Source: a virus (taxonomy: Duplodnaviria > Caudoviricetes). Taken from it: a stretch of DNA of 64,000 nt. The translations under genes and the position numbers were made by a program. A model generated the notes under the pieces. The model was not told the DNA's origin. It saw only the letters and a program-made list of their open reading frames with translations, and searched no databases. The stretch is taken from IMG/VR virus record IMGVR_UViG_3300013126_000031, positions 205 to 64,204 of that record. One strand, written 5' to 3'. Position 1 is the stretch's first letter, and each line of letters starts with the position of its first letter. This document shows, in pieces, positions 1 through 64,000 of the stretch.

Positions 1-241
1 AAATATCAAATAAACAACCAAATTTAAGATTTCAATAGTATTTCTTTGATGTCGTTAACCAGTTTTCTATGACCATCACCGTATGGTGTCCAAGCTAATC
101 CCATTTTCTTTAAGTCATAGTGTTTCCACTACACTAATGAATTAACTACATCCTTTTGTTCGGCAAAACTCCATTCAGTAGACGGATTATACGATATTAA
201 GCAGATTGCCGTCCGCTATCATTTGCACTCCCCTATTTTGT

Positions 242-320
242 TGACACAGAGTGGGCTCGAACCACTATTTCTCTCTTTGTACGTACCGCAGAGCGCATTA
301 TCCAATTATACTACTGTTCA
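242..320 (-). ncRNA. tRNA-like element with aberrant anticodon arm
   Basis: D-arm (TAGTATAATTGGATAATGC), T-arm AGTGG-TTCGAGC-CCACT, bulged acceptor; anticodon stem CTCT/AGAG closes a ~13-nt loop. Confidence 0.55.
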
Positions 321-665
321 ATCCATGAGCAATATTTTTAGGTTAAAACATTACTCACCTAAATGCTTTTATCTGGTAAAAGCTAAACCTCTGAACCCCA
401 TACTTTTTTCATTTAACGTCTTGAAAAAAGTTCCTCGACAAACAGAGCAACCGTAAAAAGACGACCTATGGTACTCTCACAAGGTTGCTACCCTTAGATG
501 GAGTTCTCATCTCTTGGAGTTTACTAACATGGTGTACTTTTCTATAACCTTCTATATCCCCTCACAAGAATAATCACTCTTGCTACTTGTATAGCCGCAC
601 GTAGGCATTGCCATGTTTCCATTTTCTGCTGATTAGGCCGAATCCAGCAATTGGATGAGAGTAAT

Positions 666-769
666 TGGTTGCGATGGAAGGACTCGAACCTTCATTCTCT
701 GGCACATGTACGCCAACGATGTATTCCTTTCTCCGTTTGTAAACCATCCATTTCGTGTTGTACACCACT
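666..769 (-). ncRNA. tRNA-like element with encoded CCA and non-canonical 5' half
   Basis: T-arm GAAGG-TTCGAGT-CCTTC then CATCGCA-A-CCA; GTGGTG at 763-768 can pair as acceptor; D region expanded, no 7-nt anticodon loop. Confidence 0.45.
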
Positions 770-890
770 ACGTTTAAAAACAAACATCAACAAAAGACTA
801 CCATTCATCTTCATCGGGTAAAGTTTAAATTTGGGCCGAGAGTTTTAACACTCCGAGTTCCACCACTTTGTTTTACTAAACAAAGAAAAA

Positions 891-986
891 AGGATAGGGA
901 CTAGTGGGAATAAACCCATTGTGGCCACAATCTCATTCAACCTACGGTGACACACCGCAATAATTGAACTAACACTAGTTTATCCT
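891..986. ncRNA. structured RNA candidate (long closing stem)
   Basis: AGGATAGGGACTAGTG...CACTAGTTTATCCT inverted ends with internal hairpins; no ORF. Confidence 0.4.
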
Positions 987-988
987 TG

Positions 989-1066
989 TACAGCGTGTAG
1001 GACTCGAACCTACGCCCCATCCACCAGTTAAAACCAGCAGTGCTCTACCAGCTGAGCTAACGCCAT
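989..1066 (-). tRNA. atypical/pseudo tRNA (Lys-like TTT loop, extended anticodon stem)
   Basis: ATGGCGT/ACGCTGT acceptor, canonical D and T arms; anticodon arm CTGCTGG-TTTTAA-CTGGTGG. Confidence 0.55.
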
Positions 1067-1076
1067 AAGTGAGTAC

Positions 1077-1203
1077 CAAGATTGCCTTTCTTTACATGCT
1101 ACCATTACACCACACGCCCTACCTCTGTTCGGACATGCTGGGATTCGAACCCAGACCCCTTGTTATCCATACAATTTTTAAGTTAAATTGCTGAAACAAT
1201 CTT
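1077..1203 (-). ncRNA. YrlA/Y-RNA-like permuted tRNA mimic (CWGCAA-stem family, copy A)
   Basis: Order: closing stem AAGATTGTT, CAGCAA, T-arm CTGGG-TTCGAAT-CCCAG, acceptor hairpin CATGTCC/GGGCGTG closed by a loop, D-arm, closing strand GGCAATCTT. Confidence 0.75.
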
Positions 1204-1246
1204 TTAATTACTCTAGTTAAGGAGCAGAGGACTCCAATATTGAGGT

Positions 1247-1294
1247 CAAGATTACCTTTTTTCATACGTGCTCTACCCACTGAGCTACGGTACC
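1247..1294 (-). ncRNA. 3' half of a second Y-RNA-like element
   Basis: GGTACCG + D-arm TAGCTCAGTGGGTAGAGC + AAAGGTAATCTTG, collinear with the 3' half of 1077-1203; no T-arm partner nearby. Confidence 0.55.
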
Positions 1295-1302
1295 ATATTT
1301 TG

Positions 1303-1374
1303 TAGCCCCACCTAGAATCGAACTAGGAATTAATCTTTAGAAGAGATTTGTTATATCCATTTAACTATGGAGCC
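1303..1374 (-). tRNA. tRNA-Arg(TCT)
   Basis: cloverleaf, AATCT-CT-TCT-AA-AGATT. Confidence 0.9.
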
Positions 1375-1384
1375 ATTTTATATG

Positions 1385-1458
1385 TGGTCCATGTAGGACT
1401 CGAACCTACGACCTTCTCGTTATGAGCGAGCTGCTCTAACCAACTGAGCTAAAGGACC
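1385..1458 (-). tRNA. tRNA-Met/Ile2(CAT)
   Basis: cloverleaf, CTCG-CT-CAT-AA-CGAG, paired G1-C72 (elongator type). Confidence 0.9.
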
Positions 1459-1462
1459 ATAT

Positions 1463-1638
1463 GTAACCGAAGATAGTTTTATCGGGAATCTGGGGCTGTA
1501 TCACTACAGTGCTTCACACGCCATTAGAGAGTCGGGTTGTTACATCAATACAGTTATGTTAGATTGAAGACCTATCCTTAGTGTGTACCCTTGCGACACG
1601 TCTCTCCACGTCTACTATCCTACGCTTTTTTCGGTTAC
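1463..1638. ncRNA. structured RNA candidate
   Basis: GTAACCGAA...TTCGGTTAC terminal inverted repeat, GC-richer than flanks, internal hairpins, no ORF. Confidence 0.45.
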
Positions 1639-1647
1639 TATTTTTTT

Positions 1648-2109
1648 TTAGATTACTTCAATGTAATCACATTTAGCAAATACTTTACCTAACCCTTGGA
1701 TTTTAGTTAAAGATTTTTCTGTTAATGTTCTTTTGTAAACATGGTCGTTATCAATCACTCTTTCAAAAGCGTTTGCACCATAAAAAAGTTTACCATTAAT
1801 CAATGTTTCGTTGTTCTCTGTTAAACGATTGTACAATTGAGATGTCAATTCGTTTTTCTTAATAACAGCAACTTTAGTAAAATTGATTGTTAACTTTGTG
1901 TTAGACTTAACACTAGGTTTTGTAATTTTGTTAGCTTTAGTAACATCAGACTTTAAAAAATCATTTGATACTTCACCTTTTCTTTTCATTGCTGCTAACA
2001 CACCAGCAAAAGTCATTGTAGGCACACCTAATTTAGTAGCCATTTCAGCGTTAGTTAATTTGTCCCCTTTTTTAAGGATGAACGATTTGATTTGTTTAGA
2101 ACTTTTCAT
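1648..2109 (-). CDS. hypothetical protein, possible N-terminal HTH
   Basis: ORF; LTNAEMATKLGV resembles an HTH; start placed at MKSSK downstream of the promoter. Confidence 0.65.
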   Translation of the reverse strand: MKSSKQIKSFILKKGDKLTNAEMATKLGVPTMTFAGVLAAMKRKGEVSNDFLKSDVTKANKITKPSVKSNTKLTINFTKVAVIKKNELTSQLYNRLTENNETLINGKLFYGANAFERVIDNDHVYKRTLTEKSLTKIQGLGKVFAKCDYIEVI

Positions 2110-2135
2110 ATTTATTTTTGTTTTTAAATTTAACA

Positions 2136-2169
2136 TTGCAAATGTACTAACTATTTTTTATAGTTGCAA
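2136..2169 (-). promoter_or_regulatory. Bacteroidota-type promoter (TTG...TACATTTG), near-identical to that of the DUF2828 gene
   Basis: 30/34 nt identical to 41514-41547. Confidence 0.7.
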
Positions 2170-2374
2170 ATTTTTTTTAACATTTTTTTTTAATCTAAAT
2201 AAATGTCATGATATACAATAGCATATGCATTAATCATCGCACCTATTTCAAAATAATAATTAAACATAGCCTTACTACGTGTATGTTCTAACATACTGAT
2301 TACATAATCGGCAAGAATCTGTAATACTTTTATTTTAAGTTCTTTTTTCATAATACAAATGTACAATTAAAATT

Positions 2375-2554
2375 TTACTTTTTCAAATCTTCTCTTAAAT
2401 TTTTATTAGCTTTTGTGTGTGCTGGGTTGAAAGGGCAATGTCTACAACCGCTTCCGCAGCATATCCCTCTTTTTTTAAGATAATGTTCTGTGTATATAAT
2501 TTTACCTTTTTCCAAGTAATAATCAATACCTTCTTCAAAACTAAATTTTTCCAT
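2375..2554 (-). CDS. small Cys-rich protein (DUF5522-like)
   Basis: MEKFSFEEGIDYY...RGICCGSGCRHCPF; ATG just after tRNA-Ala. Confidence 0.7.
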   Translation of the reverse strand: MEKFSFEEGIDYYLEKGKIIYTEHYLKKRGICCGSGCRHCPFNPAHTKANKNLREDLKK

Positions 2555-2555
2555 G

Positions 2556-2629
2556 TGGAGTAGATGGGAAACGAACCCACCACAGATTGCTTGCAAAGCA
2601 GTCTCGCCAGCCTTGGTACATGCTACCCC
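2556..2629 (-). tRNA. tRNA-Ala(TGC)
   Basis: TT-TGC-AA loop; G3:U70 Ala identity pair. Confidence 0.85.
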
Positions 2630-2635
2630 AATTAG

Positions 2636-2707
2636 CGGTCCCGAAGGGAATCGAACCCTCATCTTCTGATAGACAGTCAGACATCGTAGCCATTGGACCA
2701 CGGGACC
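2636..2707 (-). tRNA. tRNA-Asp(GTC)
   Basis: TCTGA-CT-GTC-TA-TCAGA, G73. Confidence 0.92.
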
Positions 2708-2711
2708 AAAT

Positions 2712-2854
2712 AAAACATTAAGTTACACAATTTGTCCTACACCAAACTCAATACTTCGAACAAATCCCTTCAACTAACTAATCGTTTGGTTCTTTCGTTA
2801 GTCTCCCCTATTTAAGGGTTAGAAGCCTACCAGTCTTACCTCACTTAATGTTTT
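2712..2854. ncRNA. structured RNA candidate between tRNA-Glu and tRNA-Asp
   Basis: 12-bp terminal inverted repeat AAAACATTAAGT/ACTTAATGTTTT fills the spacer. Confidence 0.45.
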
Positions 2855-2855
2855 G

Positions 2856-2929
2856 TCACCCGTATGGGATTCGAACCCATGCTCTTCTCCGTGAAAGGGA
2901 GACGACTTAAACCGCTTGTCCAACGGGCG
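2856..2929 (-). tRNA. tRNA-Glu(TTC)
   Basis: TCTCC-CT-TTC-AC-GGAGA. Confidence 0.92.
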
Positions 2930-2935
2930 TTACTT

Positions 2936-3011
2936 TGGTGGGACGGGAGGGATTCGAACCCCCGACACTCGCATCTTCAGTGCGATGCTCTACCAACTGA
3001 GCTACCGTCCC
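2936..3011 (-). tRNA. tRNA-Phe(GAA)
   Basis: TCGCA-CT-GAA-GA-TGCGA, encoded CCA. Confidence 0.95.
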
Positions 3012-3072
3012 ATTTTGTTAATACAAATGTATGAACTATTTTTTAATTATCCAAATTATTTTGTATTTTTTT

Positions 3073-3714
3073 TTAATTAATTTCTTTTAACCATAAATTA
3101 TAAGGATAAAAAGCTTCCATATATTTTATATAACCACTTTCTTTATTTCTAATCTTACTTTCCCATGAGTTATACTTTATCGTATAATACCATAACTCTT
3201 GTCTAGTCCAATTTAATTTATTCTCCACATATTTTGCAACTTGATATCCAGTTCTATCAGCACCATGTGTGCAATGTATTAAAACATGTCCGTTTTGTAA
3301 TAGTGGTTGTATTTGATTTAATGATTCAACATAACCCTTTCCTTTTACATAACCTAAATGTGCATTAACCCAAACATATTTAACACCCATGCTTTCAACT
3401 AAGTGTTTTTCTTGCTCTGGTGATACGTTTGTAGTTTCTTTAGCATTCATTCTTATGACGGTTTTAATATCATACGTTTTCAAAATCGCTTCCATTTGTT
3501 TTAAAGATGGTTGCGAACTTCTAAAAACATAATTACCCCCAGGCACCGTATCAAAGTTTTTCGGTAAATTAGTTATCCTAACAAAATGATAAGTAGTATC
3601 TTTTATTTCCACTTTAACAACTTTGGTAGTATCAACCAATTCTACTTTTTTATCAACAGATTGACTAGAGCATGCTGTTGAAATCAATAACCCAATAAAA
3701 ATAAATTTCTTCAT
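3073..3714 (-). CDS. lipoprotein Cys-based tyrosine/dual-specificity phosphatase
   Basis: HCTHGADRTG (CX5R) motif, FRSSQP motif, lipobox LISTAC. Confidence 0.8.
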   Translation of the reverse strand: MKKFIFIGLLISTACSSQSVDKKVELVDTTKVVKVEIKDTTYHFVRITNLPKNFDTVPGGNYVFRSSQPSLKQMEAILKTYDIKTVIRMNAKETTNVSPEQEKHLVESMGVKYVWVNAHLGYVKGKGYVESLNQIQPLLQNGHVLIHCTHGADRTGYQVAKYVENKLNWTRQELWYYTIKYNSWESKIRNKESGYIKYMEAFYPYNLWLKEIN

Positions 3715-3795
3715 AATCTTAAATTGTTTATACAAATGTAATAACAATTTTTTAATTATCCAAATTTTTTAACTAATATTTCAAAGAACTTAAAT

Positions 3796-3825
3796 AAAAA
3801 AAGGTTGGCGTTTCGGCCAACCTTT
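3796..3825 (-). terminator. attenuator terminator 1
   Basis: AAAGGTTGGC-CGAAAC-GCCAACCTTT followed by U-tract. Confidence 0.85.
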
Positions 3826-3849
3826 AAATCAATATCGTTAAACAGTTTG

Positions 3850-3939
3850 TTAACTTTTGACATGAGTTGACCTTCCTAGGCTAAAATCGGCCTCGGCTGC
3901 AAAGAAATCAAACTCAAATATGTTATTAACTGTTTTCAT
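3850..3939 (-). CDS. leader peptide 1 MKTVNNIFEFDFFAAEADFSLGRSTHVKS (F/E/D/A sensing)
   Basis: 29-aa ORF between promoter and terminator; 12 consecutive F/E/D/A codons. Confidence 0.85.
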   Translation of the reverse strand: MKTVNNIFEFDFFAAEADFSLGRSTHVKS

Positions 3940-3988
3940 CGTTTTTATATTAAATATATTGTTTTTTCTAAAAATTCAATTTATACTA

Positions 3989-4019
3989 CAAATGTACAAC
4001 ATTATTTTTAATTTGTCAA
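3989..4019 (-). promoter_or_regulatory. promoter of attenuator cassette 1
   Basis: TTGACA-N17-TACATTTG, conserved at 5985-6015 and 26160-26190. Confidence 0.75.
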
Positions 4020-4037
4020 GTTTTTTTTGTTTTTTTT

Positions 4038-4688
4038 TTATTTTCTTATACCACTTAAAAAATCTTTAGCATTGTTAAAACCAATAATACCAATTATTTG
4101 TTTTAAAAAACTATTTTTATCTTTAACATTACTTTCTTTATATTTGTTGATGAGATTCACAACTTCTTGTTCTTTTTCTCTACCCAACTTTGTTTTATAA
4201 TCAGCAACATCTGCCATGTTCATAAAATAATACCCATTTATAAAATCAGCATCTTTTAATATTTCATTTGTTGACCTAACTTTTACATCAGCATATCTAC
4301 CACTAGCTTTTTCTGGTGACCAAAGTGTGAATGCTTCAATACTACCATCTTGTGTCGGTCTGTAAATACCACCATTTTTCAATTCTTCTGTTAATCCAGC
4401 TTGAACCCAAAGTTCTTCGTTAGGTATTACAATATCTAAATCTCCAATAGTTCCAGTCAACCCAAATGCATCTCTTAATTTAGGATACAAATACAATCTA
4501 GCTGAACCAGCAATAAAATAAACTCTATCTTTTGGGTTTATTTTAAATTTTTCAAATATAATTTTGTTAGCTTGAGATAACAATGAGTCTAAACCACCAC
4601 CATCAACTTCATCTAACAAATCTTCACTTACTTGAGACCAAAATTCTTTTAAAAAGAATTCTTTAATGTAAATCTCACTTAATCTCAT
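4038..4688 (-). CDS. putative pol-beta-type nucleotidyltransferase
   Basis: hAGS...GDLDIVI motif. Confidence 0.55.
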   Translation of the reverse strand: MRLSEIYIKEFFLKEFWSQVSEDLLDEVDGGGLDSLLSQANKIIFEKFKINPKDRVYFIAGSARLYLYPKLRDAFGLTGTIGDLDIVIPNEELWVQAGLTEELKNGGIYRPTQDGSIEAFTLWSPEKASGRYADVKVRSTNEILKDADFINGYYFMNMADVADYKTKLGREKEQEVVNLINKYKESNVKDKNSFLKQIIGIIGFNNAKDFLSGIRK

Positions 4689-4998
4689 ACTTTTTTAATT
4701 TTTTTAACACTTCTTTATTGTAAACGTTTTCCAATGTTAATGGTTTAAATGATAAATACATTTGTTTAGGGCTTGGTCCTTTCAAAAACAAAAAGTTATA
4801 TGCTGACCATTCACTAGTTAAATAATATCCATTCTCATTTTTCATCTTATCAAGCAAACACTCTGGATTTTCATTGATATATTTCCAATCATATTTGTTA
4901 CACATTTTACTAACTTTACTTAAAAAGATTCTTACTTCAAAGTATCTTGCTAGTAATAAAAAACAAATACCCCACATTACCATCGTTAACGTTATCAT
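4675..4998 (-). CDS. hypothetical protein with N-terminal TM
   Basis: ORF, start MITLTMVMWG. Confidence 0.6.
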   Translation of the reverse strand: MITLTMVMWGICFLLLARYFEVRIFLSKVSKMCNKYDWKYINENPECLLDKMKNENGYYLTSEWSAYNFLFLKGPSPKQMYLSFKPLTLENVYNKEVLKKLKKYEIK

Positions 4999-5072
4999 AT
5001 TATAAATATTAGTGTTAAAACAAATGTAAGAATAATGTTTTAAATATCCAAATAAAAGACATTTTTTTTTTG

Positions 5073-5146
5073 TATCTTCGGTGAGATTCGAACTCACACT
5101 GTATAGGGTCTAAGCCTATTGCCTCTGCCAGTTGGGCTACGAAGAC
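5073..5146 (-). tRNA. tRNA-Leu(TAG), short variable arm
   Basis: ATAGG-CT-TAG-AC-CCTAT. Confidence 0.88.
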
Positions 5147-5149
5147 ATT

Positions 5150-5237
5150 TGGTAGGGCGAGAGGGAGTCGAACCCTCACGGGACTAAGCCCAAGGGATTT
5201 TAAGTCCCTCATGTACTACCAATTTCATCACCGCCCC
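5150..5237 (-). tRNA. tRNA-Leu(TAA)
   Basis: AGGGA-CT-TAA-AA-TCCCT, long variable arm, CCA. Confidence 0.93.
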
Positions 5238-5261
5238 ATATTATAATATCAAAGAACTTTG

Positions 5262-5334
5262 TAGGGGTAGAGGGATTCGAACCCCCGACCTATTGCATGT
5301 AAGGCAATTGCTGCTACCGCTGAGCTATACCCCT
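5262..5334 (-). tRNA. tRNA-Val(TAC)
   Basis: ATTGC-CT-TAC-AT-GCAAT. Confidence 0.92.
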
Positions 5335-5724
5335 ATTTTTTATCATTAATCATTTTACTCGCACAGCACTCATATATTTCTGCTATGTTTTTCTTTCTTG
5401 GATTTGTGCCTGGTACGTCTAGTTCATCTAGCAACCCACTATCAATCCATTTCTGAATTATTTCTTCACGTCTTTTTTTTCATATGTACAATATTTTCAG
5501 ATATTGTATGACCTAAATTTTCCATGTTCTTATTTTTACTTTCTTTTAGTCTTTAACAACTTTCTTATTATTTTACCCCAATCAAAGTTATTTTTAACTT
5601 CGTTTACTTTTGGTCTAAGGTATTTTCTAGACCCTTCCATTTTGCCAGTGATAACTGTCCTAGTTACCATTTTTTCTTTGTTTGTTTCCATACTCTTTTT
5701 TTACTTTTAACATTATTATTTTTG

Positions 5725-5798
5725 AGCACCGAGTAGGATTCGAACCTACGAATAACGGTTTTGCAGACCGCCCCCTTAAACCACTTGAGCATCGGTGC
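5725..5798 (-). tRNA. tRNA-Cys(GCA)
   Basis: GCGGT-CT-GCA-AA-ACCGT, U73. Confidence 0.92.
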
Positions 5799-5805
5799 AT
5801 AAATT

Positions 5806-5835
5806 AAAAAAGGCCCATCGTTTCTGATGAGCCTT
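5806..5835 (-). terminator. attenuator terminator 2
   Basis: AAGGCTCATC-AGAAAC-GATGGGCCTT + U-tract, just upstream of tRNA-Cys. Confidence 0.85.
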
Positions 5836-5861
5836 CATATGTAGTTATAATTAGTTAAACT

Positions 5862-5936
5862 TTAACATACGTAGCCCACCTTGTCTACCACTAGTAAACA
5901 TAACAATAAGGCAATTTGTGTGTATAAAGTTTTCAT
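5862..5936 (-). CDS. leader peptide 2 MKTLYTQIALLLCLLVVDKVGYVC (L/C/V sensing)
   Basis: 24-aa ORF between promoter and terminator; run TTA TTG TTA TGT TTA CTA GTG GTA. Confidence 0.85.
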   Translation of the reverse strand: MKTLYTQIALLLCLLVVDKVGYVC

Positions 5937-5984
5937 AGTTTTTGCTTTTTATAATTAAATATATCTATTTCTTTAAATGTTATA

Positions 5985-6015
5985 CAAATGTACAACATTT
6001 TTTTTGATTTGTCAA
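5985..6015 (-). promoter_or_regulatory. promoter of attenuator cassette 2
   Basis: TTGACA-N17-TACATTTG. Confidence 0.75.
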
Positions 6016-6058
6016 GTTTTTTTAATTTTTTTTTAAATATTTATATAAAAAAAGTATC

Positions 6059-6685
6059 ATGATTAAAGATTTATTAAAAAAATACCTTTTAGAATATATT
6101 GATGAAGCTGCACCGATGGGTCACTTTAATGACCGTGTTAGTGAAGTTGTCGAAGACATTATAGGTGTAACAATACCACCTAATGTGTATGTTGCTGGTG
6201 CAACAAAAGAACAACAAGATGCTTGGGTTATTTCTCAAATTCAATCTAAACTTAAAGAAAAAATAAACGCTGTGATAGCAACTGATTTCCCAATAGGTAA
6301 GGGTAATAAAGAAGGTATTTGCGTTTTAGTTCCTCTAGGTATGGTTAAAGTACAACCATTAAAAGGTAATCCAGTTACAGTTACAGTTACTGCTAAACGT
6401 AAGGAGGATGTTAGAAGTGGTATTTCTTATTACATCGGAATATATGATAACCGTATGCCAAGTTTAGTTTTGGCTGACCCTACTATTGCAGCAAACAGAA
6501 GTCCACATTTACAGCTTCAAGCACATATTACCAACAACATTAAAAATGGTTGGCCAGTAAACAAAGAACGTTCTTATGTTGATAAATCATTCATGGACAA
6601 CATTGTTGTAAACATGGCTGATTTTAAAATAACTAAAAAAGAACCAGGAGCCGAAGCTCCTTCTTCAACCGTAGATATTGCTTAA
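6059..6685 (+). CDS. hypothetical protein
   Basis: 208-aa ORF preceded by ATATTTATA. Confidence 0.75.
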   Translation: MIKDLLKKYLLEYIDEAAPMGHFNDRVSEVVEDIIGVTIPPNVYVAGATKEQQDAWVISQIQSKLKEKINAVIATDFPIGKGNKEGICVLVPLGMVKVQPLKGNPVTVTVTAKRKEDVRSGISYYIGIYDNRMPSLVLADPTIAANRSPHLQLQAHITNNIKNGWPVNKERSYVDKSFMDNIVVNMADFKITKKEPGAEAPSSTVDIA

Positions 6686-6939
6686 AACTCAATATAAACA
6701 TTTATTACGTTTTCTTTTGTTTTAACAGTTGCTTGTTTAACATCGCCAGTGATGTTATCATTAAGTATTGTTTGTAATCGTTCAATATCAAACTCAATAT
6801 CTAATCTTGAGTTAAAATCAATCATTGCATCGATTGGTTCGTTAGTTGTTGTAGGTGTGATGCTAGATAAATCAAAACTAGTAACACCAAATTCAGCAAC
6901 TAAAGATAAATAAAGACCAGTTAAATTTACATTTTTCAT
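6682..6939 (-). CDS. hypothetical protein
   Basis: ORF with TACATTTG promoter upstream. Confidence 0.6.
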   Translation of the reverse strand: MKNVNLTGLYLSLVAEFGVTSFDLSSITPTTTNEPIDAMIDFNSRLDIEFDIERLQTILNDNITGDVKQATVKTKENVINVYIEF

Positions 6940-7046
6940 AATGTTATTTTTTAATTATATTACAAATGTAGAAAAACTTTTTTAATCTACCAAATAATTT
7001 CAATAAAATATTTACACATAAATAAAAAATACCTATAATTACAATT

Positions 7047-7170
7047 ATGGGATATGTTTATTTATTATTTTGTGTCGGTTTAGATGGTAGTGAAGGTTAT
7101 AAGATTGTCAAAAGTATGTAAAGGTTTGAAGAAAACATCTGGTGGTTTTAAATGGGAATATTATGAATAA
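7047..7170 (+). pseudogene. remnant: GIY-YIG N-terminus + NUMOD1-like fragment
   Basis: MGYVYLLFCVGLDGSEGYKI, then in another frame LSKVCKGLKKTSGGFKWEY. Confidence 0.55.
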
Positions 7171-7495
7171 AGGTTTTGTTTATCTACTATTAGTTATTAA
7201 TGATAATGGGTGTGAAAACTATAAAATAGGTGTGACTAAACGTAATATCGATAAACGAATTAGTGAATTACAGACTGGTAATGATTCTAAAATTCAACTT
7301 CTTAAACATTATCAATCTGAAAACTATCTAAAAGTTGAGAAATGGTTACATAGGAAATATAATTCATTTAAAACAGAATCAAATAACGAATGGTTTGCTT
7401 TGCTACCAGAACATGTTATTTCATTTCTTAAAGATTGTAAGGAAGCTGACGATAATATCAACTTCCTACTTGAAAACAATCCTTTTTATAAATGA
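7163..7495 (+). CDS. GIY-YIG nuclease (T5orf172/MUG113-like)
   Basis: GFVY...YKIGVTK...RISELQTGN...EWF. Confidence 0.85.
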   Translation: MNKGFVYLLLVINDNGCENYKIGVTKRNIDKRISELQTGNDSKIQLLKHYQSENYLKVEKWLHRKYNSFKTESNNEWFALLPEHVISFLKDCKEADDNINFLLENNPFYK

Positions 7496-8679
7496 TAAAA
7501 ACTTTTTCTAATTTTAATCAATAAATCGTTAACTAAATCCTTATCAATACTGTTTGGTAAATCAGAGTTATCAAAGATTTCATCCATTCTTGTAATCTCT
7601 TCTTCAGCCATATCAATAAGATTATCTAAATCAACTTCACCACGTCTAATTGATAATAGTTCTTGCGCATCTAGTCTGCGTACAATGATACCTTTACCAG
7701 CACCAATTTCTTGTGCCATTCTGATAAGTCTCATACAATGCATCATGTTTTTACCATCAATCTTTTGACCATGCTCTTGTGTTTCAACATATCTGGTTTC
7801 ATTTCTATTCTCTAACCATTCTTGATACTCTTTGTAATCTTTACAATGCATTGAGTAACCGTCTTTGTTATAAATGATATTACAGATAGGTTTCTCACCT
7901 TTTGGGATACTGGATAGTCTTAATTGGTTAGATTCAGCCATGTTATCACCCTCACCACTCTTTATAAGTCCCTTATAACCAAAACCCATTGAATGACCAT
8001 CTTCTTTTCTCCATGCTATAGAAGCTTCCCTCATGTGTTCTGGGATTTTTTCGTTAAAGCAATTGTTAGCATCATAATCAAAATAAACAGCATATAAATC
8101 TTTAGCATTGGGTACATTTACAACACCACAAAACTTTTCATTATAGATTTTATTATCTGGTGATTCTTTATCCTCATTCCATACTTTCCATGGAATACTC
8201 TTCTCACCTTTAATAACATAAACAAAATCTAAGACATCTTTACGTGTTACTTTATCACGTTCCCAGTTTTGTTTCTTGTTCAGTCCTTTTGCTTTTTTGA
8301 TTTGCTGCACAGCATAACCACCAAATGAGTTTTTACAAATCTTCGTAATAAACTTATCTTTTTGTTCCAATATCAAATCAAACATTGGGTGTTTGGTTAC
8401 AATACAATCCTCTGGAGAGTTAAGCAACTCTAATACAGTAGGGTTGTTAGATGCCATAAGTTCTAAAAAACGTCTGATTTCCCAACCAACATAATCTTTA
8501 TTTACGTTAAGTTGTTCAATGTAACCAGTACCCAAGATATAATCTTCTGGTAGGATATAAACAAATTTCTTGTCAATATCACTTGTTGGTGTTTGAGTAC
8601 CATAGGCTTGTGAACCTACGATAGTTTCAAACAAAATAAGACCATTCTTTTCTAAGTATTCGTGTGTAATCTTTTCCAT
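7486..8679 (-). CDS. nucleotidyltransferase (YcgL/RlaP-like)
   Basis: GSQAYGT..PTSDID, NPTVLELL, KNMMHCMRL, LLSIRRG. Confidence 0.85.
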   Translation of the reverse strand: MEKITHEYLEKNGLILFETIVGSQAYGTQTPTSDIDKKFVYILPEDYILGTGYIEQLNVNKDYVGWEIRRFLELMASNNPTVLELLNSPEDCIVTKHPMFDLILEQKDKFITKICKNSFGGYAVQQIKKAKGLNKKQNWERDKVTRKDVLDFVYVIKGEKSIPWKVWNEDKESPDNKIYNEKFCGVVNVPNAKDLYAVYFDYDANNCFNEKIPEHMREASIAWRKEDGHSMGFGYKGLIKSGEGDNMAESNQLRLSSIPKGEKPICNIIYNKDGYSMHCKDYKEYQEWLENRNETRYVETQEHGQKIDGKNMMHCMRLIRMAQEIGAGKGIIVRRLDAQELLSIRRGEVDLDNLIDMAEEEITRMDEIFDNSDLPNSIDKDLVNDLLIKIRKSFYHL

Positions 8680-8680
8680 A

Positions 8681-9310
8681 TTAATCCCACCATTTTCTAA
8701 TGTTTTCGTCTAACAACTTGAACAATAGTCTTTGGCAACGTTCTTGGTTTTCATGAGCAATCTCCATTGCATAGATTCTTTTGTTTTCAGATTCGTTTTC
8801 ATCTCTTCTAAATCTTTTCAATTCACCACTTACAGCTTTTTTATATTGTCTTGGGTATTTTTTGAAAAATTCATCAAATCTTTCTGATAGTTCTTCAGAC
8901 TTCCATTCATACATTTTTTCTTCACCATGTACTTTATCAATCTCAACAAAATAATTTCTAGACTTGTGATAATCCATGTACTCCATGTTATATGTTTCAT
9001 CTTGAACTTTATCAATCAATCTAACAACTGTCATCATGATTTCAGCATCACGTTTTGCATTCATGTGTATGTCACGACTACCAATATATTTAGCTTGTTT
9101 TTCAATTTTAAATTTCAAAACTTGAAAAATATAAAAATGGTCCCAATCTCTATCTCTCCAAATAACTGGCAACCATTTCCATAAGTTTTTAACACCAGTT
9201 ATGAAAGATTTAGGATAAAACCTAGCATCTTGTAACCACCATTTTATTTTTTCAAAAATTGTTGGTTTATAATTTTCAAAATCAAATTCTATTTCTTTTA
9301 CGTTATCCAT
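8681..9310 (-). CDS. hypothetical phage protein
   Basis: 209-aa ORF. Confidence 0.75.
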   Translation of the reverse strand: MDNVKEIEFDFENYKPTIFEKIKWWLQDARFYPKSFITGVKNLWKWLPVIWRDRDWDHFYIFQVLKFKIEKQAKYIGSRDIHMNAKRDAEIMMTVVRLIDKVQDETYNMEYMDYHKSRNYFVEIDKVHGEEKMYEWKSEELSERFDEFFKKYPRQYKKAVSGELKRFRRDENESENKRIYAMEIAHENQERCQRLLFKLLDENIRKWWD

Positions 9311-9349
9311 TGTTTCTTATTTTATACAAATGTATTATTTTTATTTTAG

Positions 9350-9880
9350 TTATGCAAATTTAATAAAACCTTTTTTTATTAAATCGTGAATATATTTTGA
9401 ATGGTCTATGTTTTTATCGTTTGTATACCCAATTGACATGTGCATTCCAAAATATGGTCTACCTAACCCTAATTCATCTCTAATTGATTGTAACAACCCT
9501 CTTTCTTCATGAGGAATATTTAACCACCAGTGTTCATCGTTTGTTTTAGGGTTCAAATCCAACACAATAGGTATTTGTTTTCCATCCCACTTTTGTTTTA
9601 CAGATTCCCATAACGATTCAACTTCTTCAACAGTCTTTTCACCGTTTTGTGTTAAATCTCTCATACTATCGTTTATAAATGATATGTGAGCACCACGCAA
9701 TGGTTTATTTAACGTTAGGTTGTATCTTTTCTTTATAAACCAAGCATAATATTCAGCAGCATCACCGTCAATGAAAACCATAGCAATTTTCTTCCAACTA
9801 GCTTGATTAGCATGCTTGTTAGTTCTGTTCTCTGGCTCGAACCCAATAGTTCCATATAGCGTTATTCTTTCTTGCATCAT
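9350..9880 (-). CDS. 2H phosphoesterase-like protein
   Basis: two HxS motifs (AHISF, MHMSIG) ~80 aa apart. Confidence 0.6.
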   Translation of the reverse strand: MMQERITLYGTIGFEPENRTNKHANQASWKKIAMVFIDGDAAEYYAWFIKKRYNLTLNKPLRGAHISFINDSMRDLTQNGEKTVEEVESLWESVKQKWDGKQIPIVLDLNPKTNDEHWWLNIPHEERGLLQSIRDELGLGRPYFGMHMSIGYTNDKNIDHSKYIHDLIKKGFIKFA

Positions 9881-9931
9881 TTTACACGGCCCTTAACCCA
9901 ACCTCTTACTATATATTCATCAAGTTCAATA

Positions 9932-10639
9932 TTATAATAATTTTTTATCTTTTAAAAATAACCTTAAAAAAGCATTTGTTTCACCACCTATTTTATCTAA
10001 CCATTGTTTATAATTAGTAGCGTTTCTTTCTTCCAATTGAGATAAAGCTTTCTCAGATGGTTTATTTCTAGAATAAGGTAAAACTTCTGGTACAAAATCT
10101 GGGTATAAGTCACGATTCCAAACTCTTTCATCTACTAAAAAACAAATAGATGTTAAGGAATTATTTAAATCTGGTTCTCTAAATTCAGCAAATAAAACAC
10201 CATTGTTTTTTAATAACTCTCTATTTTTTTGCATAGACCCATAATTATTTGAATCATCATTAGTTGTACCACCATTCAAAATTATAAACGTTTTATCTTT
10301 AGTAGCCCATTTATTATAAAATTCTTCATGTGGTGGTAATTCTCTAACTATTTGTTGATATTCAACGACTGCGTGACCAAACTGTATACCACCATGTATT
10401 GTACCACTTAATTGATAATTACCAAGACCATACATTCTACGTTCTAAGTACAAATCTGTTTTACGTGGTGTAGAATTAGGTTTAACTTTACATAACTCTA
10501 TACGTCTGTAAAATTCTTGTACGTCAATCTTTTCTTCGTAATAAGATTCGGTATAGAAAACCCAATTAGTGTCCCAAGATGATAAATCTAATATTCTCAT
10601 ATTAGCATCTAAACACCATTCATATCCAGTTTTTAACAT
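9932..10639 (-). CDS. PTH2-like peptidyl-tRNA hydrolase domain protein
   Basis: GIQFGHA...IILNGG...FREPDLNNSLTSICF. Confidence 0.6.
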   Translation of the reverse strand: MLKTGYEWCLDANMRILDLSSWDTNWVFYTESYYEEKIDVQEFYRRIELCKVKPNSTPRKTDLYLERRMYGLGNYQLSGTIHGGIQFGHAVVEYQQIVRELPPHEEFYNKWATKDKTFIILNGGTTNDDSNNYGSMQKNRELLKNNGVLFAEFREPDLNNSLTSICFLVDERVWNRDLYPDFVPEVLPYSRNKPSEKALSQLEERNATNYKQWLDKIGGETNAFLRLFLKDKKLL

Positions 10640-10938
10640 ACTTCTAATTTTTCATGATTTTTAATACCTTCACGATACCCATTCATCACTAATGCAGAAT
10701 AAAATACATCTCTAAATTCATTAAAATCTTCCACTAAAAGTGCACCACCATCCATAACTCCAGTACCATCTTTGAAAAGTTTAATGGTGAATTGCCATAT
10801 TGTGTCACAACATAACCCATATTGGTTACCAAAAATTTTTTCGTCTAAAGCATACATACTATAGTTTTTTTCTTCACTTGTTTTAACATAACCCAATGTT
10901 TCCAAGCGGTTTCCCGTAATTTTTAAAATTTTACTCAT
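10633..10938 (-). CDS. hypothetical protein
   Basis: ORF in operon. Confidence 0.6.
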   Translation of the reverse strand: MSKILKITGNRLETLGYVKTSEEKNYSMYALDEKIFGNQYGLCCDTIWQFTIKLFKDGTGVMDGGALLVEDFNEFRDVFYSALVMNGYREGIKNHEKLEVC

Positions 10939-10964
10939 AATTCACTTTTTTTTATTTTACTTTA

Positions 10965-12272
10965 TTAATTTCCAATTTCAATTAAATGTGATACAGTACA
11001 TTGTGCAGAATTATATACTATATATTCGTTATTTCTTAGGTCAGCACCACCTTTGGCAAACACACTGTCAAACCCTTCACTATCCAACACTTTCTTAGAT
11101 AATCTGTAACAGCTTGAGTCATGATGTAATATTTCTTTTTGTTTACCTAAATGTACATCAAACAATGCCAAAAATGCTTTGTTATCACCACCATGAGCCC
11201 AATAAGACCCTCTTAACGATGTGTAACCGATAGATTTCTGTGCTTTATCAGCAAAGTAGATACCATCACCAAACATTGACCCAGTATGTACCGCACCAGA
11301 TGGTCTAATAAGCAAACCAGTTTGTAAAATGTTAAACCAGTTCTCATTTCTAGACCCATGCCAGTAAAGTCGTTTCTTTTTAACTTCAACTTTAGCCATG
11401 TGTTTATCAAATATTTTCTGTGTTTTGTTATTAACAACTTTAAATACACGTTTCATTTGACCAACATTTGACCCAATCAATTTCTTGATAAGTTCTAATG
11501 TTTCTGTATTGTTTTCAACTTCGATAGATAATCCCATTTGGTCTAAGATGGTCACTTCGCTAACTTCTTCTTTTTTACCTTCAGCTTTAGCCTCAGCAGC
11601 TTTTCTAGCAGCTTCTCGTTGTTGTTTCAATAACTCAACTTGTCCAGCCATCGTATCTAACGCTGATTGCTCATTGTCGATTAATCTCTGAGCCAATGAT
11701 AATGTACCATCGTCTTTGATTTCTCTAAACAAGTGGTCTTTAACATTATCCATTCTTCTAGGGATAACCGTATAAAGTTTCAATAACATATCGTTGATAT
11801 GTTTGATATCTACACCAATCGCAATCAAACCACTAATGTTACTAATGATTTCTTGTGCAGCAGTAACTTGCTGCTCAGATACCGCTTCTTGTGTTACCTT
11901 ATAGTTTCTTTGGATTGACTTGTTAGCAAATGACATTAATTCATCAACCAATTTTCTAACAATCTCATCTTTAATATTTGCAACTTTGTTATCAACTGGT
12001 TTTGATTCATCAACAACTGGTTCGGCCAACAAATCAGTAACATCAGTATAACCTTTTGTTTTAGATAACTTCTGTTTCAAAACGCTATCCCATTTAGAGC
12101 TAGGTTTGTATTCAGTCACCAATGACTTACCAACACGACCATATTCACATTTGATACGACCATCTGGTAATTCTTCCATAATATATACTTTGTTACTATT
12201 GCTAGTCAACCCGTTGTCTACTGATACGTGTATCAATTTAGCGTATCTTAATCCATTTTCTTTAACAATCAT
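10965..12272 (-). CDS. PARP-family ADP-ribosyltransferase with WGR-like domain
   Basis: YGRVG (WGR), LYTVIP helical region, WHGS / MFGDGIYFAD..KS.GY / NEYIVY (H-Y-E triad). Confidence 0.92.
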   Translation of the reverse strand: MIVKENGLRYAKLIHVSVDNGLTSNSNKVYIMEELPDGRIKCEYGRVGKSLVTEYKPSSKWDSVLKQKLSKTKGYTDVTDLLAEPVVDESKPVDNKVANIKDEIVRKLVDELMSFANKSIQRNYKVTQEAVSEQQVTAAQEIISNISGLIAIGVDIKHINDMLLKLYTVIPRRMDNVKDHLFREIKDDGTLSLAQRLIDNEQSALDTMAGQVELLKQQREAARKAAEAKAEGKKEEVSEVTILDQMGLSIEVENNTETLELIKKLIGSNVGQMKRVFKVVNNKTQKIFDKHMAKVEVKKKRLYWHGSRNENWFNILQTGLLIRPSGAVHTGSMFGDGIYFADKAQKSIGYTSLRGSYWAHGGDNKAFLALFDVHLGKQKEILHHDSSCYRLSKKVLDSEGFDSVFAKGGADLRNNEYIVYNSAQCTVSHLIEIGN

Positions 12273-12330
12273 AATAAAACCTTTAATACATTACAAATGT
12301 AATAAGTATTTTTTTATAAAACAAATATTT

Positions 12331-12822
12331 TTAGAATAAATCTTCCATTTCTTTTGGAACATCGTCCACTATGTGTCTTTTCCACCAGTTTTTGAACTTT
12401 CTTTTTGTGTTTTCTTTAAAGAAATAGAACCACATATCTAAATCAGAAATTTTTCTACCTAACCATGTGTAATCTGGGTAACCATCTTCATCATAGTCAT
12501 ATTCTGCACACGGATATGGTCTACCACGCTCATCCAAATATTGCCAATAACCATCTTCTTCTTTGGTTATTTTATCAATATATTCATCACCTTCGTGCTC
12601 AATCCATCGCCAATCCTTACCTTCAATACCTTCTGGTTCATCAATAGGAAGACCTTCTTGTGGTTTACCATAGTGCCAATTACATGAACAACCAATATCT
12701 TCTGGTGAAGATATACAATCATCACAGATATAAGGGTTAGAACCATCAGCATAACCAGCCATGTACAACCAAACCGCTACGTTTCCGCAGTCACATTTCT
12801 TTTTACCACGTTCTAGTATCAT
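12331..12822 (-). CDS. Cys-rich hypothetical protein
   Basis: CDCG, CDDC, GCSC. Confidence 0.7.
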   Translation of the reverse strand: MILERGKKKCDCGNVAVWLYMAGYADGSNPYICDDCISSPEDIGCSCNWHYGKPQEGLPIDEPEGIEGKDWRWIEHEGDEYIDKITKEEDGYWQYLDERGRPYPCAEYDYDEDGYPDYTWLGRKISDLDMWFYFFKENTKRKFKNWWKRHIVDDVPKEMEDLF

Positions 12823-13003
12823 CTACGAATAAATCTTTATTGTTATTAATAAAATTAACAAATAATTGTTGCATTTCAAAAGGTAGTGGGAATCCACCCA
12901 TGTAGACAACTCCCATTACCATTTCTAATTCTTGTCCAGCTTTTAGTTCAATACCATTAGCAACGACAACATCTTTTTTAAGTCTATAAACTAGTCCGTT
13001 CAT
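12803..13003 (-). CDS. hypothetical protein
   Basis: overlapping-operon ORF. Confidence 0.6.
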   Translation of the reverse strand: MNGLVYRLKKDVVVANGIELKAGQELEMVMGVVYMGGFPLPFEMQQLFVNFINNNKDLFVDDTRTW

Positions 13004-13424
13004 CTTTAATCAATTTAATATTTGCTTTTATATAAGCTAATTCTGGTGTTTCAAAAATATTAGCTTTTTGAAACTTTTTCAATGTAGTGTTTTCTTTTTT
13101 TGTTACTAAGTTCCATAAACCATATTTAGTATAATATAACTCAGTAAATTCTGCTAGACTATTTGGTGGTGTTTCCAATAATAATCTAGCAGATATTTTT
13201 CTAGGAAATTGATGTTCTTTAACTAATTTATTATAAGGTTCCAATAATCCATTTTCTGAAATCAAACCAGTGTATGTTTTTTTTGTTATTGGAAGATAAT
13301 AAATACCAGCTCCAACAATAGTTTCAATGAATGATTTACCATAAACATCAGCTTCATCCCATTGTTTTTTTAAATTTAATATAGCATTATATAATTCATT
13401 AAATTTAACTAGATTTTTATCCAT
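12984..13424 (-). CDS. hypothetical protein, possible His-Me nuclease fold
   Basis: EHQFPR...NLVTKKEN. Confidence 0.55.
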   Translation of the reverse strand: MDKNLVKFNELYNAILNLKKQWDEADVYGKSFIETIVGAGIYYLPITKKTYTGLISENGLLEPYNKLVKEHQFPRKISARLLLETPPNSLAEFTELYYTKYGLWNLVTKKENTTLKKFQKANIFETPELAYIKANIKLIKDERTSL

Positions 13425-13425
13425 A

Positions 13426-13890
13426 TTAAGCCATTTTAAAGAACATTTCTCTTACTTTTGCAGAAATGTATTTATTTATTTCTTTTGGTTCCAATTGGTT
13501 CTCAACCAATGTATCCATTTCTTCTTTGATAACATCGTTAACAACCCATCTAATAACCTCACCCATTTTTTTAACATCAATAGGTTCGCTATTAGGGAAT
13601 ACATTCTCCAAAGCTTGATTAAATCTACTTTCAGATACAGCATAGTCAACAAACTCTTTGATAGAGTTCAATTTCTCAACATCAACAGCTGCTAATGTTT
13701 TTACTTTAGATGAACTATGTTTCTCACCTTTTACTTTGAAACGGTGAACAACACCTTTTACTTCAGCAGTCCATACAATACCCTCACCAATCATACTAAT
13801 TTCAACATTAACATCTTCATTTAATTCAGAAACTACTTTATCTTCATTTCCAAATTCTTTTAATTTAATAATATATTCCATTTTATTCAT
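13426..13890 (-). CDS. Rnl2-like RNA ligase, C-terminal fragment
   Basis: motif IV GEGIVW and motif V FKVKGEKH after a 33-aa unrelated N-terminal segment. Confidence 0.8.
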   Translation of the reverse strand: MNKMEYIIKLKEFGNEDKVVSELNEDVNVEISMIGEGIVWTAEVKGVVHRFKVKGEKHSSSKVKTLAAVDVEKLNSIKEFVDYAVSESRFNQALENVFPNSEPIDVKKMGEVIRWVVNDVIKEEMDTLVENQLEPKEINKYISAKVREMFFKMA

Positions 13891-14842
13891 CTAAACATTT
13901 TACTTTCCAACCATTAGTTGATTTATTTTTACTTTTTAATTTAAAATTAATAACACCATCAATTATATTTTCTTTTCTAGGGTATTGTAACCCATTTTTA
14001 TTAAAAAATTCTCTGAAATTAAACGTTTTATATGTTTTACCATCTAAATCAGTTATTATCCATCTTTTGGATGTAGTGCTACCAAACTCACCATTTTTTA
14101 ACCTAATATCATCTTTGTGTATTCTATGAAAATTACCATCCCAATCTTTAGCTGTAATAAATCCAATTCTTATTTCAGATAATTTATTTTTTAGTTCAGC
14201 ACTATGTTTTCTACCTTTATTATGGTGTTTGTATTTGTCTTTATTATTATTAAACTCTTCTTTAGTTATCATTTTTTTATTATTAGTTTCTAATTCTATA
14301 ACTGAAACTAAACCAACTGTATGTCCAGAAAGGTTTATATCAGAATCAAAAACTTCTTTAGAAACTCTAACTTTTTCATTTGTTAATACATTAATAGCGA
14401 CAACTTCATTGGTTTTACCATACATTGGATTGTCTTCACCATACATAGGGGTCAATTTATGATATTTACCTTTTTCATGGTTGTCTTTAGCTATTTTTGA
14501 TAACATTGTTTTGTGTTCATCTGTAATCATCATACCAAAAAAACCATTTATATTAGCTAAAGATTCATTCATATACTCATTTGACTTAACAACATTTCGT
14601 TCTTTTTGAACCCTCAATTCTTCAGCTAAAGCATCTTGTCTAGTTCCATGATAACTTAATATTTCCGATTTAAAAAGTTCTCTATTGTTTTTAACTTCTA
14701 TCTCAAAAATACTTTTCCATCTTTTAGATTTAACACTACCTAAATAACCTTTATTAATTTTTTCCATACTAGTAGACCCAATATAATATTTTGGTAACTT
14801 ATTACCGCTATATGTAACTAAATAAACAACATATTTTCCCAT
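13883..14842 (-). mobile_element. free-standing GIY-YIG (Seg-like) homing endonuclease splitting the Rnl2 gene
   Basis: VVY...YYIGS...YLGS, NUMOD-like NPMYGK and HSAELKNKLSE. Confidence 0.8.
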
Positions 14843-14891
14843 AATTAAACTATTTATTAATAAATATCTAGGTATTGTATGGAAAGACAAA

Positions 14892-15734
14892 CTATTTTAA
14901 AGAAAATTTAATAAAATTAACACCATTAGGACTTTTAAGACGTTTTTCTTTGAAAATAGATTTTAATTTATCTTTAATCGGGTTGGTAAAATTGGGTAAT
15001 GATTCATTTTCAAACCAAATATTTCCATTTTCATCTTCATATGCAGTATTGTTTTCTAAAACAGAGAAACCAAAATGTTTAGCAACTGGACATTCTTCCT
15101 CAACAGCAATAGTCAATTCAGATAACTGATTTTGTACCAATTGTGGCATGTTAAAATCGATATCGATTGAGTGTGTAGAAAAGTCATCGATATTGTAAAT
15201 TTTAGCATCATTATCCTTCAAATAAGAATAATCAACCCAATATGCTGGATTAGCTTTCAATTCTTCTTCAGTTTCAGTGTGTGGTGTAATTTTAACACCA
15301 AAAATAAAGAATGATTTAGGTAAGTTAGTAACACCAACACCTTTTTGAATATTAGCACCAGCCCACTCACCGTAAATGGTGATTGTATTTTTATGCGTGT
15401 CGATATTTTCATTTACCGCCACATCATGAAATAATCTCATGAATTCAACTTCATGTGAATGAGCAAAAAATGCAAACCCAGCATTATCTTTTTCTGGTGT
15501 GATGATATTCTCACGTGATTGAGCCCACATACCAGATGGCGCATTATATGAAACAGCAGCGTTAGTACCATGTATTTTCACAGTACCTTTGAATGCAATC
15601 GTTGGTTTTGGTAACGTTGGGTCATAGATTGCTTCTCCGTTATCATCTAAACCAACAAAATTATAATGTCTATTGATATTAGAAATTACTGTTCTAAATT
15701 GTTCAATAGATGGAAATTTAATCATTTTTTTCAT
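14892..15734 (-). CDS. Rnl2-like RNA ligase, N-terminal fragment
   Basis: motif I KIHGTN, QSR, YGEW; ends in a 56-aa unrelated tail after CPVAKHFGFS. Confidence 0.82.
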   Translation of the reverse strand: MKKMIKFPSIEQFRTVISNINRHYNFVGLDDNGEAIYDPTLPKPTIAFKGTVKIHGTNAAVSYNAPSGMWAQSRENIITPEKDNAGFAFFAHSHEVEFMRLFHDVAVNENIDTHKNTITIYGEWAGANIQKGVGVTNLPKSFFIFGVKITPHTETEEELKANPAYWVDYSYLKDNDAKIYNIDDFSTHSIDIDFNMPQLVQNQLSELTIAVEEECPVAKHFGFSVLENNTAYEDENGNIWFENESLPNFTNPIKDKLKSIFKEKRLKSPNGVNFIKFSLK

Positions 15735-15743
15735 TTTTTTATT

Positions 15744-17138
15744 TTAAACAGTTAAACCTATTGCTGCATTTTGTATTTCAATACACTCGTCAAGTGAGTT
15801 AGCTTCTGATTTGTCATCTCTAAAGTGTTTAAACGCTGGATATAACAACGAGTAAGCACCAGTATGGTCAAAAGATAACCCAGAACACTTAACTTCAATA
15901 ATTGTACCTAATAACTTATCTTGATTTTCTGTAATTTCAGTCATAAGTGCTTCAGTTAACCCTTGTGGTCTTGTTTTTAACTTACCACATGATGTTTCAG
16001 CATTAAAAGAACTGATTACATTCTCGTTTTTCGTACCTTTAGTACCATAATTAAACCCAGTTATAACCAAATCCAATGTTAATTCCAACTTCATCTTGAT
16101 TTGATGTGTTGGTTTACCATCTTTCCATTCACCATCGTAAGCTTTTAAGATAGTCCCTTCTTCACCACGACCCAAAATCTCTTGGAAATGGTTCATAGCT
16201 TCTTCATATGTGTTAACAACCGTACCCTCTACGATAGATACACGTGTTACATCGATTGCTTTTAACGCTCTGTTTAATTCAATAGCACGTTTGCTGTATG
16301 GTACAGTAGATTTAGCATCAAAATACTCATCAACACTAATTCTATCCCATACTGTATATCGTATTTTAGATAAAGCTTCATCAAAATCACCATGTTTTTC
16401 AACAAACGCTGATAATTTCTTTTCGTTTTCCTTATCAGTACGACTATCTCTCTTACCACAGATGTCAATTATAGATGCAATAATACCGTTTGACTCATAA
16501 CGTGGTATACCATCCATTGTTAACTCACCATTTAAGACACAATCCTCTAGTTGTGCAAGTTCTTCAGCAAATTTAGCACCAGTCACAATAGTAGGTTCAC
16601 CTTGTCTTGACTCCAATTCAACCTCACCATTTCTAATAACAGCGTTACAGTAACGACCATCCATTTTTACTTGTGATATACCTTTACCACCTTTTTCAAA
16701 AATCTTACGTGCTTTTTTCTCATCAAATGATACAGCACCCATGTATGGTGTTTCTTCAATCAACCCTTTAAATAGTTTGTTGATAAAAGTTGTACCCATA
16801 CCAATTTTACAATCTTTATCGATAATACGTTCAATGATATACGCATCATCAGCAGATACATTCTCTAACCAAATTGTTAACTTATCAATTGCATTCTGAC
16901 CAGTAATATCACGGTTTGCAATTTCCATAAGCATACCCAACGCTTGTTCCAATGTCCAAGACACTTCATTATGTGTGTATTCTGGTACTCGTTTGATGTA
17001 AAACTTAACTCGTTTAGAGTTAGCCATATAAAGTACTCGTCTTAACAACTCATTGTCAGTGTATTTCTTTAATACATCAATCTTAGCATTGTTACCACTT
17101 GTTGATGCAATTTCGTCAAAGATTTCTTTAATTGTCAT
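15744..17138 (-). CDS. ATP-dependent DNA ligase
   Basis: KMDGR, LNGEL, EGTILK, KMK motifs, OB-fold C-terminus. Confidence 0.93.
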   Translation of the reverse strand: MTIKEIFDEIASTSGNNAKIDVLKKYTDNELLRRVLYMANSKRVKFYIKRVPEYTHNEVSWTLEQALGMLMEIANRDITGQNAIDKLTIWLENVSADDAYIIERIIDKDCKIGMGTTFINKLFKGLIEETPYMGAVSFDEKKARKIFEKGGKGISQVKMDGRYCNAVIRNGEVELESRQGEPTIVTGAKFAEELAQLEDCVLNGELTMDGIPRYESNGIIASIIDICGKRDSRTDKENEKKLSAFVEKHGDFDEALSKIRYTVWDRISVDEYFDAKSTVPYSKRAIELNRALKAIDVTRVSIVEGTVVNTYEEAMNHFQEILGRGEEGTILKAYDGEWKDGKPTHQIKMKLELTLDLVITGFNYGTKGTKNENVISSFNAETSCGKLKTRPQGLTEALMTEITENQDKLLGTIIEVKCSGLSFDHTGAYSLLYPAFKHFRDDKSEANSLDECIEIQNAAIGLTV

Positions 17139-17171
17139 ATGTTTTTAATTTTATAATACAAATGTATAAAA

Positions 17172-17681
17172 TTAATTTGATTCCACCAAATTTATTTTCA
17201 ATAATTTTTCTAAATGTTCCCACAATTTGTGTGCTGAAACGGGAGTGCTCAAATACAAAGCACCCTTAAACTCTTGATATTCTTTAGCATACATATCAAT
17301 TTTACCACCATGTTCAATGTTAGCAATTCTATCAGCTAACTTTAAAATAACAGCATCTGGATTACTAGCAGTCTTTGGAAGGGTTTTTGATTTCTTCTCT
17401 TTACGGTTTCTACCTAACTCATCGGTTACACAATAAACCATTTCGGCAATTTCCTCACCAAAATGTCTTTTCACATCATTGTAACTTAATCCAGTATCCT
17501 CTAGGATATCATGTAAATAACCAGCTATAATGAATTTACCAGAATAACCGAATCTTTTTAATACATCAACAACATCATCCAAATGTTTTTCGTATGGAAA
17601 CACTTCATCATACGTTTGTGAAGAATGAGCTCTCTTGGCTACCATTCTTGCTTCTCTGTAATTCTTCTCACTATAAGTCAT
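17172..17681 (-). CDS. HD-domain (p)ppGpp hydrolase-like (SAH/Mesh1)
   Basis: AH..Q, PY..H, LHDILEDT, VTD, KLADRIAN. Confidence 0.88.
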   Translation of the reverse strand: MTYSEKNYREARMVAKRAHSSQTYDEVFPYEKHLDDVVDVLKRFGYSGKFIIAGYLHDILEDTGLSYNDVKRHFGEEIAEMVYCVTDELGRNRKEKKSKTLPKTASNPDAVILKLADRIANIEHGGKIDMYAKEYQEFKGALYLSTPVSAHKLWEHLEKLLKINLVESN

Positions 17682-18046
17682 AACTCTTTTTTTCTTTTTT
17701 CTTCGTGTGTATCACACAATGTTTTTATCCAACCACCATCTCTACGTTCACCTTTCTCACCACAAACTTCACATATCTCATATGATAATCTTTCGTATGT
17801 TAATATTACTTCTTGCATCTCTGGTGTCGGTTCTTTTATGTAGAAATTAAGTCCACCAAACTTCTCTTTTGACAAATACATGTGTCTATCCCATCCCAAT
17901 GATATAAGTTCATCTATGAGGTTCTTTAATAGCTGAAACCAACCCTCACCAACACCAAACACATATGGGTTAGTGCGGTTGACACCTCTCCAACTATAAA
18001 CACCACCAATCGATACTAGATATTCTTCAAATTGTTCTTTATTCAT
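17678..18046 (-). CDS. hypothetical phage protein
   Basis: KEKFGGL, CEVCG...TLC. Confidence 0.75.
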   Translation of the reverse strand: MNKEQFEEYLVSIGGVYSWRGVNRTNPYVFGVGEGWFQLLKNLIDELISLGWDRHMYLSKEKFGGLNFYIKEPTPEMQEVILTYERLSYEICEVCGEKGERRDGGWIKTLCDTHEEKRKKEL

Positions 18047-18324
18047 TTTTTACTTTCTTTTAATATTCCCCAATAAGTCCCCAAAGTTCCCCCTATCAAA
18101 TAAGCTAATATGGGTAAAAATTCACCATGCATAATAGAATTACCACCGATAGACATAGAAACCAACCAAGCTAACCCAATACCATTGCCACTTATAATTG
18201 CTGGTAGTATTCTTCTTTCAGATGTGTAAATAACATTGATTGTTCTCAAATATATAAACACTATCTGACTAACTAATACCACCAACGCAGATAAATAAGG
18301 GTTAGATAAAATATAATTCATCAT
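18043..18324 (-). CDS. small membrane protein
   Basis: three hydrophobic segments. Confidence 0.65.
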   Translation of the reverse strand: MMNYILSNPYLSALVVLVSQIVFIYLRTINVIYTSERRILPAIISGNGIGLAWLVSMSIGGNSIMHGEFLPILAYLIGGTLGTYWGILKESKK

Positions 18325-18325
18325 C

Positions 18326-19450
18326 TTATAACATCTTATATAACGTTTTATCGTCATAGTTAAACATAAAATCCTCAACAGATTCAATTTTACGGTCTTT
18401 CAACCCAAAATACAATCCAGTGAACATTTTCACATCATATTTCTCACAAACTTCAAAAACAGCTGCCGCATATTTTTTTTGTTCTTCTTTTGTTACGTTT
18501 TTTGGTCTACGCAATTGTAATTCATCCCAAACAACATTCAATTTACCAACCAAAGCATCGTAAGATACTTTAAGACGTAAAAGTTCATCTTTTCTTTCTG
18601 GGAAAGTAGATGCAAATTCTTCTATCTCATTAGTTTTCACGATAGTCAATATATTGTGTTCAGCAGTTTTACCTTTCAAGTGGTGAACCGCAACATATGC
18701 TGGGTTTTTAACTTTAACACGATTGTCATTACCATCACGTACAACATACCCTTCTTCAGACCATGGCATACCTTCAAATGTTTTCAACAAGTGACCAATA
18801 TTTGATGCGTTTATATCAAAAGATTTAACCAATGGTACACCTATTGATATAGCAACCATTTCTAAGTCTTTTCCAGACAACTCAACTAGTGTTTCTCTGT
18901 TTCTAACTGTCAACAATGTTGCAGATGATTCACCATGTGGTTTAACAACTATATTATATGGTGTAGTCAACTCAAAAACGTATATATAATCTTTATTTAA
19001 CAAACATTCGTTAAATGTATATTTGTTATTTAGAGTATCCCAAAACAAATCGTTAAATGTAGTACCATTTTTGTTGTTTACTTCACCTTCACCATTAGCA
19101 GTACCAGTAGTACCAGCATACCAAGTCATATCATGCCAGTCATAGTACACTTGTATCATAGTACCATCTAATTTTTCAAGTACTTGTGCTGTATTCCAAT
19201 CTATTTTAGCAGCGTTTCCTTCTTCAGCGTTGAAGAATTTACGAAAAGCCAATGACATTACTTTCCATGTACCTTTTTCTAAGATGATTCCACGACAATC
19301 TTGCATCTCTGGCAAAGCCATAAGAGTTGGAGATACTAATTGGTTATATTTTAGTAAAATTTTTGATGGGTAATGTTTACAAATTAAACTAAAATCATTT
19401 ATAGCTTTTTCCAAACCGTGTGTTCTTAAATAATTTTGTATAGCTAACAT
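18326..19450 (-). CDS. T4 Rnl1-like RNA ligase
   Basis: CRG, KFFN, EKLDGT, FEL, EGYVV, KVKN. Confidence 0.9.
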   Translation of the reverse strand: MLAIQNYLRTHGLEKAINDFSLICKHYPSKILLKYNQLVSPTLMALPEMQDCRGIILEKGTWKVMSLAFRKFFNAEEGNAAKIDWNTAQVLEKLDGTMIQVYYDWHDMTWYAGTTGTANGEGEVNNKNGTTFNDLFWDTLNNKYTFNECLLNKDYIYVFELTTPYNIVVKPHGESSATLLTVRNRETLVELSGKDLEMVAISIGVPLVKSFDINASNIGHLLKTFEGMPWSEEGYVVRDGNDNRVKVKNPAYVAVHHLKGKTAEHNILTIVKTNEIEEFASTFPERKDELLRLKVSYDALVGKLNVVWDELQLRRPKNVTKEEQKKYAAAVFEVCEKYDVKMFTGLYFGLKDRKIESVEDFMFNYDDKTLYKML

Positions 19451-19515
19451 ACTTTTGATTTTAAATGTTAGACAAATGTAGTAGTAATATTTTAATAAAA
19501 CAAATAAAAGGATGA

Positions 19516-19869
19516 TTATTTTTCATCATCGTTTTTATCGTTATCTTTTTTTCTCATCTTATTGATTTTCTTGACGAACTCTTCATAAGTTTCATCATCT
19601 AATCTTTGATTAAACAAATCCTTTATTGGATTTTGTTCCTCATGCATAGCATCTAATATCTTTTTTGATGAAAACATGGATACCAAGTCCGAAAACTTAA
19701 AAATATCATCATCACCACCAATCAACAAACCACTCATAAAGATTAAAATAGTGCCAACTTGAGCTAATGCTATATCTTTGTTTTCTCTACCTTCATTCAT
19801 TAGAGATTGACCCATTTTCATGAATTTGGCACTCAAATCCAATCTTCTATCGATTTCTTTTCCTTTCAT
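19516..19869 (-). CDS. hypothetical protein
   Basis: ORF. Confidence 0.65.
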   Translation of the reverse strand: MKGKEIDRRLDLSAKFMKMGQSLMNEGRENKDIALAQVGTILIFMSGLLIGGDDDIFKFSDLVSMFSSKKILDAMHEEQNPIKDLFNQRLDDETYEEFVKKINKMRKKDNDKNDDEK

Positions 19870-19904
19870 AAAACTATTTTTAACAAATATACTAAATAAA
19901 ACTA

Positions 19905-20561
19905 TTACTTGCAATAATAACTTGAATCGATTCTGATAGTAACACCATATTTTCTGGATAATGCATCTAACCTAGTATCAAGTTTCTTATCTTCACCGAA
20001 TGTTTCTTCCAATTCACCCATTTCATCAACAAAATAAATCACGTATGAATTATCACCCCATGATTTTCTTACGAACTCAACTTTTATCTCACCTTTGAAA
20101 TGTTCGTTAATCGCTTTTGAAACATCTTCTTTTATAGCTTTAACATCTACATTGTATTTGTATTGAATACCCATGTCATTCATAGATTCAGACACTAATT
20201 TGTTGTATTTACCAAATCTACCGTTCACCAAAACTTCCATTGGTTGCCATTTAACAACATGTGGTTCATTATGGTCTATTGTACCAGAATAATCAGCCAA
20301 ATAAGTGAAACCCATAAAACCATCTTTATGAATTGCAAATATAAGTCTTAGGTTGGTGACATCTAAACCAGTTTCTTCTTTGGTTTCACGAATAGCTGTG
20401 ACTTTAGGGTCTTGACCATCTTCTGGGTCCATCTTACCTCCAGGTAATCCAAAATCATTGTGGTCGTCTTTTCTAGAAACGCCTAAAATATATCCCTCTG
20501 GGTTAATCAAAACTACTTGTGCTGAAACTTTAATATCTTTATCAATCATCATATCTTTCAA
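19905..20561 (-). CDS. Nudix hydrolase
   Basis: PGGKMD...AIRETKEETGL Nudix box. Confidence 0.88.
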   Translation of the reverse strand: MKDMMIDKDIKVSAQVVLINPEGYILGVSRKDDHNDFGLPGGKMDPEDGQDPKVTAIRETKEETGLDVTNLRLIFAIHKDGFMGFTYLADYSGTIDHNEPHVVKWQPMEVLVNGRFGKYNKLVSESMNDMGIQYKYNVDVKAIKEDVSKAINEHFKGEIKVEFVRKSWGDNSYVIYFVDEMGELEETFGEDKKLDTRLDALSRKYGVTIRIDSSYYCK

Positions 20562-20760
20562 ACTTTGTTATTTTTAAATTAGAGTCAATGAAAATATCCG
20601 CAATATTTAATATTTCTCTAACATGGAAAATCTCAGTTTTAACATCACAAAGAATGTTATTATCTGGAACAAATTTTATTTTGTAAAGGTTCCCTTCAAT
20701 CCATAATACCTCAGCATATACTAACCCCCATCCTTTTAAATGTAATTTAACGTCACTCAT
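20542..20760 (-). CDS. hypothetical protein
   Basis: operon ORF. Confidence 0.55.
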   Translation of the reverse strand: MSDVKLHLKGWGLVYAEVLWIEGNLYKIKFVPDNNILCDVKTEIFHVREILNIADIFIDSNLKITKFERYDD

Positions 20761-21689
20761 TGTTTTTTGATTTCAGAAACAACTCCATTAACCATAAATT
20801 TCTTAATGGGTTGCCATTTTGTTATTTGATTACTCATTGCTGGTTTACCACCATCTGGATTAACCGCAATAGTAATGTGTGGTGTTTCATTTTTAGATTG
20901 GTAACCACTAACCTTTACAGCCATAGCCATATCAGATAAACCTAATTCACCAACAGTTAAAGTAACTTGTTTACCTAAATCAGTTTTATCTTTAAGTTCA
21001 CCCAAATTTATTGTCATATGATGAGCAATTACTTTCCACCCCTCTGGTATTCTATCACCAATCATATCTAACAATGTTGTTCTAGATTGATTATCCAACA
21101 ATACACAAGAGTACAACACATCAGATTGTTTGTACATATCTTTCGAGTCTAAAACACTTTTAAGCGTAAGAGGACCTTGAGCTGTATGACTAGCTATCAT
21201 GGCTTCAATCTTTTCTAAAGGTACACCGTGTGCGTTTCTTTTAGCCAACTCAGCTGCCTCTAAACCAGCAGTACCTATATCGACAAATTTAATGTTGTTA
21301 TCAGCATAACCCATTTCCAACGCAGCCACAATATAAGCTTTGGACTCATTTTGTTTTATATTTGTATTGTCTATGATTACTGGACTAATACCAGATTTCA
21401 TAGATGCAATAGCATTCTTTAAATTTGTTGAGTGAGCTCTACTTAATGGTGTAAAATCTTTAGATGCTATCATCTTAGCAAAAAATTCATTGTAATCACC
21501 ACCAGCTTCAATAACATCATCAGTCGAGTGTATTTTACCTTGACCAACAAGTGACTTAGCTTTTGTTGATTTTCCAGCACCTGGGATTCCACGCATAACA
21601 ATGAGTTGTTGATTAGGTTTTGTTACTGTAACACCTAGGATATTTTTGGACATAGATTCCCTTAATATTTGTTTAATATTTTCTTTCAT
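20757..21689 (-). CDS. P-loop polynucleotide kinase fused to 2H cyclic phosphodiesterase (RNA end-healing)
   Basis: GIPGAGKST, IDNTN, RNAHGVP; HHMTI and PHITI motifs. Confidence 0.85.
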   Translation of the reverse strand: MKENIKQILRESMSKNILGVTVTKPNQQLIVMRGIPGAGKSTKAKSLVGQGKIHSTDDVIEAGGDYNEFFAKMIASKDFTPLSRAHSTNLKNAIASMKSGISPVIIDNTNIKQNESKAYIVAALEMGYADNNIKFVDIGTAGLEAAELAKRNAHGVPLEKIEAMIASHTAQGPLTLKSVLDSKDMYKQSDVLYSCVLLDNQSRTTLLDMIGDRIPEGWKVIAHHMTINLGELKDKTDLGKQVTLTVGELGLSDMAMAVKVSGYQSKNETPHITIAVNPDGGKPAMSNQITKWQPIKKFMVNGVVSEIKKQ

Positions 21690-21738
21690 ATCGCAAATGT
21701 ATGGATTATTTTTTAATTAGACAAATTTTTTGATGAAA

Positions 21739-22407
21739 TTATGAATAATATTCATCATAAATGTCTTGGGTTAAGCCGAAATCAACAATAACAATAATAT
21801 CCTCACCATTTCTATTAACAATACCATATGAGTTTAATCTCATTAAATCACCAGCTGGTGAATCAGTATTTAACATAAATTCACAAATAGTTTGTGTAAA
21901 TTGATTTTCATCTAGTATTTCTTTGTGTGCTTCAGTCATATCATAAAAAGGTTTTCTACCTTTGTTTGTTAATTCAAAATTTTTAAGATATCTACCAAAT
22001 TCATCAAAGTTAATACCTTCTAATCTTTGGAAATCAGATTTCTTAACTTTTTTAGCCAACTCCATTTCCACCCATAAATCATCTGGGTGATATTCAATAG
22101 TTCTAGCTAATATTTCATCAAAATAACTATCGCCACCCCATTGTATTTCGGTAGAACATTGAGCCAAACCTTTAGCGTTCTTAGCTAATTTTAATACTTT
22201 GGTATCGTCAACTAAATAAACTATTCTTGATGAACCAGAAGAAATTTTTCTTAAATGCTCATTACAATATTTAATTCTTTGAGTAAAATTTGTTAACGAT
22301 TTAAATTCGTCCATATTAAAACTTGATGGATATTCTTCACTCATGAACCTTTCAATAAGGTTATATGTCATTTCTTCAGAAATTCTTTTTTTAATAAAAT
22401 CTTTCAT
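21739..22407 (-). CDS. protein kinase-like protein
   Basis: SGSSRIVY, VLKLA, GDL...NSYG, IVDFG. Confidence 0.65.
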   Translation of the reverse strand: MKDFIKKRISEEMTYNLIERFMSEEYPSSFNMDEFKSLTNFTQRIKYCNEHLRKISSGSSRIVYLVDDTKVLKLAKNAKGLAQCSTEIQWGGDSYFDEILARTIEYHPDDLWVEMELAKKVKKSDFQRLEGINFDEFGRYLKNFELTNKGRKPFYDMTEAHKEILDENQFTQTICEFMLNTDSPAGDLMRLNSYGIVNRNGEDIIVIVDFGLTQDIYDEYYS

Positions 22408-22441
22408 TGTATTTTTTATTATATTTTTTATTATAAATATC

Positions 22442-23377
22442 TTAATATTTTTGGTTATTTATCTTCATAGCACTTCCATCACTATAAAGGTAAATAATTA
22501 ACCCATTATAGTCACCAGTAACATCTTGACCTAATGTGTTCACTGTTTTAATAACATATGGTTTATCTTTTATTTTTGTATCAACTGAAATAATTTCACT
22601 ATATTCAAACTTACCATCATAATCAGTTTGTTTTAATCTATAATAAGTAATTATTGGTTGTACATTTGTGTCATGGAACTCATAATATAATTGATGTAAA
22701 GAATAACCAGCACCTTCTATATGGTCAACAATATTAAAAACATAACCATCATAGCTTTTTTCAATTGTAAAATAATCGTTGTTGATTTCAGATGCTGTTG
22801 ACCAAAATAAAATATTGGTTTCATTCTCATACTTACCTTTAAAATATAATAATGTAATTGGTAAACCAATTGGTGGTGATTCTACTATTGTAACATCATC
22901 TATATAAATCGATGTCGGACCACCATATACAGTGTTAGCAACTATTTGAAAATACATAACACCAGTATATGATGCTATATAAGTATCACTCCATTCATAC
23001 CACGTTGAAAAATTTGAATTACAGTTTGAATTGGAATAGCTGTCTGAACTTAATAATGTTGTCTGATTAGCAGTTTCATTTGTGTTTATGGTTAAACTAC
23101 AAATTCTTTTAGTCCAAAATGTTATAGTATAAACATACCCATCTTGAACATTAATCGGAATATAAATATATTTACCATTGTTATTTTGAGCACTAGATAA
23201 TCGTAATGCATATGCACCAGAACGTGCGTTTCCAACACCATAATTGCTTATAGCCCACCCAGATGGTGTTGTGGTTAACCAACCACTTGGTGCTGTAGCA
23301 GAAAATTGCTCATTTATTAGCGTTGTTTGACCGAAAGAATATATGGTCATTAACAAGAAAATTATTATCAGTCTCAT
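22442..23377 (-). CDS. secreted Bacteroidota-type protein (CBM-like + LPITL Ig-like module)
   Basis: signal peptide; LPITLLYFKG...WSTASEINNDYF.IEKS...YYRLKQTDYDG. Confidence 0.75.
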   Translation of the reverse strand: MRLIIIFLLMTIYSFGQTTLINEQFSATAPSGWLTTTPSGWAISNYGVGNARSGAYALRLSSAQNNNGKYIYIPINVQDGYVYTITFWTKRICSLTINTNETANQTTLLSSDSYSNSNCNSNFSTWYEWSDTYIASYTGVMYFQIVANTVYGGPTSIYIDDVTIVESPPIGLPITLLYFKGKYENETNILFWSTASEINNDYFTIEKSYDGYVFNIVDHIEGAGYSLHQLYYEFHDTNVQPIITYYRLKQTDYDGKFEYSEIISVDTKIKDKPYVIKTVNTLGQDVTGDYNGLIIYLYSDGSAMKINNQKY

Positions 23378-23432
23378 ATCATATTGTTTATTAATAAATA
23401 CCAATATACTGATAAAAAATTTATTAATCAAG

Positions 23433-23518
23433 AGGAGAGCAGAGGAATCGAACCTCACACCAAAATAGGTGCGTCACGATTAGCAGTCGGACCCTATCGC
23501 CATCAAGGATTACTCTCC
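23433..23518 (-). tRNA. tRNA-Ser(GCT)
   Basis: CGA-CT-GCT-AA-TCG, long variable arm. Confidence 0.8.
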
Positions 23519-23524
23519 ATATTG

Positions 23525-23597
23525 TACACCTATAGGGATTCGAACCCCAACGAATTGCTTAGAAGGTAATTATGCTATCCAGTTACATCATAAGTGC
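23525..23597 (-). tRNA. tRNA-Arg(TCT)
   Basis: ATTAC-CT-TCT-AA-GCAAT. Confidence 0.88.
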
Positions 23598-23606
23598 ATA
23601 TTTTAG

Positions 23607-23679
23607 TAGTTCCCACGAGATTCGAACTCGTACTACAACTTTCGTAGAGTTGGGTGCTAATCCGTTACACCAAGGAACT
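23607..23679 (-). tRNA. tRNA-Arg(ACG)
   Basis: CAACT-CT-ACG-AA-AGTTG. Confidence 0.9.
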
Positions 23680-23701
23680 AAATGTACAAAAAAAGTCAAG
23701 G

Positions 23702-23771
23702 TACCGACCATGAGGTTCGAACTCACTTAATCATCCATATGAGGGACGACCCTTTTCCACTAAGTGTCGGC
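23702..23771 (-). tRNA. tRNA(CAT), probably Ile2; compact D-arm
   Basis: CGTCC-CT-CAT-AT-GGATG; T-arm GTGAG-TTCGAAC-CTCAT. Confidence 0.7.
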
Positions 23772-23779
23772 ATAAAAAT

Positions 23780-23866
23780 AAATGTCGCCAGTTCCTCATG
23801 TCTAGCAATTATGTCTAGACTGTCCTATTGTTTCTGCGTTCTCAATTTCAAACGTTTGGGACATTT
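23780..23866. ncRNA. small structured spacer RNA candidate
   Basis: AAATGTCGCCA...TGGGACATTT inverted ends, internal GTCTAG/CTAGAC hairpin. Confidence 0.35.
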
Positions 23867-23872
23867 ATTTTG

Positions 23873-23974
23873 CTCTTCGGGGGAATTTCGAAATCCCGAC
23901 CTATCGGTTAACACTCCTTGTATGAACTTACTTATCATACCTAGCCGATTGCTCTACCTCTGAGCTACCGAAGA
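23873..23974 (-). tRNA. tRNA-Asn(GTT) with 30-nt insertion/intron at position 33/34
   Basis: ATCGG-CT-[23913-23942]-GTT-AA-CCGAT; rest of cloverleaf intact. Confidence 0.85.
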
Positions 23975-23981
23975 ATAATTA

Positions 23982-24323
23982 TTATAATTTAATTAAACCA
24001 TCATGAACTTCTCTATGACAATTTGAACATAACATGATACATTTATCTAGTTCTGTTTTAACTTTTTCCCAAGACCTAGTATAACCTTTATGCGATATAC
24101 CAAAATCTTTTTCATTAGGATTCAAATGATGAAATTCTAAAGCTCCATTACATCTATCATAACCACAAACTTGACATTTACCACCTTTGTATTCAATAGC
24201 CATTTCTTTTACTTTATCTCGCCTTCTTTGAACAGCATCTACAGCACATTTTTTACATCTATGACCACCATCTTGTCTTAAAACATATTCTGTGAGCCCA
24301 TGTATTTTACATTCTTTTTCCAT
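23982..24323 (-). CDS. HNH endonuclease
   Basis: CQVCG...LEFHH...LCSNCHREVH. Confidence 0.88.
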   Translation of the reverse strand: MEKECKIHGLTEYVLRQDGGHRCKKCAVDAVQRRRDKVKEMAIEYKGGKCQVCGYDRCNGALEFHHLNPNEKDFGISHKGYTRSWEKVKTELDKCIMLCSNCHREVHDGLIKL

Positions 24324-24382
24324 ATATCTTTTATTATAAATATACGGATTAACAAAATAATGTAAACCGTTAATTAAATTTG

Positions 24383-24455
24383 CGGACTACCTTGGATTCG
24401 AACCAAGACCATCGATATTAACAGTATCGAGCACTACCAGTTATGCTAATAGTCC
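24383..24455 (-). tRNA. tRNA-Asn(GTT)
   Basis: CGATA-CT-GTT-AA-TATCG. Confidence 0.9.
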
Positions 24456-24465
24456 ATAATTTTTG

Positions 24466-24537
24466 TTGTCTAACCCAGACTCGAACTGGAAATACTGCCG
24501 TATCAGAGCAGCGTGATAACCATTTCACCATTAGACA
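24466..24537 (-). tRNA. tRNA-Ile(GAT)
   Basis: CTGCT-CT-GAT-AC-GGCAG. Confidence 0.88.
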
Positions 24538-24548
24538 AGATTGTGGAA

Positions 24549-24737
24549 TTACTTCCACTGTGTTTTTCGGTAGTGTTTCCAAGTTTTGTACATTCTAACT
24601 TGATAACTCATTTTATTTCCATAAAACGTAATACCTTCATCCCAATAAATTGGATATAAATCATTGATTAACATGATTCGGTATTGTCTACCATTTTGTG
24701 CTTTGTTCAGTTTTGCTCTGTTAATGTTTACGCTCAT
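24549..24737 (-). CDS. small basic hypothetical protein
   Basis: MSVNINRAKL...TWKHYRKTQWK. Confidence 0.6.
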   Translation of the reverse strand: MSVNINRAKLNKAQNGRQYRIMLINDLYPIYWDEGITFYGNKMSYQVRMYKTWKHYRKTQWK

Positions 24738-24806
24738 AATGTTGTGAGTCTGTGAATAGCAGACCTTACAACATATCAAATTTCTTTTTCATAGTTTTAA
24801 AATTTG

Positions 24807-24893
24807 CGGAAGAGGAGAGATTCGAACTCTCGGAGCCCTTTCGAGCTCGCTGGTTTTCAAGACCAGTGCCATAAACCACTCGGCCACCCTTCC
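24807..24893 (-). tRNA. tRNA-Ser(TGA)
   Basis: CTGGT-CT-TGA-AA-ACCAG, long variable arm, G73. Confidence 0.95.
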
Positions 24894-24904
24894 AGTTTAT
24901 TTAG

Positions 24905-24975
24905 CACAACTATACAGATTCGAACTGTAAACGCTGGTTTTGGAGACCAGAATGATACCATTTCACCATAGTTGT
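24905..24975 (-). tRNA. tRNA-Trp(CCA)
   Basis: CTGGT-CT-CCA-AA-ACCAG. Confidence 0.9.
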
Positions 24976-25022
24976 GTATTTATTAATAACCAATATGTCA
25001 AAGAACATTTTAAGTTCAAAAG

Positions 25023-25095
25023 GGTGATTAACCAGAATCGAACTGGTATCAATAGAATCACAATCTATCATGTTAACCGTTACACCATAACCACC
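25023..25095 (-). tRNA. tRNA-His(GTG)
   Basis: ATAGA-TT-GTG-AT-TCTAT, G-1:C73. Confidence 0.92.
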
Positions 25096-25097
25096 AT

Positions 25098-25676
25098 TTA
25101 TTTATTCTTACCAGCGTATGTTTCAGTCTGTGAATGACAATTAGGGCACATAAAACGTAAATTTTCTATTCTATTATCATTATTTATGCCGTTAATATGG
25201 TCTATTTGTAATATTAACTTACTACCCATCCATTCACCAATATTACCACAACTTACACATTTATACTCTAATAAATTACTTCTTAATACTCTATTCTTCA
25301 AATGACCAGAATTATATTGTGAATTCTCACAAAATATTTCAGAATCACTATATTTTACCTTAGTAACGTTTCTTCTAGGGTTACCTTTATATAAATCATT
25401 ATCTATTTCATATAAATCAAAATACCTTTTTAACGTTCTATAATTTCCAGCTTTTAATGTTAAACCCATTTTTTCTAACACTTCAGCTTTAGAGGTTGAA
25501 GAATCTATCAACGGTTTTAACTCTTCAAAACTCCATTTATGATAATATTTTTTAGGTTTAACATCATATTTATTCGCCCAATATCTTATAGTTGTTAGTG
25601 ATTTATTAGTTCTTTTACTTATTTCTCTTAAAGATAAACCTTCTTTAAGAAGCTTTTCTAAATCTATTTTTTCCAT
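25098..25676 (-). mobile_element. HTH-HNH homing endonuclease
   Basis: N-terminal HTH; CVSCG...IDHING...NLRFMCPNCH. Confidence 0.88.
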
Positions 25677-25733
25677 ATTTATGTTTTTATATAAATATAT
25701 AATAATAGTTCAAAAAGTAAATACCACTTTAAA

Positions 25734-25768
25734 AATCTAGCACTCTAACCAACTGAGCTAACACCACC
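25734..25768 (-). pseudogene. 5' half of a tRNA-His-like gene
   Basis: G-GTGGTGT-TAGCTCAGTTGGTTAGAGTG-CTAGATT, breaks at the anticodon loop. Confidence 0.65.
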
Positions 25769-25942
25769 ATCTATTGTAACAAATATAAGAATGTTACCTT
25801 TTTCTTTTTTAAATCTTAGGTCACCGTTGTAACCCATGTTTATTGCTTTTTGTTTATACTCGTCAACAATGTTGTCAAAGTTTTCTTTGAACTTAGTTGC
25901 TTTGACTTTTCCGAGTGGTCTTACTAATTCTTCTTTACTCAT
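25745..25942 (-). CDS. hypothetical protein
   Basis: 65-aa ORF directly after terminator 3. Confidence 0.55.
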   Translation of the reverse strand: MSKEELVRPLGKVKATKFKENFDNIVDEYKQKAINMGYNGDLRFKKEKGNILIFVTIDGGVSSVG

Positions 25943-25953
25943 AGCATTAAAAT

Positions 25954-25988
25954 AAAAAAGCCTTAGATTTTTTGGTCTAAGGCTTTTT
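25954..25988 (-). terminator. attenuator terminator 3
   Basis: AAAAAGCCTTAGA-loop-TCTAAGGCTTTTTT. Confidence 0.88.
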
Positions 25989-26011
25989 AAATTTATCTTT
26001 AAAATGTTTTA

Positions 26012-26107
26012 TCACTTTGCGATGTCATTTAACATACCTTGACCAGTATGGATGCTATTGCGTCTCCAATTACTAATCGAAATCATATGTATGTTAATTG
26101 TTCTCAT
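26012..26107 (-). CDS. leader peptide 3 MRTINIHMISISNWRRNSIHTGQGMLNDIAK (I/N/H/S/W/R sensing)
   Basis: 31-aa ORF between promoter and terminator; codons 4-20 are all I/N/H/M/S/W/R. Confidence 0.88.
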   Translation of the reverse strand: MRTINIHMISISNWRRNSIHTGQGMLNDIAK

Positions 26108-26159
26108 TGTTTTTTATATTAAATATGTTATTCTTTTAAAAAGTTTTAATTTTATAGTA

Positions 26160-26190
26160 CAAATGTACAAACTATTTTTATATTTGTCAA
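26160..26190 (-). promoter_or_regulatory. promoter of attenuator cassette 3
   Basis: TTGACA-N17-TACATTTG. Confidence 0.75.
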
Positions 26191-26209
26191 GTTTTTTTTA
26201 AATTATTTT

Positions 26210-27004
26210 TTAAAAACCTCTTTCACGTCTAAAAGTATCTTCATCATGTTGTATTTGAACCCATGTAATATAATCCATATCATTACTTAACCCTTGTTTA
26301 ACTGAATCTGATAAACCTTGATAACCATTATTGATATAATTGCTCAGCTCATGGTTTAATTCTAATTCACTATTAACATATCTAGAAATGTACTCTTTCA
26401 TCTGTTCTTGGTCTGGTGTTAACTGACCTAAATCTGATAATTCTGGTTGTTCTTGATATGGGTCTAAACCATATTCAGCACTTCTATGTTGTCTACCAAT
26501 TTCACCCATATCTAATTCATTTTCATTAACAACACCAACATGATATCTTAAAATAAATTGTAAAATTCTTTCAGATGTTTCATCAGCACCTTTATATGTG
26601 TATTTAAATGTAGAATCACCTTCAATAAAAGAACCAGAATGTTTATCATACATTAAGAACGCTATTTTACCACCTTGTGGATTCATTACTTTAAGACCTT
26701 TTACACCGAACTCATTAACTATTTCACCGATAACACCATCTAATTGTTTATCTTCGGTTACTTTATTCATTTCACCAGTCTCTGGATTATATTTACCACG
26801 AGTGTGAAGTGTTCTTATTAAACTAATTGGTTTTCCAATTAATTCATTTAATTTATCTTCGGCTGTTACCGCTTCACTAACTTCATTCTCATCAATACGT
26901 TTGATTTTGTTAAATGTTTTTGCGAATGATTCTAATATAGCTTTTTCTTTATCAGCAATGATAGCTTTTCTTTTTGCTTCAGTTAAAAATTCTTTCTTTT
27001 TCAT
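26210..27004 (-). CDS. hypothetical protein, probable virion/head component
   Basis: LTE/IDE/VNE motifs. Confidence 0.7.
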   Translation of the reverse strand: MKKKEFLTEAKRKAIIADKEKAILESFAKTFNKIKRIDENEVSEAVTAEDKLNELIGKPISLIRTLHTRGKYNPETGEMNKVTEDKQLDGVIGEIVNEFGVKGLKVMNPQGGKIAFLMYDKHSGSFIEGDSTFKYTYKGADETSERILQFILRYHVGVVNENELDMGEIGRQHRSAEYGLDPYQEQPELSDLGQLTPDQEQMKEYISRYVNSELELNHELSNYINNGYQGLSDSVKQGLSNDMDYITWVQIQHDEDTFRRERGF

Positions 27005-27005
27005 A

Positions 27006-28016
27006 TTAATCTGGTTTTATTATTTGAGCAAATGTACCTGGTTCTAGACCAGCTGGAACTACATTTTTATTTAAGTATGAGAATTTTTTATTTTCTCCAT
27101 CAACTTGCATAGCACATCTTATATAAGATATTTTATCTAAATCTAAATTTTTAAAACTATAAAGGTTTTCCACTGCAAATATTTCTTGTGCTGCTTCTTG
27201 GTTTTCCATACTTAATAATCTATATGGCATTTTAGACTCTCTAGATGTTGTATCTAATACATTAAAAAGGAAATTCATTTCTTCTGGTGTTAATTCTTTA
27301 ATTTCACCTTCAAAATTTAAGAAAAATTTACTTTTACCACTTTTAATTGATTCTCTTTTACCATAAATTGCTAATCTTTTTGTACCAGTATCTTGATGTT
27401 GTGAAAATGGTGTGCCTTGAATTGGTTCCCAACCTCTACCTCTTTTATCGTTAACATCTATCTCACCACCTTCTGGCCATTCGATACCGTATTTATCATA
27501 AACACTTTTAACAGCAGCATCTTTATCCGCTTTGCTTCTAATATTACCCCATTGAATTGTGAAATTTTTAGTTGAATACACTTGAGAAGGGATTTTAACA
27601 CCTTTCTCGGTTCTAGGCGCATAAGGGTTTTTAAAACCTTTACCCTTAGCAACAGCAGTTTTCCAAGCATCAGATTCAATCATATGGTTAAAAATCGGAC
27701 TATTTAATTGTCTAGCCATACCTTCAATTTGTGCTAAATTTTCATTTTTAATTGTAACACTAATATCAACTGTATTAACATAACCAACTGTCATAAACCA
27801 ACTATTGTTAGGTTTGTATTTAGAAAACATTTTAAGCAATGTATCAACATTATCTGTTACATCACCAAAAAATTCAGACATTGATATCCTTTCAGCTTCG
27901 TATAAATCTGACTCGTCAACAATGTTTTCTTTTATAATACCTTTTGATTGCAAATATCTTTGCTCAGCCAATAAATTAGCTTTTTGAATGTTTTTTGTTT
28001 TATCAAATCTTCTCAT
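27006..28016 (-). CDS. hypothetical protein, probable virion/head component
   Basis: ATATTTATA upstream; IKE/VDE motifs near the N-terminus. Confidence 0.7.
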   Translation of the reverse strand: MRRFDKTKNIQKANLLAEQRYLQSKGIIKENIVDESDLYEAERISMSEFFGDVTDNVDTLLKMFSKYKPNNSWFMTVGYVNTVDISVTIKNENLAQIEGMARQLNSPIFNHMIESDAWKTAVAKGKGFKNPYAPRTEKGVKIPSQVYSTKNFTIQWGNIRSKADKDAAVKSVYDKYGIEWPEGGEIDVNDKRGRGWEPIQGTPFSQHQDTGTKRLAIYGKRESIKSGKSKFFLNFEGEIKELTPEEMNFLFNVLDTTSRESKMPYRLLSMENQEAAQEIFAVENLYSFKNLDLDKISYIRCAMQVDGENKKFSYLNKNVVPAGLEPGTFAQIIKPD

Positions 28017-28048
28017 TATAATATTTTAATTATAAATATCATAAAAAA

Positions 28049-28492
28049 TTAAAAAATCTGAGCTGTAATATAAACACTTTGTGTTTCTGCTATTAGTTCT
28101 CTTCTCTTCAACCAATCTCCTAAATTGTTAAGTGATTTTAATTGTTGACCCCATATGTAATCAATCTCTAATGTGTTTGGATAATCTTTTAATTTATTAC
28201 CCCAACCTTGACCTCTTACTTCTTCACTAACAGCTATTACAACACCTTCAACACCTTTTAAATTAACATATTTTTCATCTTCAACCAATGAACTTAGCTG
28301 ACTATCCCCTAACAAATAAACACCTTTAATGTCATTGTTTTCATCAACTAGCATAGCTGATATGTCCCAGTTAGATTCTTGTTCCAATATTGCATGGAAA
28401 TAATATTCTGATGTGACATCTTTGAAATATTGAAAAGTCCAAGTTATTAGTTCTTTTCTTCTTTCTTGTGGTATACCTTTAATTAATTTCAT
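28049..28492 (-). CDS. GNAT acetyltransferase-like
   Basis: IAVSEEVRGQGWG acetyl-CoA motif. Confidence 0.7.
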   Translation of the reverse strand: MKLIKGIPQERRKELITWTFQYFKDVTSEYYFHAILEQESNWDISAMLVDENNDIKGVYLLGDSQLSSLVEDEKYVNLKGVEGVVIAVSEEVRGQGWGNKLKDYPNTLEIDYIWGQQLKSLNNLGDWLKRRELIAETQSVYITAQIF

Positions 28493-28958
28493 AACCAGTT
28501 ACTTCAAAAAATTGATAATCTCTCCCTCTCCAAACATAATCTAAATCTTCTTTATCGTATTTTATTTCACCTAACCATGGGTCTTTAACGCTATAAAAAT
28601 TTTCATCACATCCATCAACAATAATCCAATGTGGTATACCTTGTGTAAATGTTCTTAACAAAGGAATATTACCATTATCAATTACAGTTTTAAGTAATTC
28701 AAAAGGATGTGGTGATGATATGTATTCTACATATTTTAATTTTAAAGCATCTAAACCTAAAATCATTTTATCTGGTGGTGTCCCTACCGACCAATCAGTT
28801 GTACAAAGAGTTGCTATGTCCTCAATACTATATTTCATATCAATATCAAACTGAATAGTATTGTTTTTGTTGATGAGGTGATACCAAGCCATATAAATAC
28901 ATGCTGGACCACATGTATTACCAGATGGTTGTTTGAATAGTTTAATAGTTGTCATCAT
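28479..28958 (-). CDS. C39-like cysteine peptidase
   Basis: Q....CGPAC, HWIIV, DPW. Confidence 0.8.
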   Translation of the reverse strand: MMTTIKLFKQPSGNTCGPACIYMAWYHLINKNNTIQFDIDMKYSIEDIATLCTTDWSVGTPPDKMILGLDALKLKYVEYISSPHPFELLKTVIDNGNIPLLRTFTQGIPHWIIVDGCDENFYSVKDPWLGEIKYDKEDLDYVWRGRDYQFFEVTGYEIN

Positions 28959-29337
28959 ATTCATCATCGTAGAAATTTGTACCATATCCATCGTACCCAT
29001 CATCATCGAATTCGTCATCTTCACCATCAAAATCATCATCTTCCTCAACTATCCCTTCTAAAAAATCAATTCCTATGAAAACACCAAAATCATCATTGAA
29101 TAATTTTTTAAGTGTTTTTGAATCCTCAAAAGATACTTCTTTAAAATCAATTTTAGAAAGTAAATCATCCCCATTTGAAAACTCTAATTCATATTCACCA
29201 ATCTTATAAGTGAACGGCCACGTAATACTGTACGCTAATTCTTCATACTCGTCCACTTCTTTTTCAGTGAAAACGGTAAAACCGTTGATTTCAATATCAT
29301 CAACGGTATCATTAAAAATTGCTATAAATTTTGCCAT
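28942..29337 (-). CDS. highly acidic hypothetical protein
   Basis: D/E-rich ORF. Confidence 0.7.
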   Translation of the reverse strand: MAKFIAIFNDTVDDIEINGFTVFTEKEVDEYEELAYSITWPFTYKIGEYELEFSNGDDLLSKIDFKEVSFEDSKTLKKLFNDDFGVFIGIDFLEGIVEEDDDFDGEDDEFDDDGYDGYGTNFYDDEYDDNY

Positions 29338-29389
29338 AATTTTTTTTTAAAACTAAATGTAATGTTATTATTTTAAAAAATAAATATAA

Positions 29390-30505
29390 TCATTTTAAAA
29401 GTTTTTTAAAGTTATCTTTCTCAATACTTTGTATTGCTTTACCCAATTCTGGACCAGGTTTCAATCCCATTTTATCCATAACTTCTGGACCAGTAACACT
29501 TAAACCAAATTTTAAAAACGCATCAACTAACTTTTCATTAATACCTTCTAATTTAGAAAATTTAGTTATTTGCTCTGGTGTTATACCAGAATGTTTTTGT
29601 GCTTTTTTAAGTATAACAGCTGTATCAACAGATAGTTTTAATAACCCAACTAAAAATACAACACCTTTAATTTCTTCGGCTGAGTATTTTAATGTGTTTA
29701 ATTGTTTATTTAACATATCGATATCGTTATGCTTCAATAATGTTGCCAAAATTATAATTGGGTCATTATCCTCAATAAATCTTTTGTCAACTTTTAACCC
29801 TTTAAAGACCCAATCAAATAATCCGTATTTGTCAATCATTTTTAAAAATGATTTAACTGATTTAGCTGATTTTATCCCTTTTAAAAATTCATCTCTAATT
29901 CTTTCACCAGATATACCTTCAAGACTTGCATCTTTTTTTAATGCAGCATCTGTTGATGGGTCTAGCTGATTTCCAAACCTACCAGCAAATCTTATCGCTC
30001 TAAGTATTCTAAGTCTGTCTTCGCCAAATCTATCTTCTGGTGAACCAACTGTTCTTACAACACCATTTTTAAGGTCTTCCACACCACCAACAAGGTCAAC
30101 AACCTCTTGTGTATCTATATCATAAAATAAAGCGTTAATTGTTAAATCACGTCTTTTAACATCGCCTTCTATGTTTGTAAAAGACACAGCGTCTGGTCTT
30201 CTACCACCAGATAAATCATTTCTAAAAGTAGCTACTTCATACTCTCCCATATCAGTAAAAACATTGATAACACCAAAAGCTTTACCAGTTGGTAAAGTTT
30301 TAAGACCAGCTTTAGCCATCATTTCTTCAACCTTGTCTGGTATAGCATCTGTTGCCAAATCGTAGTCTTTAGGTTCTTTACCTAACAACGCATCTCTAAC
30401 AGCACCACCAACAACAAATAATTTAAAACCATTATTTTTAAACACATTAGCTATTTCTAAAATGTCTTTAGGTATTGGTATATCAAATTTAATTCTCTTT
30501 TCCAT
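29390..30505 (-). CDS. cca: CCA-adding tRNA nucleotidyltransferase
   Basis: VGGAVRD, DYD, RRDLTINA, EDRLRILRAIRF. Confidence 0.9.
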   Translation of the reverse strand: MEKRIKFDIPIPKDILEIANVFKNNGFKLFVVGGAVRDALLGKEPKDYDLATDAIPDKVEEMMAKAGLKTLPTGKAFGVINVFTDMGEYEVATFRNDLSGGRRPDAVSFTNIEGDVKRRDLTINALFYDIDTQEVVDLVGGVEDLKNGVVRTVGSPEDRFGEDRLRILRAIRFAGRFGNQLDPSTDAALKKDASLEGISGERIRDEFLKGIKSAKSVKSFLKMIDKYGLFDWVFKGLKVDKRFIEDNDPIIILATLLKHNDIDMLNKQLNTLKYSAEEIKGVVFLVGLLKLSVDTAVILKKAQKHSGITPEQITKFSKLEGINEKLVDAFLKFGLSVTGPEVMDKMGLKPGPELGKAIQSIEKDNFKKLLK

Positions 30506-30599
30506 ACTACAAATGTAATAATATAATTTTAAATATACAAATAAAAATAAAAAAACCCAGACATTAAATCTGGGTTTTTATTTTTTTTTCCGAATTAGA

Positions 30600-31016
30600 T
30601 TAAACCACTTCAACAACTTCTAAATCGAAGATTAAGTCTTTACCAGCCAATGGATGGTTCGCATCCAATACAACTGTGTTCTCTTTAACTTCAGCAACCG
30701 TTACTATAATTGGCCCTTGCGGTCCGTTTGCTGTTAATTGTGCTCCAACTTCAACTCCTTCTGGTACAAATTGTTTTTCCACTTCTTGAGTCATGTCTTC
30801 TCTAACTGGACCATAAGCTTCAGCAGATGGGATAGTGATTGTTTTCTTCTCACCAGCTTTCATACCTTGTAATCCTTGCTCAAAGCCTGGTATTAACATA
30901 CCTTTACCTAACTCAGCTGTTAATGGTTCTCTATCAATAGATGAATCAAAAACTGTGTTATCTTCTAATCTACCAGTGTAATGTACTTTTACAGTACTGT
31001 TTTCGTTTACTGTCAT
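30600..31016 (-). CDS. FKBP-type peptidyl-prolyl isomerase (SlyD/FkpB)
   Basis: VHYTG, FDSS, LIPGFE, DANHPLAGKDL. Confidence 0.93.
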   Translation of the reverse strand: MTVNENSTVKVHYTGRLEDNTVFDSSIDREPLTAELGKGMLIPGFEQGLQGMKAGEKKTITIPSAEAYGPVREDMTQEVEKQFVPEGVEVGAQLTANGPQGPIIVTVAEVKENTVVLDANHPLAGKDLIFDLEVVEVV

Positions 31017-31072
31017 ATTTTACTTTTTAAATTAATTTATTTTAACAAATATACAATTAATATTATTACTTG

Positions 31073-31624
31073 TCAACTATATTTGAAAATAATTTTTCCT
31101 AATCTAATTGCTTTTTCTTTGAATTGTTCATAAGTGCCATTATTTTCAATGATTATGTCAGCACACGATTTGTCAATGTTGAATGAACTAGCATCTTCGT
31201 TAGGTAATCTATCAGATGCATCCACCCAAAGAACCAAATCAAAAATACCTTGTCTTAAACATTCTTCAATCTCATCTCTATCACGCATTCCAACGTAACA
31301 ATCTGAACGTTCTAAAATACCTTTGGCTAATCTAGCTCTATCATTTTTGTTGTAATCACAAATAGCTTCATACCATTCTTGTCTGTGATTTACTCGGTCC
31401 TCAAAACATTCTTCTGGTGTTTTGTAACCATACTTATCTTTCAATAAATCATACAAAAAGATATTTGCAGCTGATTGTGATGATGATTCAAAAGTATAAC
31501 CAAATTCTTCATTGAAAATCTCTGCCAACGAATCCTTTCCGTGGCGCATGTTACCTATAATCAACAATTTAGGTTTACTTTCTTTACCAATTAATCTTTT
31601 TAAGATTTTTGTTTCTACATCCAT
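31073..31624 (-). CDS. P-loop kinase (dNMP kinase-like)
   Basis: GNMRHGKDS, GMR...E, DIIIENNG. Confidence 0.7.
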   Translation of the reverse strand: MDVETKILKRLIGKESKPKLLIIGNMRHGKDSLAEIFNEEFGYTFESSSQSAANIFLYDLLKDKYGYKTPEECFEDRVNHRQEWYEAICDYNKNDRARLAKGILERSDCYVGMRDRDEIEECLRQGIFDLVLWVDASDRLPNEDASSFNIDKSCADIIIENNGTYEQFKEKAIRLGKIIFKYS

Positions 31625-31645
31625 TATATTATTATTATTTAAAGT

Positions 31646-31906
31646 TTAATCCCATTCTAAAATATTTTGGTCACGGTCTTCAATGACACAACGTAACCCT
31701 TTTTCCACATCACAATGATAAGTAATATAATCATTACCTATAACCATACATGTATTAACACCCAACGCTTCATAAAATTTATCACTATCTATTTTGTATT
31801 TTTCTAAAATAAATTCTATCTCACCACTAGTAAACCCTTCTTTATGTTTGGTTTTATAAGTGTCAATAAATAATTCTAAATTTTCACTTGTTAATTTCTT
31901 TACCAT
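31646..31906 (-). CDS. hypothetical protein
   Basis: ORF. Confidence 0.6.
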   Translation of the reverse strand: MVKKLTSENLELFIDTYKTKHKEGFTSGEIEFILEKYKIDSDKFYEALGVNTCMVIGNDYITYHCDVEKGLRCVIEDRDQNILEWD

Positions 31907-32024
31907 CTTTTTCTATTTTTTATTCGACTTTTCTTATTAAGAATAACAATAAGTATTATGAATATAATAAGAATCATTTTTTACAAATTTACATATTTTT
32001 TTGTTATTATGCAAGTATAAAACA

Positions 32025-32051
32025 AAAAAAGCCATCATTTAGATGGCTTTT
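32025..32051 (-). terminator. terminator of the fMet/Y-like RNA cluster
   Basis: AAAAGCCATC-TAAAT-GATGGCTTTTTT. Confidence 0.8.
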
Positions 32052-32059
32052 AATAAGGT

Positions 32060-32137
32060 CAGAATAGTCTTTGTGGAATTGAACCACTAATCAAATTTGC
32101 AATTTAATATTAACCTTAGTTTTGCTGGAACTATTCT
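32060..32137 (-). ncRNA. CWGCAA-stem RNA copy B with anticodon-like loop (GCA) and T-arm
   Basis: AGAATAGTT-CCAGCAA...TTAAA-TTGCAAA-TTTGA...GTGG-TTCAATT-CCAC...GACTATTCT. Confidence 0.7.
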
Positions 32138-32143
32138 TTTTAG

Positions 32144-32214
32144 TAGCGTAGCGTGGAGTCGAACCACCCTTCAAGGTTATGAGCCTCGTGTGCAACCTCT
32201 TACACCATAACGCA
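32144..32214 (-). tRNA. tRNA-fMet-like (CAT), irregular acceptor/T stems
   Basis: CGAGG-CT-CAT-AA-CCTTG, 1-72 mismatch. Confidence 0.75.
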
Positions 32215-32273
32215 ATATATCCTCGGCACCAGTTACGTTACCACTAAGGTAAGAGGCTTTACTGGGCCATTTG

Positions 32274-32345
32274 TAGCGGAAGATGGACTCGAACCACCGA
32301 CCTCAAGGTTATGAGCCTTGCGAGCTTCCTCTGCTCTATTCCGCA
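32274..32345 (-). tRNA. tRNA-fMet(CAT)
   Basis: CAAGG-CT-CAT-AA-CCTTG, T1-T72 mismatch. Confidence 0.9.
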
Positions 32346-32435
32346 ATGTTGTATCCTAGGTTGGCAGTGAGCCAACTATTAAATAGTTGCTTGGCACCCA
32401 TTTAATAAGGACAATTCCTCTAGAATAAGTTTGGC

Positions 32436-32499
32436 CAGAATCTTCTTTTTTACTTTTGTTTTCTGAATAATAGTATAAATAAATTGCTGAATAGATTCT
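32436..32499 (-). ncRNA. CWGCAA-stem RNA copy C (minimal)
   Basis: AGAATCT-ATTCAGCAA...AGATTCT-G. Confidence 0.6.
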
Positions 32500-32519
32500 T
32501 TCTGCCAATAAGTTTATCT

Positions 32520-32779
32520 CAAGATGGTTTTCTTAATATTTTTCATCCCAGCGGATTAACCCTTTTTACGTCTTCGGCTTAGCTTTGGCGAGAGTCTACT
32601 GTTCTTCAACTACATCCTACTCGCACCTATTGGGGTGGTTGTGACGTGATTTTTGTTTTAGTTGGAAACCTAACCAATTTTGTTTAATTCCGTTGTTAAA
32701 GCATGTTTTCACATTTCTAACATACCAATTAAACGAATCATAGTTGTATCTGTTTTTGTTTGGTTGCAGAACCCATCTT
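32520..32779 (-). ncRNA. CWGCAA-stem RNA copy D (long)
   Basis: AAGATGG-GTTCTGCAA...~240 nt...CCATCTT-G. Confidence 0.6.
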
Positions 32780-32894
32780 TTTTAGATAATATTTTTAATA
32801 AGTTAAAGAACGTTGTTTTTAATTATATTACAAATGTACAAATAAATATCTCGTTTGTCAAGTAAAAACCAAAATATTTTTAAAAAAAAATAAA

Positions 32895-33104
32895 TTATTC
32901 TGGTTTTATTGGTTGGTTGAACTCTTCAACCACCACAAACACATAGTGTTTTTTCTCAAGATTGTGTACCACATTTAAAACACGATAATATCTATCGATG
33001 TAAATAAATTCATCCCTTCTTGGTATAATAGTAAATTTAACATCTATTTTTAAAGGTTGCCATTTACTATCCAATAATGTTATATTATATTTTCGTCTAA
33101 ACAT
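32895..33104 (-). CDS. hypothetical protein
   Basis: ORF. Confidence 0.6.
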   Translation of the reverse strand: MFRRKYNITLLDSKWQPLKIDVKFTIIPRRDEFIYIDRYYRVLNVVHNLEKKHYVFVVVEEFNQPIKPE

Positions 33105-33179
33105 GATTAAATATATGATTATTTTTATTATTAGTCAATATTTATAGATAAATAACGAATAACTTAAAACTTAGAAATT

Positions 33180-33767
33180 ATGGGATGCGGAATATATAAA
33201 ATTATTAACAACGTTAATAATAAATTATATATTGGTAGTTCTATGAATATTAAATCTAGATTTAGTAAGCATAAATCATTATTAAAAAATAACAAACATG
33301 ATAATGATTATTTACAAAATTCTTTTAATAAATATGGTATAGATAATTTTTCATTTGAAGTTATTGAATTTTGTGAAGTTAGTGAATTAATTGATAAGGA
33401 AAATTATTATATCAATTTTTATAAAAGTAATAATCTAAACTTAGGTTATAATTTGGCAACTGTTAATGAATTTAGAAGAAATAATTATAATAAGGAAGTT
33501 AAAATTAAAAACTCTAAAATAAACTTATTAAAAAACGGTAATTTTACTAATTTTAAAGCAATTAATTTAACAACAAATGAAGAAATAATATTTGATTCAT
33601 TAGTCACCGCTGCCGATTATTTAGCTAACAAAAATTTTTCAAAAGGTAAATTATCTAACATAAGACAAAAGATATCTTATTGTTTAAGAGGAAAGAAAGT
33701 TAATAATGGTTCTAAAGGTTCAATTAGAAAAACCGCCTACAATCATTTGTGGGTTATAATAAAATAA
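33180..33767 (+). mobile_element. GIY-YIG homing endonuclease
   Basis: GIYKI...YIGSS...R..H...E, GYN; NUMOD1-like C-terminus. Confidence 0.88.
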
Positions 33768-33791
33768 CATAAATAAAAAAGACAGAAAAAA

Positions 33792-33878
33792 ATGGTAAAA
33801 CAAGATTTAAATTTTGGATGCGGATGCGGTAAACCAAAAACTAACACAACAACACCTCCACCACCACCAAGTAAATAA
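33792..33878 (+). CDS. 28-aa GCGCGK peptide
   Basis: MVKQDLNFGCGCGKPKTNTTTPPPPPSK; A-rich upstream region, terminator downstream. Confidence 0.55.
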   Translation: MVKQDLNFGCGCGKPKTNTTTPPPPPSK

Positions 33879-33896
33879 TGTGTTGTTAAAGAAATT

Positions 33897-33921
33897 AAAA
33901 GGGGCTTATTGAGCCCCTTTT
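33897..33921. terminator. bidirectional terminator
   Basis: AAAAGGGGCT-TATTG-AGCCCCTTTT between convergent genes. Confidence 0.8.
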
Positions 33922-34263
33922 TTATTCTATTGGGTCTGGACCAGTTGGCATATCTACTGATTGAGTCTGTGTTGTACCAGATGGTGATGTTGTTTGTGTA
34001 TCACCACTAGTTGGTGCTTTAGGTTCTTCTGGTTTTTCCTCTTCTTTTTTACCAAACCTTTCTAATAATATAGCACCCATTCCAATTTCAACAATCCATT
34101 CCATTGATTTGAACATATGCTCTTCGACTTTAAACCCCAAATATAAATTCGATATAAAGCCAATTACCATCATTAAAAAAGCTAAAAAGGCAATAAACCT
34201 TTTGCTCGATACATCGCTTTTAGAACTAAAAGCCTTTAATAAAAATTTTTTAAAATCGTTCAT
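33922..34263 (-). CDS. two-TM membrane protein (holin-like)
   Basis: SSKR + two hydrophobic helices. Confidence 0.6.
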   Translation of the reverse strand: MNDFKKFLLKAFSSKSDVSSKRFIAFLAFLMMVIGFISNLYLGFKVEEHMFKSMEWIVEIGMGAILLERFGKKEEEKPEEPKAPTSGDTQTTSPSGTTQTQSVDMPTGPDPIE

Positions 34264-34378
34264 AGTTTTACTTTTAATATAAATATATCAAAAATAAAAA
34301 ACCCCCAGTAAAGCGACTTACTGAGGGTCATAATTTCATTTCTCGTGGCGTGTTGTTTGAGAATGAATCTGTTAGAAG

Positions 34379-34732
34379 TGGAGATAATGGGATTCGAACC
34401 CATGTGTTGAATATTCTTCGATGCTTTCTACATGTTTAGGTCATGATTTTCTAACCATCCGAAACTTTCCTTAATTTTATAGTGGTTTTGGTTCCACTAG
34501 TATTCATACCATAGATGGTTTACCATCATCTCGTTAGTGGATTACCACTATCAGCAGTGTTAGGCAACTGCAAGCTCTCCGTTAGAAACGAATGTCGCTT
34601 CGTCAAGGAAATTTTCTGATACGATTAAATCGTTGTCATTTCTTGTTCTAATAGTATTTTTTAAAGTGCTTCCAATCTAGCACTACATGCTTACTACCTA
34701 CGACTATACCCAGTCAATACCGTCATATCCCC
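34379..34732 (-). ncRNA. ssrA: tmRNA
   Basis: GGGGATA/TATCTCCA acceptor with G3:U70, TTGAC 5' motif, GCATGTAG helix, T-arm, tag ORF ending ...GELAVA-stop. Confidence 0.92.
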
Positions 34733-34993
34733 ATAATTTTAAAGAACGTGTCTTTTAATTTACTAAGTAAAAAACCTCACCATTGTAAACAATGAAATTA
34801 AAATAATTTTTTGAAGACTTAGAGTATTCTAAAGTCTCGTTTTCTAAATTTAAGAAAACAGAATTATTTATAAATTTTACTGTATTCATAATGTGTTTTA
34901 TAAATATGTGGGTTTTCGTTAAAAAACCCACTTTATTTATTTTCTTATTACAAATGTACAAACATTTTTCAAATAATGCAAATATTTTTGCAA

Positions 34994-35710
34994 TTATTTT
35001 TTCTTTTTTGTTGTTATGATATGGTCAACAATACCATAAGCCAATGCTTCATCAGAATTTAACCATAAATCACGACTTGCATCTTCCATAACTTGTTTAG
35101 GGTCTTTATCAGTGTATTTACCTAACAACCCGAATAATAACTCGTTATATTTTTCACCCTCAGCAATTGAACGTCTGATGTCTTGGATATTACCTTGAGC
35201 ACCAGTCGATACTTGGTGTAGCATAACTCTACTAAAACGCAGCGTATAACGTTTACCTTTTGTTCCAGCACCTAATAATATACTCCCCATACTTGCAGCC
35301 ATACCAGTATTGATAGTGATGCAATCAGATGTGATGTAGTCCATTACGTCAACAATTGATAACCCAGATTTTACTGAACCACCTGGACTATCGACATGTA
35401 ATGTGATGTCTTTTCTTTCTAAATTATCTAAGAACATCAACTGTGCTTGTACAACTGTACTCATTCTGTCGTTAACTGGTCCAGCTAACCATATAATTCT
35501 ATCCATCATCATTCTGGAGAAAATATCCATCTGTGTCACTCTTAATTCTCTTTCTTCAAGAATGTATGGTGTTAATGACGCTGAAGGAACCATAAGTGAT
35601 GCTTGAGAACCGTAAAGTTTTTCTTGCATTTGTTCCCATTGGTAAAAATCCGTTGAAGAAATCCCCATATGCTTAATAGCATAATCTTTAAATTCGTTAG
35701 TTAAATTCAT
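34994..35710 (-). CDS. clpP: ATP-dependent Clp protease proteolytic subunit
   Basis: DIFSR, SPGGSV, GMAASMG, MLHQ, RDLWL. Confidence 0.95.
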   Translation of the reverse strand: MNLTNEFKDYAIKHMGISSTDFYQWEQMQEKLYGSQASLMVPSASLTPYILEERELRVTQMDIFSRMMMDRIIWLAGPVNDRMSTVVQAQLMFLDNLERKDITLHVDSPGGSVKSGLSIVDVMDYITSDCITINTGMAASMGSILLGAGTKGKRYTLRFSRVMLHQVSTGAQGNIQDIRRSIAEGEKYNELLFGLLGKYTDKDPKQVMEDASRDLWLNSDEALAYGIVDHIITTKKKK

Positions 35711-35711
35711 A

Positions 35712-35966
35712 TTATTGTATTTTTCCATCTTTTTTAATAACACACTCACCAGACATCATTAAAAATTCATATCTGTTTAATGTTTCTAATTTATCATCAG
35801 CTTCTGTCAATGCTGCTAAAGCTTCTTCAGCGTTTTTATAATAATCATCAGTTGAATGGTCACCAATACCTACTGAATGGTGAGATAACAATTGAAGAGT
35901 TAATAACGCTTTTTGTCTTTGAGCTTCTATCGATGCTCTTAACATTTGTTTTAATGGTTTATTCAT
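35712..35966 (-). CDS. hypothetical protein
   Basis: VGIGDHS motif. Confidence 0.7.
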   Translation of the reverse strand: MNKPLKQMLRASIEAQRQKALLTLQLLSHHSVGIGDHSTDDYYKNAEEALAALTEADDKLETLNRYEFLMMSGECVIKKDGKIQ

Positions 35967-35969
35967 ATC

Positions 35970-36266
35970 TTATAAAAAACTACCTCTAATAAATACTGGT
36001 GTGTTTTCACCCAACCAAGCACCTTTAATATTATACTCGAAATACTCAATCGCCATTATATACTTTTCACTTTCAATTTCATCTTCAGTCATACCTTCAG
36101 TATCTTCCAATTCCATTTGTTTTGATAGTATATCAACTATTTTTTCTTCGTCATAGGCGACAACTGGGCCGAGGTTAATTCTCTCGGCCATGCCTATGAT
36201 AGCACTATCAAATCCATCAATTAATAATGCTTCTTCATTTATTTCAGCTATCTCTTCTCTAGTCAT
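35970..36266 (-). CDS. hypothetical phage protein
   Basis: DGFDSAIIG...EYFEYNIKGAWLGENTP. Confidence 0.75.
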   Translation of the reverse strand: MTREEIAEINEEALLIDGFDSAIIGMAERINLGPVVAYDEEKIVDILSKQMELEDTEGMTEDEIESEKYIMAIEYFEYNIKGAWLGENTPVFIRGSFL

Positions 36267-36718
36267 TAGTATGCTTTTACTTTTTTACTCGTTGCGCTAG
36301 AAGCCTCATCTTCAGCTTGTTTTGCTGCATCATAAAGAGACTTAATAGATTCTCTTAATGTGTTCCATTTCTCGAATGTATGTTTAGATAACACACCACT
36401 GAAAGTGATAACATCTGCTTTTGTGATTACTAACTTATCGTTTTCGGTATCATAATGAATACTAGCTAATGATTCTTCAACTACAATACGTCTTTGTTCG
36501 TCAGTTAATTGTTCAAAGATTTGTTCATTAAGAACGATAATGATGTCATCACCAGTTCTATACTTCAATAATTCGTTAGCCTTGTTAACTTTGAACAATT
36601 CTTTTGCTCTGTTATTAACTAATACTGTGATGTTAACGTATTGGTCTAAACCAACAGCTTTAATTACTTCGTTGTACAAATCCAACGTGTCTTCAAATGG
36701 TTCTTCAAATTTTGCCAT
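36266..36718 (-). CDS. phage metallopeptidase-like protein lacking HExxH
   Basis: IIVLN..FEQL...VVEESLASI. Confidence 0.55.
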   Translation of the reverse strand: MAKFEEPFEDTLDLYNEVIKAVGLDQYVNITVLVNNRAKELFKVNKANELLKYRTGDDIIIVLNEQIFEQLTDEQRRIVVEESLASIHYDTENDKLVITKADVITFSGVLSKHTFEKWNTLRESIKSLYDAAKQAEDEASSATSKKVKAY

Positions 36719-36763
36719 ATTACTTTTCTTTTTATTTATTAAACATTTATTTATACAAATATA

Positions 36764-37813
36764 CTAATTTGTTTTCTCGGTTTCAACCTTTTTATCTAAT
36801 TTTTCTTTTAAATTGATGATAAGTGCTTTAGTGTCATCATCTATTTTTTTAGGTATATCAATTCCTAATGTTATTAGAATATCACCTCTATTTTCCCTAC
36901 CATATTGTCTAGTTCCTTTAAACGGTATTCTAAGGTTAGAACCAACATCACTATGTTCTGGTATTGATATTCTTATTTTAGAACCTTCGATTGTATCTAT
37001 TTCTATTTTATCACCTAATATTAATTGTGGGTAACTTAATTTCAACGTCATTTTTAAATCAGCACCAGACCTTGTAAATATATCATGTTTTGTTTCATGA
37101 ACTCTTATGTGTAAATCACCTTCCTTACCACCTTTAACCCCATGACCTTTACCTTGCATAATAAAAGTCATACCATCCATCACTCCAGATGGTACTTCAA
37201 CTTCAACGGTTTCTGTGTTATCAACAACACCGTTTCCATTACATGTTTTACAAGCTTTGGTATAAGATTTACCTAACCCATCACAAGCTTGACAAGTTAC
37301 CATTTGTTGAATAATACCCATAGGTGTTTTTATAACATTTATTGAAACACCAGAACCGTTACAAACACTACATTGTGTCACATCTTCACCGCCATGTCCA
37401 TCACACGTCTTACAACTAACTTTTCTAGTGTATTTGTATGTTTTTTTAACACCGTTAAACGTTTCCTCTAATGTTAATTTTAAAACTAATGACATATCGG
37501 AACCAACCCTAATTTGGGGTTCGCTATGGTATCCACCAAAACCACCACCGAACCCATTTCCAAAAGGGTTTCTAAAACCACCAAAAGGGTTTCCACCTTG
37601 CTGTGGACCAGAGTGACCAAATCTATCATAATTAGCCTTCTTATCGCTATCTGATAATGTTTCGTATGCTTCTGATATTTCCTTGAATTTTTGCTCATCA
37701 CCACCTTTATCTGGGTGATATTCTTTTGCTAGTTTTCTATATGCTTTTTTTATTTCGTCTGGACTAGCACCTTTCTTGATACCTAATACATCGTAATAAT
37801 CCCTTTTACTCAT
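36764..37813 (-). CDS. dnaJ: DnaJ chaperone
   Basis: J-domain HPD, G/F region, four CxxCxGxG. Confidence 0.95.
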
Positions 37814-37863
37814 ATTAATCTTTATTTTTTTACAATATTACGTATTTTTATTATTAATTTCAA

Positions 37864-38523
37864 GTGTTTATGATTTATAGAGTGATTTTAACATCAAATG
37901 GGGAATATAAGAAAACGTTATACAAATGCAAAACAAAAGAATCTGTTTTCTTAAAATACCATAAGTTGAGAGAAGATAATGATATTTTATTTCCAAAAAA
38001 GTTTTTAAACACAAATGGTATTAGACCAGTGAGATATGAGATATGTGTTATTAAACCAACAGAAGAAACTGATACATTTAGATTATTGAGGGATGAGTAT
38101 GGTAAACTATACACTGAAAAACCTCTAGGTGATTGGACTATATTAGCTTCTGATGAATATAATCTAGAGGAAACGTTTTATATCTATGGTCATGAATCAG
38201 AAGAACGTCCAACGATTAGAGAAGTTGTCAAAAGACTTATGATTGGTGCCCATTCAAAGAAAATGGTTAAACAAATTATTGTTGTTCATAATAAATTATT
38301 AATTTACAGTGAAGACCAATTTGATATGATAATTTGTAAAAACTTAGAAGAAGCTCAAAGACTACACCATACTTTGGCTAGAATAGCCAAAAAACAAAAG
38401 ATAAAAAGTTTGTTATTCATGGGTACAGCCACACCAGCCAATATCGGTAGAATGTATGATGTCATACATGAAGAAACTGGTTGGCCATACACAAAAATAA
38501 GAAGGACTAGTACTAGGCCTTAA
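37864..38523 (+). CDS. hypothetical protein
   Basis: 219-aa ORF. Confidence 0.7.
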   Translation: MFMIYRVILTSNGEYKKTLYKCKTKESVFLKYHKLREDNDILFPKKFLNTNGIRPVRYEICVIKPTEETDTFRLLRDEYGKLYTEKPLGDWTILASDEYNLEETFYIYGHESEERPTIREVVKRLMIGAHSKKMVKQIIVVHNKLLIYSEDQFDMIICKNLEEAQRLHHTLARIAKKQKIKSLLFMGTATPANIGRMYDVIHEETGWPYTKIRRTSTRP

Positions 38524-39712
38524 TCACGTGTTTCAGTCACAAAATCAATAAGGATTTCACCAATATTTTCATCAACACCTTTTTGATAAACAAATACTTT
38601 ATTTTCTGGTAGCGTTGCATCTAAATTTACTGGATACCTAAGACTTACAAATGTTACACCTTCTTTTTCTGTGTTAAATGGTATTTCCTTTATCAAGATA
38701 TCAAATAATGTAGGGTGAACTGATATACCAATTTCAGCATTTTCATCTAACACCTTTATTTGTATTGCTAAAAAATTAACTTTAGTAACAAATGTACTGT
38801 TCCAATCTTTTTGCATAGTATCACGGTTTGGGATTATATCTAAATAATCTTTCCAACCGTAGTAATTCCATTTTTCCTTCCATTTAGTTTCCATACTTAA
38901 TCCAAATATAGTTTTTCTAAGTTTCTAACCAAAACATCTAATCTAGCATTATTTCTATCAATGATTTCTTGTTTGTCTTGTGGTATGTTGAAAACATACT
39001 CTGATTTTATTTTAGATATTTCTCTTTGTAGTCGGTCACTTTCTCTGATATAATCATCATATAACCTTGCTTTGTCTTCTCTAGTCATTACATTTACATT
39101 TACCGCCTGGATTATTACCACAGTCACATGGTTTTTCAATTACTTCTTCAATTTCTATTTCTTCGTCTTCTAAACCTAAATCCTCACCAACAGAAAAGCT
39201 TTTCTTTATATCTTCAACCATTTCGTTTATTTTAGCCATATCTGGTTCAGACACTATCATTGGATTGATACACTCAACTCTTTCCTCCCCTTGTGTTGGG
39301 ATAAAGAAAGCCATTGCGTTTGCATTTTTATGTGCTAACATATTATTTACTGAATCAGCAAATGGTTGAATTATTTCTTTGATTTTCATCATTTCAGCGT
39401 CCAAATAGAACACAATTATTAATGGGTAATTTTCTTTCATTGTTTAATTTTTAAGTATTCCAAAAATGTTACTTCTTGAATTATTTCTTTCTTATCTATT
39501 TTACTAAGTGTTTCGTTATTAATAAAATGTTCAATAATAAGTTCGTTGATTCTAGCTTCTTTGTTTTGTTCACCATATTCAGTAAACCCATGTAAAACAA
39601 TATCACCACCACCTTGATTTAAAATTAAATAAATTAGATACTCTGAAACTAGTTTATCACCAAACATACTACTTTTTAATTTGTCGATTTCTTTTACAAC
39701 AATTCTTTTCAT
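38520..39712 (-). CDS. four small hypothetical proteins (38520-38894, 38897-39088, 39081-39440, 39437-39712)
   Basis: abutting ORFs. Confidence 0.6.
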
Positions 39713-39792
39713 TCTATATTCTTTAAATATGTGTTATTTTTAAATGTTAATTAAGTTTATCGATTTTTTTTAATATAGTAAAGTATAAAAAC

Positions 39793-39821
39793 AAAAAAAG
39801 GACCCAAAATGAGTCCTTTTT
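39793..39821 (-). terminator. terminator after CWGCAA RNA copy E
   Basis: AAAAAGGACTC-ATTTT-GGGTCCTTTTTTT. Confidence 0.8.
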
Positions 39822-39836
39822 AATTGGTGTTTGTAA

Positions 39837-39994
39837 CAAAATGCGGAGGTAGTTTCAATTCTAAACCTTATAAAGAACCCCAGTTTTAGTGACGTGGTTC
39901 ACAATTAAGCCACATCTGGTTTTGATAGACTGGAAACTATGCTGTCTGAACTATATTAATTGTATAAATTTTTTTAAGTTGCAGAAAGCATTTT
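39837..39994 (-). ncRNA. CWGCAA-stem RNA copy E, directly downstream of the DUF2828 gene
   Basis: AAAATGC-TTTCTGCAA...GCATTTT-G; internal TAGTTTC/GAAACTA stem. Confidence 0.65.
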
Positions 39995-40041
39995 TCTATA
40001 CAAACATTTGAAGAAAATTGGGGCTTTTACACCCCAACTTC

Positions 40042-41481
40042 TTAGATTGTTACTGGTGAGTAACGCTCAGAGTTGATGACACTCAACATCATTGATATTG
40101 GTGATAAATCTCTTCCAGCTAACAAGTTTGTTAATAAAGAAGGTGAAAAACCACTAACTAAACAAGTACCATTCGTGTCAAAGTGTACTGGCTTGTTGTT
40201 ATCGCCTCTTGATTGGATGTTCCAATATACAACTTTTGGTGTTTTGTATCCAGCCTCAGCGTACATTGACTCAATCATTTTTTGAGCAGTTGGGTTCCAA
40301 CCTCTACCTCTTACAGCAGAATTGAACTCCATGTCAGACAAGATTAAAATCATTGTCGGCATCTCTGATTGTGGCACGTTAGACTCTTTAGCTTTTTTAA
40401 GGATTAACTTAAATACAGCTTCCAAGTTTGTTGACATATCCCAATCAGCTCTTTGAAGTTGGTTGTAACGCTCGTTCAAGCTACCTTTCAAGATTTGTAA
40501 TTTTGGACTTTCAGAGAAAGTCACAAAAGCATCTTGGAAAGGACCTACGTTTCTTTCAGAGATGTATAATCCCAAAGAGATTGCTACATCCATACAAGTA
40601 ACGTTAGGGTTACCACCAGCTGGGCATGACATTGACCCAGAAACGTCAACTACTGGTAATACATACTCTTCGTTAGTAGCCATGTAGTTTGGTAATGCTT
40701 TCCATTGCTCGTTAGCACCTCTAGCATTACCATACTTCAAGTTTTTTACAATGTCATATGGGTACACCGCTCCAGCGTTAATCTTAGTTTCACCTTTTTC
40801 AAGAGAAGCTAAATAAGCTTGGAATCTCTCTAAGTCGTTCTTAGAGAACGCTTTCATGTAGTCACTCATTGCTTTTGATGGCAATTTAGAGTACTCAATC
40901 TTAGAGTATTCTCTAGCACACATTAATTGCTCAACTGTGTTAGAGTTTTCTGACAATAACTTACGGTATTGTTTTGGTGTAAGACCCAAATGTTTTCTCA
41001 ACACATTTGCCCATCTTTTTTTCTCACGGTTAGATACGTTTGGACGTGGCATCCATTTAGCTGCTAATCCATCTTTTCTATCTAACGCATCAGAGATTAA
41101 GTTCAACGCTTTAGTTTGCAATGGTGTACCAACAAGAGTTAGTAAATCATCCCAACGACCATACTCGTTGAACAAATGTAAGTTCTTACCTAAAGTCTCA
41201 GTACGGTTTTCAGCCAAGTACGCAACAATATCTCTAAAGATTTGTCTTTCTCCAGCTCCACCTCTGATATCACGAGCCCAAAATAACAATTTCATTGCAT
41301 GTAACGGGTTCTCAGCAAATGCTTTCGTAAAAGCATTGATAAGTCTTTGCTTATCTTGACCTCTCATCGCACCAATTTGGAAGAATAAATCTACACAGTG
41401 GTTCAAAGATGATGAGTTTGTTGCCATTCCGTTTTCAGTTAACGAATCTGCTGTTTGCATTGCTTTTAAAAATGTGCTCAT
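40042..41481 (-). CDS. DUF2828-family TROVE/Ro60-like vWA protein
   Basis: TENG, RDIRGGAGER, YGRWDDL, AKWMPR, vWA MIDAS DVSGSM, SDMEF, YWN, SGFS. Confidence 0.85.
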   Translation of the reverse strand: MSTFLKAMQTADSLTENGMATNSSSLNHCVDLFFQIGAMRGQDKQRLINAFTKAFAENPLHAMKLLFWARDIRGGAGERQIFRDIVAYLAENRTETLGKNLHLFNEYGRWDDLLTLVGTPLQTKALNLISDALDRKDGLAAKWMPRPNVSNREKKRWANVLRKHLGLTPKQYRKLLSENSNTVEQLMCAREYSKIEYSKLPSKAMSDYMKAFSKNDLERFQAYLASLEKGETKINAGAVYPYDIVKNLKYGNARGANEQWKALPNYMATNEEYVLPVVDVSGSMSCPAGGNPNVTCMDVAISLGLYISERNVGPFQDAFVTFSESPKLQILKGSLNERYNQLQRADWDMSTNLEAVFKLILKKAKESNVPQSEMPTMILILSDMEFNSAVRGRGWNPTAQKMIESMYAEAGYKTPKVVYWNIQSRGDNNKPVHFDTNGTCLVSGFSPSLLTNLLAGRDLSPISMMLSVINSERYSPVTI

Positions 41482-41513
41482 AAATTTTAGTTTTTAAGAT
41501 TAATAATTAAGTG

Positions 41514-41547
41514 TTGCAAATGTACTAACTATTTTTTGTTTTTGCAA
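41514..41547 (-). promoter_or_regulatory. promoter of the DUF2828 gene
   Basis: TTGCAA...TACATTTG; near-identical to 2136-2169. Confidence 0.7.
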
Positions 41548-41600
41548 CTTTTTTTTAAAAAATTTTTAAATTATTTTTTACTTTATTGATTTTCAGTTAA

Positions 41601-42119
41601 TTAAAGTTTAGTAAACCAAGCTTTTACTGTCATAGTAGTATTTTGTATGTTTGTAAATTCAGCATTGGCAATAAAACCATCACTAACAAAATAATACCCA
41701 ACTTGTGCACTATAATGACTCCCACCAAATGGTGCAAAATAATATAATGCCAATGTTTTATTTGTACTACCAGCACTACTACTTAATTGGTATGGTCTTA
41801 TAGCCCCATTATTTAAAGTATAATTAGTATTACCAACAAATCTAATCGTATCGTTAGGATAAGATGTGGCAAATGCTGTAACCACTTTTGTTAATACCCA
41901 TGTAGTTCCATATAAATCATTATTTTGATTGGGGCTCCAATTTGGTAATGTTCCACCATTACCATATTGCCAAACCCATGTTGTTGTATCTTCTGGTGGG
42001 TCTACATTAGGGTTATAATTTCCAGGTGTTATCGGTTCTTTTTTACATGATGCCAACAACAAACACGTTAAAAAACTAATCAAGATAATTATTAATGATG
42101 TTTTAGTAATCTTATCCAT
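41601..42119 (-). CDS. lipoprotein
   Basis: lipobox LLASC followed by KKE. Confidence 0.75.
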   Translation of the reverse strand: MDKITKTSLIIILISFLTCLLLASCKKEPITPGNYNPNVDPPEDTTTWVWQYGNGGTLPNWSPNQNNDLYGTTWVLTKVVTAFATSYPNDTIRFVGNTNYTLNNGAIRPYQLSSSAGSTNKTLALYYFAPFGGSHYSAQVGYYFVSDGFIANAEFTNIQNTTMTVKAWFTKL

Positions 42120-42155
42120 TTTTTTAATTTATAATACAAATGTAATAATAAATTT

Positions 42156-42764
42156 TTAATCCACCAAATTTTTTACGAAATTTTTTACATATTGTGTTCT
42201 ATGATATTTGTTAGAACCATTTTTCTTCAACGCTTCAATATGGTCTGGTGTTAAATAACCCTTGTTTTTACACCAATTATACTCTGGATGCAATAAATGT
42301 AATTTACACATATATTCGTCACGTCTAACTTTAGCAACAATAGCGGCTGCTGCGATGCATGTGTAAGTATCATCACCTTTTGGCACAAGAGTTACTTCTG
42401 GGTCTTGTTCACGTTCATTCCATACCGTACCATCAATAAGAATGTGGTCTGGTTTAACTGTTAATTCATCAATACATTTATACATAGTGTTAAATGTTGA
42501 TGGGTTAATACCTATTTCATTGATTTCTTTTACTGAACCAGCATGACATGATACAGCCACAGCATTAGCCATAATAAGGTCATACGCTTCTTTTCTTTGT
42601 TTTTCAGATAGTTTCTTTGAATCTCTTATCAATGGAGAGTTAAACCCTTTTGGTAATATTACAGCAGCTGTTACCACTGGACCAGCACCACACCCTCTAC
42701 CAACTTCATCTAAACCAGCGACATATTGGTGTGTTCCGTATTCTTCTAATAATTTTTTACCCAT
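42156..42764 (-). CDS. rnhB: ribonuclease HII
   Basis: GLDEVGRG..AGP, DSKKL, IDG, KGD, AAAAIVAKV.RD, KGY. Confidence 0.93.
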   Translation of the reverse strand: MGKKLLEEYGTHQYVAGLDEVGRGCGAGPVVTAAVILPKGFNSPLIRDSKKLSEKQRKEAYDLIMANAVAVSCHAGSVKEINEIGINPSTFNTMYKCIDELTVKPDHILIDGTVWNEREQDPEVTLVPKGDDTYTCIAAAAIVAKVRRDEYMCKLHLLHPEYNWCKNKGYLTPDHIEALKKNGSNKYHRTQYVKNFVKNLVD

Positions 42765-42811
42765 ACATTTTTTTTTACAAATGTACAAATTTTAAAGTTA
42801 AATACAAATAT

Positions 42812-43259
42812 TTATTCAGTTTTTTTGATAAATCTAACTAAGATTCCACCTAACTCAACCTCAAATTCATCAGTATATATACACGGTTCAGTCATAGGGT
42901 TAGATTTGTAAAACAATTCTTCAGTTGTTTTTTTATGGTTTTTTTCATCTAAATAATATACTAAAACTAAACCATCTTTTATGATGTTTTCATTATTATA
43001 TATTTCAGATATTGTTTCTATTAATTCTTGATATCTCATATTATAACGTTCTAAAAATTTTTTTAAAGAAATTTGAAACCTTTTTATACCATGGTTGTTT
43101 AAGTATTTTGACTTTGTTTGGGTTCTTTTTTATTTCATCACCTAAACCATTTTTTAAATCCCCAATAAATTTTTTCTTTCTAATTTCTGTCATAAACATA
43201 TCGGCTTTAATTTCATTTTCGATTTGTTTAATTTCTTTATCAATCATTTTATCATTCAT
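42812..43259 (-). CDS. two small hypothetical proteins (42812-43039, 43041-43259)
   Basis: abutting ORFs. Confidence 0.55.
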
Positions 43260-43813
43260 ATCCTATTAATTTTTTCAGCTAAACCTTTATATAACGGTGT
43301 TGGTAATTTATTTTTAGAAAACCAACCATAGTTTAAATTTTCATGGTCTAATTTAGGGATAAATTCTGACATTGTAAACCCTTTATAATAGTGAAAATTT
43401 CTATTTTTCTCTGGTATATATTCTGTTCTGTCGTATTCAAATTGAATTAACTTGTCAGCATCTATACTTAATTCTTCACCTATTTCTCTGATAAGTGTAT
43501 CAACTGGTTTTTCACCTTCATCCATACCACCAGACATAAGAGCCCATTTAGGGCTAGGGTCATTTCTATAAAGTAAAAAAACACGATTAGTTGTTAAGCA
43601 TTTAATTAATACACCAGCAACATTCTGTTCACCTTCCGATTCATTCAATGTTTCATCATCGTATGGTGGTTCATTATCGTGACCACATTTATGACAAACA
43701 TATAAATCAGATTTGTCTGATTCTGAAGCGTTCCAATGCCAATCACAAGCTTCACACGTTATGGTGAAATCTTTTATCGCCTCTTTTAATAAATTCTTAA
43801 TAAGTGTTTTCAT
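43256..43813 (-). CDS. Nudix hydrolase with N-terminal Zn ribbon
   Basis: CEAC/CHKC; GGMDEGE....LIREIGEEL. Confidence 0.82.
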   Translation of the reverse strand: MKTLIKNLLKEAIKDFTITCEACDWHWNASESDKSDLYVCHKCGHDNEPPYDDETLNESEGEQNVAGVLIKCLTTNRVFLLYRNDPSPKWALMSGGMDEGEKPVDTLIREIGEELSIDADKLIQFEYDRTEYIPEKNRNFHYYKGFTMSEFIPKLDHENLNYGWFSKNKLPTPLYKGLAEKINRI

Positions 43814-43875
43814 ACTTCTTTTTAATATAAATATTGACTAAATGAATCATAATACGTATATTTAAACAAAAAACT

Positions 43876-44220
43876 ATGATTACATTAATTTTTATTCTTA
43901 TTTGCTATGGTGCTTGTAATAACATGATATACGGTTCCGTATTTGAAGGTTGGAGAAGCTTTTTAGCAAAAATGGGTACTGGAGGTTACAGTATTCATAA
44001 ACTATTCACATGTTTTATGTGTTTAGGGACATGGATGGGGTTTGCCGTTTCTGGGATTATGTTTTATTTCGGATACAGTAAATTAACACCCATGGGTAGT
44101 TTAGGTGTTGATTCACCTTATTTACTCGTTTTCTTTAATGGTTTAATCTCTGCTGCTGGTGTTTGGTTGATACACACAGTACAAGAGGCGTTTGAACGTG
44201 CTTTTGCCGAAAAAAAATGA
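43876..44220 (+). CDS. membrane protein (DUF1360-like)
   Basis: LFTCFMCLGTWMG, three TMs. Confidence 0.65.
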   Translation: MITLIFILICYGACNNMIYGSVFEGWRSFLAKMGTGGYSIHKLFTCFMCLGTWMGFAVSGIMFYFGYSKLTPMGSLGVDSPYLLVFFNGLISAAGVWLIHTVQEAFERAFAEKK

Positions 44221-45126
44221 TTAAACTTTGTATGGGACGTATCTAACCAACCTTTTCATGAATTTATCAAATAAGGTTGGTTTGGTAGCCCAATTTTGAG
44301 CGGTTGCAACGAATTGATAAAAGTTGTGTCTTAACCCTCTAAAATTTTTAGAACTTACACCATTTTCAGTAAACAATCTAATAACGCCATCACTATAATA
44401 CTCTTTATACAAAACATTTGCTGAAAATCCATTTTTCAAACTTTGTATAATATACCACAAACTTTTAATTAAATCATTTTTAGTTTCCTCATCAGTAACT
44501 AAATTTAAATTCTTAGTTATTGTTGTAATAAATTCATGTGAAAAAGCATCAAATTCATATGGTAATTTATCATATTCAATTTCTTTATCATTAAAATTTT
44601 TCGCTATTTTTTTGTTCACAACTTTTGGGTCAGCAGCATGTATCAATTCATGTCTTATTGTTGATTCTAATTGATTCAAATTATTCATACTTAATTTAGC
44701 AACATTTATTGCTATACCATTGTTTTCAGTTTCAAAGTACGCTATATTGTTTGCGTTCTTATAATAGAAAAAACCAACCGATATTCTTTTGTTGCTACCT
44801 CTTAAAGTTTTTACCTTATAAATTTTATAAAAGTCACCAGGTCTTACATAAGCACCAACAGTTTCAAAATTCTTATTAAATGTTTTAGTTTTATTATCAA
44901 CGATTTTAGGAAATATTTTTTTAATGGTGTTTTTTTCATCATTAGTCAACGATTGATGTTCACCTCGTTTAATTTTGTTTATACCACGATATAACGATTT
45001 AACTATTGGAAAAACAACTGTACGAGTTATCTCATCAGCATCTGGTGAAACCCTATCAATAGTAATAATATTTGATTCGTCAACGTTTAGAACTTCTAAA
45101 AGTTTAGACTTAATAAAATCTTTCAT
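44221..45126 (-). CDS. HExxH zincin-like protein
   Basis: RHELIH...PYEFDA. Confidence 0.6.
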   Translation of the reverse strand: MKDFIKSKLLEVLNVDESNIITIDRVSPDADEITRTVVFPIVKSLYRGINKIKRGEHQSLTNDEKNTIKKIFPKIVDNKTKTFNKNFETVGAYVRPGDFYKIYKVKTLRGSNKRISVGFFYYKNANNIAYFETENNGIAINVAKLSMNNLNQLESTIRHELIHAADPKVVNKKIAKNFNDKEIEYDKLPYEFDAFSHEFITTITKNLNLVTDEETKNDLIKSLWYIIQSLKNGFSANVLYKEYYSDGVIRLFTENGVSSKNFRGLRHNFYQFVATAQNWATKPTLFDKFMKRLVRYVPYKV

Positions 45127-45206
45127 TTGTTTTTACTATAAATATTTTGAAAAATAAAAAAGCCCTTTAAAAGGGCTTTAATATTTTAATTTTAATCACA
45201 ATCGGG

Positions 45207-45890
45207 TTATCTTGGTGGTAATTCTACTTTAGAAGAAATGTTTTTTAGCTTGTCATTTTGTTTCTTAGCTTTTATCATTTCCATGTTTCTTTTAGCTCTT
45301 TCCTCTTCTTCAATCATTTCTAACTCTTCTTCAGAAAGTTCTATTGGAGTTCCGTTTTCATCTAAATATGTAGGTATTGATTGTTTAACATCAAATTTTT
45401 CCTCACCAGAAGTTTGATATTCTTCAACATTTTCTGGGTACAAATTAGGTTGTGGTGTTTCAACAATCTCTTCCTCATAAGATTCATCAATATCAACATC
45501 TACATCAAACTCATTTAATTTAGGAACTAAATCTTCTTCAGTAAAATTGAATTTCAATCGTTTTAGTTTATCTAACGTATGTTTTTTGAATAACTCTTTT
45601 AATTCATTTACCTTCTCACGAAGTAGTTCGTGTTTCTTTTCACGTTCAACGTTTATGTCTATTGTTTTTTTAACATAACCTAACAGCTCATCTAAACCAA
45701 CCCCTTCTATTTCGCTAAATAACATATAGTAATTCATTTCCTCATTACCTTTAACTTTTTTAACTCTAGGGTCTTCTGGCACCATCCAGCCTTCTTTAAA
45801 CACCGCATCTACTAACGGTGTACCTTCTAAATAACGGATACCGATAACGTATGGTTGTAAAGAATCTAATGTTTTTTGTATATTTGACAT
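45207..45890 (-). CDS. hypothetical protein
   Basis: 227-aa ORF. Confidence 0.7.
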   Translation of the reverse strand: MSNIQKTLDSLQPYVIGIRYLEGTPLVDAVFKEGWMVPEDPRVKKVKGNEEMNYYMLFSEIEGVGLDELLGYVKKTIDINVEREKKHELLREKVNELKELFKKHTLDKLKRLKFNFTEEDLVPKLNEFDVDVDIDESYEEEIVETPQPNLYPENVEEYQTSGEEKFDVKQSIPTYLDENGTPIELSEEELEMIEEEERAKRNMEMIKAKKQNDKLKNISSKVELPPR

Positions 45891-45902
45891 ATGTTAAAGT
45901 CT

Positions 45903-46115
45903 TTAAATTGTTATGCCAGTAAAAATAGCAGATAAAATATATGCGATAGATATACCCAATAAATACAATGAAAGGTTTTCTATTTTGTATTTTTTAGGTT
46001 CTTCTTCTGTTGAAGTTAGAACTGCTTGTGAAAAATAAAAGACATGTCTTAATATATTCAAACACGACATAATAAACAACATTATCAATATTTTATTAAG
46101 TATACCTATTAGCAT
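45903..46115 (-). CDS. small membrane protein
   Basis: two TMs. Confidence 0.6.
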   Translation of the reverse strand: MLIGILNKILIMLFIMSCLNILRHVFYFSQAVLTSTEEEPKKYKIENLSLYLLGISIAYILSAIFTGITI

Positions 46116-46130
46116 ATTTTTATTTTTTAA

Positions 46131-46316
46131 TTAAGCAGTTTTAGCTGTTTTATTCTTTGCAGAAACGTCTTGTCTTAATGTTTGTGACAATGTTCTGATT
46201 TCTTGTAACCCTTTTCTAAGTCTTACACCAGCAGCCTTGTTACCTTTTTCGTAAAATTTTGCAGCATCTTCTTCAATAGAAGCAATCAACGTTTTTAATT
46301 CTTCAAATTTTTCCAT
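46131..46316 (-). CDS. histone H1-like Hc1 protein
   Basis: KFYEKGNKAAGVRLRKGLQEI. Confidence 0.85.
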   Translation of the reverse strand: MEKFEELKTLIASIEEDAAKFYEKGNKAAGVRLRKGLQEIRTLSQTLRQDVSAKNKTAKTA

Positions 46317-46317
46317 T

Positions 46318-47074
46318 TTAGTTTTCTTTTTCGTTTTTGTTATTGTTATTTAATAGATTACCAAACGTGGCAATCGCATTTTCAGTACTAGAAAGTCTAT
46401 ATAGTATAGCCTTAGCCTCAGCCATTTTTGAATCGATAGATTTATCCTTATCATTAATGATTCTTTCTAAATCATCTTCAAGTTTCATCTTATCCATGGT
46501 CATATCAGTCATAACCAAGTTAAATAATCTTTCCGTGTTCATAATTTTTATTTTAAAACTAATACATTTTTTTATAAAAATAAATAGTAAAACCTATTTT
46601 TTATTCACTAATCAGTGATTTTTCAAAAATATTATAAACTTCAATCATTGTATCTATATCAGCTTGCGTTTTTGGTTTATCATAACTTAGAACATTTTCC
46701 CATATTTTTAAAATACCAGAATCACTATAATTTTGTTGTTCTTTACCATCATACATATAAAACACCTCTAACATAAACTCTAAAAAATAATTATATAATT
46801 TAGGGTTTTTGATATAAATACCTTCTTCTTTGAAATTATCAACCACTTTATTCCAACACCATCTAAAATGTTTTATCTGGTCCTCAACCTTCATGTATTC
46901 ATCACCCAAATATGTGTCAAACACCAATGACAATAATGATTGAATGAAATCATTATACAATTCACATTTTTCATATAGTATATTATTGGAAGCATAGATA
47001 ACTGAAACGCTCTCTTTGCTTATTTGGTTATGAAGGTATGCCAACAGACTTGTCTTATCAAATTTATTATCCAT
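46318..47074 (-). CDS. two hypothetical proteins (46318-46542, 46601-47074)
   Basis: ORFs. Confidence 0.6.
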
Positions 47075-47120
47075 AGTAAACTTTTAAGGAATATAATATC
47101 TACCCCTAAAAAATAAAGAC

Positions 47121-47732
47121 TTATTTTATGTCAGTTGAATTTAATAAAGTATATGAGAAAGAATTACCATGTATCTTAGCCGCTCTTCTTACTATAACCA
47201 TAAACGCATCAAAATCCATAGCTCTTTTGAATACTTGACAACCAGCACTCCAGTTTTCAACCCATGTAGAATCTCTACCAGCTTTGTGTATATTTATACC
47301 GTAAATACCTTCAGTTATTTTGTTCTCATCATATTCTAAATCAAAATCAGCATCACGGTAAACTTTAACTTTACCATTTCTTTGACATAACGCATCGTAT
47401 TTACCTTGATGTTTATCAATCTTCCATGTACTTCTATATTGACCTTCCACCAATCTGGCACAACCACCGCTAATACCCATTTTGTTCCATTCTAACATTG
47501 ATTTTTTACCTGGGTCGGTTGTTGCCGCCCATGCGTAAAATTGCCAAACACCCTTCTCATCTTTAAACGATACTGTCAATGTGTCATCAAATACGTTAGT
47601 AACTTTTTTACCAGTAGCGGCATTTCTAATACCTACAATATTAACATCATAAGTTTTGTTAGCGTCATCATTAAACCATTTAAAACCTTTAGCTTCTACA
47701 GCCGCTTTGATTTGTTCTCTTGTGTAACTCAT
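47121..47732 (-). CDS. L,D-transpeptidase-like cell-wall enzyme
   Basis: GINIH...WSAGCQV His/Cys motif. Confidence 0.7.
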   Translation of the reverse strand: MSYTREQIKAAVEAKGFKWFNDDANKTYDVNIVGIRNAATGKKVTNVFDDTLTVSFKDEKGVWQFYAWAATTDPGKKSMLEWNKMGISGGCARLVEGQYRSTWKIDKHQGKYDALCQRNGKVKVYRDADFDLEYDENKITEGIYGINIHKAGRDSTWVENWSAGCQVFKRAMDFDAFMVIVRRAAKIHGNSFSYTLLNSTDIK

Positions 47733-47733
47733 A

Positions 47734-48291
47734 TTATTTCTTTTTATCCATTTTATCTGAGGCGTATTTCACCCCCATTATTGTACCTATTATACTAAAA
47801 CTGTTTGTTAACAAAATACCAAACATATTCGCCCATGATGATTCAATTATCGTTGAATCACCACCTATACTAATTATGTAAATATATATGGCTGTTGTTA
47901 TAACACCAACACCTATTATAATCGATAGAGCTATTTTTACTGTTAAACCTATCAATTCAAATTGAGTTCTTCTTTGAAGTAAATCTAAATCACTTTCAGC
48001 TAATTCTTTTGCTTCTTTTGTTTGAGCTAACGCTATTTTAAGCTCTTCATTGATTCGCTCATTTTCTTCCTTTGCTTTTGTTAATTCAGTGTTTTGCGCT
48101 TGTACTTGTTTTGTGATTGTTAATCTTTTTCTTCTATTCTCATTATCATTTTCAATACAAGTTTCTAAATATTTTTTAAAAGCTTCATCATCAGTTTGAA
48201 TTAATTTGACAATATTACCTTCTAAACCTATTTTTTTAGATTCATATAACTTTAATAACTCGGTAATTGTTTTTTTATCAAAACTTATCAT
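47734..48291 (-). CDS. coiled-coil two-TM protein
   Basis: coupled to the response regulator gene. Confidence 0.7.
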   Translation of the reverse strand: MISFDKKTITELLKLYESKKIGLEGNIVKLIQTDDEAFKKYLETCIENDNENRRKRLTITKQVQAQNTELTKAKEENERINEELKIALAQTKEAKELAESDLDLLQRRTQFELIGLTVKIALSIIIGVGVITTAIYIYIISIGGDSTIIESSWANMFGILLTNSFSIIGTIMGVKYASDKMDKKK

Positions 48292-48728
48292 TATTTGTAT
48301 ATTTTAAATTTGGATTTACCATTTTTATATTTATCAAAATCGGCTCTAAAAGCTTCTAATCTTGGTTCTATGTCATCTGTTTTAACAATCCAAAATTGAG
48401 CACCAGCCTTTACTGCCTTTGCTTGTTCTTCTGGTTCATCACTAGATGAAATAATTCCAATGATAACATGATTACCATATTCAAAATTTATTCTTCTAAC
48501 CAACTCGATACCGTCAAAACTAGACCCAATCATGTTTAAATCTACAAAAACACATTCTGGTCTTTCATCTGTTTTATTCTGCTCATACCATGCTTTAAAC
48601 ATTTTCTCAGCTTCATCTGCTGATGAAACGCTTTGTAGTGAGAGTGTAATATCTAGAAGACTGCAAGCATCTTCAAAAACTAAGTGGAATAAATCTTCAT
48701 CATCCACTAATAAAATTGAATCTATCAT
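48291..48728 (-). CDS. single-domain response regulator
   Basis: LLVDDE, VDLNM..DG, SSS, K. Confidence 0.9.
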   Translation of the reverse strand: MIDSILLVDDEDLFHLVFEDACSLLDITLSLQSVSSADEAEKMFKAWYEQNKTDERPECVFVDLNMIGSSFDGIELVRRINFEYGNHVIIGIISSSDEPEEQAKAVKAGAQFWIVKTDDIEPRLEAFRADFDKYKNGKSKFKIYK

Positions 48729-48730
48729 AA

Positions 48731-50491
48731 CTATTTAATTTTAATTCTAATCTTAGTCCCTTTATCTTTTTCACATGTAATACCAAAACCATGTTCTTTT
48801 AGTATTGCAACACATATGCTTAACCCTAGACCAGTTCCTGGTTCTTTTTGATTCCTTTTTCTGGAATAAGGTTTTGAATAAAGTTCGAATTCTTTTTGTG
48901 ATAACCCTCTACCGTTATCTTGTACAACCAACGTATCTTCATCTTCCATGTAAATATTGATTAGTTTACTATTTGAGTCATTATACTTCAAACCATTTCT
49001 AATTAGATTATCGATTGCTGTACAGAATAATGATTCATTCACTTCATGGTTTGGTAAATCATCTATTTTAACTTGACTTAAATAAGCTGTTGATTTTAAA
49101 AAATTAATTAATTTTTCTCTTAGATTATGATAATCTTTTGATAACACAGCATCTTTTTTAACTAGATTTGTAAATTCATAAACACCTTTGTAAACTTTTT
49201 GTGTGTGTTTCAAACCCTCTTTCAACATTTTTAACGGTGCTTCTAGTTTTAATTTATCTACCAATTCTGGTGTTAATCTTCGTTCTAACGAACTTATACC
49301 TCTTGGGATATATGTGTTTATCCCAGAATGCATATCGTGTCTTAAAATCTTCGCAGCGTGTTCTAAATAAGTATTCTTTTTGTTTATTTCATTTAGTGAT
49401 TCATATAACTCTGTTACATCTTGTCTAATTGACATAAAACCTAATAATTCACCAGTTTCTTGGTCAAAATCAGCTTTAATGTAAGTATCAACATAATATA
49501 GTGTACCATTCTTTCTTTTATTGATAACTAAATCGTGCCAAATCTTTTTTTCAGAAACCGTTTTTTTATACATTTTAGACCAATAGTCTTTTGTTTGTAT
49601 TCCAGAATTAACAATATTGTGGTCTTTACCTATTATTTCTCTTAATGAATAACCACATACTTCTGAGAATTTTTTATTAGCATATGTTATTTTACCATGT
49701 TTATCAGTTTTTGAAATTAAAGCTGTTTCATTTACAAATTCTTCAAATTCGATAAGATTTTGTTCTACTTTTTTATTTTCTTTAACTGAATACATAAATG
49801 CAAAAATAGATGATAACATTTCTGAAAAATTAATCTCAACTTTATGCCATTCTCTTTGTTCTAATGATTCTAAACAAATAACCCCAATAACTTTACCTTT
49901 ATAGATAATTGGAACGTCCAACATAGATTTGATACCCAATGGAATTAAATATGATTCACCAAAACATTTTGTAGATTGATGTGTTAAGGCATCATCTGCA
50001 ATAATTATAGGGTCAACTATCAACGAATTAAAATAAGGTTCGTAATCTTTCTTGTATAACGTAATATCTGTATACCATTTATCTTCTGATTTGATATAAA
50101 GTTGTTCACATTCTATTGCTGTCTTATCTTCATTGTATAACCATATTGAACATCTATCCACACCAGTTGCTAACGTAACTTCTTTAGTTAAATGTTTTGA
50201 CCCTTCAACTACATTACCATCATAAAATAATTGATTGTGTGATTGTTTAATCAATATTTCATTTAAATTTTTAGCGTAATAGTTTAAATTGGTAGACTCT
50301 TTGCTTTTTCTAATGTAGTTTCTTATAAATAAAGTAGATGGTATTGAAAACAATAAAATAGTAACGTAATTAAAAACAGCCACTTCTTTACACATGGGAA
50401 AATAATCTAACATTAATAATGTATGTATTAAAATATAAAACACTATAATTGTTGAGCAAACACCTATGTATATTCTGTTTAATTTTTCCAT
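48731..50491 (-). CDS. sensor histidine kinase (TM-GAF-PAS-HK)
   Basis: RHDM H-box, NLIRNGLKY, DNGRG, GTGLGL. Confidence 0.9.
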   Translation of the reverse strand: MEKLNRIYIGVCSTIIVFYILIHTLLMLDYFPMCKEVAVFNYVTILLFSIPSTLFIRNYIRKSKESTNLNYYAKNLNEILIKQSHNQLFYDGNVVEGSKHLTKEVTLATGVDRCSIWLYNEDKTAIECEQLYIKSEDKWYTDITLYKKDYEPYFNSLIVDPIIIADDALTHQSTKCFGESYLIPLGIKSMLDVPIIYKGKVIGVICLESLEQREWHKVEINFSEMLSSIFAFMYSVKENKKVEQNLIEFEEFVNETALISKTDKHGKITYANKKFSEVCGYSLREIIGKDHNIVNSGIQTKDYWSKMYKKTVSEKKIWHDLVINKRKNGTLYYVDTYIKADFDQETGELLGFMSIRQDVTELYESLNEINKKNTYLEHAAKILRHDMHSGINTYIPRGISSLERRLTPELVDKLKLEAPLKMLKEGLKHTQKVYKGVYEFTNLVKKDAVLSKDYHNLREKLINFLKSTAYLSQVKIDDLPNHEVNESLFCTAIDNLIRNGLKYNDSNSKLINIYMEDEDTLVVQDNGRGLSQKEFELYSKPYSRKRNQKEPGTGLGLSICVAILKEHGFGITCEKDKGTKIRIKIK

Positions 50492-50559
50492 TTATTGTTT
50501 TAACTATAAATATTAAAAAAAAATGAAAAACCCCAGCCGTAGCCAGGGTTTTATTAATT

Positions 50560-51021
50560 TTATTTGGTGAAATATAAATCAGCTTCTGCTTGTCTTCTTA
50601 ATACCAATCCTTTTAACACTTTATTTGAAGCTTTTGTCCACTTCATAAATTCAGCTCTGATTGTTTCGTCATTAGGATTTGCATTAACTTTTTTAAGTAA
50701 CGTACTACTTTTAAGATTATTTGGTCCTAAATTATAACAAAATGATACCAAAGCATCAAATTGATTTTGTGTAATCGTATCAATACAATAAGAGTCAACA
50801 TATTGTTCAAATTTTGATAACATAGATTTTAATAACGCAACACCTTCTTCTTCAGTGATTGCTTTATCATTCATTGTTACTTTTTTACCATCTGGATAAA
50901 ATGTTGCACCATATCCTATAGTACAAATTTTTGCTGGACATAAATAAGGCTTACTTCTAAAACCTTCAAATTTTTTGATTAATTCGATACCTTTGGTACC
51001 AGTTTTTGTAATTTTTCCCAT
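50560..51021 (-). CDS. GH24 lysozyme (endolysin)
   Basis: FEG..Y.C....TIGYG, FDALVSF.YN.G, GLVLRR.AE. Confidence 0.92.
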   Translation of the reverse strand: MGKITKTGTKGIELIKKFEGFRSKPYLCPAKICTIGYGATFYPDGKKVTMNDKAITEEEGVALLKSMLSKFEQYVDSYCIDTITQNQFDALVSFCYNLGPNNLKSSTLLKKVNANPNDETIRAEFMKWTKASNKVLKGLVLRRQAEADLYFTK

Positions 51022-51102
51022 AACTTTTTATTTATAAATATCCAGAATGAAAAAAGGTACCCGTTATGAGTACCTTTTTTATATTTAATTTATTCATTTA
51101 TT

Positions 51103-52971
51103 TTAAAATTCTTCATCACCTTCTTCATACATACCTTCTTCATACATACCTTCTTTATACATACCTTCTTCATACATACCTTCTTCATACATACCTTCTT
51201 CATACATACCTTCTTCTAATTCATTTGCGGCTGGTTCACTTTTCTTTTTGGTTGGTTTTTTAAAATCAGCCATTATCATTGGAACTAAAGTTCTTTCAAG
51301 ATAATTAAAAGCTTTATCATTAATTGAATTTACATCACCTTTTACAACCTCATATCCTTCAGCACCAACATGTATTAACACACCATCAACACCAAATAAT
51401 ACCCCATTCTCATCAAATCTTTGAATATTACCAATTTGTAAAATAGCGTCTTTAATTTTTGGGTTTAAATAAGATGAAAAATTTGTTAGCTTTCTTCCAT
51501 ATTTTGAAGCTTTTAATTTATCATCTTTTAATTCATACCCTATTTTTTGATTCCAAGCAATATCCGCAGCTCTTGCTGCCAAACCAGTTGAGATTTCATC
51601 AATTGTTTCTTCCATCCATGATTCATTCATCGGTTCAAATTTGATACCACCTAAAACAACGCTTTCAGTTACTTCTTCTTTACCTTCAGTTTCTAAATTA
51701 GCTTTAGATTCTTTACCCATGTGGATATGTTTTTTAGCTTCAGCAGCATGAGGAACTTTTATTTCATCCCAGTTACCTTCTTTTGTTTTACCTTTTGCAA
51801 TGTTTTCAGATTCTTCCATTTCAACACCTTCTTCCATTTCAACAGATTCTTTCATTGTTACATGTTTAGTTGCTTCTGGTGCTGATTTTTTTATTTTTTC
51901 AAATTCACCAGTTTTAGGTGTTGGTGCTTCAGTTTTCTTTTCAGTCGGAACCGAACCTTCTACATGTTTTTTAGCTTCTGGTGCATGTTTAACCGCATCG
52001 TCAGCATCACCTTCTTTTGCATCAACTGATTCGATGTCTTCCATTTCCATCAATTGTCTAGTTTTTTTCCAGATATCTGTAAATTTAGCGTTTTCATCTA
52101 ATCTAGATTTACCTTTAACAGTACCCAATGTTTCTTGAGATTTATACCCCATAAGGTGTTTCATCTTTTGCATATCTTCATTAACCAAGTTTTTGTCAGA
52201 TGCCATAAGTACAACAGCTTTACCTTCAGTTAAATTACCTTCCCAACGGATTTTATAGTTTTCAACACCGTCAGTCATTTCAAATACTTTGTTATCTACT
52301 TTGTACGATTCTGGTATCATTTTAAGTGCATTTCCTACACCGTTAAACTCTTTTTTGAATTTAAGTCTTTTCATTGTTTCTTTTATTTGTGGTTTATTGT
52401 TATCATTGTTTTCTGCTAAAGCTGAAAATCTAGCCATTGGTTTTGAACCTTTTGGTAGTGTTTCAATATCCTCACCAAAACTAATAATACCTTTTTCAGC
52501 ATCAATTCTTTTTTTGAATGAAGCTTCAGCGTTTTTAACTAAATTTTTACCGAACTCTGGACCAGTGAATCCTTGTTGGGCTGGAATAACGTTAGCCCAT
52601 TCATTTGAATTACCCATTCTAGCTGAACCTTCAATTGCTTCTTTTGCTCTATCTTTAAATTCTTGGATTGGGTCTCTATCATATTGAATCATCTCTTGAC
52701 CATTCATGATTTCCATTTGGTTATGGAATTCAACTTCTTTATCATTTGAATAATTAAATTTATTCTCAACTTTTGTTGTATCCATACCCTTTTTTAAAGA
52801 TTTTTCATAATCAGCCAAACCTTTATCCATATCTTTAACAGCTTTTTTGTTTTCTTCACCAGATTTCTTTTTAGCAGCATCAGTTACAGTAATACCTGGT
52901 GTTGCTGTTTCTTCTTTGGCTTCGTTAACAAATTTTTGTGTCAAATGTTTTTTTATTATATTTTTATCCAT
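51103..52971 (-). CDS. large acidic probable head/scaffold protein
   Basis: repeated APEAKKH and xxE motifs, C-terminal EEGMY repeats. Confidence 0.7.
   Translation of the reverse strand: MDKNIIKKHLTQKFVNEAKEETATPGITVTDAAKKKSGEENKKAVKDMDKGLADYEKSLKKGMDTTKVENKFNYSNDKEVEFHNQMEIMNGQEMIQYDRDPIQEFKDRAKEAIEGSARMGNSNEWANVIPAQQGFTGPEFGKNLVKNAEASFKKRIDAEKGIISFGEDIETLPKGSKPMARFSALAENNDNNKPQIKETMKRLKFKKEFNGVGNALKMIPESYKVDNKVFEMTDGVENYKIRWEGNLTEGKAVVLMASDKNLVNEDMQKMKHLMGYKSQETLGTVKGKSRLDENAKFTDIWKKTRQLMEMEDIESVDAKEGDADDAVKHAPEAKKHVEGSVPTEKKTEAPTPKTGEFEKIKKSAPEATKHVTMKESVEMEEGVEMEESENIAKGKTKEGNWDEIKVPHAAEAKKHIHMGKESKANLETEGKEEVTESVVLGGIKFEPMNESWMEETIDEISTGLAARAADIAWNQKIGYELKDDKLKASKYGRKLTNFSSYLNPKIKDAILQIGNIQRFDENGVLFGVDGVLIHVGAEGYEVVKGDVNSINDKAFNYLERTLVPMIMADFKKPTKKKSEPAANELEEGMYEEGMYEEGMYEEGMYKEGMYEEGMYEEGDEEF
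51118..51216 (-). repeat. 15-bp tandem repeat x6.6 (EEGMY)
   Basis: accttcttcatacat units with one substitution. Confidence 0.95.
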
Positions 52972-53016
52972 TTTAATCGATTTAATTATAAATATCTTAG
53001 TTTTTAATAAAGTTTA

Positions 53017-54660
53017 TTACTTATTCTTTTTTGATTCAATTATTCTTTTTACTTCATCTATCGTTTTACCAGTTTGTTTAGCAATAGTTTCATAGATTTT
53101 GTTTTCAGCCAACGAAGGTGCGTTTACGCTTCCCTTAGCTTTTCTTAATTTAACAACACCATCAACTGCACCAGCACTACAACCAGCACCAGCTGGTTTA
53201 TTGTTTAGTTTAGTACAATCATTAAATTCAACAAATGCACCTCCAGCATATTGTGGTGTTTTTTCAGCTTTAGTTTTACCAACATTTTTAAATTCACCAT
53301 TTCTACCTATTGGTAATGCGTTTGCATCGTATTGACCTATTGAACCTTCACCTTGTGTTGTTTCATTTAATTCTTCTTTAAATGTTCTTTTTAAAGGTTC
53401 ACCAAATTTACCAACTGGTGTGTTTAATCTAGCACCAGCACCGCCACCTCCAAAAACACTAGTACCACCACCTATAGCACCAGAAGTGGTTGCTTCATCA
53501 AAAGGTAATCTTGTTTGTGTATAATTAGGGTTTTTTGATTGTGGTAATTCTATTGTTTTACTAGTCACACCTTTAGCACTTGCAGAGTTAGCTGCATCTC
53601 TTTGTGCAAATCTTTCAGCGTCTTGTGCTTGTGACCTAGCTCTAATTGCCGCTAATTTTTGTTTAATCATTTCTTTTTCTTCTGGTGATTTTTCTTCATA
53701 ACCACTAGGTTGTTGTTTGAATGGTTCACCTAATTTAGATTTGATATCAGACATTTCCATTTCGTTAACAGCAGACAATAAAGATGTTAATTTTGTATCT
53801 TTATCATAAAGGCTCAATAATTCATTTTTAAGCGCATCATCTATTTTAACCAATTCAACACCGTTTTCCCAATCTTCCAAACCTTCACCAGCTTCATTTG
53901 CTATCTCGTCAGCATATGCCGCTAGTACTATTGGTTCTTGTGCTTCATTACCTCTCCAATCATAATGGTATTCAAAATCTGGCATACCATCTTCATCTTT
54001 ACCTATAAATTCTTCTTCAGCAAAACCTAAGTCATACGCTATCGAATCCAATTCTTTTTCTGGAACGTTATCATGATAAAAAGCGTATAATGAACCAGAT
54101 TTATCTTTTAATAGTGCAATCTCACCATTTGAAAATAACCCTTCAAAACTTAATTTATTACTATCAATACTTGCTTTAGAATATGATGGGTCTTTTTGAT
54201 TCCATGGAGCATTAGGGTCAGCATCTGCACCCATAGGATAATTATAGTTATCGTATTCAGTTATCTCACCACCAATCATTTTCGATAATTCTTCTTCTAG
54301 TTTTTCTTTAGCTTTTTCAGCTGAACCCAATGATTTAGATATTTCATACTTGCCGTCTTTTTTAATAATCATACCTTTCGATTCTAATGTTTCACATATA
54401 TCATCGTATGTTAAATCATGGTTAGCCCAAAATGGTGAAAAATCTTCACTTTTTCTGTAAAGATATTTAATAAGTTCAACAGTTTCATGTTTTAAATCAG
54501 CGTCTGATTCTCTTATGAACTTTTTAACTTCAGAACCAGAAAAAGCCATCTTAAATGTTTTATCAACTTTTTTACCCATATTAGGTATTGCTGGCATATT
54601 TTCATTTATTAAACTAACAATTTTATTATATTGTTCTTTGGTAATTTTTAATTTTTTCAT
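53017..54660 (-). CDS. probable virion protein
   Basis: MKKLKITKEQY..I...INE N-terminus, many xxE motifs. Confidence 0.65.
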   Translation of the reverse strand: MKKLKITKEQYNKIVSLINENMPAIPNMGKKVDKTFKMAFSGSEVKKFIRESDADLKHETVELIKYLYRKSEDFSPFWANHDLTYDDICETLESKGMIIKKDGKYEISKSLGSAEKAKEKLEEELSKMIGGEITEYDNYNYPMGADADPNAPWNQKDPSYSKASIDSNKLSFEGLFSNGEIALLKDKSGSLYAFYHDNVPEKELDSIAYDLGFAEEEFIGKDEDGMPDFEYHYDWRGNEAQEPIVLAAYADEIANEAGEGLEDWENGVELVKIDDALKNELLSLYDKDTKLTSLLSAVNEMEMSDIKSKLGEPFKQQPSGYEEKSPEEKEMIKQKLAAIRARSQAQDAERFAQRDAANSASAKGVTSKTIELPQSKNPNYTQTRLPFDEATTSGAIGGGTSVFGGGGAGARLNTPVGKFGEPLKRTFKEELNETTQGEGSIGQYDANALPIGRNGEFKNVGKTKAEKTPQYAGGAFVEFNDCTKLNNKPAGAGCSAGAVDGVVKLRKAKGSVNAPSLAENKIYETIAKQTGKTIDEVKRIIESKKNK

Positions 54661-54667
54661 ATTAGTA

Positions 54668-54910
54668 TTAATTATTTTTATTTGACAAGTTATTAACCCA
54701 AGTTGCCCTTTTTATCCAAAGTGTTTTGTAAAGTTGTGTTAATACATTTTTAGTTATATCAACAATTTTATCTTCCAATTCTTTTTCATTTTTAAGTCGG
54801 TCTTTGACAATTTTTTCTATTTTGTTTTTAAACTCAGAAGAATCTAAATAAACTTTTATTTGTTTATTAACATCAGTCTTTGTCATATCCTCATTTAATT
54901 TTTTTTTCAT
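54668..54910 (-). CDS. hypothetical protein
   Basis: ATATTTATA upstream. Confidence 0.65.
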   Translation of the reverse strand: MKKKLNEDMTKTDVNKQIKVYLDSSEFKNKIEKIVKDRLKNEKELEDKIVDITKNVLTQLYKTLWIKRATWVNNLSNKNN

Positions 54911-54993
54911 ATAAGGGCTTTTTTATATATAAATATAATAAATAAACAAAAAAAGCCCTAAGATTAGGGCTTTATTTAATTATTATAGTAATA

Positions 54994-55686
54994 TTATTTA
55001 ATCATGTAATCGCTAGGTGAAATAACTAGTTCACACTCTGAAAATGAACCATCTGAATAATCAAGCGTTCCAAAATCTATTGATTTAATCTGACACCCAG
55101 TCATTATCCAACTTTCATAAACAACACCATTTGGTTCTAAAATTTCAATTTTCATCCCAAAATATTTTTGGTTTAAACCATATTCTAACAATTTTTTGTT
55201 TATTCCATTAGTAAATGCTGATTTAAACTTTAAAATAACATCTTCTATTTCATATTTTTTTATTAAGGTTTTGATTCCTAATATTTTAACATTGTCAAAA
55301 TTTATCCTTGGTCCATTTACACTACTAACATAAAAGGGTTCTATACCTAATTCTTTATCTAATACAACCAAAAATCTATTTTTTCTACCAAATTCTGGTA
55401 AACCAATATGTTTACCAGTTGTTGGTATTTTATGGTTATCACCATGTTTTGTTTTGGAGATAGCGTCTTCATTTTTTACCAACAAAGGATTTTTTTTACC
55501 AGTTAATTCTTCATAGTACGGATTAGGTTCACCAGTGTATGGGTCATACATAGGTATCTCTTTTTTCTTTTGTTCTACATAATCTTTAGGTAAAGGTTTA
55601 GACATAATTGCTTTTGGTGGTTGCACTTTTCGTGTTCTTTGTTTATAATTTTTTTTCTTACTTTGTTGCGGTGTTTGTTCGCTCAT
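54994..55686 (-). CDS. tail-tube (T4 gp19-like) domain protein with N-terminal extension
   Basis: RKNRF...IEILEPNG.VYESW...GC.IKSIDFGTLDY. Confidence 0.6.
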   Translation of the reverse strand: MSEQTPQQSKKKNYKQRTRKVQPPKAIMSKPLPKDYVEQKKKEIPMYDPYTGEPNPYYEELTGKKNPLLVKNEDAISKTKHGDNHKIPTTGKHIGLPEFGRKNRFLVVLDKELGIEPFYVSSVNGPRINFDNVKILGIKTLIKKYEIEDVILKFKSAFTNGINKKLLEYGLNQKYFGMKIEILEPNGVVYESWIMTGCQIKSIDFGTLDYSDGSFSECELVISPSDYMIK

Positions 55687-55690
55687 AAAA

Positions 55691-56254
55691 CTATTCTTTT
55701 ATCTTTATGTTATTTATAACACTAATAGTGTCTTTCATACATTCACTATAAACTTTGGCATTGTAATAAGGTTTAAATTTCAATAAACCCCATAAGTATT
55801 TTTTCTCCCAATCTTTATATAGAAATGTTGTTATATTATCATTAAATTCTTTGTTAGTAAATGATATTGAATCTCTTTTGATATAACCAGAAAAATTATA
55901 ACATTTCTCTTTTAATGTAAAATAACTTTTCTCAGATACACTATCAGTTTTTAATACTGTTGATGTAACTACAGAATCTCTGAACCTATATTTAGTATCA
56001 ACAATATTTGTAATATACTTTGTTTTTATATTCAAAACTTTAGCCAAAGAATCATATTTAGGATATAACTCTTTTAATTCTTTAGCTGTCAATTCTTGTT
56101 GTCTAGATTTATCTGTAATCAATGCAACCATGTTGTTGCTAAATCTTTTTCGCTCTTCTTTTTCGTTTTGATAAAGTTTAAAAATACCAGCTAATGTAGT
56201 GAACAATAATATCACTACCACTACCAACCCGATTAAAATTCTATTTTTTAACAT
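55691..56254 (-). CDS. membrane-anchored coiled-coil protein (spanin-like)
   Basis: N-terminal TM, coiled coil. Confidence 0.55.
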   Translation of the reverse strand: MLKNRILIGLVVVVILLFTTLAGIFKLYQNEKEERKRFSNNMVALITDKSRQQELTAKELKELYPKYDSLAKVLNIKTKYITNIVDTKYRFRDSVVTSTVLKTDSVSEKSYFTLKEKCYNFSGYIKRDSISFTNKEFNDNITTFLYKDWEKKYLWGLLKFKPYYNAKVYSECMKDTISVINNIKIKE

Positions 56255-56265
56255 GTTAATTTTGT

Positions 56266-56802
56266 TTATTTTTTGTCTAATTTTTCATCATAAAGATATT
56301 CACTGGTACCAGTTACATCATCCCTTAGATTATCTAAAAACCCTTGTAATTTTTTGATTATTTCATTTGGTTCATCACCTTCAACATTTTCACTAGATGT
56401 TAATACATCTTTTTTAGATAACGCCATTGTGAAATACAACCCAGAATTTTCATATTGTAAAGCTTCACCAGAAACAACTAAATCTTTGTTTGGTGATACA
56501 TATACACTAGTTACTTCAACGTTTGCTATATCTTCTAGTTTTTTAGATACGTCTTTAACTCTTTGGTCATCTTTTGATAACTCAATGTATGAACTATTTA
56601 ATTTAATCATAGGCTCACGACCATCTGATGGAGATTTAGCTAATTTTTCTTCTGGTTCTGGTAAATCATCACCAGGTACTAATTGTTGTTGAACTGGTGC
56701 AGTTTGTATTTCTTCAACTTCTTTTATTAACGATTTTTGTTGACCTCTCATGATTTGCATCATTTTTTTTGTCATGTCGTGTTCGTTTATGTTTTCTTTC
56801 AT
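56266..56802 (-). CDS. hypothetical protein
   Basis: ORF. Confidence 0.65.
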   Translation of the reverse strand: MKENINEHDMTKKMMQIMRGQQKSLIKEVEEIQTAPVQQQLVPGDDLPEPEEKLAKSPSDGREPMIKLNSSYIELSKDDQRVKDVSKKLEDIANVEVTSVYVSPNKDLVVSGEALQYENSGLYFTMALSKKDVLTSSENVEGDEPNEIIKKLQGFLDNLRDDVTGTSEYLYDEKLDKK

Positions 56803-56806
56803 TTGT

Positions 56807-57415
56807 TTAGTTTTTATTTTCTAGTTTATTTTTAAATTCATCGCAATCCCATGCTGGTGATACATCAAAATAATGTTTACCTATATTGCTTTTATACAAC
56901 ACTCCATTATACTCAGATATATCTTCAATTTTTGTATTATGTCCTATCGCTATTTTTGGAATAAAGAAATCTTCACATAAAGTGTTAACTAATTCAACAC
57001 AAGCATTCATTTGTTCTTGTGTGTAACTAGCCCATTTGTTAAACCCTTTCCATAATTTACCAACGACTATACCATTATAAATATTACCTTTCCAATCATA
57101 AAATCGTTCATCTGGTAAATTTCTAGATAACCAACCCTCATTTTCTAATAAAATAACAATTGATTTGGTATTTTGTTCTAGTGTTGAGAAATATTTGGAT
57201 TGATAACTAGGTTCAAAGTGTTTATAAACAACACCAGCCGCATCTATTGTAAACGCAGATGTTTTGTTATACTTCCCATTATTTCTTTTTTTCCAACCTA
57301 TAACATGTTTCATGTTGCTGTTGTATGTATTACCTATGACTATTTGTTTTTTAATACATTCAATAGGTATATAATGTTTATCTTCTAATCGATAAGTTTG
57401 GTCATCTATAATCAT
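56807..57415 (-). CDS. amidase_2-like protein with degenerate Zn ligands
   Basis: IVIGNT, FTID..G, SIVILLEN.G, YTQEQ, GH, DVSP. Confidence 0.65.
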   Translation of the reverse strand: MIIDDQTYRLEDKHYIPIECIKKQIVIGNTYNSNMKHVIGWKKRNNGKYNKTSAFTIDAAGVVYKHFEPSYQSKYFSTLEQNTKSIVILLENEGWLSRNLPDERFYDWKGNIYNGIVVGKLWKGFNKWASYTQEQMNACVELVNTLCEDFFIPKIAIGHNTKIEDISEYNGVLYKSNIGKHYFDVSPAWDCDEFKNKLENKN

Positions 57416-58701
57416 TATCCACGTCTGAAAAATACTTTGTTATTGTCACCGTTTTTTATTAGTTTATTTGAACCTATTCTTTCAATTGTGTTGCTTGTTT
57501 TTGGTTTAGGTATATCTACCGAAAAACCTCTGCTACCTTCTTTTATTTCTTTAATATCCTCTAAATTAACTTTACCAGTTGGTATTACTGGTTCTCTTTT
57601 AGATTTTTGTTCTATTTCTTCTGGCATAGGTTTTAAATCCCATGGTTCGATTACTTCCTCAACCACATCTTCTTCAATTAAATCTAATGGTGACATTTCG
57701 TCTTCATCATGTTGCTCATCTGGCATTGTTGGTTCCTCTTCTGGAATAAATATCTCTTGTGGTATTGGTAATTCTTCTTTTGCTATTTTTACCTCACCAG
57801 TTTCCTCATTCCATTCATATTCTTTAGCGTTTTCCTTCATTACTTCAACAATCGTTGTTGGTGTTTCAGCAGATGGAGAAAAATCAACTTTAGGTTCTAA
57901 CGGAGTTTGTTTACCTTCTAACTCAAATATTCTGTTAGTTACCAACACCAATGCTATTGCCAATGGGTCAAATACAAATATAAGTAACAATATCAAGTAG
58001 TTAACAACATTCGCCATCGGAATACCAGTCAATTGTGAAATATATTTAAGTGGTCCAACTTCACCAGCAATATCGCTACCAGCTTTTAATTCAATAGCTT
58101 TAACATTATAGGCATTTACTGAATCAGATAATACAATATTTTTAGCATTAAGTGCATCTATTTCAGTGTTTAATGTTTGAATTTGTTTATCAGAACTTTC
58201 AATATCTCTTCTAGCGTTTCTTTGATTTCTATTGTTAGTTGAATTATCTAATCTCGTTTCTTGATTACCTCTAAGATTATTTAATTGGTCAACACGTTTT
58301 GTTTTTGTTTCAATAATTTTTGTATTGTCAGCAATAGTCTTTTCAAATGTTTGCTTTTTAGCTTCTAACACACCTAATTCACCTTCATGTATTTCTAACT
58401 TATTTGCAGTTGATTGATAGGCATTTGACAAGAAACCATAAATACCAACAGATGTTATTATCATAAGAATAGCAACACTTATCGTTAAATAAAATTTTAA
58501 CCCTCTGGCTAATTTATTCCAATAAGTATGTAACGCAGTTGTTGTAACAACCTTACCAATTTCAAGTGCAGATGCCATAACGATAACAGCTGTACTAGCA
58601 CCAGCAAATAATTGACTCAAACCCCATATTGAAAAATATGCAGCACACCCAGCAACTGTTAGTGCTAATATTAACATTATGTAACTAAATTTTAATTTCA
58701 T
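57415..58701 (-). CDS. multi-TM coiled-coil protein
   Basis: three N-terminal TMs, coiled coil, GPLKY, FDPLA. Confidence 0.75.
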   Translation of the reverse strand: MKLKFSYIMLILALTVAGCAAYFSIWGLSQLFAGASTAVIVMASALEIGKVVTTTALHTYWNKLARGLKFYLTISVAILMIITSVGIYGFLSNAYQSTANKLEIHEGELGVLEAKKQTFEKTIADNTKIIETKTKRVDQLNNLRGNQETRLDNSTNNRNQRNARRDIESSDKQIQTLNTEIDALNAKNIVLSDSVNAYNVKAIELKAGSDIAGEVGPLKYISQLTGIPMANVVNYLILLLIFVFDPLAIALVLVTNRIFELEGKQTPLEPKVDFSPSAETPTTIVEVMKENAKEYEWNEETGEVKIAKEELPIPQEIFIPEEEPTMPDEQHDEDEMSPLDLIEEDVVEEVIEPWDLKPMPEEIEQKSKREPVIPTGKVNLEDIKEIKEGSRGFSVDIPKPKTSNTIERIGSNKLIKNGDNNKVFFRRG

Positions 58702-58757
58702 ACTCTTTGTTTTTAAGATAAATATATTTAAACCAAAAAAGGGTTAAAAACCCTTTT

Positions 58758-59585
58758 TTATTCGTTAATTAAATCATACAAATCATGTGCATTATGCCTC
58801 AATTTTCTGATTGCTTTTTCTTTTATTTGTCTAATTCTCTCTTTCGTTAATCCGTATCTTTCACCAATCGCTTCTAATGTCATTGCTTCACAATTAGTAT
58901 CGATACCAAAATAACATTGAATTATGGTTCTTTCTCTATCATCTAAAATAGAAAGAGTTTTGTTTAATTGATTTTTTATTCTCTCATCTATTTCTAATCT
59001 ATCTTCATCTGGAACTTCACCAGCTATTAAATCAATTAATTCATCACCTTCTTCATTAATGTGTTCATTTAATGATGCACATCTTTGATTTTTAAGCAAA
59101 ATAAATTCTATTTCATCATCCGTAAGTTCAGTATCCATTGGTTCTCTTTCGTTAGCGAATTCAAACTTAGAAATTTCTTTGTTTAATTTTGAAATCTTAT
59201 TGATAACATTTGCTGGTAATCTAACCATTCTAGCGTTATCATTTAAACTTTGTAATATCGATTGTCTAATCCACCACACAGCATAAGATATAAATCTAAA
59301 ACCTCTTTTATGGTCAAACCTAGTAGCAGCCTTTACAAGACCGTAATTACCCTCACTAATTAAATCTGATAAAGGTAACCCTTGTCCTTGATATTCTTTT
59401 GCTATTGAAATAACAAATTTCAAATTAGCATTAACTAATTCTTCAATAGCTTTTTTATCACCGCTTTTTATTCTTTTAGCCAATGAAGCTTCTTCATTAG
59501 AAGACAAGGCTGTGGATTTTCTTATATCTTTAAAATATTTTGTTACACTATCCTCTGAATCAAAATTTACATATTTTTTATTCAT
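58758..59585 (-). CDS. RpoD/SigA-family sigma factor
   Basis: NLKFVISIAK, DLISEGN.GL, RFISYAVWWIRQ, TKERIRQI. Confidence 0.93.
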   Translation of the reverse strand: MNKKYVNFDSEDSVTKYFKDIRKSTALSSNEEASLAKRIKSGDKKAIEELVNANLKFVISIAKEYQGQGLPLSDLISEGNYGLVKAATRFDHKRGFRFISYAVWWIRQSILQSLNDNARMVRLPANVINKISKLNKEISKFEFANEREPMDTELTDDEIEFILLKNQRCASLNEHINEEGDELIDLIAGEVPDEDRLEIDERIKNQLNKTLSILDDRERTIIQCYFGIDTNCEAMTLEAIGERYGLTKERIRQIKEKAIRKLRHNAHDLYDLINE

Positions 59586-59671
59586 CAAAACTTTACATTT
59601 ACTCTCATATTGTTATCTTTAATCTCTTAAATATACTACAAAACCTTCAAAAAGTCAAGTATTTTAAGGGT

Positions 59672-60205
59672 TTATTTTACCAAAAACGGTAATATTTTTT
59701 TATCGTAATCGGTCAAATTTTCAACACCTTTATCAATGATAGTATTCATCAAAGTTTCTTTTTCTGATGGTGTCATCGATTCAATTTCATCCAAAGATAA
59801 TCGTTTAGGTCTAATAGAACCCTTAACATCAATAGGTTTATCAAACTTAATTTTTTTGCTATTTTCTTGAATAATTTTGGCATCCTCAATAGCACTCATT
59901 AAATCCGATGCTCTTTTATCTAAAATATCTTTGTTCATAACACCTAAGAACCCAAATAACCCTTCATGGATTTCTTTCTTCGTTATATTAAAACCAGAAA
60001 TACTTAAATCGAAAACAAAATAACTTCTGTTATTCATTTTAAACCATTCATTAAGTTCATTTATTCTAAGTGTTGATGAAAAGGTTGCGATGACAATACC
60101 CTTAGCATCCAATATATTGGGTTTGTCTTCGCTTACTTTTTCTATCTCGGTAAACACATCTTTTGTGTCCCCCATGATAATTACGCAATAATTTCTAAAT
60201 CTCAT
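59672..60205 (-). CDS. hypothetical protein
   Basis: ORF. Confidence 0.7.
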   Translation of the reverse strand: MRFRNYCVIIMGDTKDVFTEIEKVSEDKPNILDAKGIVIATFSSTLRINELNEWFKMNNRSYFVFDLSISGFNITKKEIHEGLFGFLGVMNKDILDKRASDLMSAIEDAKIIQENSKKIKFDKPIDVKGSIRPKRLSLDEIESMTPSEKETLMNTIIDKGVENLTDYDKKILPFLVK

Positions 60206-60257
60206 AACCCCCCTTTTTTTTAAACAAATATACAGCATTGTTTTTAACAATACAATA

Positions 60258-62501
60258 TTATTTCATTGAAATTTTTGAGATGTTATTATTCCCCTTAACC
60301 ACAGTCACTACATTATCACCCCAATCTTTGACCAAATCATTGTGTGTAATGAAGAATACAATCTCATACATATCTTTTATTTTATCAAAAAGTACTTTCA
60401 ATTTTTCTAGGTTTTCTGGGGCCACTTTACCTAACACTTCATCAAATGTTATAAAATTTGGCATAGGTAATGTTGATAATTTACCTAATACCGCTCTTAA
60501 CGCTAAACTGGCAGCAGTTTTTTCTAACCCAGAACCAGATTTAAGTAATTTAGAGACCTCATCTTTAACCAATAAAAATTGAACATCGTTCTTATCATTA
60601 ATAAATATCTCAACATCGAAATCTACAACCTCATCTAACAATCTTTGTACTTCAGAATTTATAATTGGTAATACAGAACGCAACACTAATTTACTAATAC
60701 CTTTTTTACCAACTAATTCAATATAAGTTTTAAATATTTTATCTATTTCTTCTTCTTTTTTAATAGTTTCGATAAGTTTTGTTTTGGTTTCAATACCAGA
60801 TTTATGATTTTTTATTTCTGTTTGAACCCTTTCAATTTTTGTAATCGTGTCATCTTTAGTATGTTCCAATACTGAAAGTTTAGTTTTAACGTTGGTTATT
60901 TCAATATCAATCTTTTTGTTTAACTCGATTGCATCTAAATTAAGTTTGTATTTTTTCAAGTCATTTCTCTTTTCAACTATTTTATTTCTAAGAGAACCAA
61001 TCTCAACTTCTAATCTATCTTTAGCAAGTTCCAATTTATTTTTTTCGTCAACTAATTTTTTTGTGGTGTTAAGTTCATTTAAACCTTTTTCTAAATCCTC
61101 TTTAGTGTCAGTCAACTGATTCATTAATAAATGAATTTCATGTAATTGCTTAGAATGTGTTTCTATGTGTTCAGTATTATCAACATCATCTAATTTTCTG
61201 TTACATGATTGACATATACCACCAGCAACTAAATCTTCAATAACCTTGTCAATTCTTTTGTATTCAGCATCATTCAAAGCTAAATCAGTATTAGTTTGGT
61301 TTAATTGTTTGGTCCATTCAAAATGCGTGTCCTCATCAAAAACTAATACACCAATTTCATCTATTTTGGTTTTAAGTTCCTTAACATCATCAGCCAAACT
61401 AGTACCTTTTTCAGTTATTTTTTGAATGTCGCTTTCTAATGACTCTGGGTTTAATTCAGAAATGGTCACATCTATTTTTTCTTTACTGTTAATTAACGTT
61501 TCTTTTTCAGTGGTTAATTTTGTAATATCTTTTTTAGTCGTTTCCAATCTTTCATTTAAAGACTTTTCTAGGTCAGCACATTCTTGTCCTTTTTCTTTAT
61601 GGTCTTCAATTTCTTCAGTCAACGTAATAACATCATAGTCATTAGATTTTTTCTTTTTGGCAAACTCGTTATACATATCCCTAGCAGCCTTTTCTTTTAG
61701 TTCTAATATCTCTAACCCTATAAGTCTAGTTAACACTTTACCAGATTCAGTAGTAGTCAAACCAATTAAATCATCCAAATTCTTTTCAGTTGCCAATACA
61801 AGCATCTCAAAATCTTTTTCACTACCAATAGTTTCTTTTAATTTTTTAGTTGTTCTGGTAGCATCTTCTTCATTTAATTGTTTTTCTTCGCCATCTGGTA
61901 ATAATTCATAGTAATTAACTTTGTTAACAACAGTCCAACCACCACCTTTTTTGGTAGTTCTTTTCATTTTACGTTCAATTATTACTTCTTCACCTTCAAT
62001 ATCAATCATCCCTCTTACAACTAACTCATCTTTGTTACTGTATTGGTTGAAAATTTGCTCGTTTGTATCAGTTTTGGTTGTACTACCATGTAATAAGAAT
62101 TTCATCGCATCGATAGTCATAGTTGTATTATGTGATACAATACCGTTAGTATAATATTGGTGAACTTCTGCTACTTGAATATCGTATAGAGTATCCTTAA
62201 AATCCATCAATTCAATAGATTTTATCCTACTTATACCATCAATTGTTTGTATTGGTAACCCTACTTCAGCTTCTTTTAAATGAATAAAATCACCATTCTC
62301 GTGTTTTAATCTATGATAATCAGCACCCTCAACATACATCCCGTTTTCAAGTTCACATTTATAAACATCAGCATTTTCTTCAGTGATACCACACCATTCA
62401 ATATCTTTATACCCATAAGGTGTATCAACTTTAAAACCTAAATCCCCATATTTTTGGTAAATTTCATTTAATTCACCAATTGTTATTTCTTTTATACTCA
62501 T
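60258..62501 (-). CDS. SbcC/Rad50-like ATPase C-terminal part preceded by a 125-aa C-intein
   Basis: ...LYDIQV..VHQYYTNGIVSHN/T; coiled coil, CQSC hook, SGLE signature, FDE, ITH. Confidence 0.9.
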   Translation of the reverse strand: MSIKEITIGELNEIYQKYGDLGFKVDTPYGYKDIEWCGITEENADVYKCELENGMYVEGADYHRLKHENGDFIHLKEAEVGLPIQTIDGISRIKSIELMDFKDTLYDIQVAEVHQYYTNGIVSHNTTMTIDAMKFLLHGSTTKTDTNEQIFNQYSNKDELVVRGMIDIEGEEVIIERKMKRTTKKGGGWTVVNKVNYYELLPDGEEKQLNEEDATRTTKKLKETIGSEKDFEMLVLATEKNLDDLIGLTTTESGKVLTRLIGLEILELKEKAARDMYNEFAKKKKSNDYDVITLTEEIEDHKEKGQECADLEKSLNERLETTKKDITKLTTEKETLINSKEKIDVTISELNPESLESDIQKITEKGTSLADDVKELKTKIDEIGVLVFDEDTHFEWTKQLNQTNTDLALNDAEYKRIDKVIEDLVAGGICQSCNRKLDDVDNTEHIETHSKQLHEIHLLMNQLTDTKEDLEKGLNELNTTKKLVDEKNKLELAKDRLEVEIGSLRNKIVEKRNDLKKYKLNLDAIELNKKIDIEITNVKTKLSVLEHTKDDTITKIERVQTEIKNHKSGIETKTKLIETIKKEEEIDKIFKTYIELVGKKGISKLVLRSVLPIINSEVQRLLDEVVDFDVEIFINDKNDVQFLLVKDEVSKLLKSGSGLEKTAASLALRAVLGKLSTLPMPNFITFDEVLGKVAPENLEKLKVLFDKIKDMYEIVFFITHNDLVKDWGDNVVTVVKGNNNISKISMK

Positions 62502-63511
62502 ATCTTTAAAAATTCTCTACATTTATCTATTATTTCTTGTTTATTACCCCATCTATATTCAGAATCCCATATAACCATTACCTCAAAACCTTTTTCATTT
62601 GCAAGATTTAATTTTTGTTTATCCTTATCCCACATTTCTTGTGCTGTTATGTTTTTTCTAAAAGGGTGGGGTTTTTCATAATTTTTATACTTTTTAGGGT
62701 TACCATGATAGTCATCACCATGATATTCAATTATTTTTTTATTTTTGGTATCAGTGAAGTCGTATAACCAAACACCACCTTCTTTTTTTTCTAATCCGAA
62801 TTCTTTATTATGTGAACCAAAATAAATTTTATCTCTTTTATTAACATTATAAAATTCTAATAATTTATAGAATAATTCTTGTGATATTTTAGAATAACCT
62901 ATTTTTAGATTACCACCAGATGATAATGATTCGCCCCATTTAATTTGTCTATCAGTGAATCGTTTTTTTCCTTCTTCTTCACCATATTTTAGAATACATT
63001 TTTCAAGGGTAAAAGTTGATTGTCGTTCTGACCTTAATTTTTTTGCTTCTTCTTCGGAGTAACCTTTATTTATCCAATATTGTAAATTAGCAGAACCCCT
63101 TTTACCAGCTTCACTTCTTTTACTTTCTCTTTCTTCCCATATTTTGACACCTTCTTTTTCACCAAACCTAGCAATACAACCTCTTAATGAAACCATTTTT
63201 TGTCCTTCTATTTGTAACACAGCTTCTTCTTCTGAATAACCATTTTTAATCCAATACTCAACATTAACTGGTCTTAATGTTTTAATATGTTCTTCAAATT
63301 TATTTTCATCTAACCCTCTCTCTAACCAGTATTGTTTTGAATACGGTGAACCCTTTGGTATATTAATACCTATTTTTTTCAACCTACTAACAATGACACT
63401 AGGGTCAACTTTAAAAATTGTTGCTATATTGTTTGTCGATTCGAAATCTTCTTTATACATTTTAACTATATTATCAATTTCTTCATCAGTGAATTCTTTT
63501 CTTTTACCCAT
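62498..63511 (-). mobile_element. free-standing endonuclease (Vsr/DUF559-like) between the split-intein halves
   Basis: YDF...IIEYHGDDYHG...VIWDSEY; YW..GYSEEEA repeats. Confidence 0.75.
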
Positions 63512-63568
63512 TTTAATTTTTATTTATAAATATAACCGTTTAACCAGAAAGGTAAGGGTATTTGTTAA

Positions 63569-64000
63569 TCATTTTAATTCATCTGGTAAAAAACCTAGTT
63601 TTTTAATTATTTCATCTGAGTTATAAGATATATTTACCTTAGTGTTAGACCTAATACATTTACCACCTTGGTTTGCTGGAATAGAATTTACAACTGTTAA
63701 ACCTCTTAGTTTACTAAATGGTAAATAATTATCTTCACCAAAAGATAAAAAGTTATTTATCATAACCCATTTAACACTCCAATGTCTGTGTTGCGTTTCA
63801 TTTATATCTACATTTAATTCACCATTAACTTTGTCATCTAAGGCAAGTATTCTATTAAAGTCAACGTTCTTACCATCTCTATCAATTAACTCTTTCATAA
63901 GGGCTCTTTGATAGTTTACATCCATGATGTTTTCAATACCAGCACCAGTGATTTCAATCAAATCACCACTAGCTGTTTTTCTAACTGGTCTATAAACAAC
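63569..64000 (-). CDS. SbcC/Rad50 N-terminal part (runs off the window) ending in a 29-aa N-intein
   Basis: INNFLSFG...NQGGK/CIRSNTKV...; frame open to the window edge. Confidence 0.85.
   Translation of the reverse strand, partial: VVYRPVRKTASGDLIEITGAGIENIMDVNYQRALMKELIDRDGKNVDFNRILALDDKVNGELNVDINETQHRHWSVKWVMINNFLSFGEDNYLPFSKLRGLTVVNSIPANQGGKCIRSNTKVNISYNSDEIIKKLGFLPDELK

Follow-up and report, generated by a model that had tools for sequence, protein, structure and literature searches.

A candidate leader-peptide attenuator whose codons match the tRNA operon downstream of it in a phage genome

Upstream of a block of phage tRNA genes we find a unit of promoter, 31-codon open reading frame and intrinsic terminator that probably acts as a ribosome-mediated (leader-peptide) transcription attenuator of the tRNA operon. 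The window analysed is a stretch of 64,000 nucleotides from a giant Bacteroidota phage of the Caudoviricetes (IMG/VR record IMGVR_UViG_3300013126_000031), and the features of this unit, here called class I, are collected in Table 1. Sequence comparison shows its parts, their conservation, the tracking of tRNAs by codons and a joint covariation among segments 2, 3 and 4. A sequence-only reading had proposed an attenuator that samples the tRNAs of its own cluster, and every prediction of this proposal at the sequence level holds, namely in paralogous units, in a fourth class of leaders, in covariation and in another phage lineage.

Table 1. Features of the class-I unit, its tRNA cluster and the two paralogous units, in coordinates of the window
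Feature	Position	Strand	Description
Class-I unit	26190-25954	-	Bacteroidota-type promoter, 31-codon ORF, intrinsic terminator
-33 promoter element	26186..26190	-	TTGAC within CTTGACAAAT; kept in paralogous and orthologous copies
-7 promoter core	26158..26170	-	TTGTACATTTGTA, contains TAnnTTTG; invariant in alignment A1
5' UTR	26108..26157	-	Conserved ATATTTAAT...AAAAAC-ATG block, common to the 3.9 kb and 5.9 kb units and orthologues
Leader ORF	26012..26107	-	31 codons and stop; reads MRTINIHMISISNWRRNSIHTGQGMLNDIAK
Sensor run	26048..26098	-	Codons 4-20, I N I H M I S I S N W R R N S I H; longest class-I run in six frames
Segment 1	26071..26097	-	5' strand of in-ORF hairpin; UUAACAUAC at 26097-26089, GAUUAGUA at 26078-26071
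Segment 2	26029..26048	-	Pairs with segment 1 (UACUGGUC, GUAUGUUAA) or, via CUGGUCAAGGU, with the terminator 5' arm
Segment 3	25973..25984	-	Terminator 5' arm AGCCUUAGA and first loop bases CCA
Segment 4	25954..25967	-	Terminator 3' arm UCUAAGGCU and T-run
65-aa ORF	25745..25942	-	In the terminator-to-tRNA gap; kept in relatives; no Pfam family
HNH endonuclease ORF	25098..25676	-	Pfam HNH and HNH_3
Controlled tRNA cluster (putative)	23433..25094	-	His-GTG, Trp-CCA, Ser-TGA, Ile-GAT, Asn-GTT, interrupted tRNA-like gene, CAT, Arg-ACG, Arg-TCT, Ser-GCT
Second HNH-like ORF	23982-24323		Inside the tRNA cluster
Interrupted tRNA-like gene	23870-23975		
Paralogous unit A	3796..4019	-	Promoter, leader MKTVNNIFEFDFFAAEADFSLGRSTHVKS (3939-3850), terminator (3823-3796)
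Paralogous unit B	5806..6015	-	Promoter, leader MKTLYTQIALLLCLLVVDKVGYVC (5936-5862), terminator (5834-5806)

By scoring the whole window for the 13-mer of the -7 core with at most one mismatch we obtained 10 sites where 0.44 are expected, while a generic σ70 promoter scan stayed at chance level (42 matches, 45.2 expected). The conserved 13-mer, and not a generic σ70 match, is the real promoter signal, and we take its TAnnTTTG to be the Bacteroidota σA -7 consensus. The 5' UTR that follows is A-rich and lacks a Shine-Dalgarno sequence. Promoter, UTR and ORF start occur together in six copies in the record, three of which carry a short ORF plus terminator. A neighbouring copy of the promoter, which precedes the tmRNA, drives a 44-aa ORF that resembles a conserved small protein and lacks a terminator. 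Twelve distinct class-I peptides preserve the frame of the class-I leader, which matched no family in Pfam or Rfam. A match to the Rfam family RnaG at 25941-26036 was dismissed as chance (25.9 bits, where the gathering score is 153; E = 0.85).

Codons 4-20 of the leader (26098-26048) are exactly those that the sequence-only reading had listed. All 17 specify amino acids served by the cluster, the longest such run in the six frames of the window, where the runner-up has 11. Codons readable by the anticodons of the cluster make up 27.3% of the codons in the window's long ORFs, and the probability under codon usage of 17 in succession, which had been called for as a check, is 2.6e-10, or about 3e-5 runs expected per window. 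The run is real and far beyond chance. Codons 4-6 (ATT AAC ATA) fall within a start motif, M-K/R-T-I-N, that is common to the other leader classes, and they also form one strand of a predicted hairpin within the ORF, so that the effective sensor may be closer to 14 codons (0.0017 expected). Both Ser boxes and both Arg boxes are represented, as claimed; the lone CAT tRNA of the cluster cannot read ATG as well as ATA.

The class-I terminator has arms at 25984-25976 and 25967-25959, and their predicted hairpin (-11.7 kcal/mol) runs into TTTTT; this bidirectional hairpin lies also downstream of converging sequence. A pairing suggested earlier between the leader and the terminator is borne out, with CUGGUCAAGGU (26046-26036) matching AGCCUUAGACCA (25984-25973) over 10 pairs and one bulge (-13.1 kcal/mol), and only 1% of 300 codon shuffles gave an equal duplex between ORF and arm. 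A competing hairpin of segments 1 and 2 is predicted for this leader as both the minimum free energy (MFE) and the centroid structure (-21.8 kcal/mol, z = -2.5, equalled by 5 of 200 shuffles), and predicted folds of relatives contain it too; the whole class-I leader fold has z = -5.9.

These elements recur beyond the window. Clean terminators of -9.9 to -17.1 kcal/mol are present in all 17 units of our first set, and a hairpin followed by a T-run in each of 37 distinct sequences. In a MAFFT alignment of 10 class-I leaders (A2) the terminators are out of register, and this alignment was not used for covariation, which was measured instead as duplexes within each sequence, with cognate compared to non-cognate arms. 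Across the 37 distinct sequences the best duplex between the ORF and the terminator 5' arm lies mostly at codons 19-26, and its mean is -13.2 kcal/mol with cognate arms against -9.1 kcal/mol with non-cognate ones; none of 10,000 permutations equalled the cognate mean. Compensatory triplets are seen in CCGACUCAG with UGAGUCGG, CCGAUUCAG with UGAAUCGG, CCGACUCU with AGAGUCGG and CCUGAUUC with GAAUCAGG. The antiterminators of class II (Phe/Glu/Asp/Ala) are weak, with codon-shuffle fractions of 0.093, 0.45 and 0.25.

In a folding model with ribosome masking, a ribosome on codons 3-17 would let the antiterminator form before segment 4 exists, and one on codons 18-32 would leave no antiterminator. 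Plain MFE folding of the class-I transcript without segment 4 keeps the 1:2 hairpin, the antiterminator appearing only if a ribosome masks segment 1. Since almost every modelled state favours the terminator at equilibrium, the switch has to be decided kinetically. With the ribosome on the stop codon, the model re-forms the antiterminator in several relatives.

From these parts we infer translation of the leader, stalling, conditional read-through and tRNA supply as the signal. Transcription would begin at the conserved phage promoter, and a ribosome would translate the 31-codon leader, in which codons from about 4 to 20 are those read by the tRNAs encoded downstream. If any tRNA of the cluster were scarce or uncharged, the ribosome would stall within the run and keep segment 1 open, so that segment 2 (codons 21-24) could pair with the 5' arm of the terminator, and the polymerase would read into the tRNA genes. 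With plentiful tRNAs the ribosome would move on to cover segment 2, and the terminator hairpin would form and stop transcription at 25954; an untranslated leader would end at the same point, with segment 1 pairing to segment 2. Each tRNA operon would in this way regulate its own products by negative feedback, the signals of all tRNA species in the block being combined by OR logic.

The tRNA cluster had been counted as 11 tRNAs, which is slightly too high; we count nine anticodons and one interrupted gene. ARAGORN at default settings reports seven of these (His, Trp, Ser-TGA, Ile-GAT, Asn, Arg-ACG and Arg-TCT). Ser-GCT (23433-23519) is seen only as a sub-threshold Rfam match and at a lowered ARAGORN threshold, and the CAT tRNA (23702-23771) scores 26.9 bits, under the Rfam cut-off of 29, its anticodon loop having been read by eye. 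The window is rich in genes for tRNA and RNA maintenance, among them a CCA-adding enzyme, two RNA ligases, a PNK-like protein, RlaP and the tmRNA.

In this unit about 860 nt, with two ORFs, separate the terminator from the first tRNA. The HNH endonuclease ORF among them is probably a mobile insertion; it is missing from those orthologous units in which tRNA-Trp comes within about 60 nt after the terminator. The conserved promoter has no second copy between the class-I terminator and the cluster, and the lone TAnnTTTG match in the gap, at 25787, is at chance level. A gap of this size with two ORFs makes an internal promoter possible in this particular unit. We also considered whether the 5' half of a tRNA-Lys (25770-25733) is an exon split by an intron bearing the HNH gene, and found no 3' half before tRNA-His; we treat it as a fragment.

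The two paralogous units allow the correspondence between leader and cluster to be seen again within the window. Unit A precedes tRNA genes for Phe, Glu, Asp and Ala-TGC (3011-2556), and unit B stands immediately before those for Cys, Val, Leu-TAA and Leu-TAG (5798-5072). The leader at 3.9 kb spells Phe/Glu/Asp/Ala and that at 5.9 kb Leu/Val/Cys, each the set of its own cluster. With amino-acid sets defined by the window's tRNA clusters (I, INHMSWR; II, FEDA; III, LVC), the leader of unit A holds the longest six-frame run of set II in the window (12; runner-up 8), and that of unit B ties for the longest run of set III (8). The tRNA-Ala(TGC) that the Ala codons of leader A call for was found only afterwards, at 2556-2630. 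Over the leaders, runs of this kind have a chance expectation of 3e-5 to 2e-3 per window. A search for orthologues of units A and B in G001-G005, whose contigs end too early, returned only promoter matches or cross-matches to class I.

A fourth class was foretold before its leader was read. In the relative G006 a cluster encodes Pro, Gln, Tyr, Thr, Gly, Gly, Lys, Lys and Lys tRNAs; from these alone the composition of a class-IV leader (Thr/Tyr/Gly/Lys/Gln/Pro) was predicted, and it was then confirmed in the leader ahead, MKTTTTYTGKQYPQGKQG... Together sets I-IV partition all 20 amino acids. Class-IV leaders read TTTTYTGKQYPQGKQG, TTTTYKTQYQPKGGKPQ, TTVTTYQPKQTQGGKP and TTYMTYQPKQYTKGGQPQ, in which the composition is kept and the order of residues shuffled between orthologues. 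Where aligned residues differ, the substituted residue stays within the set in 34 of 56 cases in class I (background 0.29) and in 27 of 39 in class IV (background 0.32), and no such enrichment is seen in class II (5/16) or class III (6/45).

A pattern scan of IMG/VR gave 38 matches in 35 stretches, of which 35 matches were processed here and the other three had been read earlier. All 35 processed matches consist of an ORF of 24-33 codons followed by a hairpin and T-run. Applied to 185,579 cellular genomes, this pattern had 26 matches, none of them an attenuator unit. For concordance we used 52 units with 37 unique peptides, 34 of which have at least three tRNAs downstream. The class of the leader is the class of the tRNAs in 34 of these 34 non-redundant units, a figure that amounts to few independent events (four classes, and four more in another lineage) because the units are related by descent. 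Shuffling the assignment of clusters reached the observed mean run in 0 of 20,000 trials.

The correspondence has exceptions. Some cluster tRNAs have no codon in the leader (Pro in L109, Cys in L122, Met in L131, Ser-CGA in G007 and Asn in L103), and the 4.4 kb that follow one orthologous leader (G008, L133) contain no tRNA. The same promoter also stands without a leader before an amber-suppressor tRNA-CTA (L056) and before a Phe tRNA (G007). Megablast of positions 23000-28000 against deposited phages matched only tRNA-Ser in cyanophages, tblastn with the upstream 264-aa protein gave no match, and these searches found no cultured relative.

An independent lineage of huge phages has the same arrangement. 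The uncultured phages LR745206.1 (0.63 Mb) and LR756502.1 (0.64 Mb) carry tRNA groups FHKRSW, AEGIMY, ILMNRTV and DPQ, and a leader and terminator precede all eight clusters examined, with a composition that largely tracks the cluster. In the leader MTTMNLNMTMNLTLNVVNITLCNIR, 20 of 21 residues come from its own set, and ATA codons occur where the cluster has a tRNA-Ile(TAT). The own set gives the longest run in six of the eight leaders, ties in one and loses in one; the FHKRSW leader contains Asn, a residue outside its cluster set. An undetected tRNA-Cys was considered as the source of a leader Cys codon in two ILMNRTV units, and none appeared even at relaxed ARAGORN thresholds. Leader ORFs span 24-34 codons over these eight units and the 37 distinct sequences.

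The same hardware might report another signal. Were amino-acid supply or tRNA charging what the leader senses, as in the trp and his attenuators, tRNA output would be coupled to host nutrition; a stalled ribosome cannot distinguish an absent from an uncharged tRNA, and the architecture is identical to that of amino-acid attenuators. We nevertheless judge this unlikely. Extra transcription of tRNAs would not relieve a shortage of amino acids, the sensor sets follow an arbitrary and lineage-specific grouping of tRNA operons rather than a biosynthetic or metabolic one, and the choice of codons follows isoacceptors (ATA with Ile-TAT; both Ser and both Arg boxes).

Two further explanations do without a sensor. 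The terminator could be an inter-operon insulator, constitutive or controlled by a protein, with a leader that serves mRNA stability, processing or ribosome titration and with tRNAs transcribed from elsewhere. The bidirectional hairpin beside converging sequence and the leaderless promoters before tRNA-CTA and tRNA-Phe fit such a role, which is nonetheless very improbable: in many units the first tRNA begins 3-16 nt past the T-run, with no space for another promoter, the stretch from terminator to cluster has no second copy of the conserved promoter, and a constitutive terminator would not need a co-varying antiterminator. It is harder still to credit that the short ORFs simply encode small proteins, or that the transcript is an sRNA, each with a constitutive terminator of its own, and that coincidence or compositional bias matched them to tRNA sets. 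Promoter, some 200 nt and terminator are the anatomy of a small gene too, and the copy upstream of the tmRNA does drive an apparent small protein. Against this stand the improbability of the runs, which are extremes over six frames, the full class concordance, the covariation of the ORF segment with the terminator and the absence of any Pfam or Rfam match; moreover, the order of residues is shuffled and the composition kept, where selection on a folded peptide would have had the reverse effect.

Attenuation in response to tRNA supply can be extended to a more general scheme, which we consider more likely than not, in which huge phages of Bacteroidota would run a multi-channel, demand-driven supply of tRNAs, each operon being autoregulated by a leader "barcode" of its own tRNAs and opened by shortage of any one of them. 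Shortage may arise from codon-usage mismatch, from host shut-off or from host anticodon-nuclease defences, the last being suggested by the co-located tRNA repair genes. Sensors would evolve by duplication and then by re-coding when tRNA genes switch operons.

The sensing and setting of tRNA levels is a long-standing problem. The usual view of bacterial tRNA genes is that control acts mostly on their promoters, by growth rate and the stringent response. The purpose of large phage tRNA sets is debated, between compensation for codon usage and escape from depletion of host tRNAs. If our reading is right, these units would be the first known leader-peptide attenuation of tRNA genes and the first product-sensing feedback on tRNA levels, a sensor of single tRNA species that can be read directly in the sequence and is wired to the genes making them. 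The phage itself would then state which tRNAs are limiting and how they are grouped, and each tRNA block would gain a testable link to translational demand or to a host defence that targets tRNAs. The units would also show the evolutionary re-programming of attenuators, one chassis bearing at least eight codon barcodes, and would offer a modular, ready-made part for tRNA-responsive genetic switches. The comparative signal is strong, and annotation pipelines could find such units by a simple rule (short ORF, terminator, downstream tRNAs, matching composition).

A literature search found no report of attenuator control of phage tRNA clusters, and an Rfam scan of 20000-36000 and 1-7200 (E up to 1) returned neither a T-box nor an amino-acid leader family. 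The T-box riboswitches found in Gram-positive bacteria have a stem I, a specifier loop and a conserved T-box sequence. They too are terminator/antiterminator switches in a 5' leader, and use a codon-like specifier to sense the state of one particular tRNA, but they bind uncharged tRNA without a ribosome, serve one tRNA per element and control aminoacyl-tRNA synthetase (aaRS) and amino-acid genes. Clusters of tRNA genes are carried by T4, T5 and huge phages, and resemble those described here as blocks adjoining enzymes of tRNA repair and maturation; to our knowledge they have been described as transcribed from ordinary promoters, and we know of no leader-peptide sensor described for them. In E. 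coli the pheST attenuator, with its pheM leader, controls phenylalanyl-tRNA synthetase. It is likewise a leader-peptide attenuator on a component of the translation apparatus and not on a biosynthetic enzyme, but it is cellular, controls a synthetase and senses one amino acid. The classical leader-peptide attenuators are those of trp, his, leu, thr, ilv and pheA in enterobacteria. Such attenuators of amino-acid biosynthetic operons are treated by Elf and Ehrenberg (PMC1183508). The phage units share with the trp/his type a leader ORF with regulatory codons, mutually exclusive 2:3 and 3:4 hairpins with ribosome position as the presumed switch, and an intrinsic terminator ahead of the first controlled gene; a 1:2 hairpin, which would complete the classical scheme of four segments and mutually exclusive 1:2, 2:3 and 3:4 pairings, is predicted for the class-I leader. 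They differ in that tRNAs, which lie outside the classical scope of amino-acid biosynthesis or aaRS genes, would be controlled rather than enzymes, with the sensed molecule the operon's own product; in that the sensor is a mixed barcode of three to seven amino acids and several isoacceptor boxes, where a classical run has one or two; and in that they are phage-borne, with four or more paralogous copies whose sensors have diversified. The proposed mechanism is itself classical ribosome-mediated attenuation, and what is new is its tRNA-operon target and its multi-amino-acid sensor.

Upstream of the tRNA cluster (25094-23433, reverse strand), window positions 26190 to 25954 hold parts which, read from sequence, make up a putative classical four-segment leader-peptide attenuator. 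Codons 4-20 of the leader, the proposed sensor run, read back exactly as the sequence-only reading had listed them, and the pairing it had noted between CUGGUCAAGGU (26046-26036) and the 5' arm of the terminator is real (10 pairs, one bulge, −13.1 kcal/mol), an energy equalled by 1% of codon shuffles (n = 300). The run itself is improbable, as a calculation which that reading had called for bears out: codons readable by the cluster anticodons make up 27.3% of codons in the 53 long ORFs of the window, and codon usage gives p = 2.6e-10 for 17 consecutive ones, or ~3e-5 expected per window. In a six-frame scan of the 64 kb no stretch built from the cluster's amino acids is longer (17; runner-up 11). 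Since codons 4-6 fall in a start motif, M-K/R-T-I-N, common to leaders of other classes, and form a strand of a predicted hairpin, the sensor is put conservatively at 14 codons (0.0017 expected).

Coordinates of the leader units and neighbouring features in the window
Feature	Position	Strand	Remark
Promoter TTGAC element	26190-26186	−	
Promoter 13-mer TTGTACATTTGTA	26170-26158	−	
5' UTR	between promoter and leader ORF	−	A-rich, without Shine-Dalgarno
Leader ORF MRTINIHMISISNWRRNSIHTGQGMLNDIAK	26107-26012	−	31 codons
Terminator hairpin (arms)	25984-25976, 25967-25959	−	−11.7 kcal/mol; 27-nt spacer after ORF
T-run behind terminator hairpin	end 25954	−	
tRNA-Lys(TTT)-like 5' half	25733-25770	−	
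HNH endonuclease ORF	25676-25098		
Second HNH-like ORF	23982-24323		
Interrupted tRNA-like gene	23870-23975	−	
338-aa ORF	22442-23458	−	directly downstream of tRNA cluster
Leader MKTVNNIFEFDFFAAEADFSLGRSTHVKS	3939-3850		upstream of Phe, Glu, Asp tRNAs
tRNA-Ala(TGC)	2556-2630		
Leader MKTLYTQIALLLCLLVVDKVGYVC	5936-5862		directly upstream of Cys, Val, Leu, Leu tRNAs
Promoter copy; with two tiny ORFs	32841-32829; 32346-32841	−	MGSATKQKQIQL, MIRLIGMLEM
44-aa conserved ORF MNTVKFINNSVFLNLENETLEY...	34733-34961	−	
tmRNA gene	34732-34378		
RNA-repair/tRNA-maintenance island	7489-21689, 29393-30505	−	RlaP nucleotidyltransferase, PARP-domain protein, Rnl2-like and T4 Rnl1-like RNA ligases, ATP-dependent DNA ligase, PNK/CPD-like kinase, CCA-adding enzyme
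Sigma-70 family factor	58761-59585	−	
GAF-PAS histidine kinase	48734-50491	−	
tRNA with four-base anticodon 'ttta'	988-1066	−	Rfam 41.4 bits

A tRNA cluster is indeed present downstream, its count being nine anticodons and one interrupted gene rather than the eleven tRNAs first claimed. ARAGORN at default settings called His, Trp, Ser-TGA, Ile-GAT, Asn, Arg-ACG and Arg-TCT; Ser-GCT and the CAT tRNA score sub-threshold, yet are readable. The anticodon loop of the interrupted gene is broken by a 30-nt insertion; ARAGORN calls the gene Asn(att) when introns are permitted, and it adjoins the second HNH-like ORF. The stretch separating the terminator from tRNA-His holds a conserved 65-aa ORF, the 5' half of a tRNA-Lys and the HNH endonuclease ORF. 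This half gene, which comprises acceptor, D arm and anticodon stem-loop, shares sequence with the 65-aa ORF at the latter's 3' end and stops abruptly beside the endonuclease ORF, a junction also present in two relatives (L008, L015); no 3' half was found before tRNA-His. The 338-aa ORF has no Pfam match, and by eye its C-terminal region resembles a Bacteroidota secretion-sorting (T9SS-type) domain.

The promoter, UTR and first codons occur six times in the window's own record, and the 13-mer core at 10 sites against 0.44 expected, some ahead of protein genes. Two further copies have the full design of short ORF and terminator. The leader at 3939-3850 holds the longest run of its own set in the window (12, runner-up 8; six-frame), and its tRNA-Ala(TGC) was spotted only after the leader had been read; that at 5936-5862 is joint-longest for its set (8). 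Another promoter copy precedes two tiny ORFs, separated by ~350 nt of GC-richer, structured-looking RNA without an Rfam family match from two tRNA-Met(CAT) genes. The same promoter also drives a 44-aa ORF (found too in L007, L013 and L022), which has a small hairpin in its 5' UTR and stops ~30 nt ahead of the phage tmRNA gene with no terminator between; it resembles a genuine small protein, or else a tmRNA leader of another type.

Related contigs were gathered by pattern and protein scans of IMG/VR, and CheckV completeness (4-39% for 14-137 kb pieces) suggests genomes of roughly 350 kb. The promoter-UTR-start pattern gave 38 matches in 35 stretches. Three had been read earlier; all 35 processed have an ORF of 24-33 codons, then a hairpin and T-run. 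tRNAs follow in 31 of these 35, three loci end too early to judge, and in G008 the 4.4 kb behind the leader are free of tRNAs. The 26 matches in cellular genomes included no such unit. Four amino-acid sets, INHMSWR, FEDA, LVC and TYGKQP (classes I to IV), partition all 20 amino acids. The fourth cluster of G006 (Pro, Gln, Tyr, Thr, Gly, Gly, Lys, Lys, Lys) has the leader MKTTTTYTGKQYPQGKQG..., whose composition was forecast from the tRNA list alone, before the sequence was read. From 52 units we derived 37 unique peptides, 34 of them with at least three tRNAs downstream; leader class equals tRNA class in 34/34, and none of 20,000 assignment shuffles reached the observed mean run, although shared descent reduces the independent support to a handful of events.

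Residue order within the run varies freely among orthologues while composition is kept, most clearly in four class-IV versions. Differing aligned residues stay within the set in 34/56 cases for class I and 27/39 for class IV (backgrounds ~0.3), an enrichment absent in the small sets (II, 5/16; III, 6/45). These patterns indicate selection on codon identity rather than on the peptide. Some relatives have, directly behind the same promoter and without a leader, a tRNA whose anticodon is CTA (of amber suppressor type, 'Pyl' in ARAGORN; L056 1955-2026, L060 477-548, L065 3255-3330), which may hint at a reassigned stop codon in part of the clade; the corresponding region of the window carries CAT tRNAs. 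Many leaders (L061, L062, L064, L099, L100; L161-L169) have a small conserved GC hairpin at the end of the 5' UTR, immediately ahead of the start codon; it reads GGGGAAACCC in the 350-kb clade, is AAGGGACAATTCCTT-like in the 0.6-Mb phages, and may be a pause, processing or ribosome standby site.

An independent lineage shows the same design. Among deposited sequences, the window's CCA-adding enzyme has its nearest relatives (37-39% identity) in a pair of uncultured phages, 0.63 and 0.64 Mb long (LR745206.1, LR756502.1), with 61 and 50 tRNA matches grouped differently from the window's (FHKRSW, AEGIMY, ILMNRTV, DPQ). A short ORF and terminator precede 8/8 clusters examined, and the ORFs track the local grouping (MTTMNLNMTMNLTLNVVNITLCNIR..., MRTINKHKHFSKLNKWFSNHRF..., ...NPQPQDQDP...); ...IETIGYTGYEGAY... 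uses ATA codons where its cluster holds tRNA-Ile(TAT). In six of eight leaders the longest run belongs to the own set, with one tie and one loss, and two leaders include a Cys codon unmatched by any tRNA.

Clean terminators were found in 17/17 units of the first set. When ORF and 5' arm were paired in 37 distinct leader-terminator sequences, the best duplex mostly fell at codons 19-26, directly behind the run; cognate duplexes average −13.2 kcal/mol versus −9.1 for non-cognate arms, equalled in 0/10,000 permutations. Changes are compensatory across all three strands, class II being the weak case for antiterminator pairing. The window ORF also folds on itself (UUAACAUAC with GUAUGUUAA, GAUUAGUA with UACUGGUC; −21.8 kcal/mol, z = −2.5), predicted to sequester segment 2; for the leader as a whole, z = −5.9. 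When folding was modelled under a 30-nt ribosome mask and the antiterminator scored before segment 4 exists, it formed with the A site on codons 3-17 and not 18-32. With no ribosome in the model, the 1:2 hairpin persists in the truncated transcript of the window, as would be expected of a default-off attenuator; unmasked truncated transcripts make the antiterminator in 8/9 units folded. The terminator wins at equilibrium, therefore the choice must be kinetic.

Comparative evidence supports the tRNA-sampling attenuator that the sequence-only reading had proposed, and negative feedback is the logic that fits. Were any one tRNA of the block scarce, the ribosome would stall within the run, segment 2 would be free, the terminator would be prevented and the block transcribed; with tRNAs abundant, the ribosome would cover segment 2 and transcription would stop. 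Leader translation, stalling and conditional read-through are inferred. Two features argue, short of proof, for tRNA supply rather than amino-acid supply as the signal: the sensor sets track the way tRNA genes happen to be grouped into operons, which is arbitrary, and the codons used match individual isoacceptors.

The neighbourhood (CCA-adding enzyme, two RNA ligases, PNK-like protein, RlaP, tmRNA, ClpP, DnaJ and an own sigma factor) fits a phage investing in keeping translation going. The RNA-repair island suggests a counter-measure against host tRNA cleavage. A GAF-PAS histidine kinase is encoded as well, and so is a sigma-70 family factor, a candidate for recognising the conserved CTTGACAAAT...TTGTACATTTGTA promoters. 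One tRNA has eight bases in its anticodon loop ('ttta'); it may be of +1 frameshift type, an odd Lys tRNA or a mis-call.

Megablast of 23000-28000 and tblastn of the upstream 264-aa protein found no cultured relative, and neither T-box nor any other Rfam leader family matches the unit. Full-text literature searches, outside subscription journals, turned up no account of tRNA genes or phage tRNA clusters under leader-peptide control. With the trp and his attenuators the phage unit shares the short leader ORF, the cognate regulatory codons, the intrinsic terminator and a co-varying antiterminator; a 1:2 hairpin is predicted for it, and it would work alike. Unlike them, it targets tRNA genes, would sense its own product through a mixed multi-amino-acid sensor, and belongs to a diversified paralogous family, in phages.
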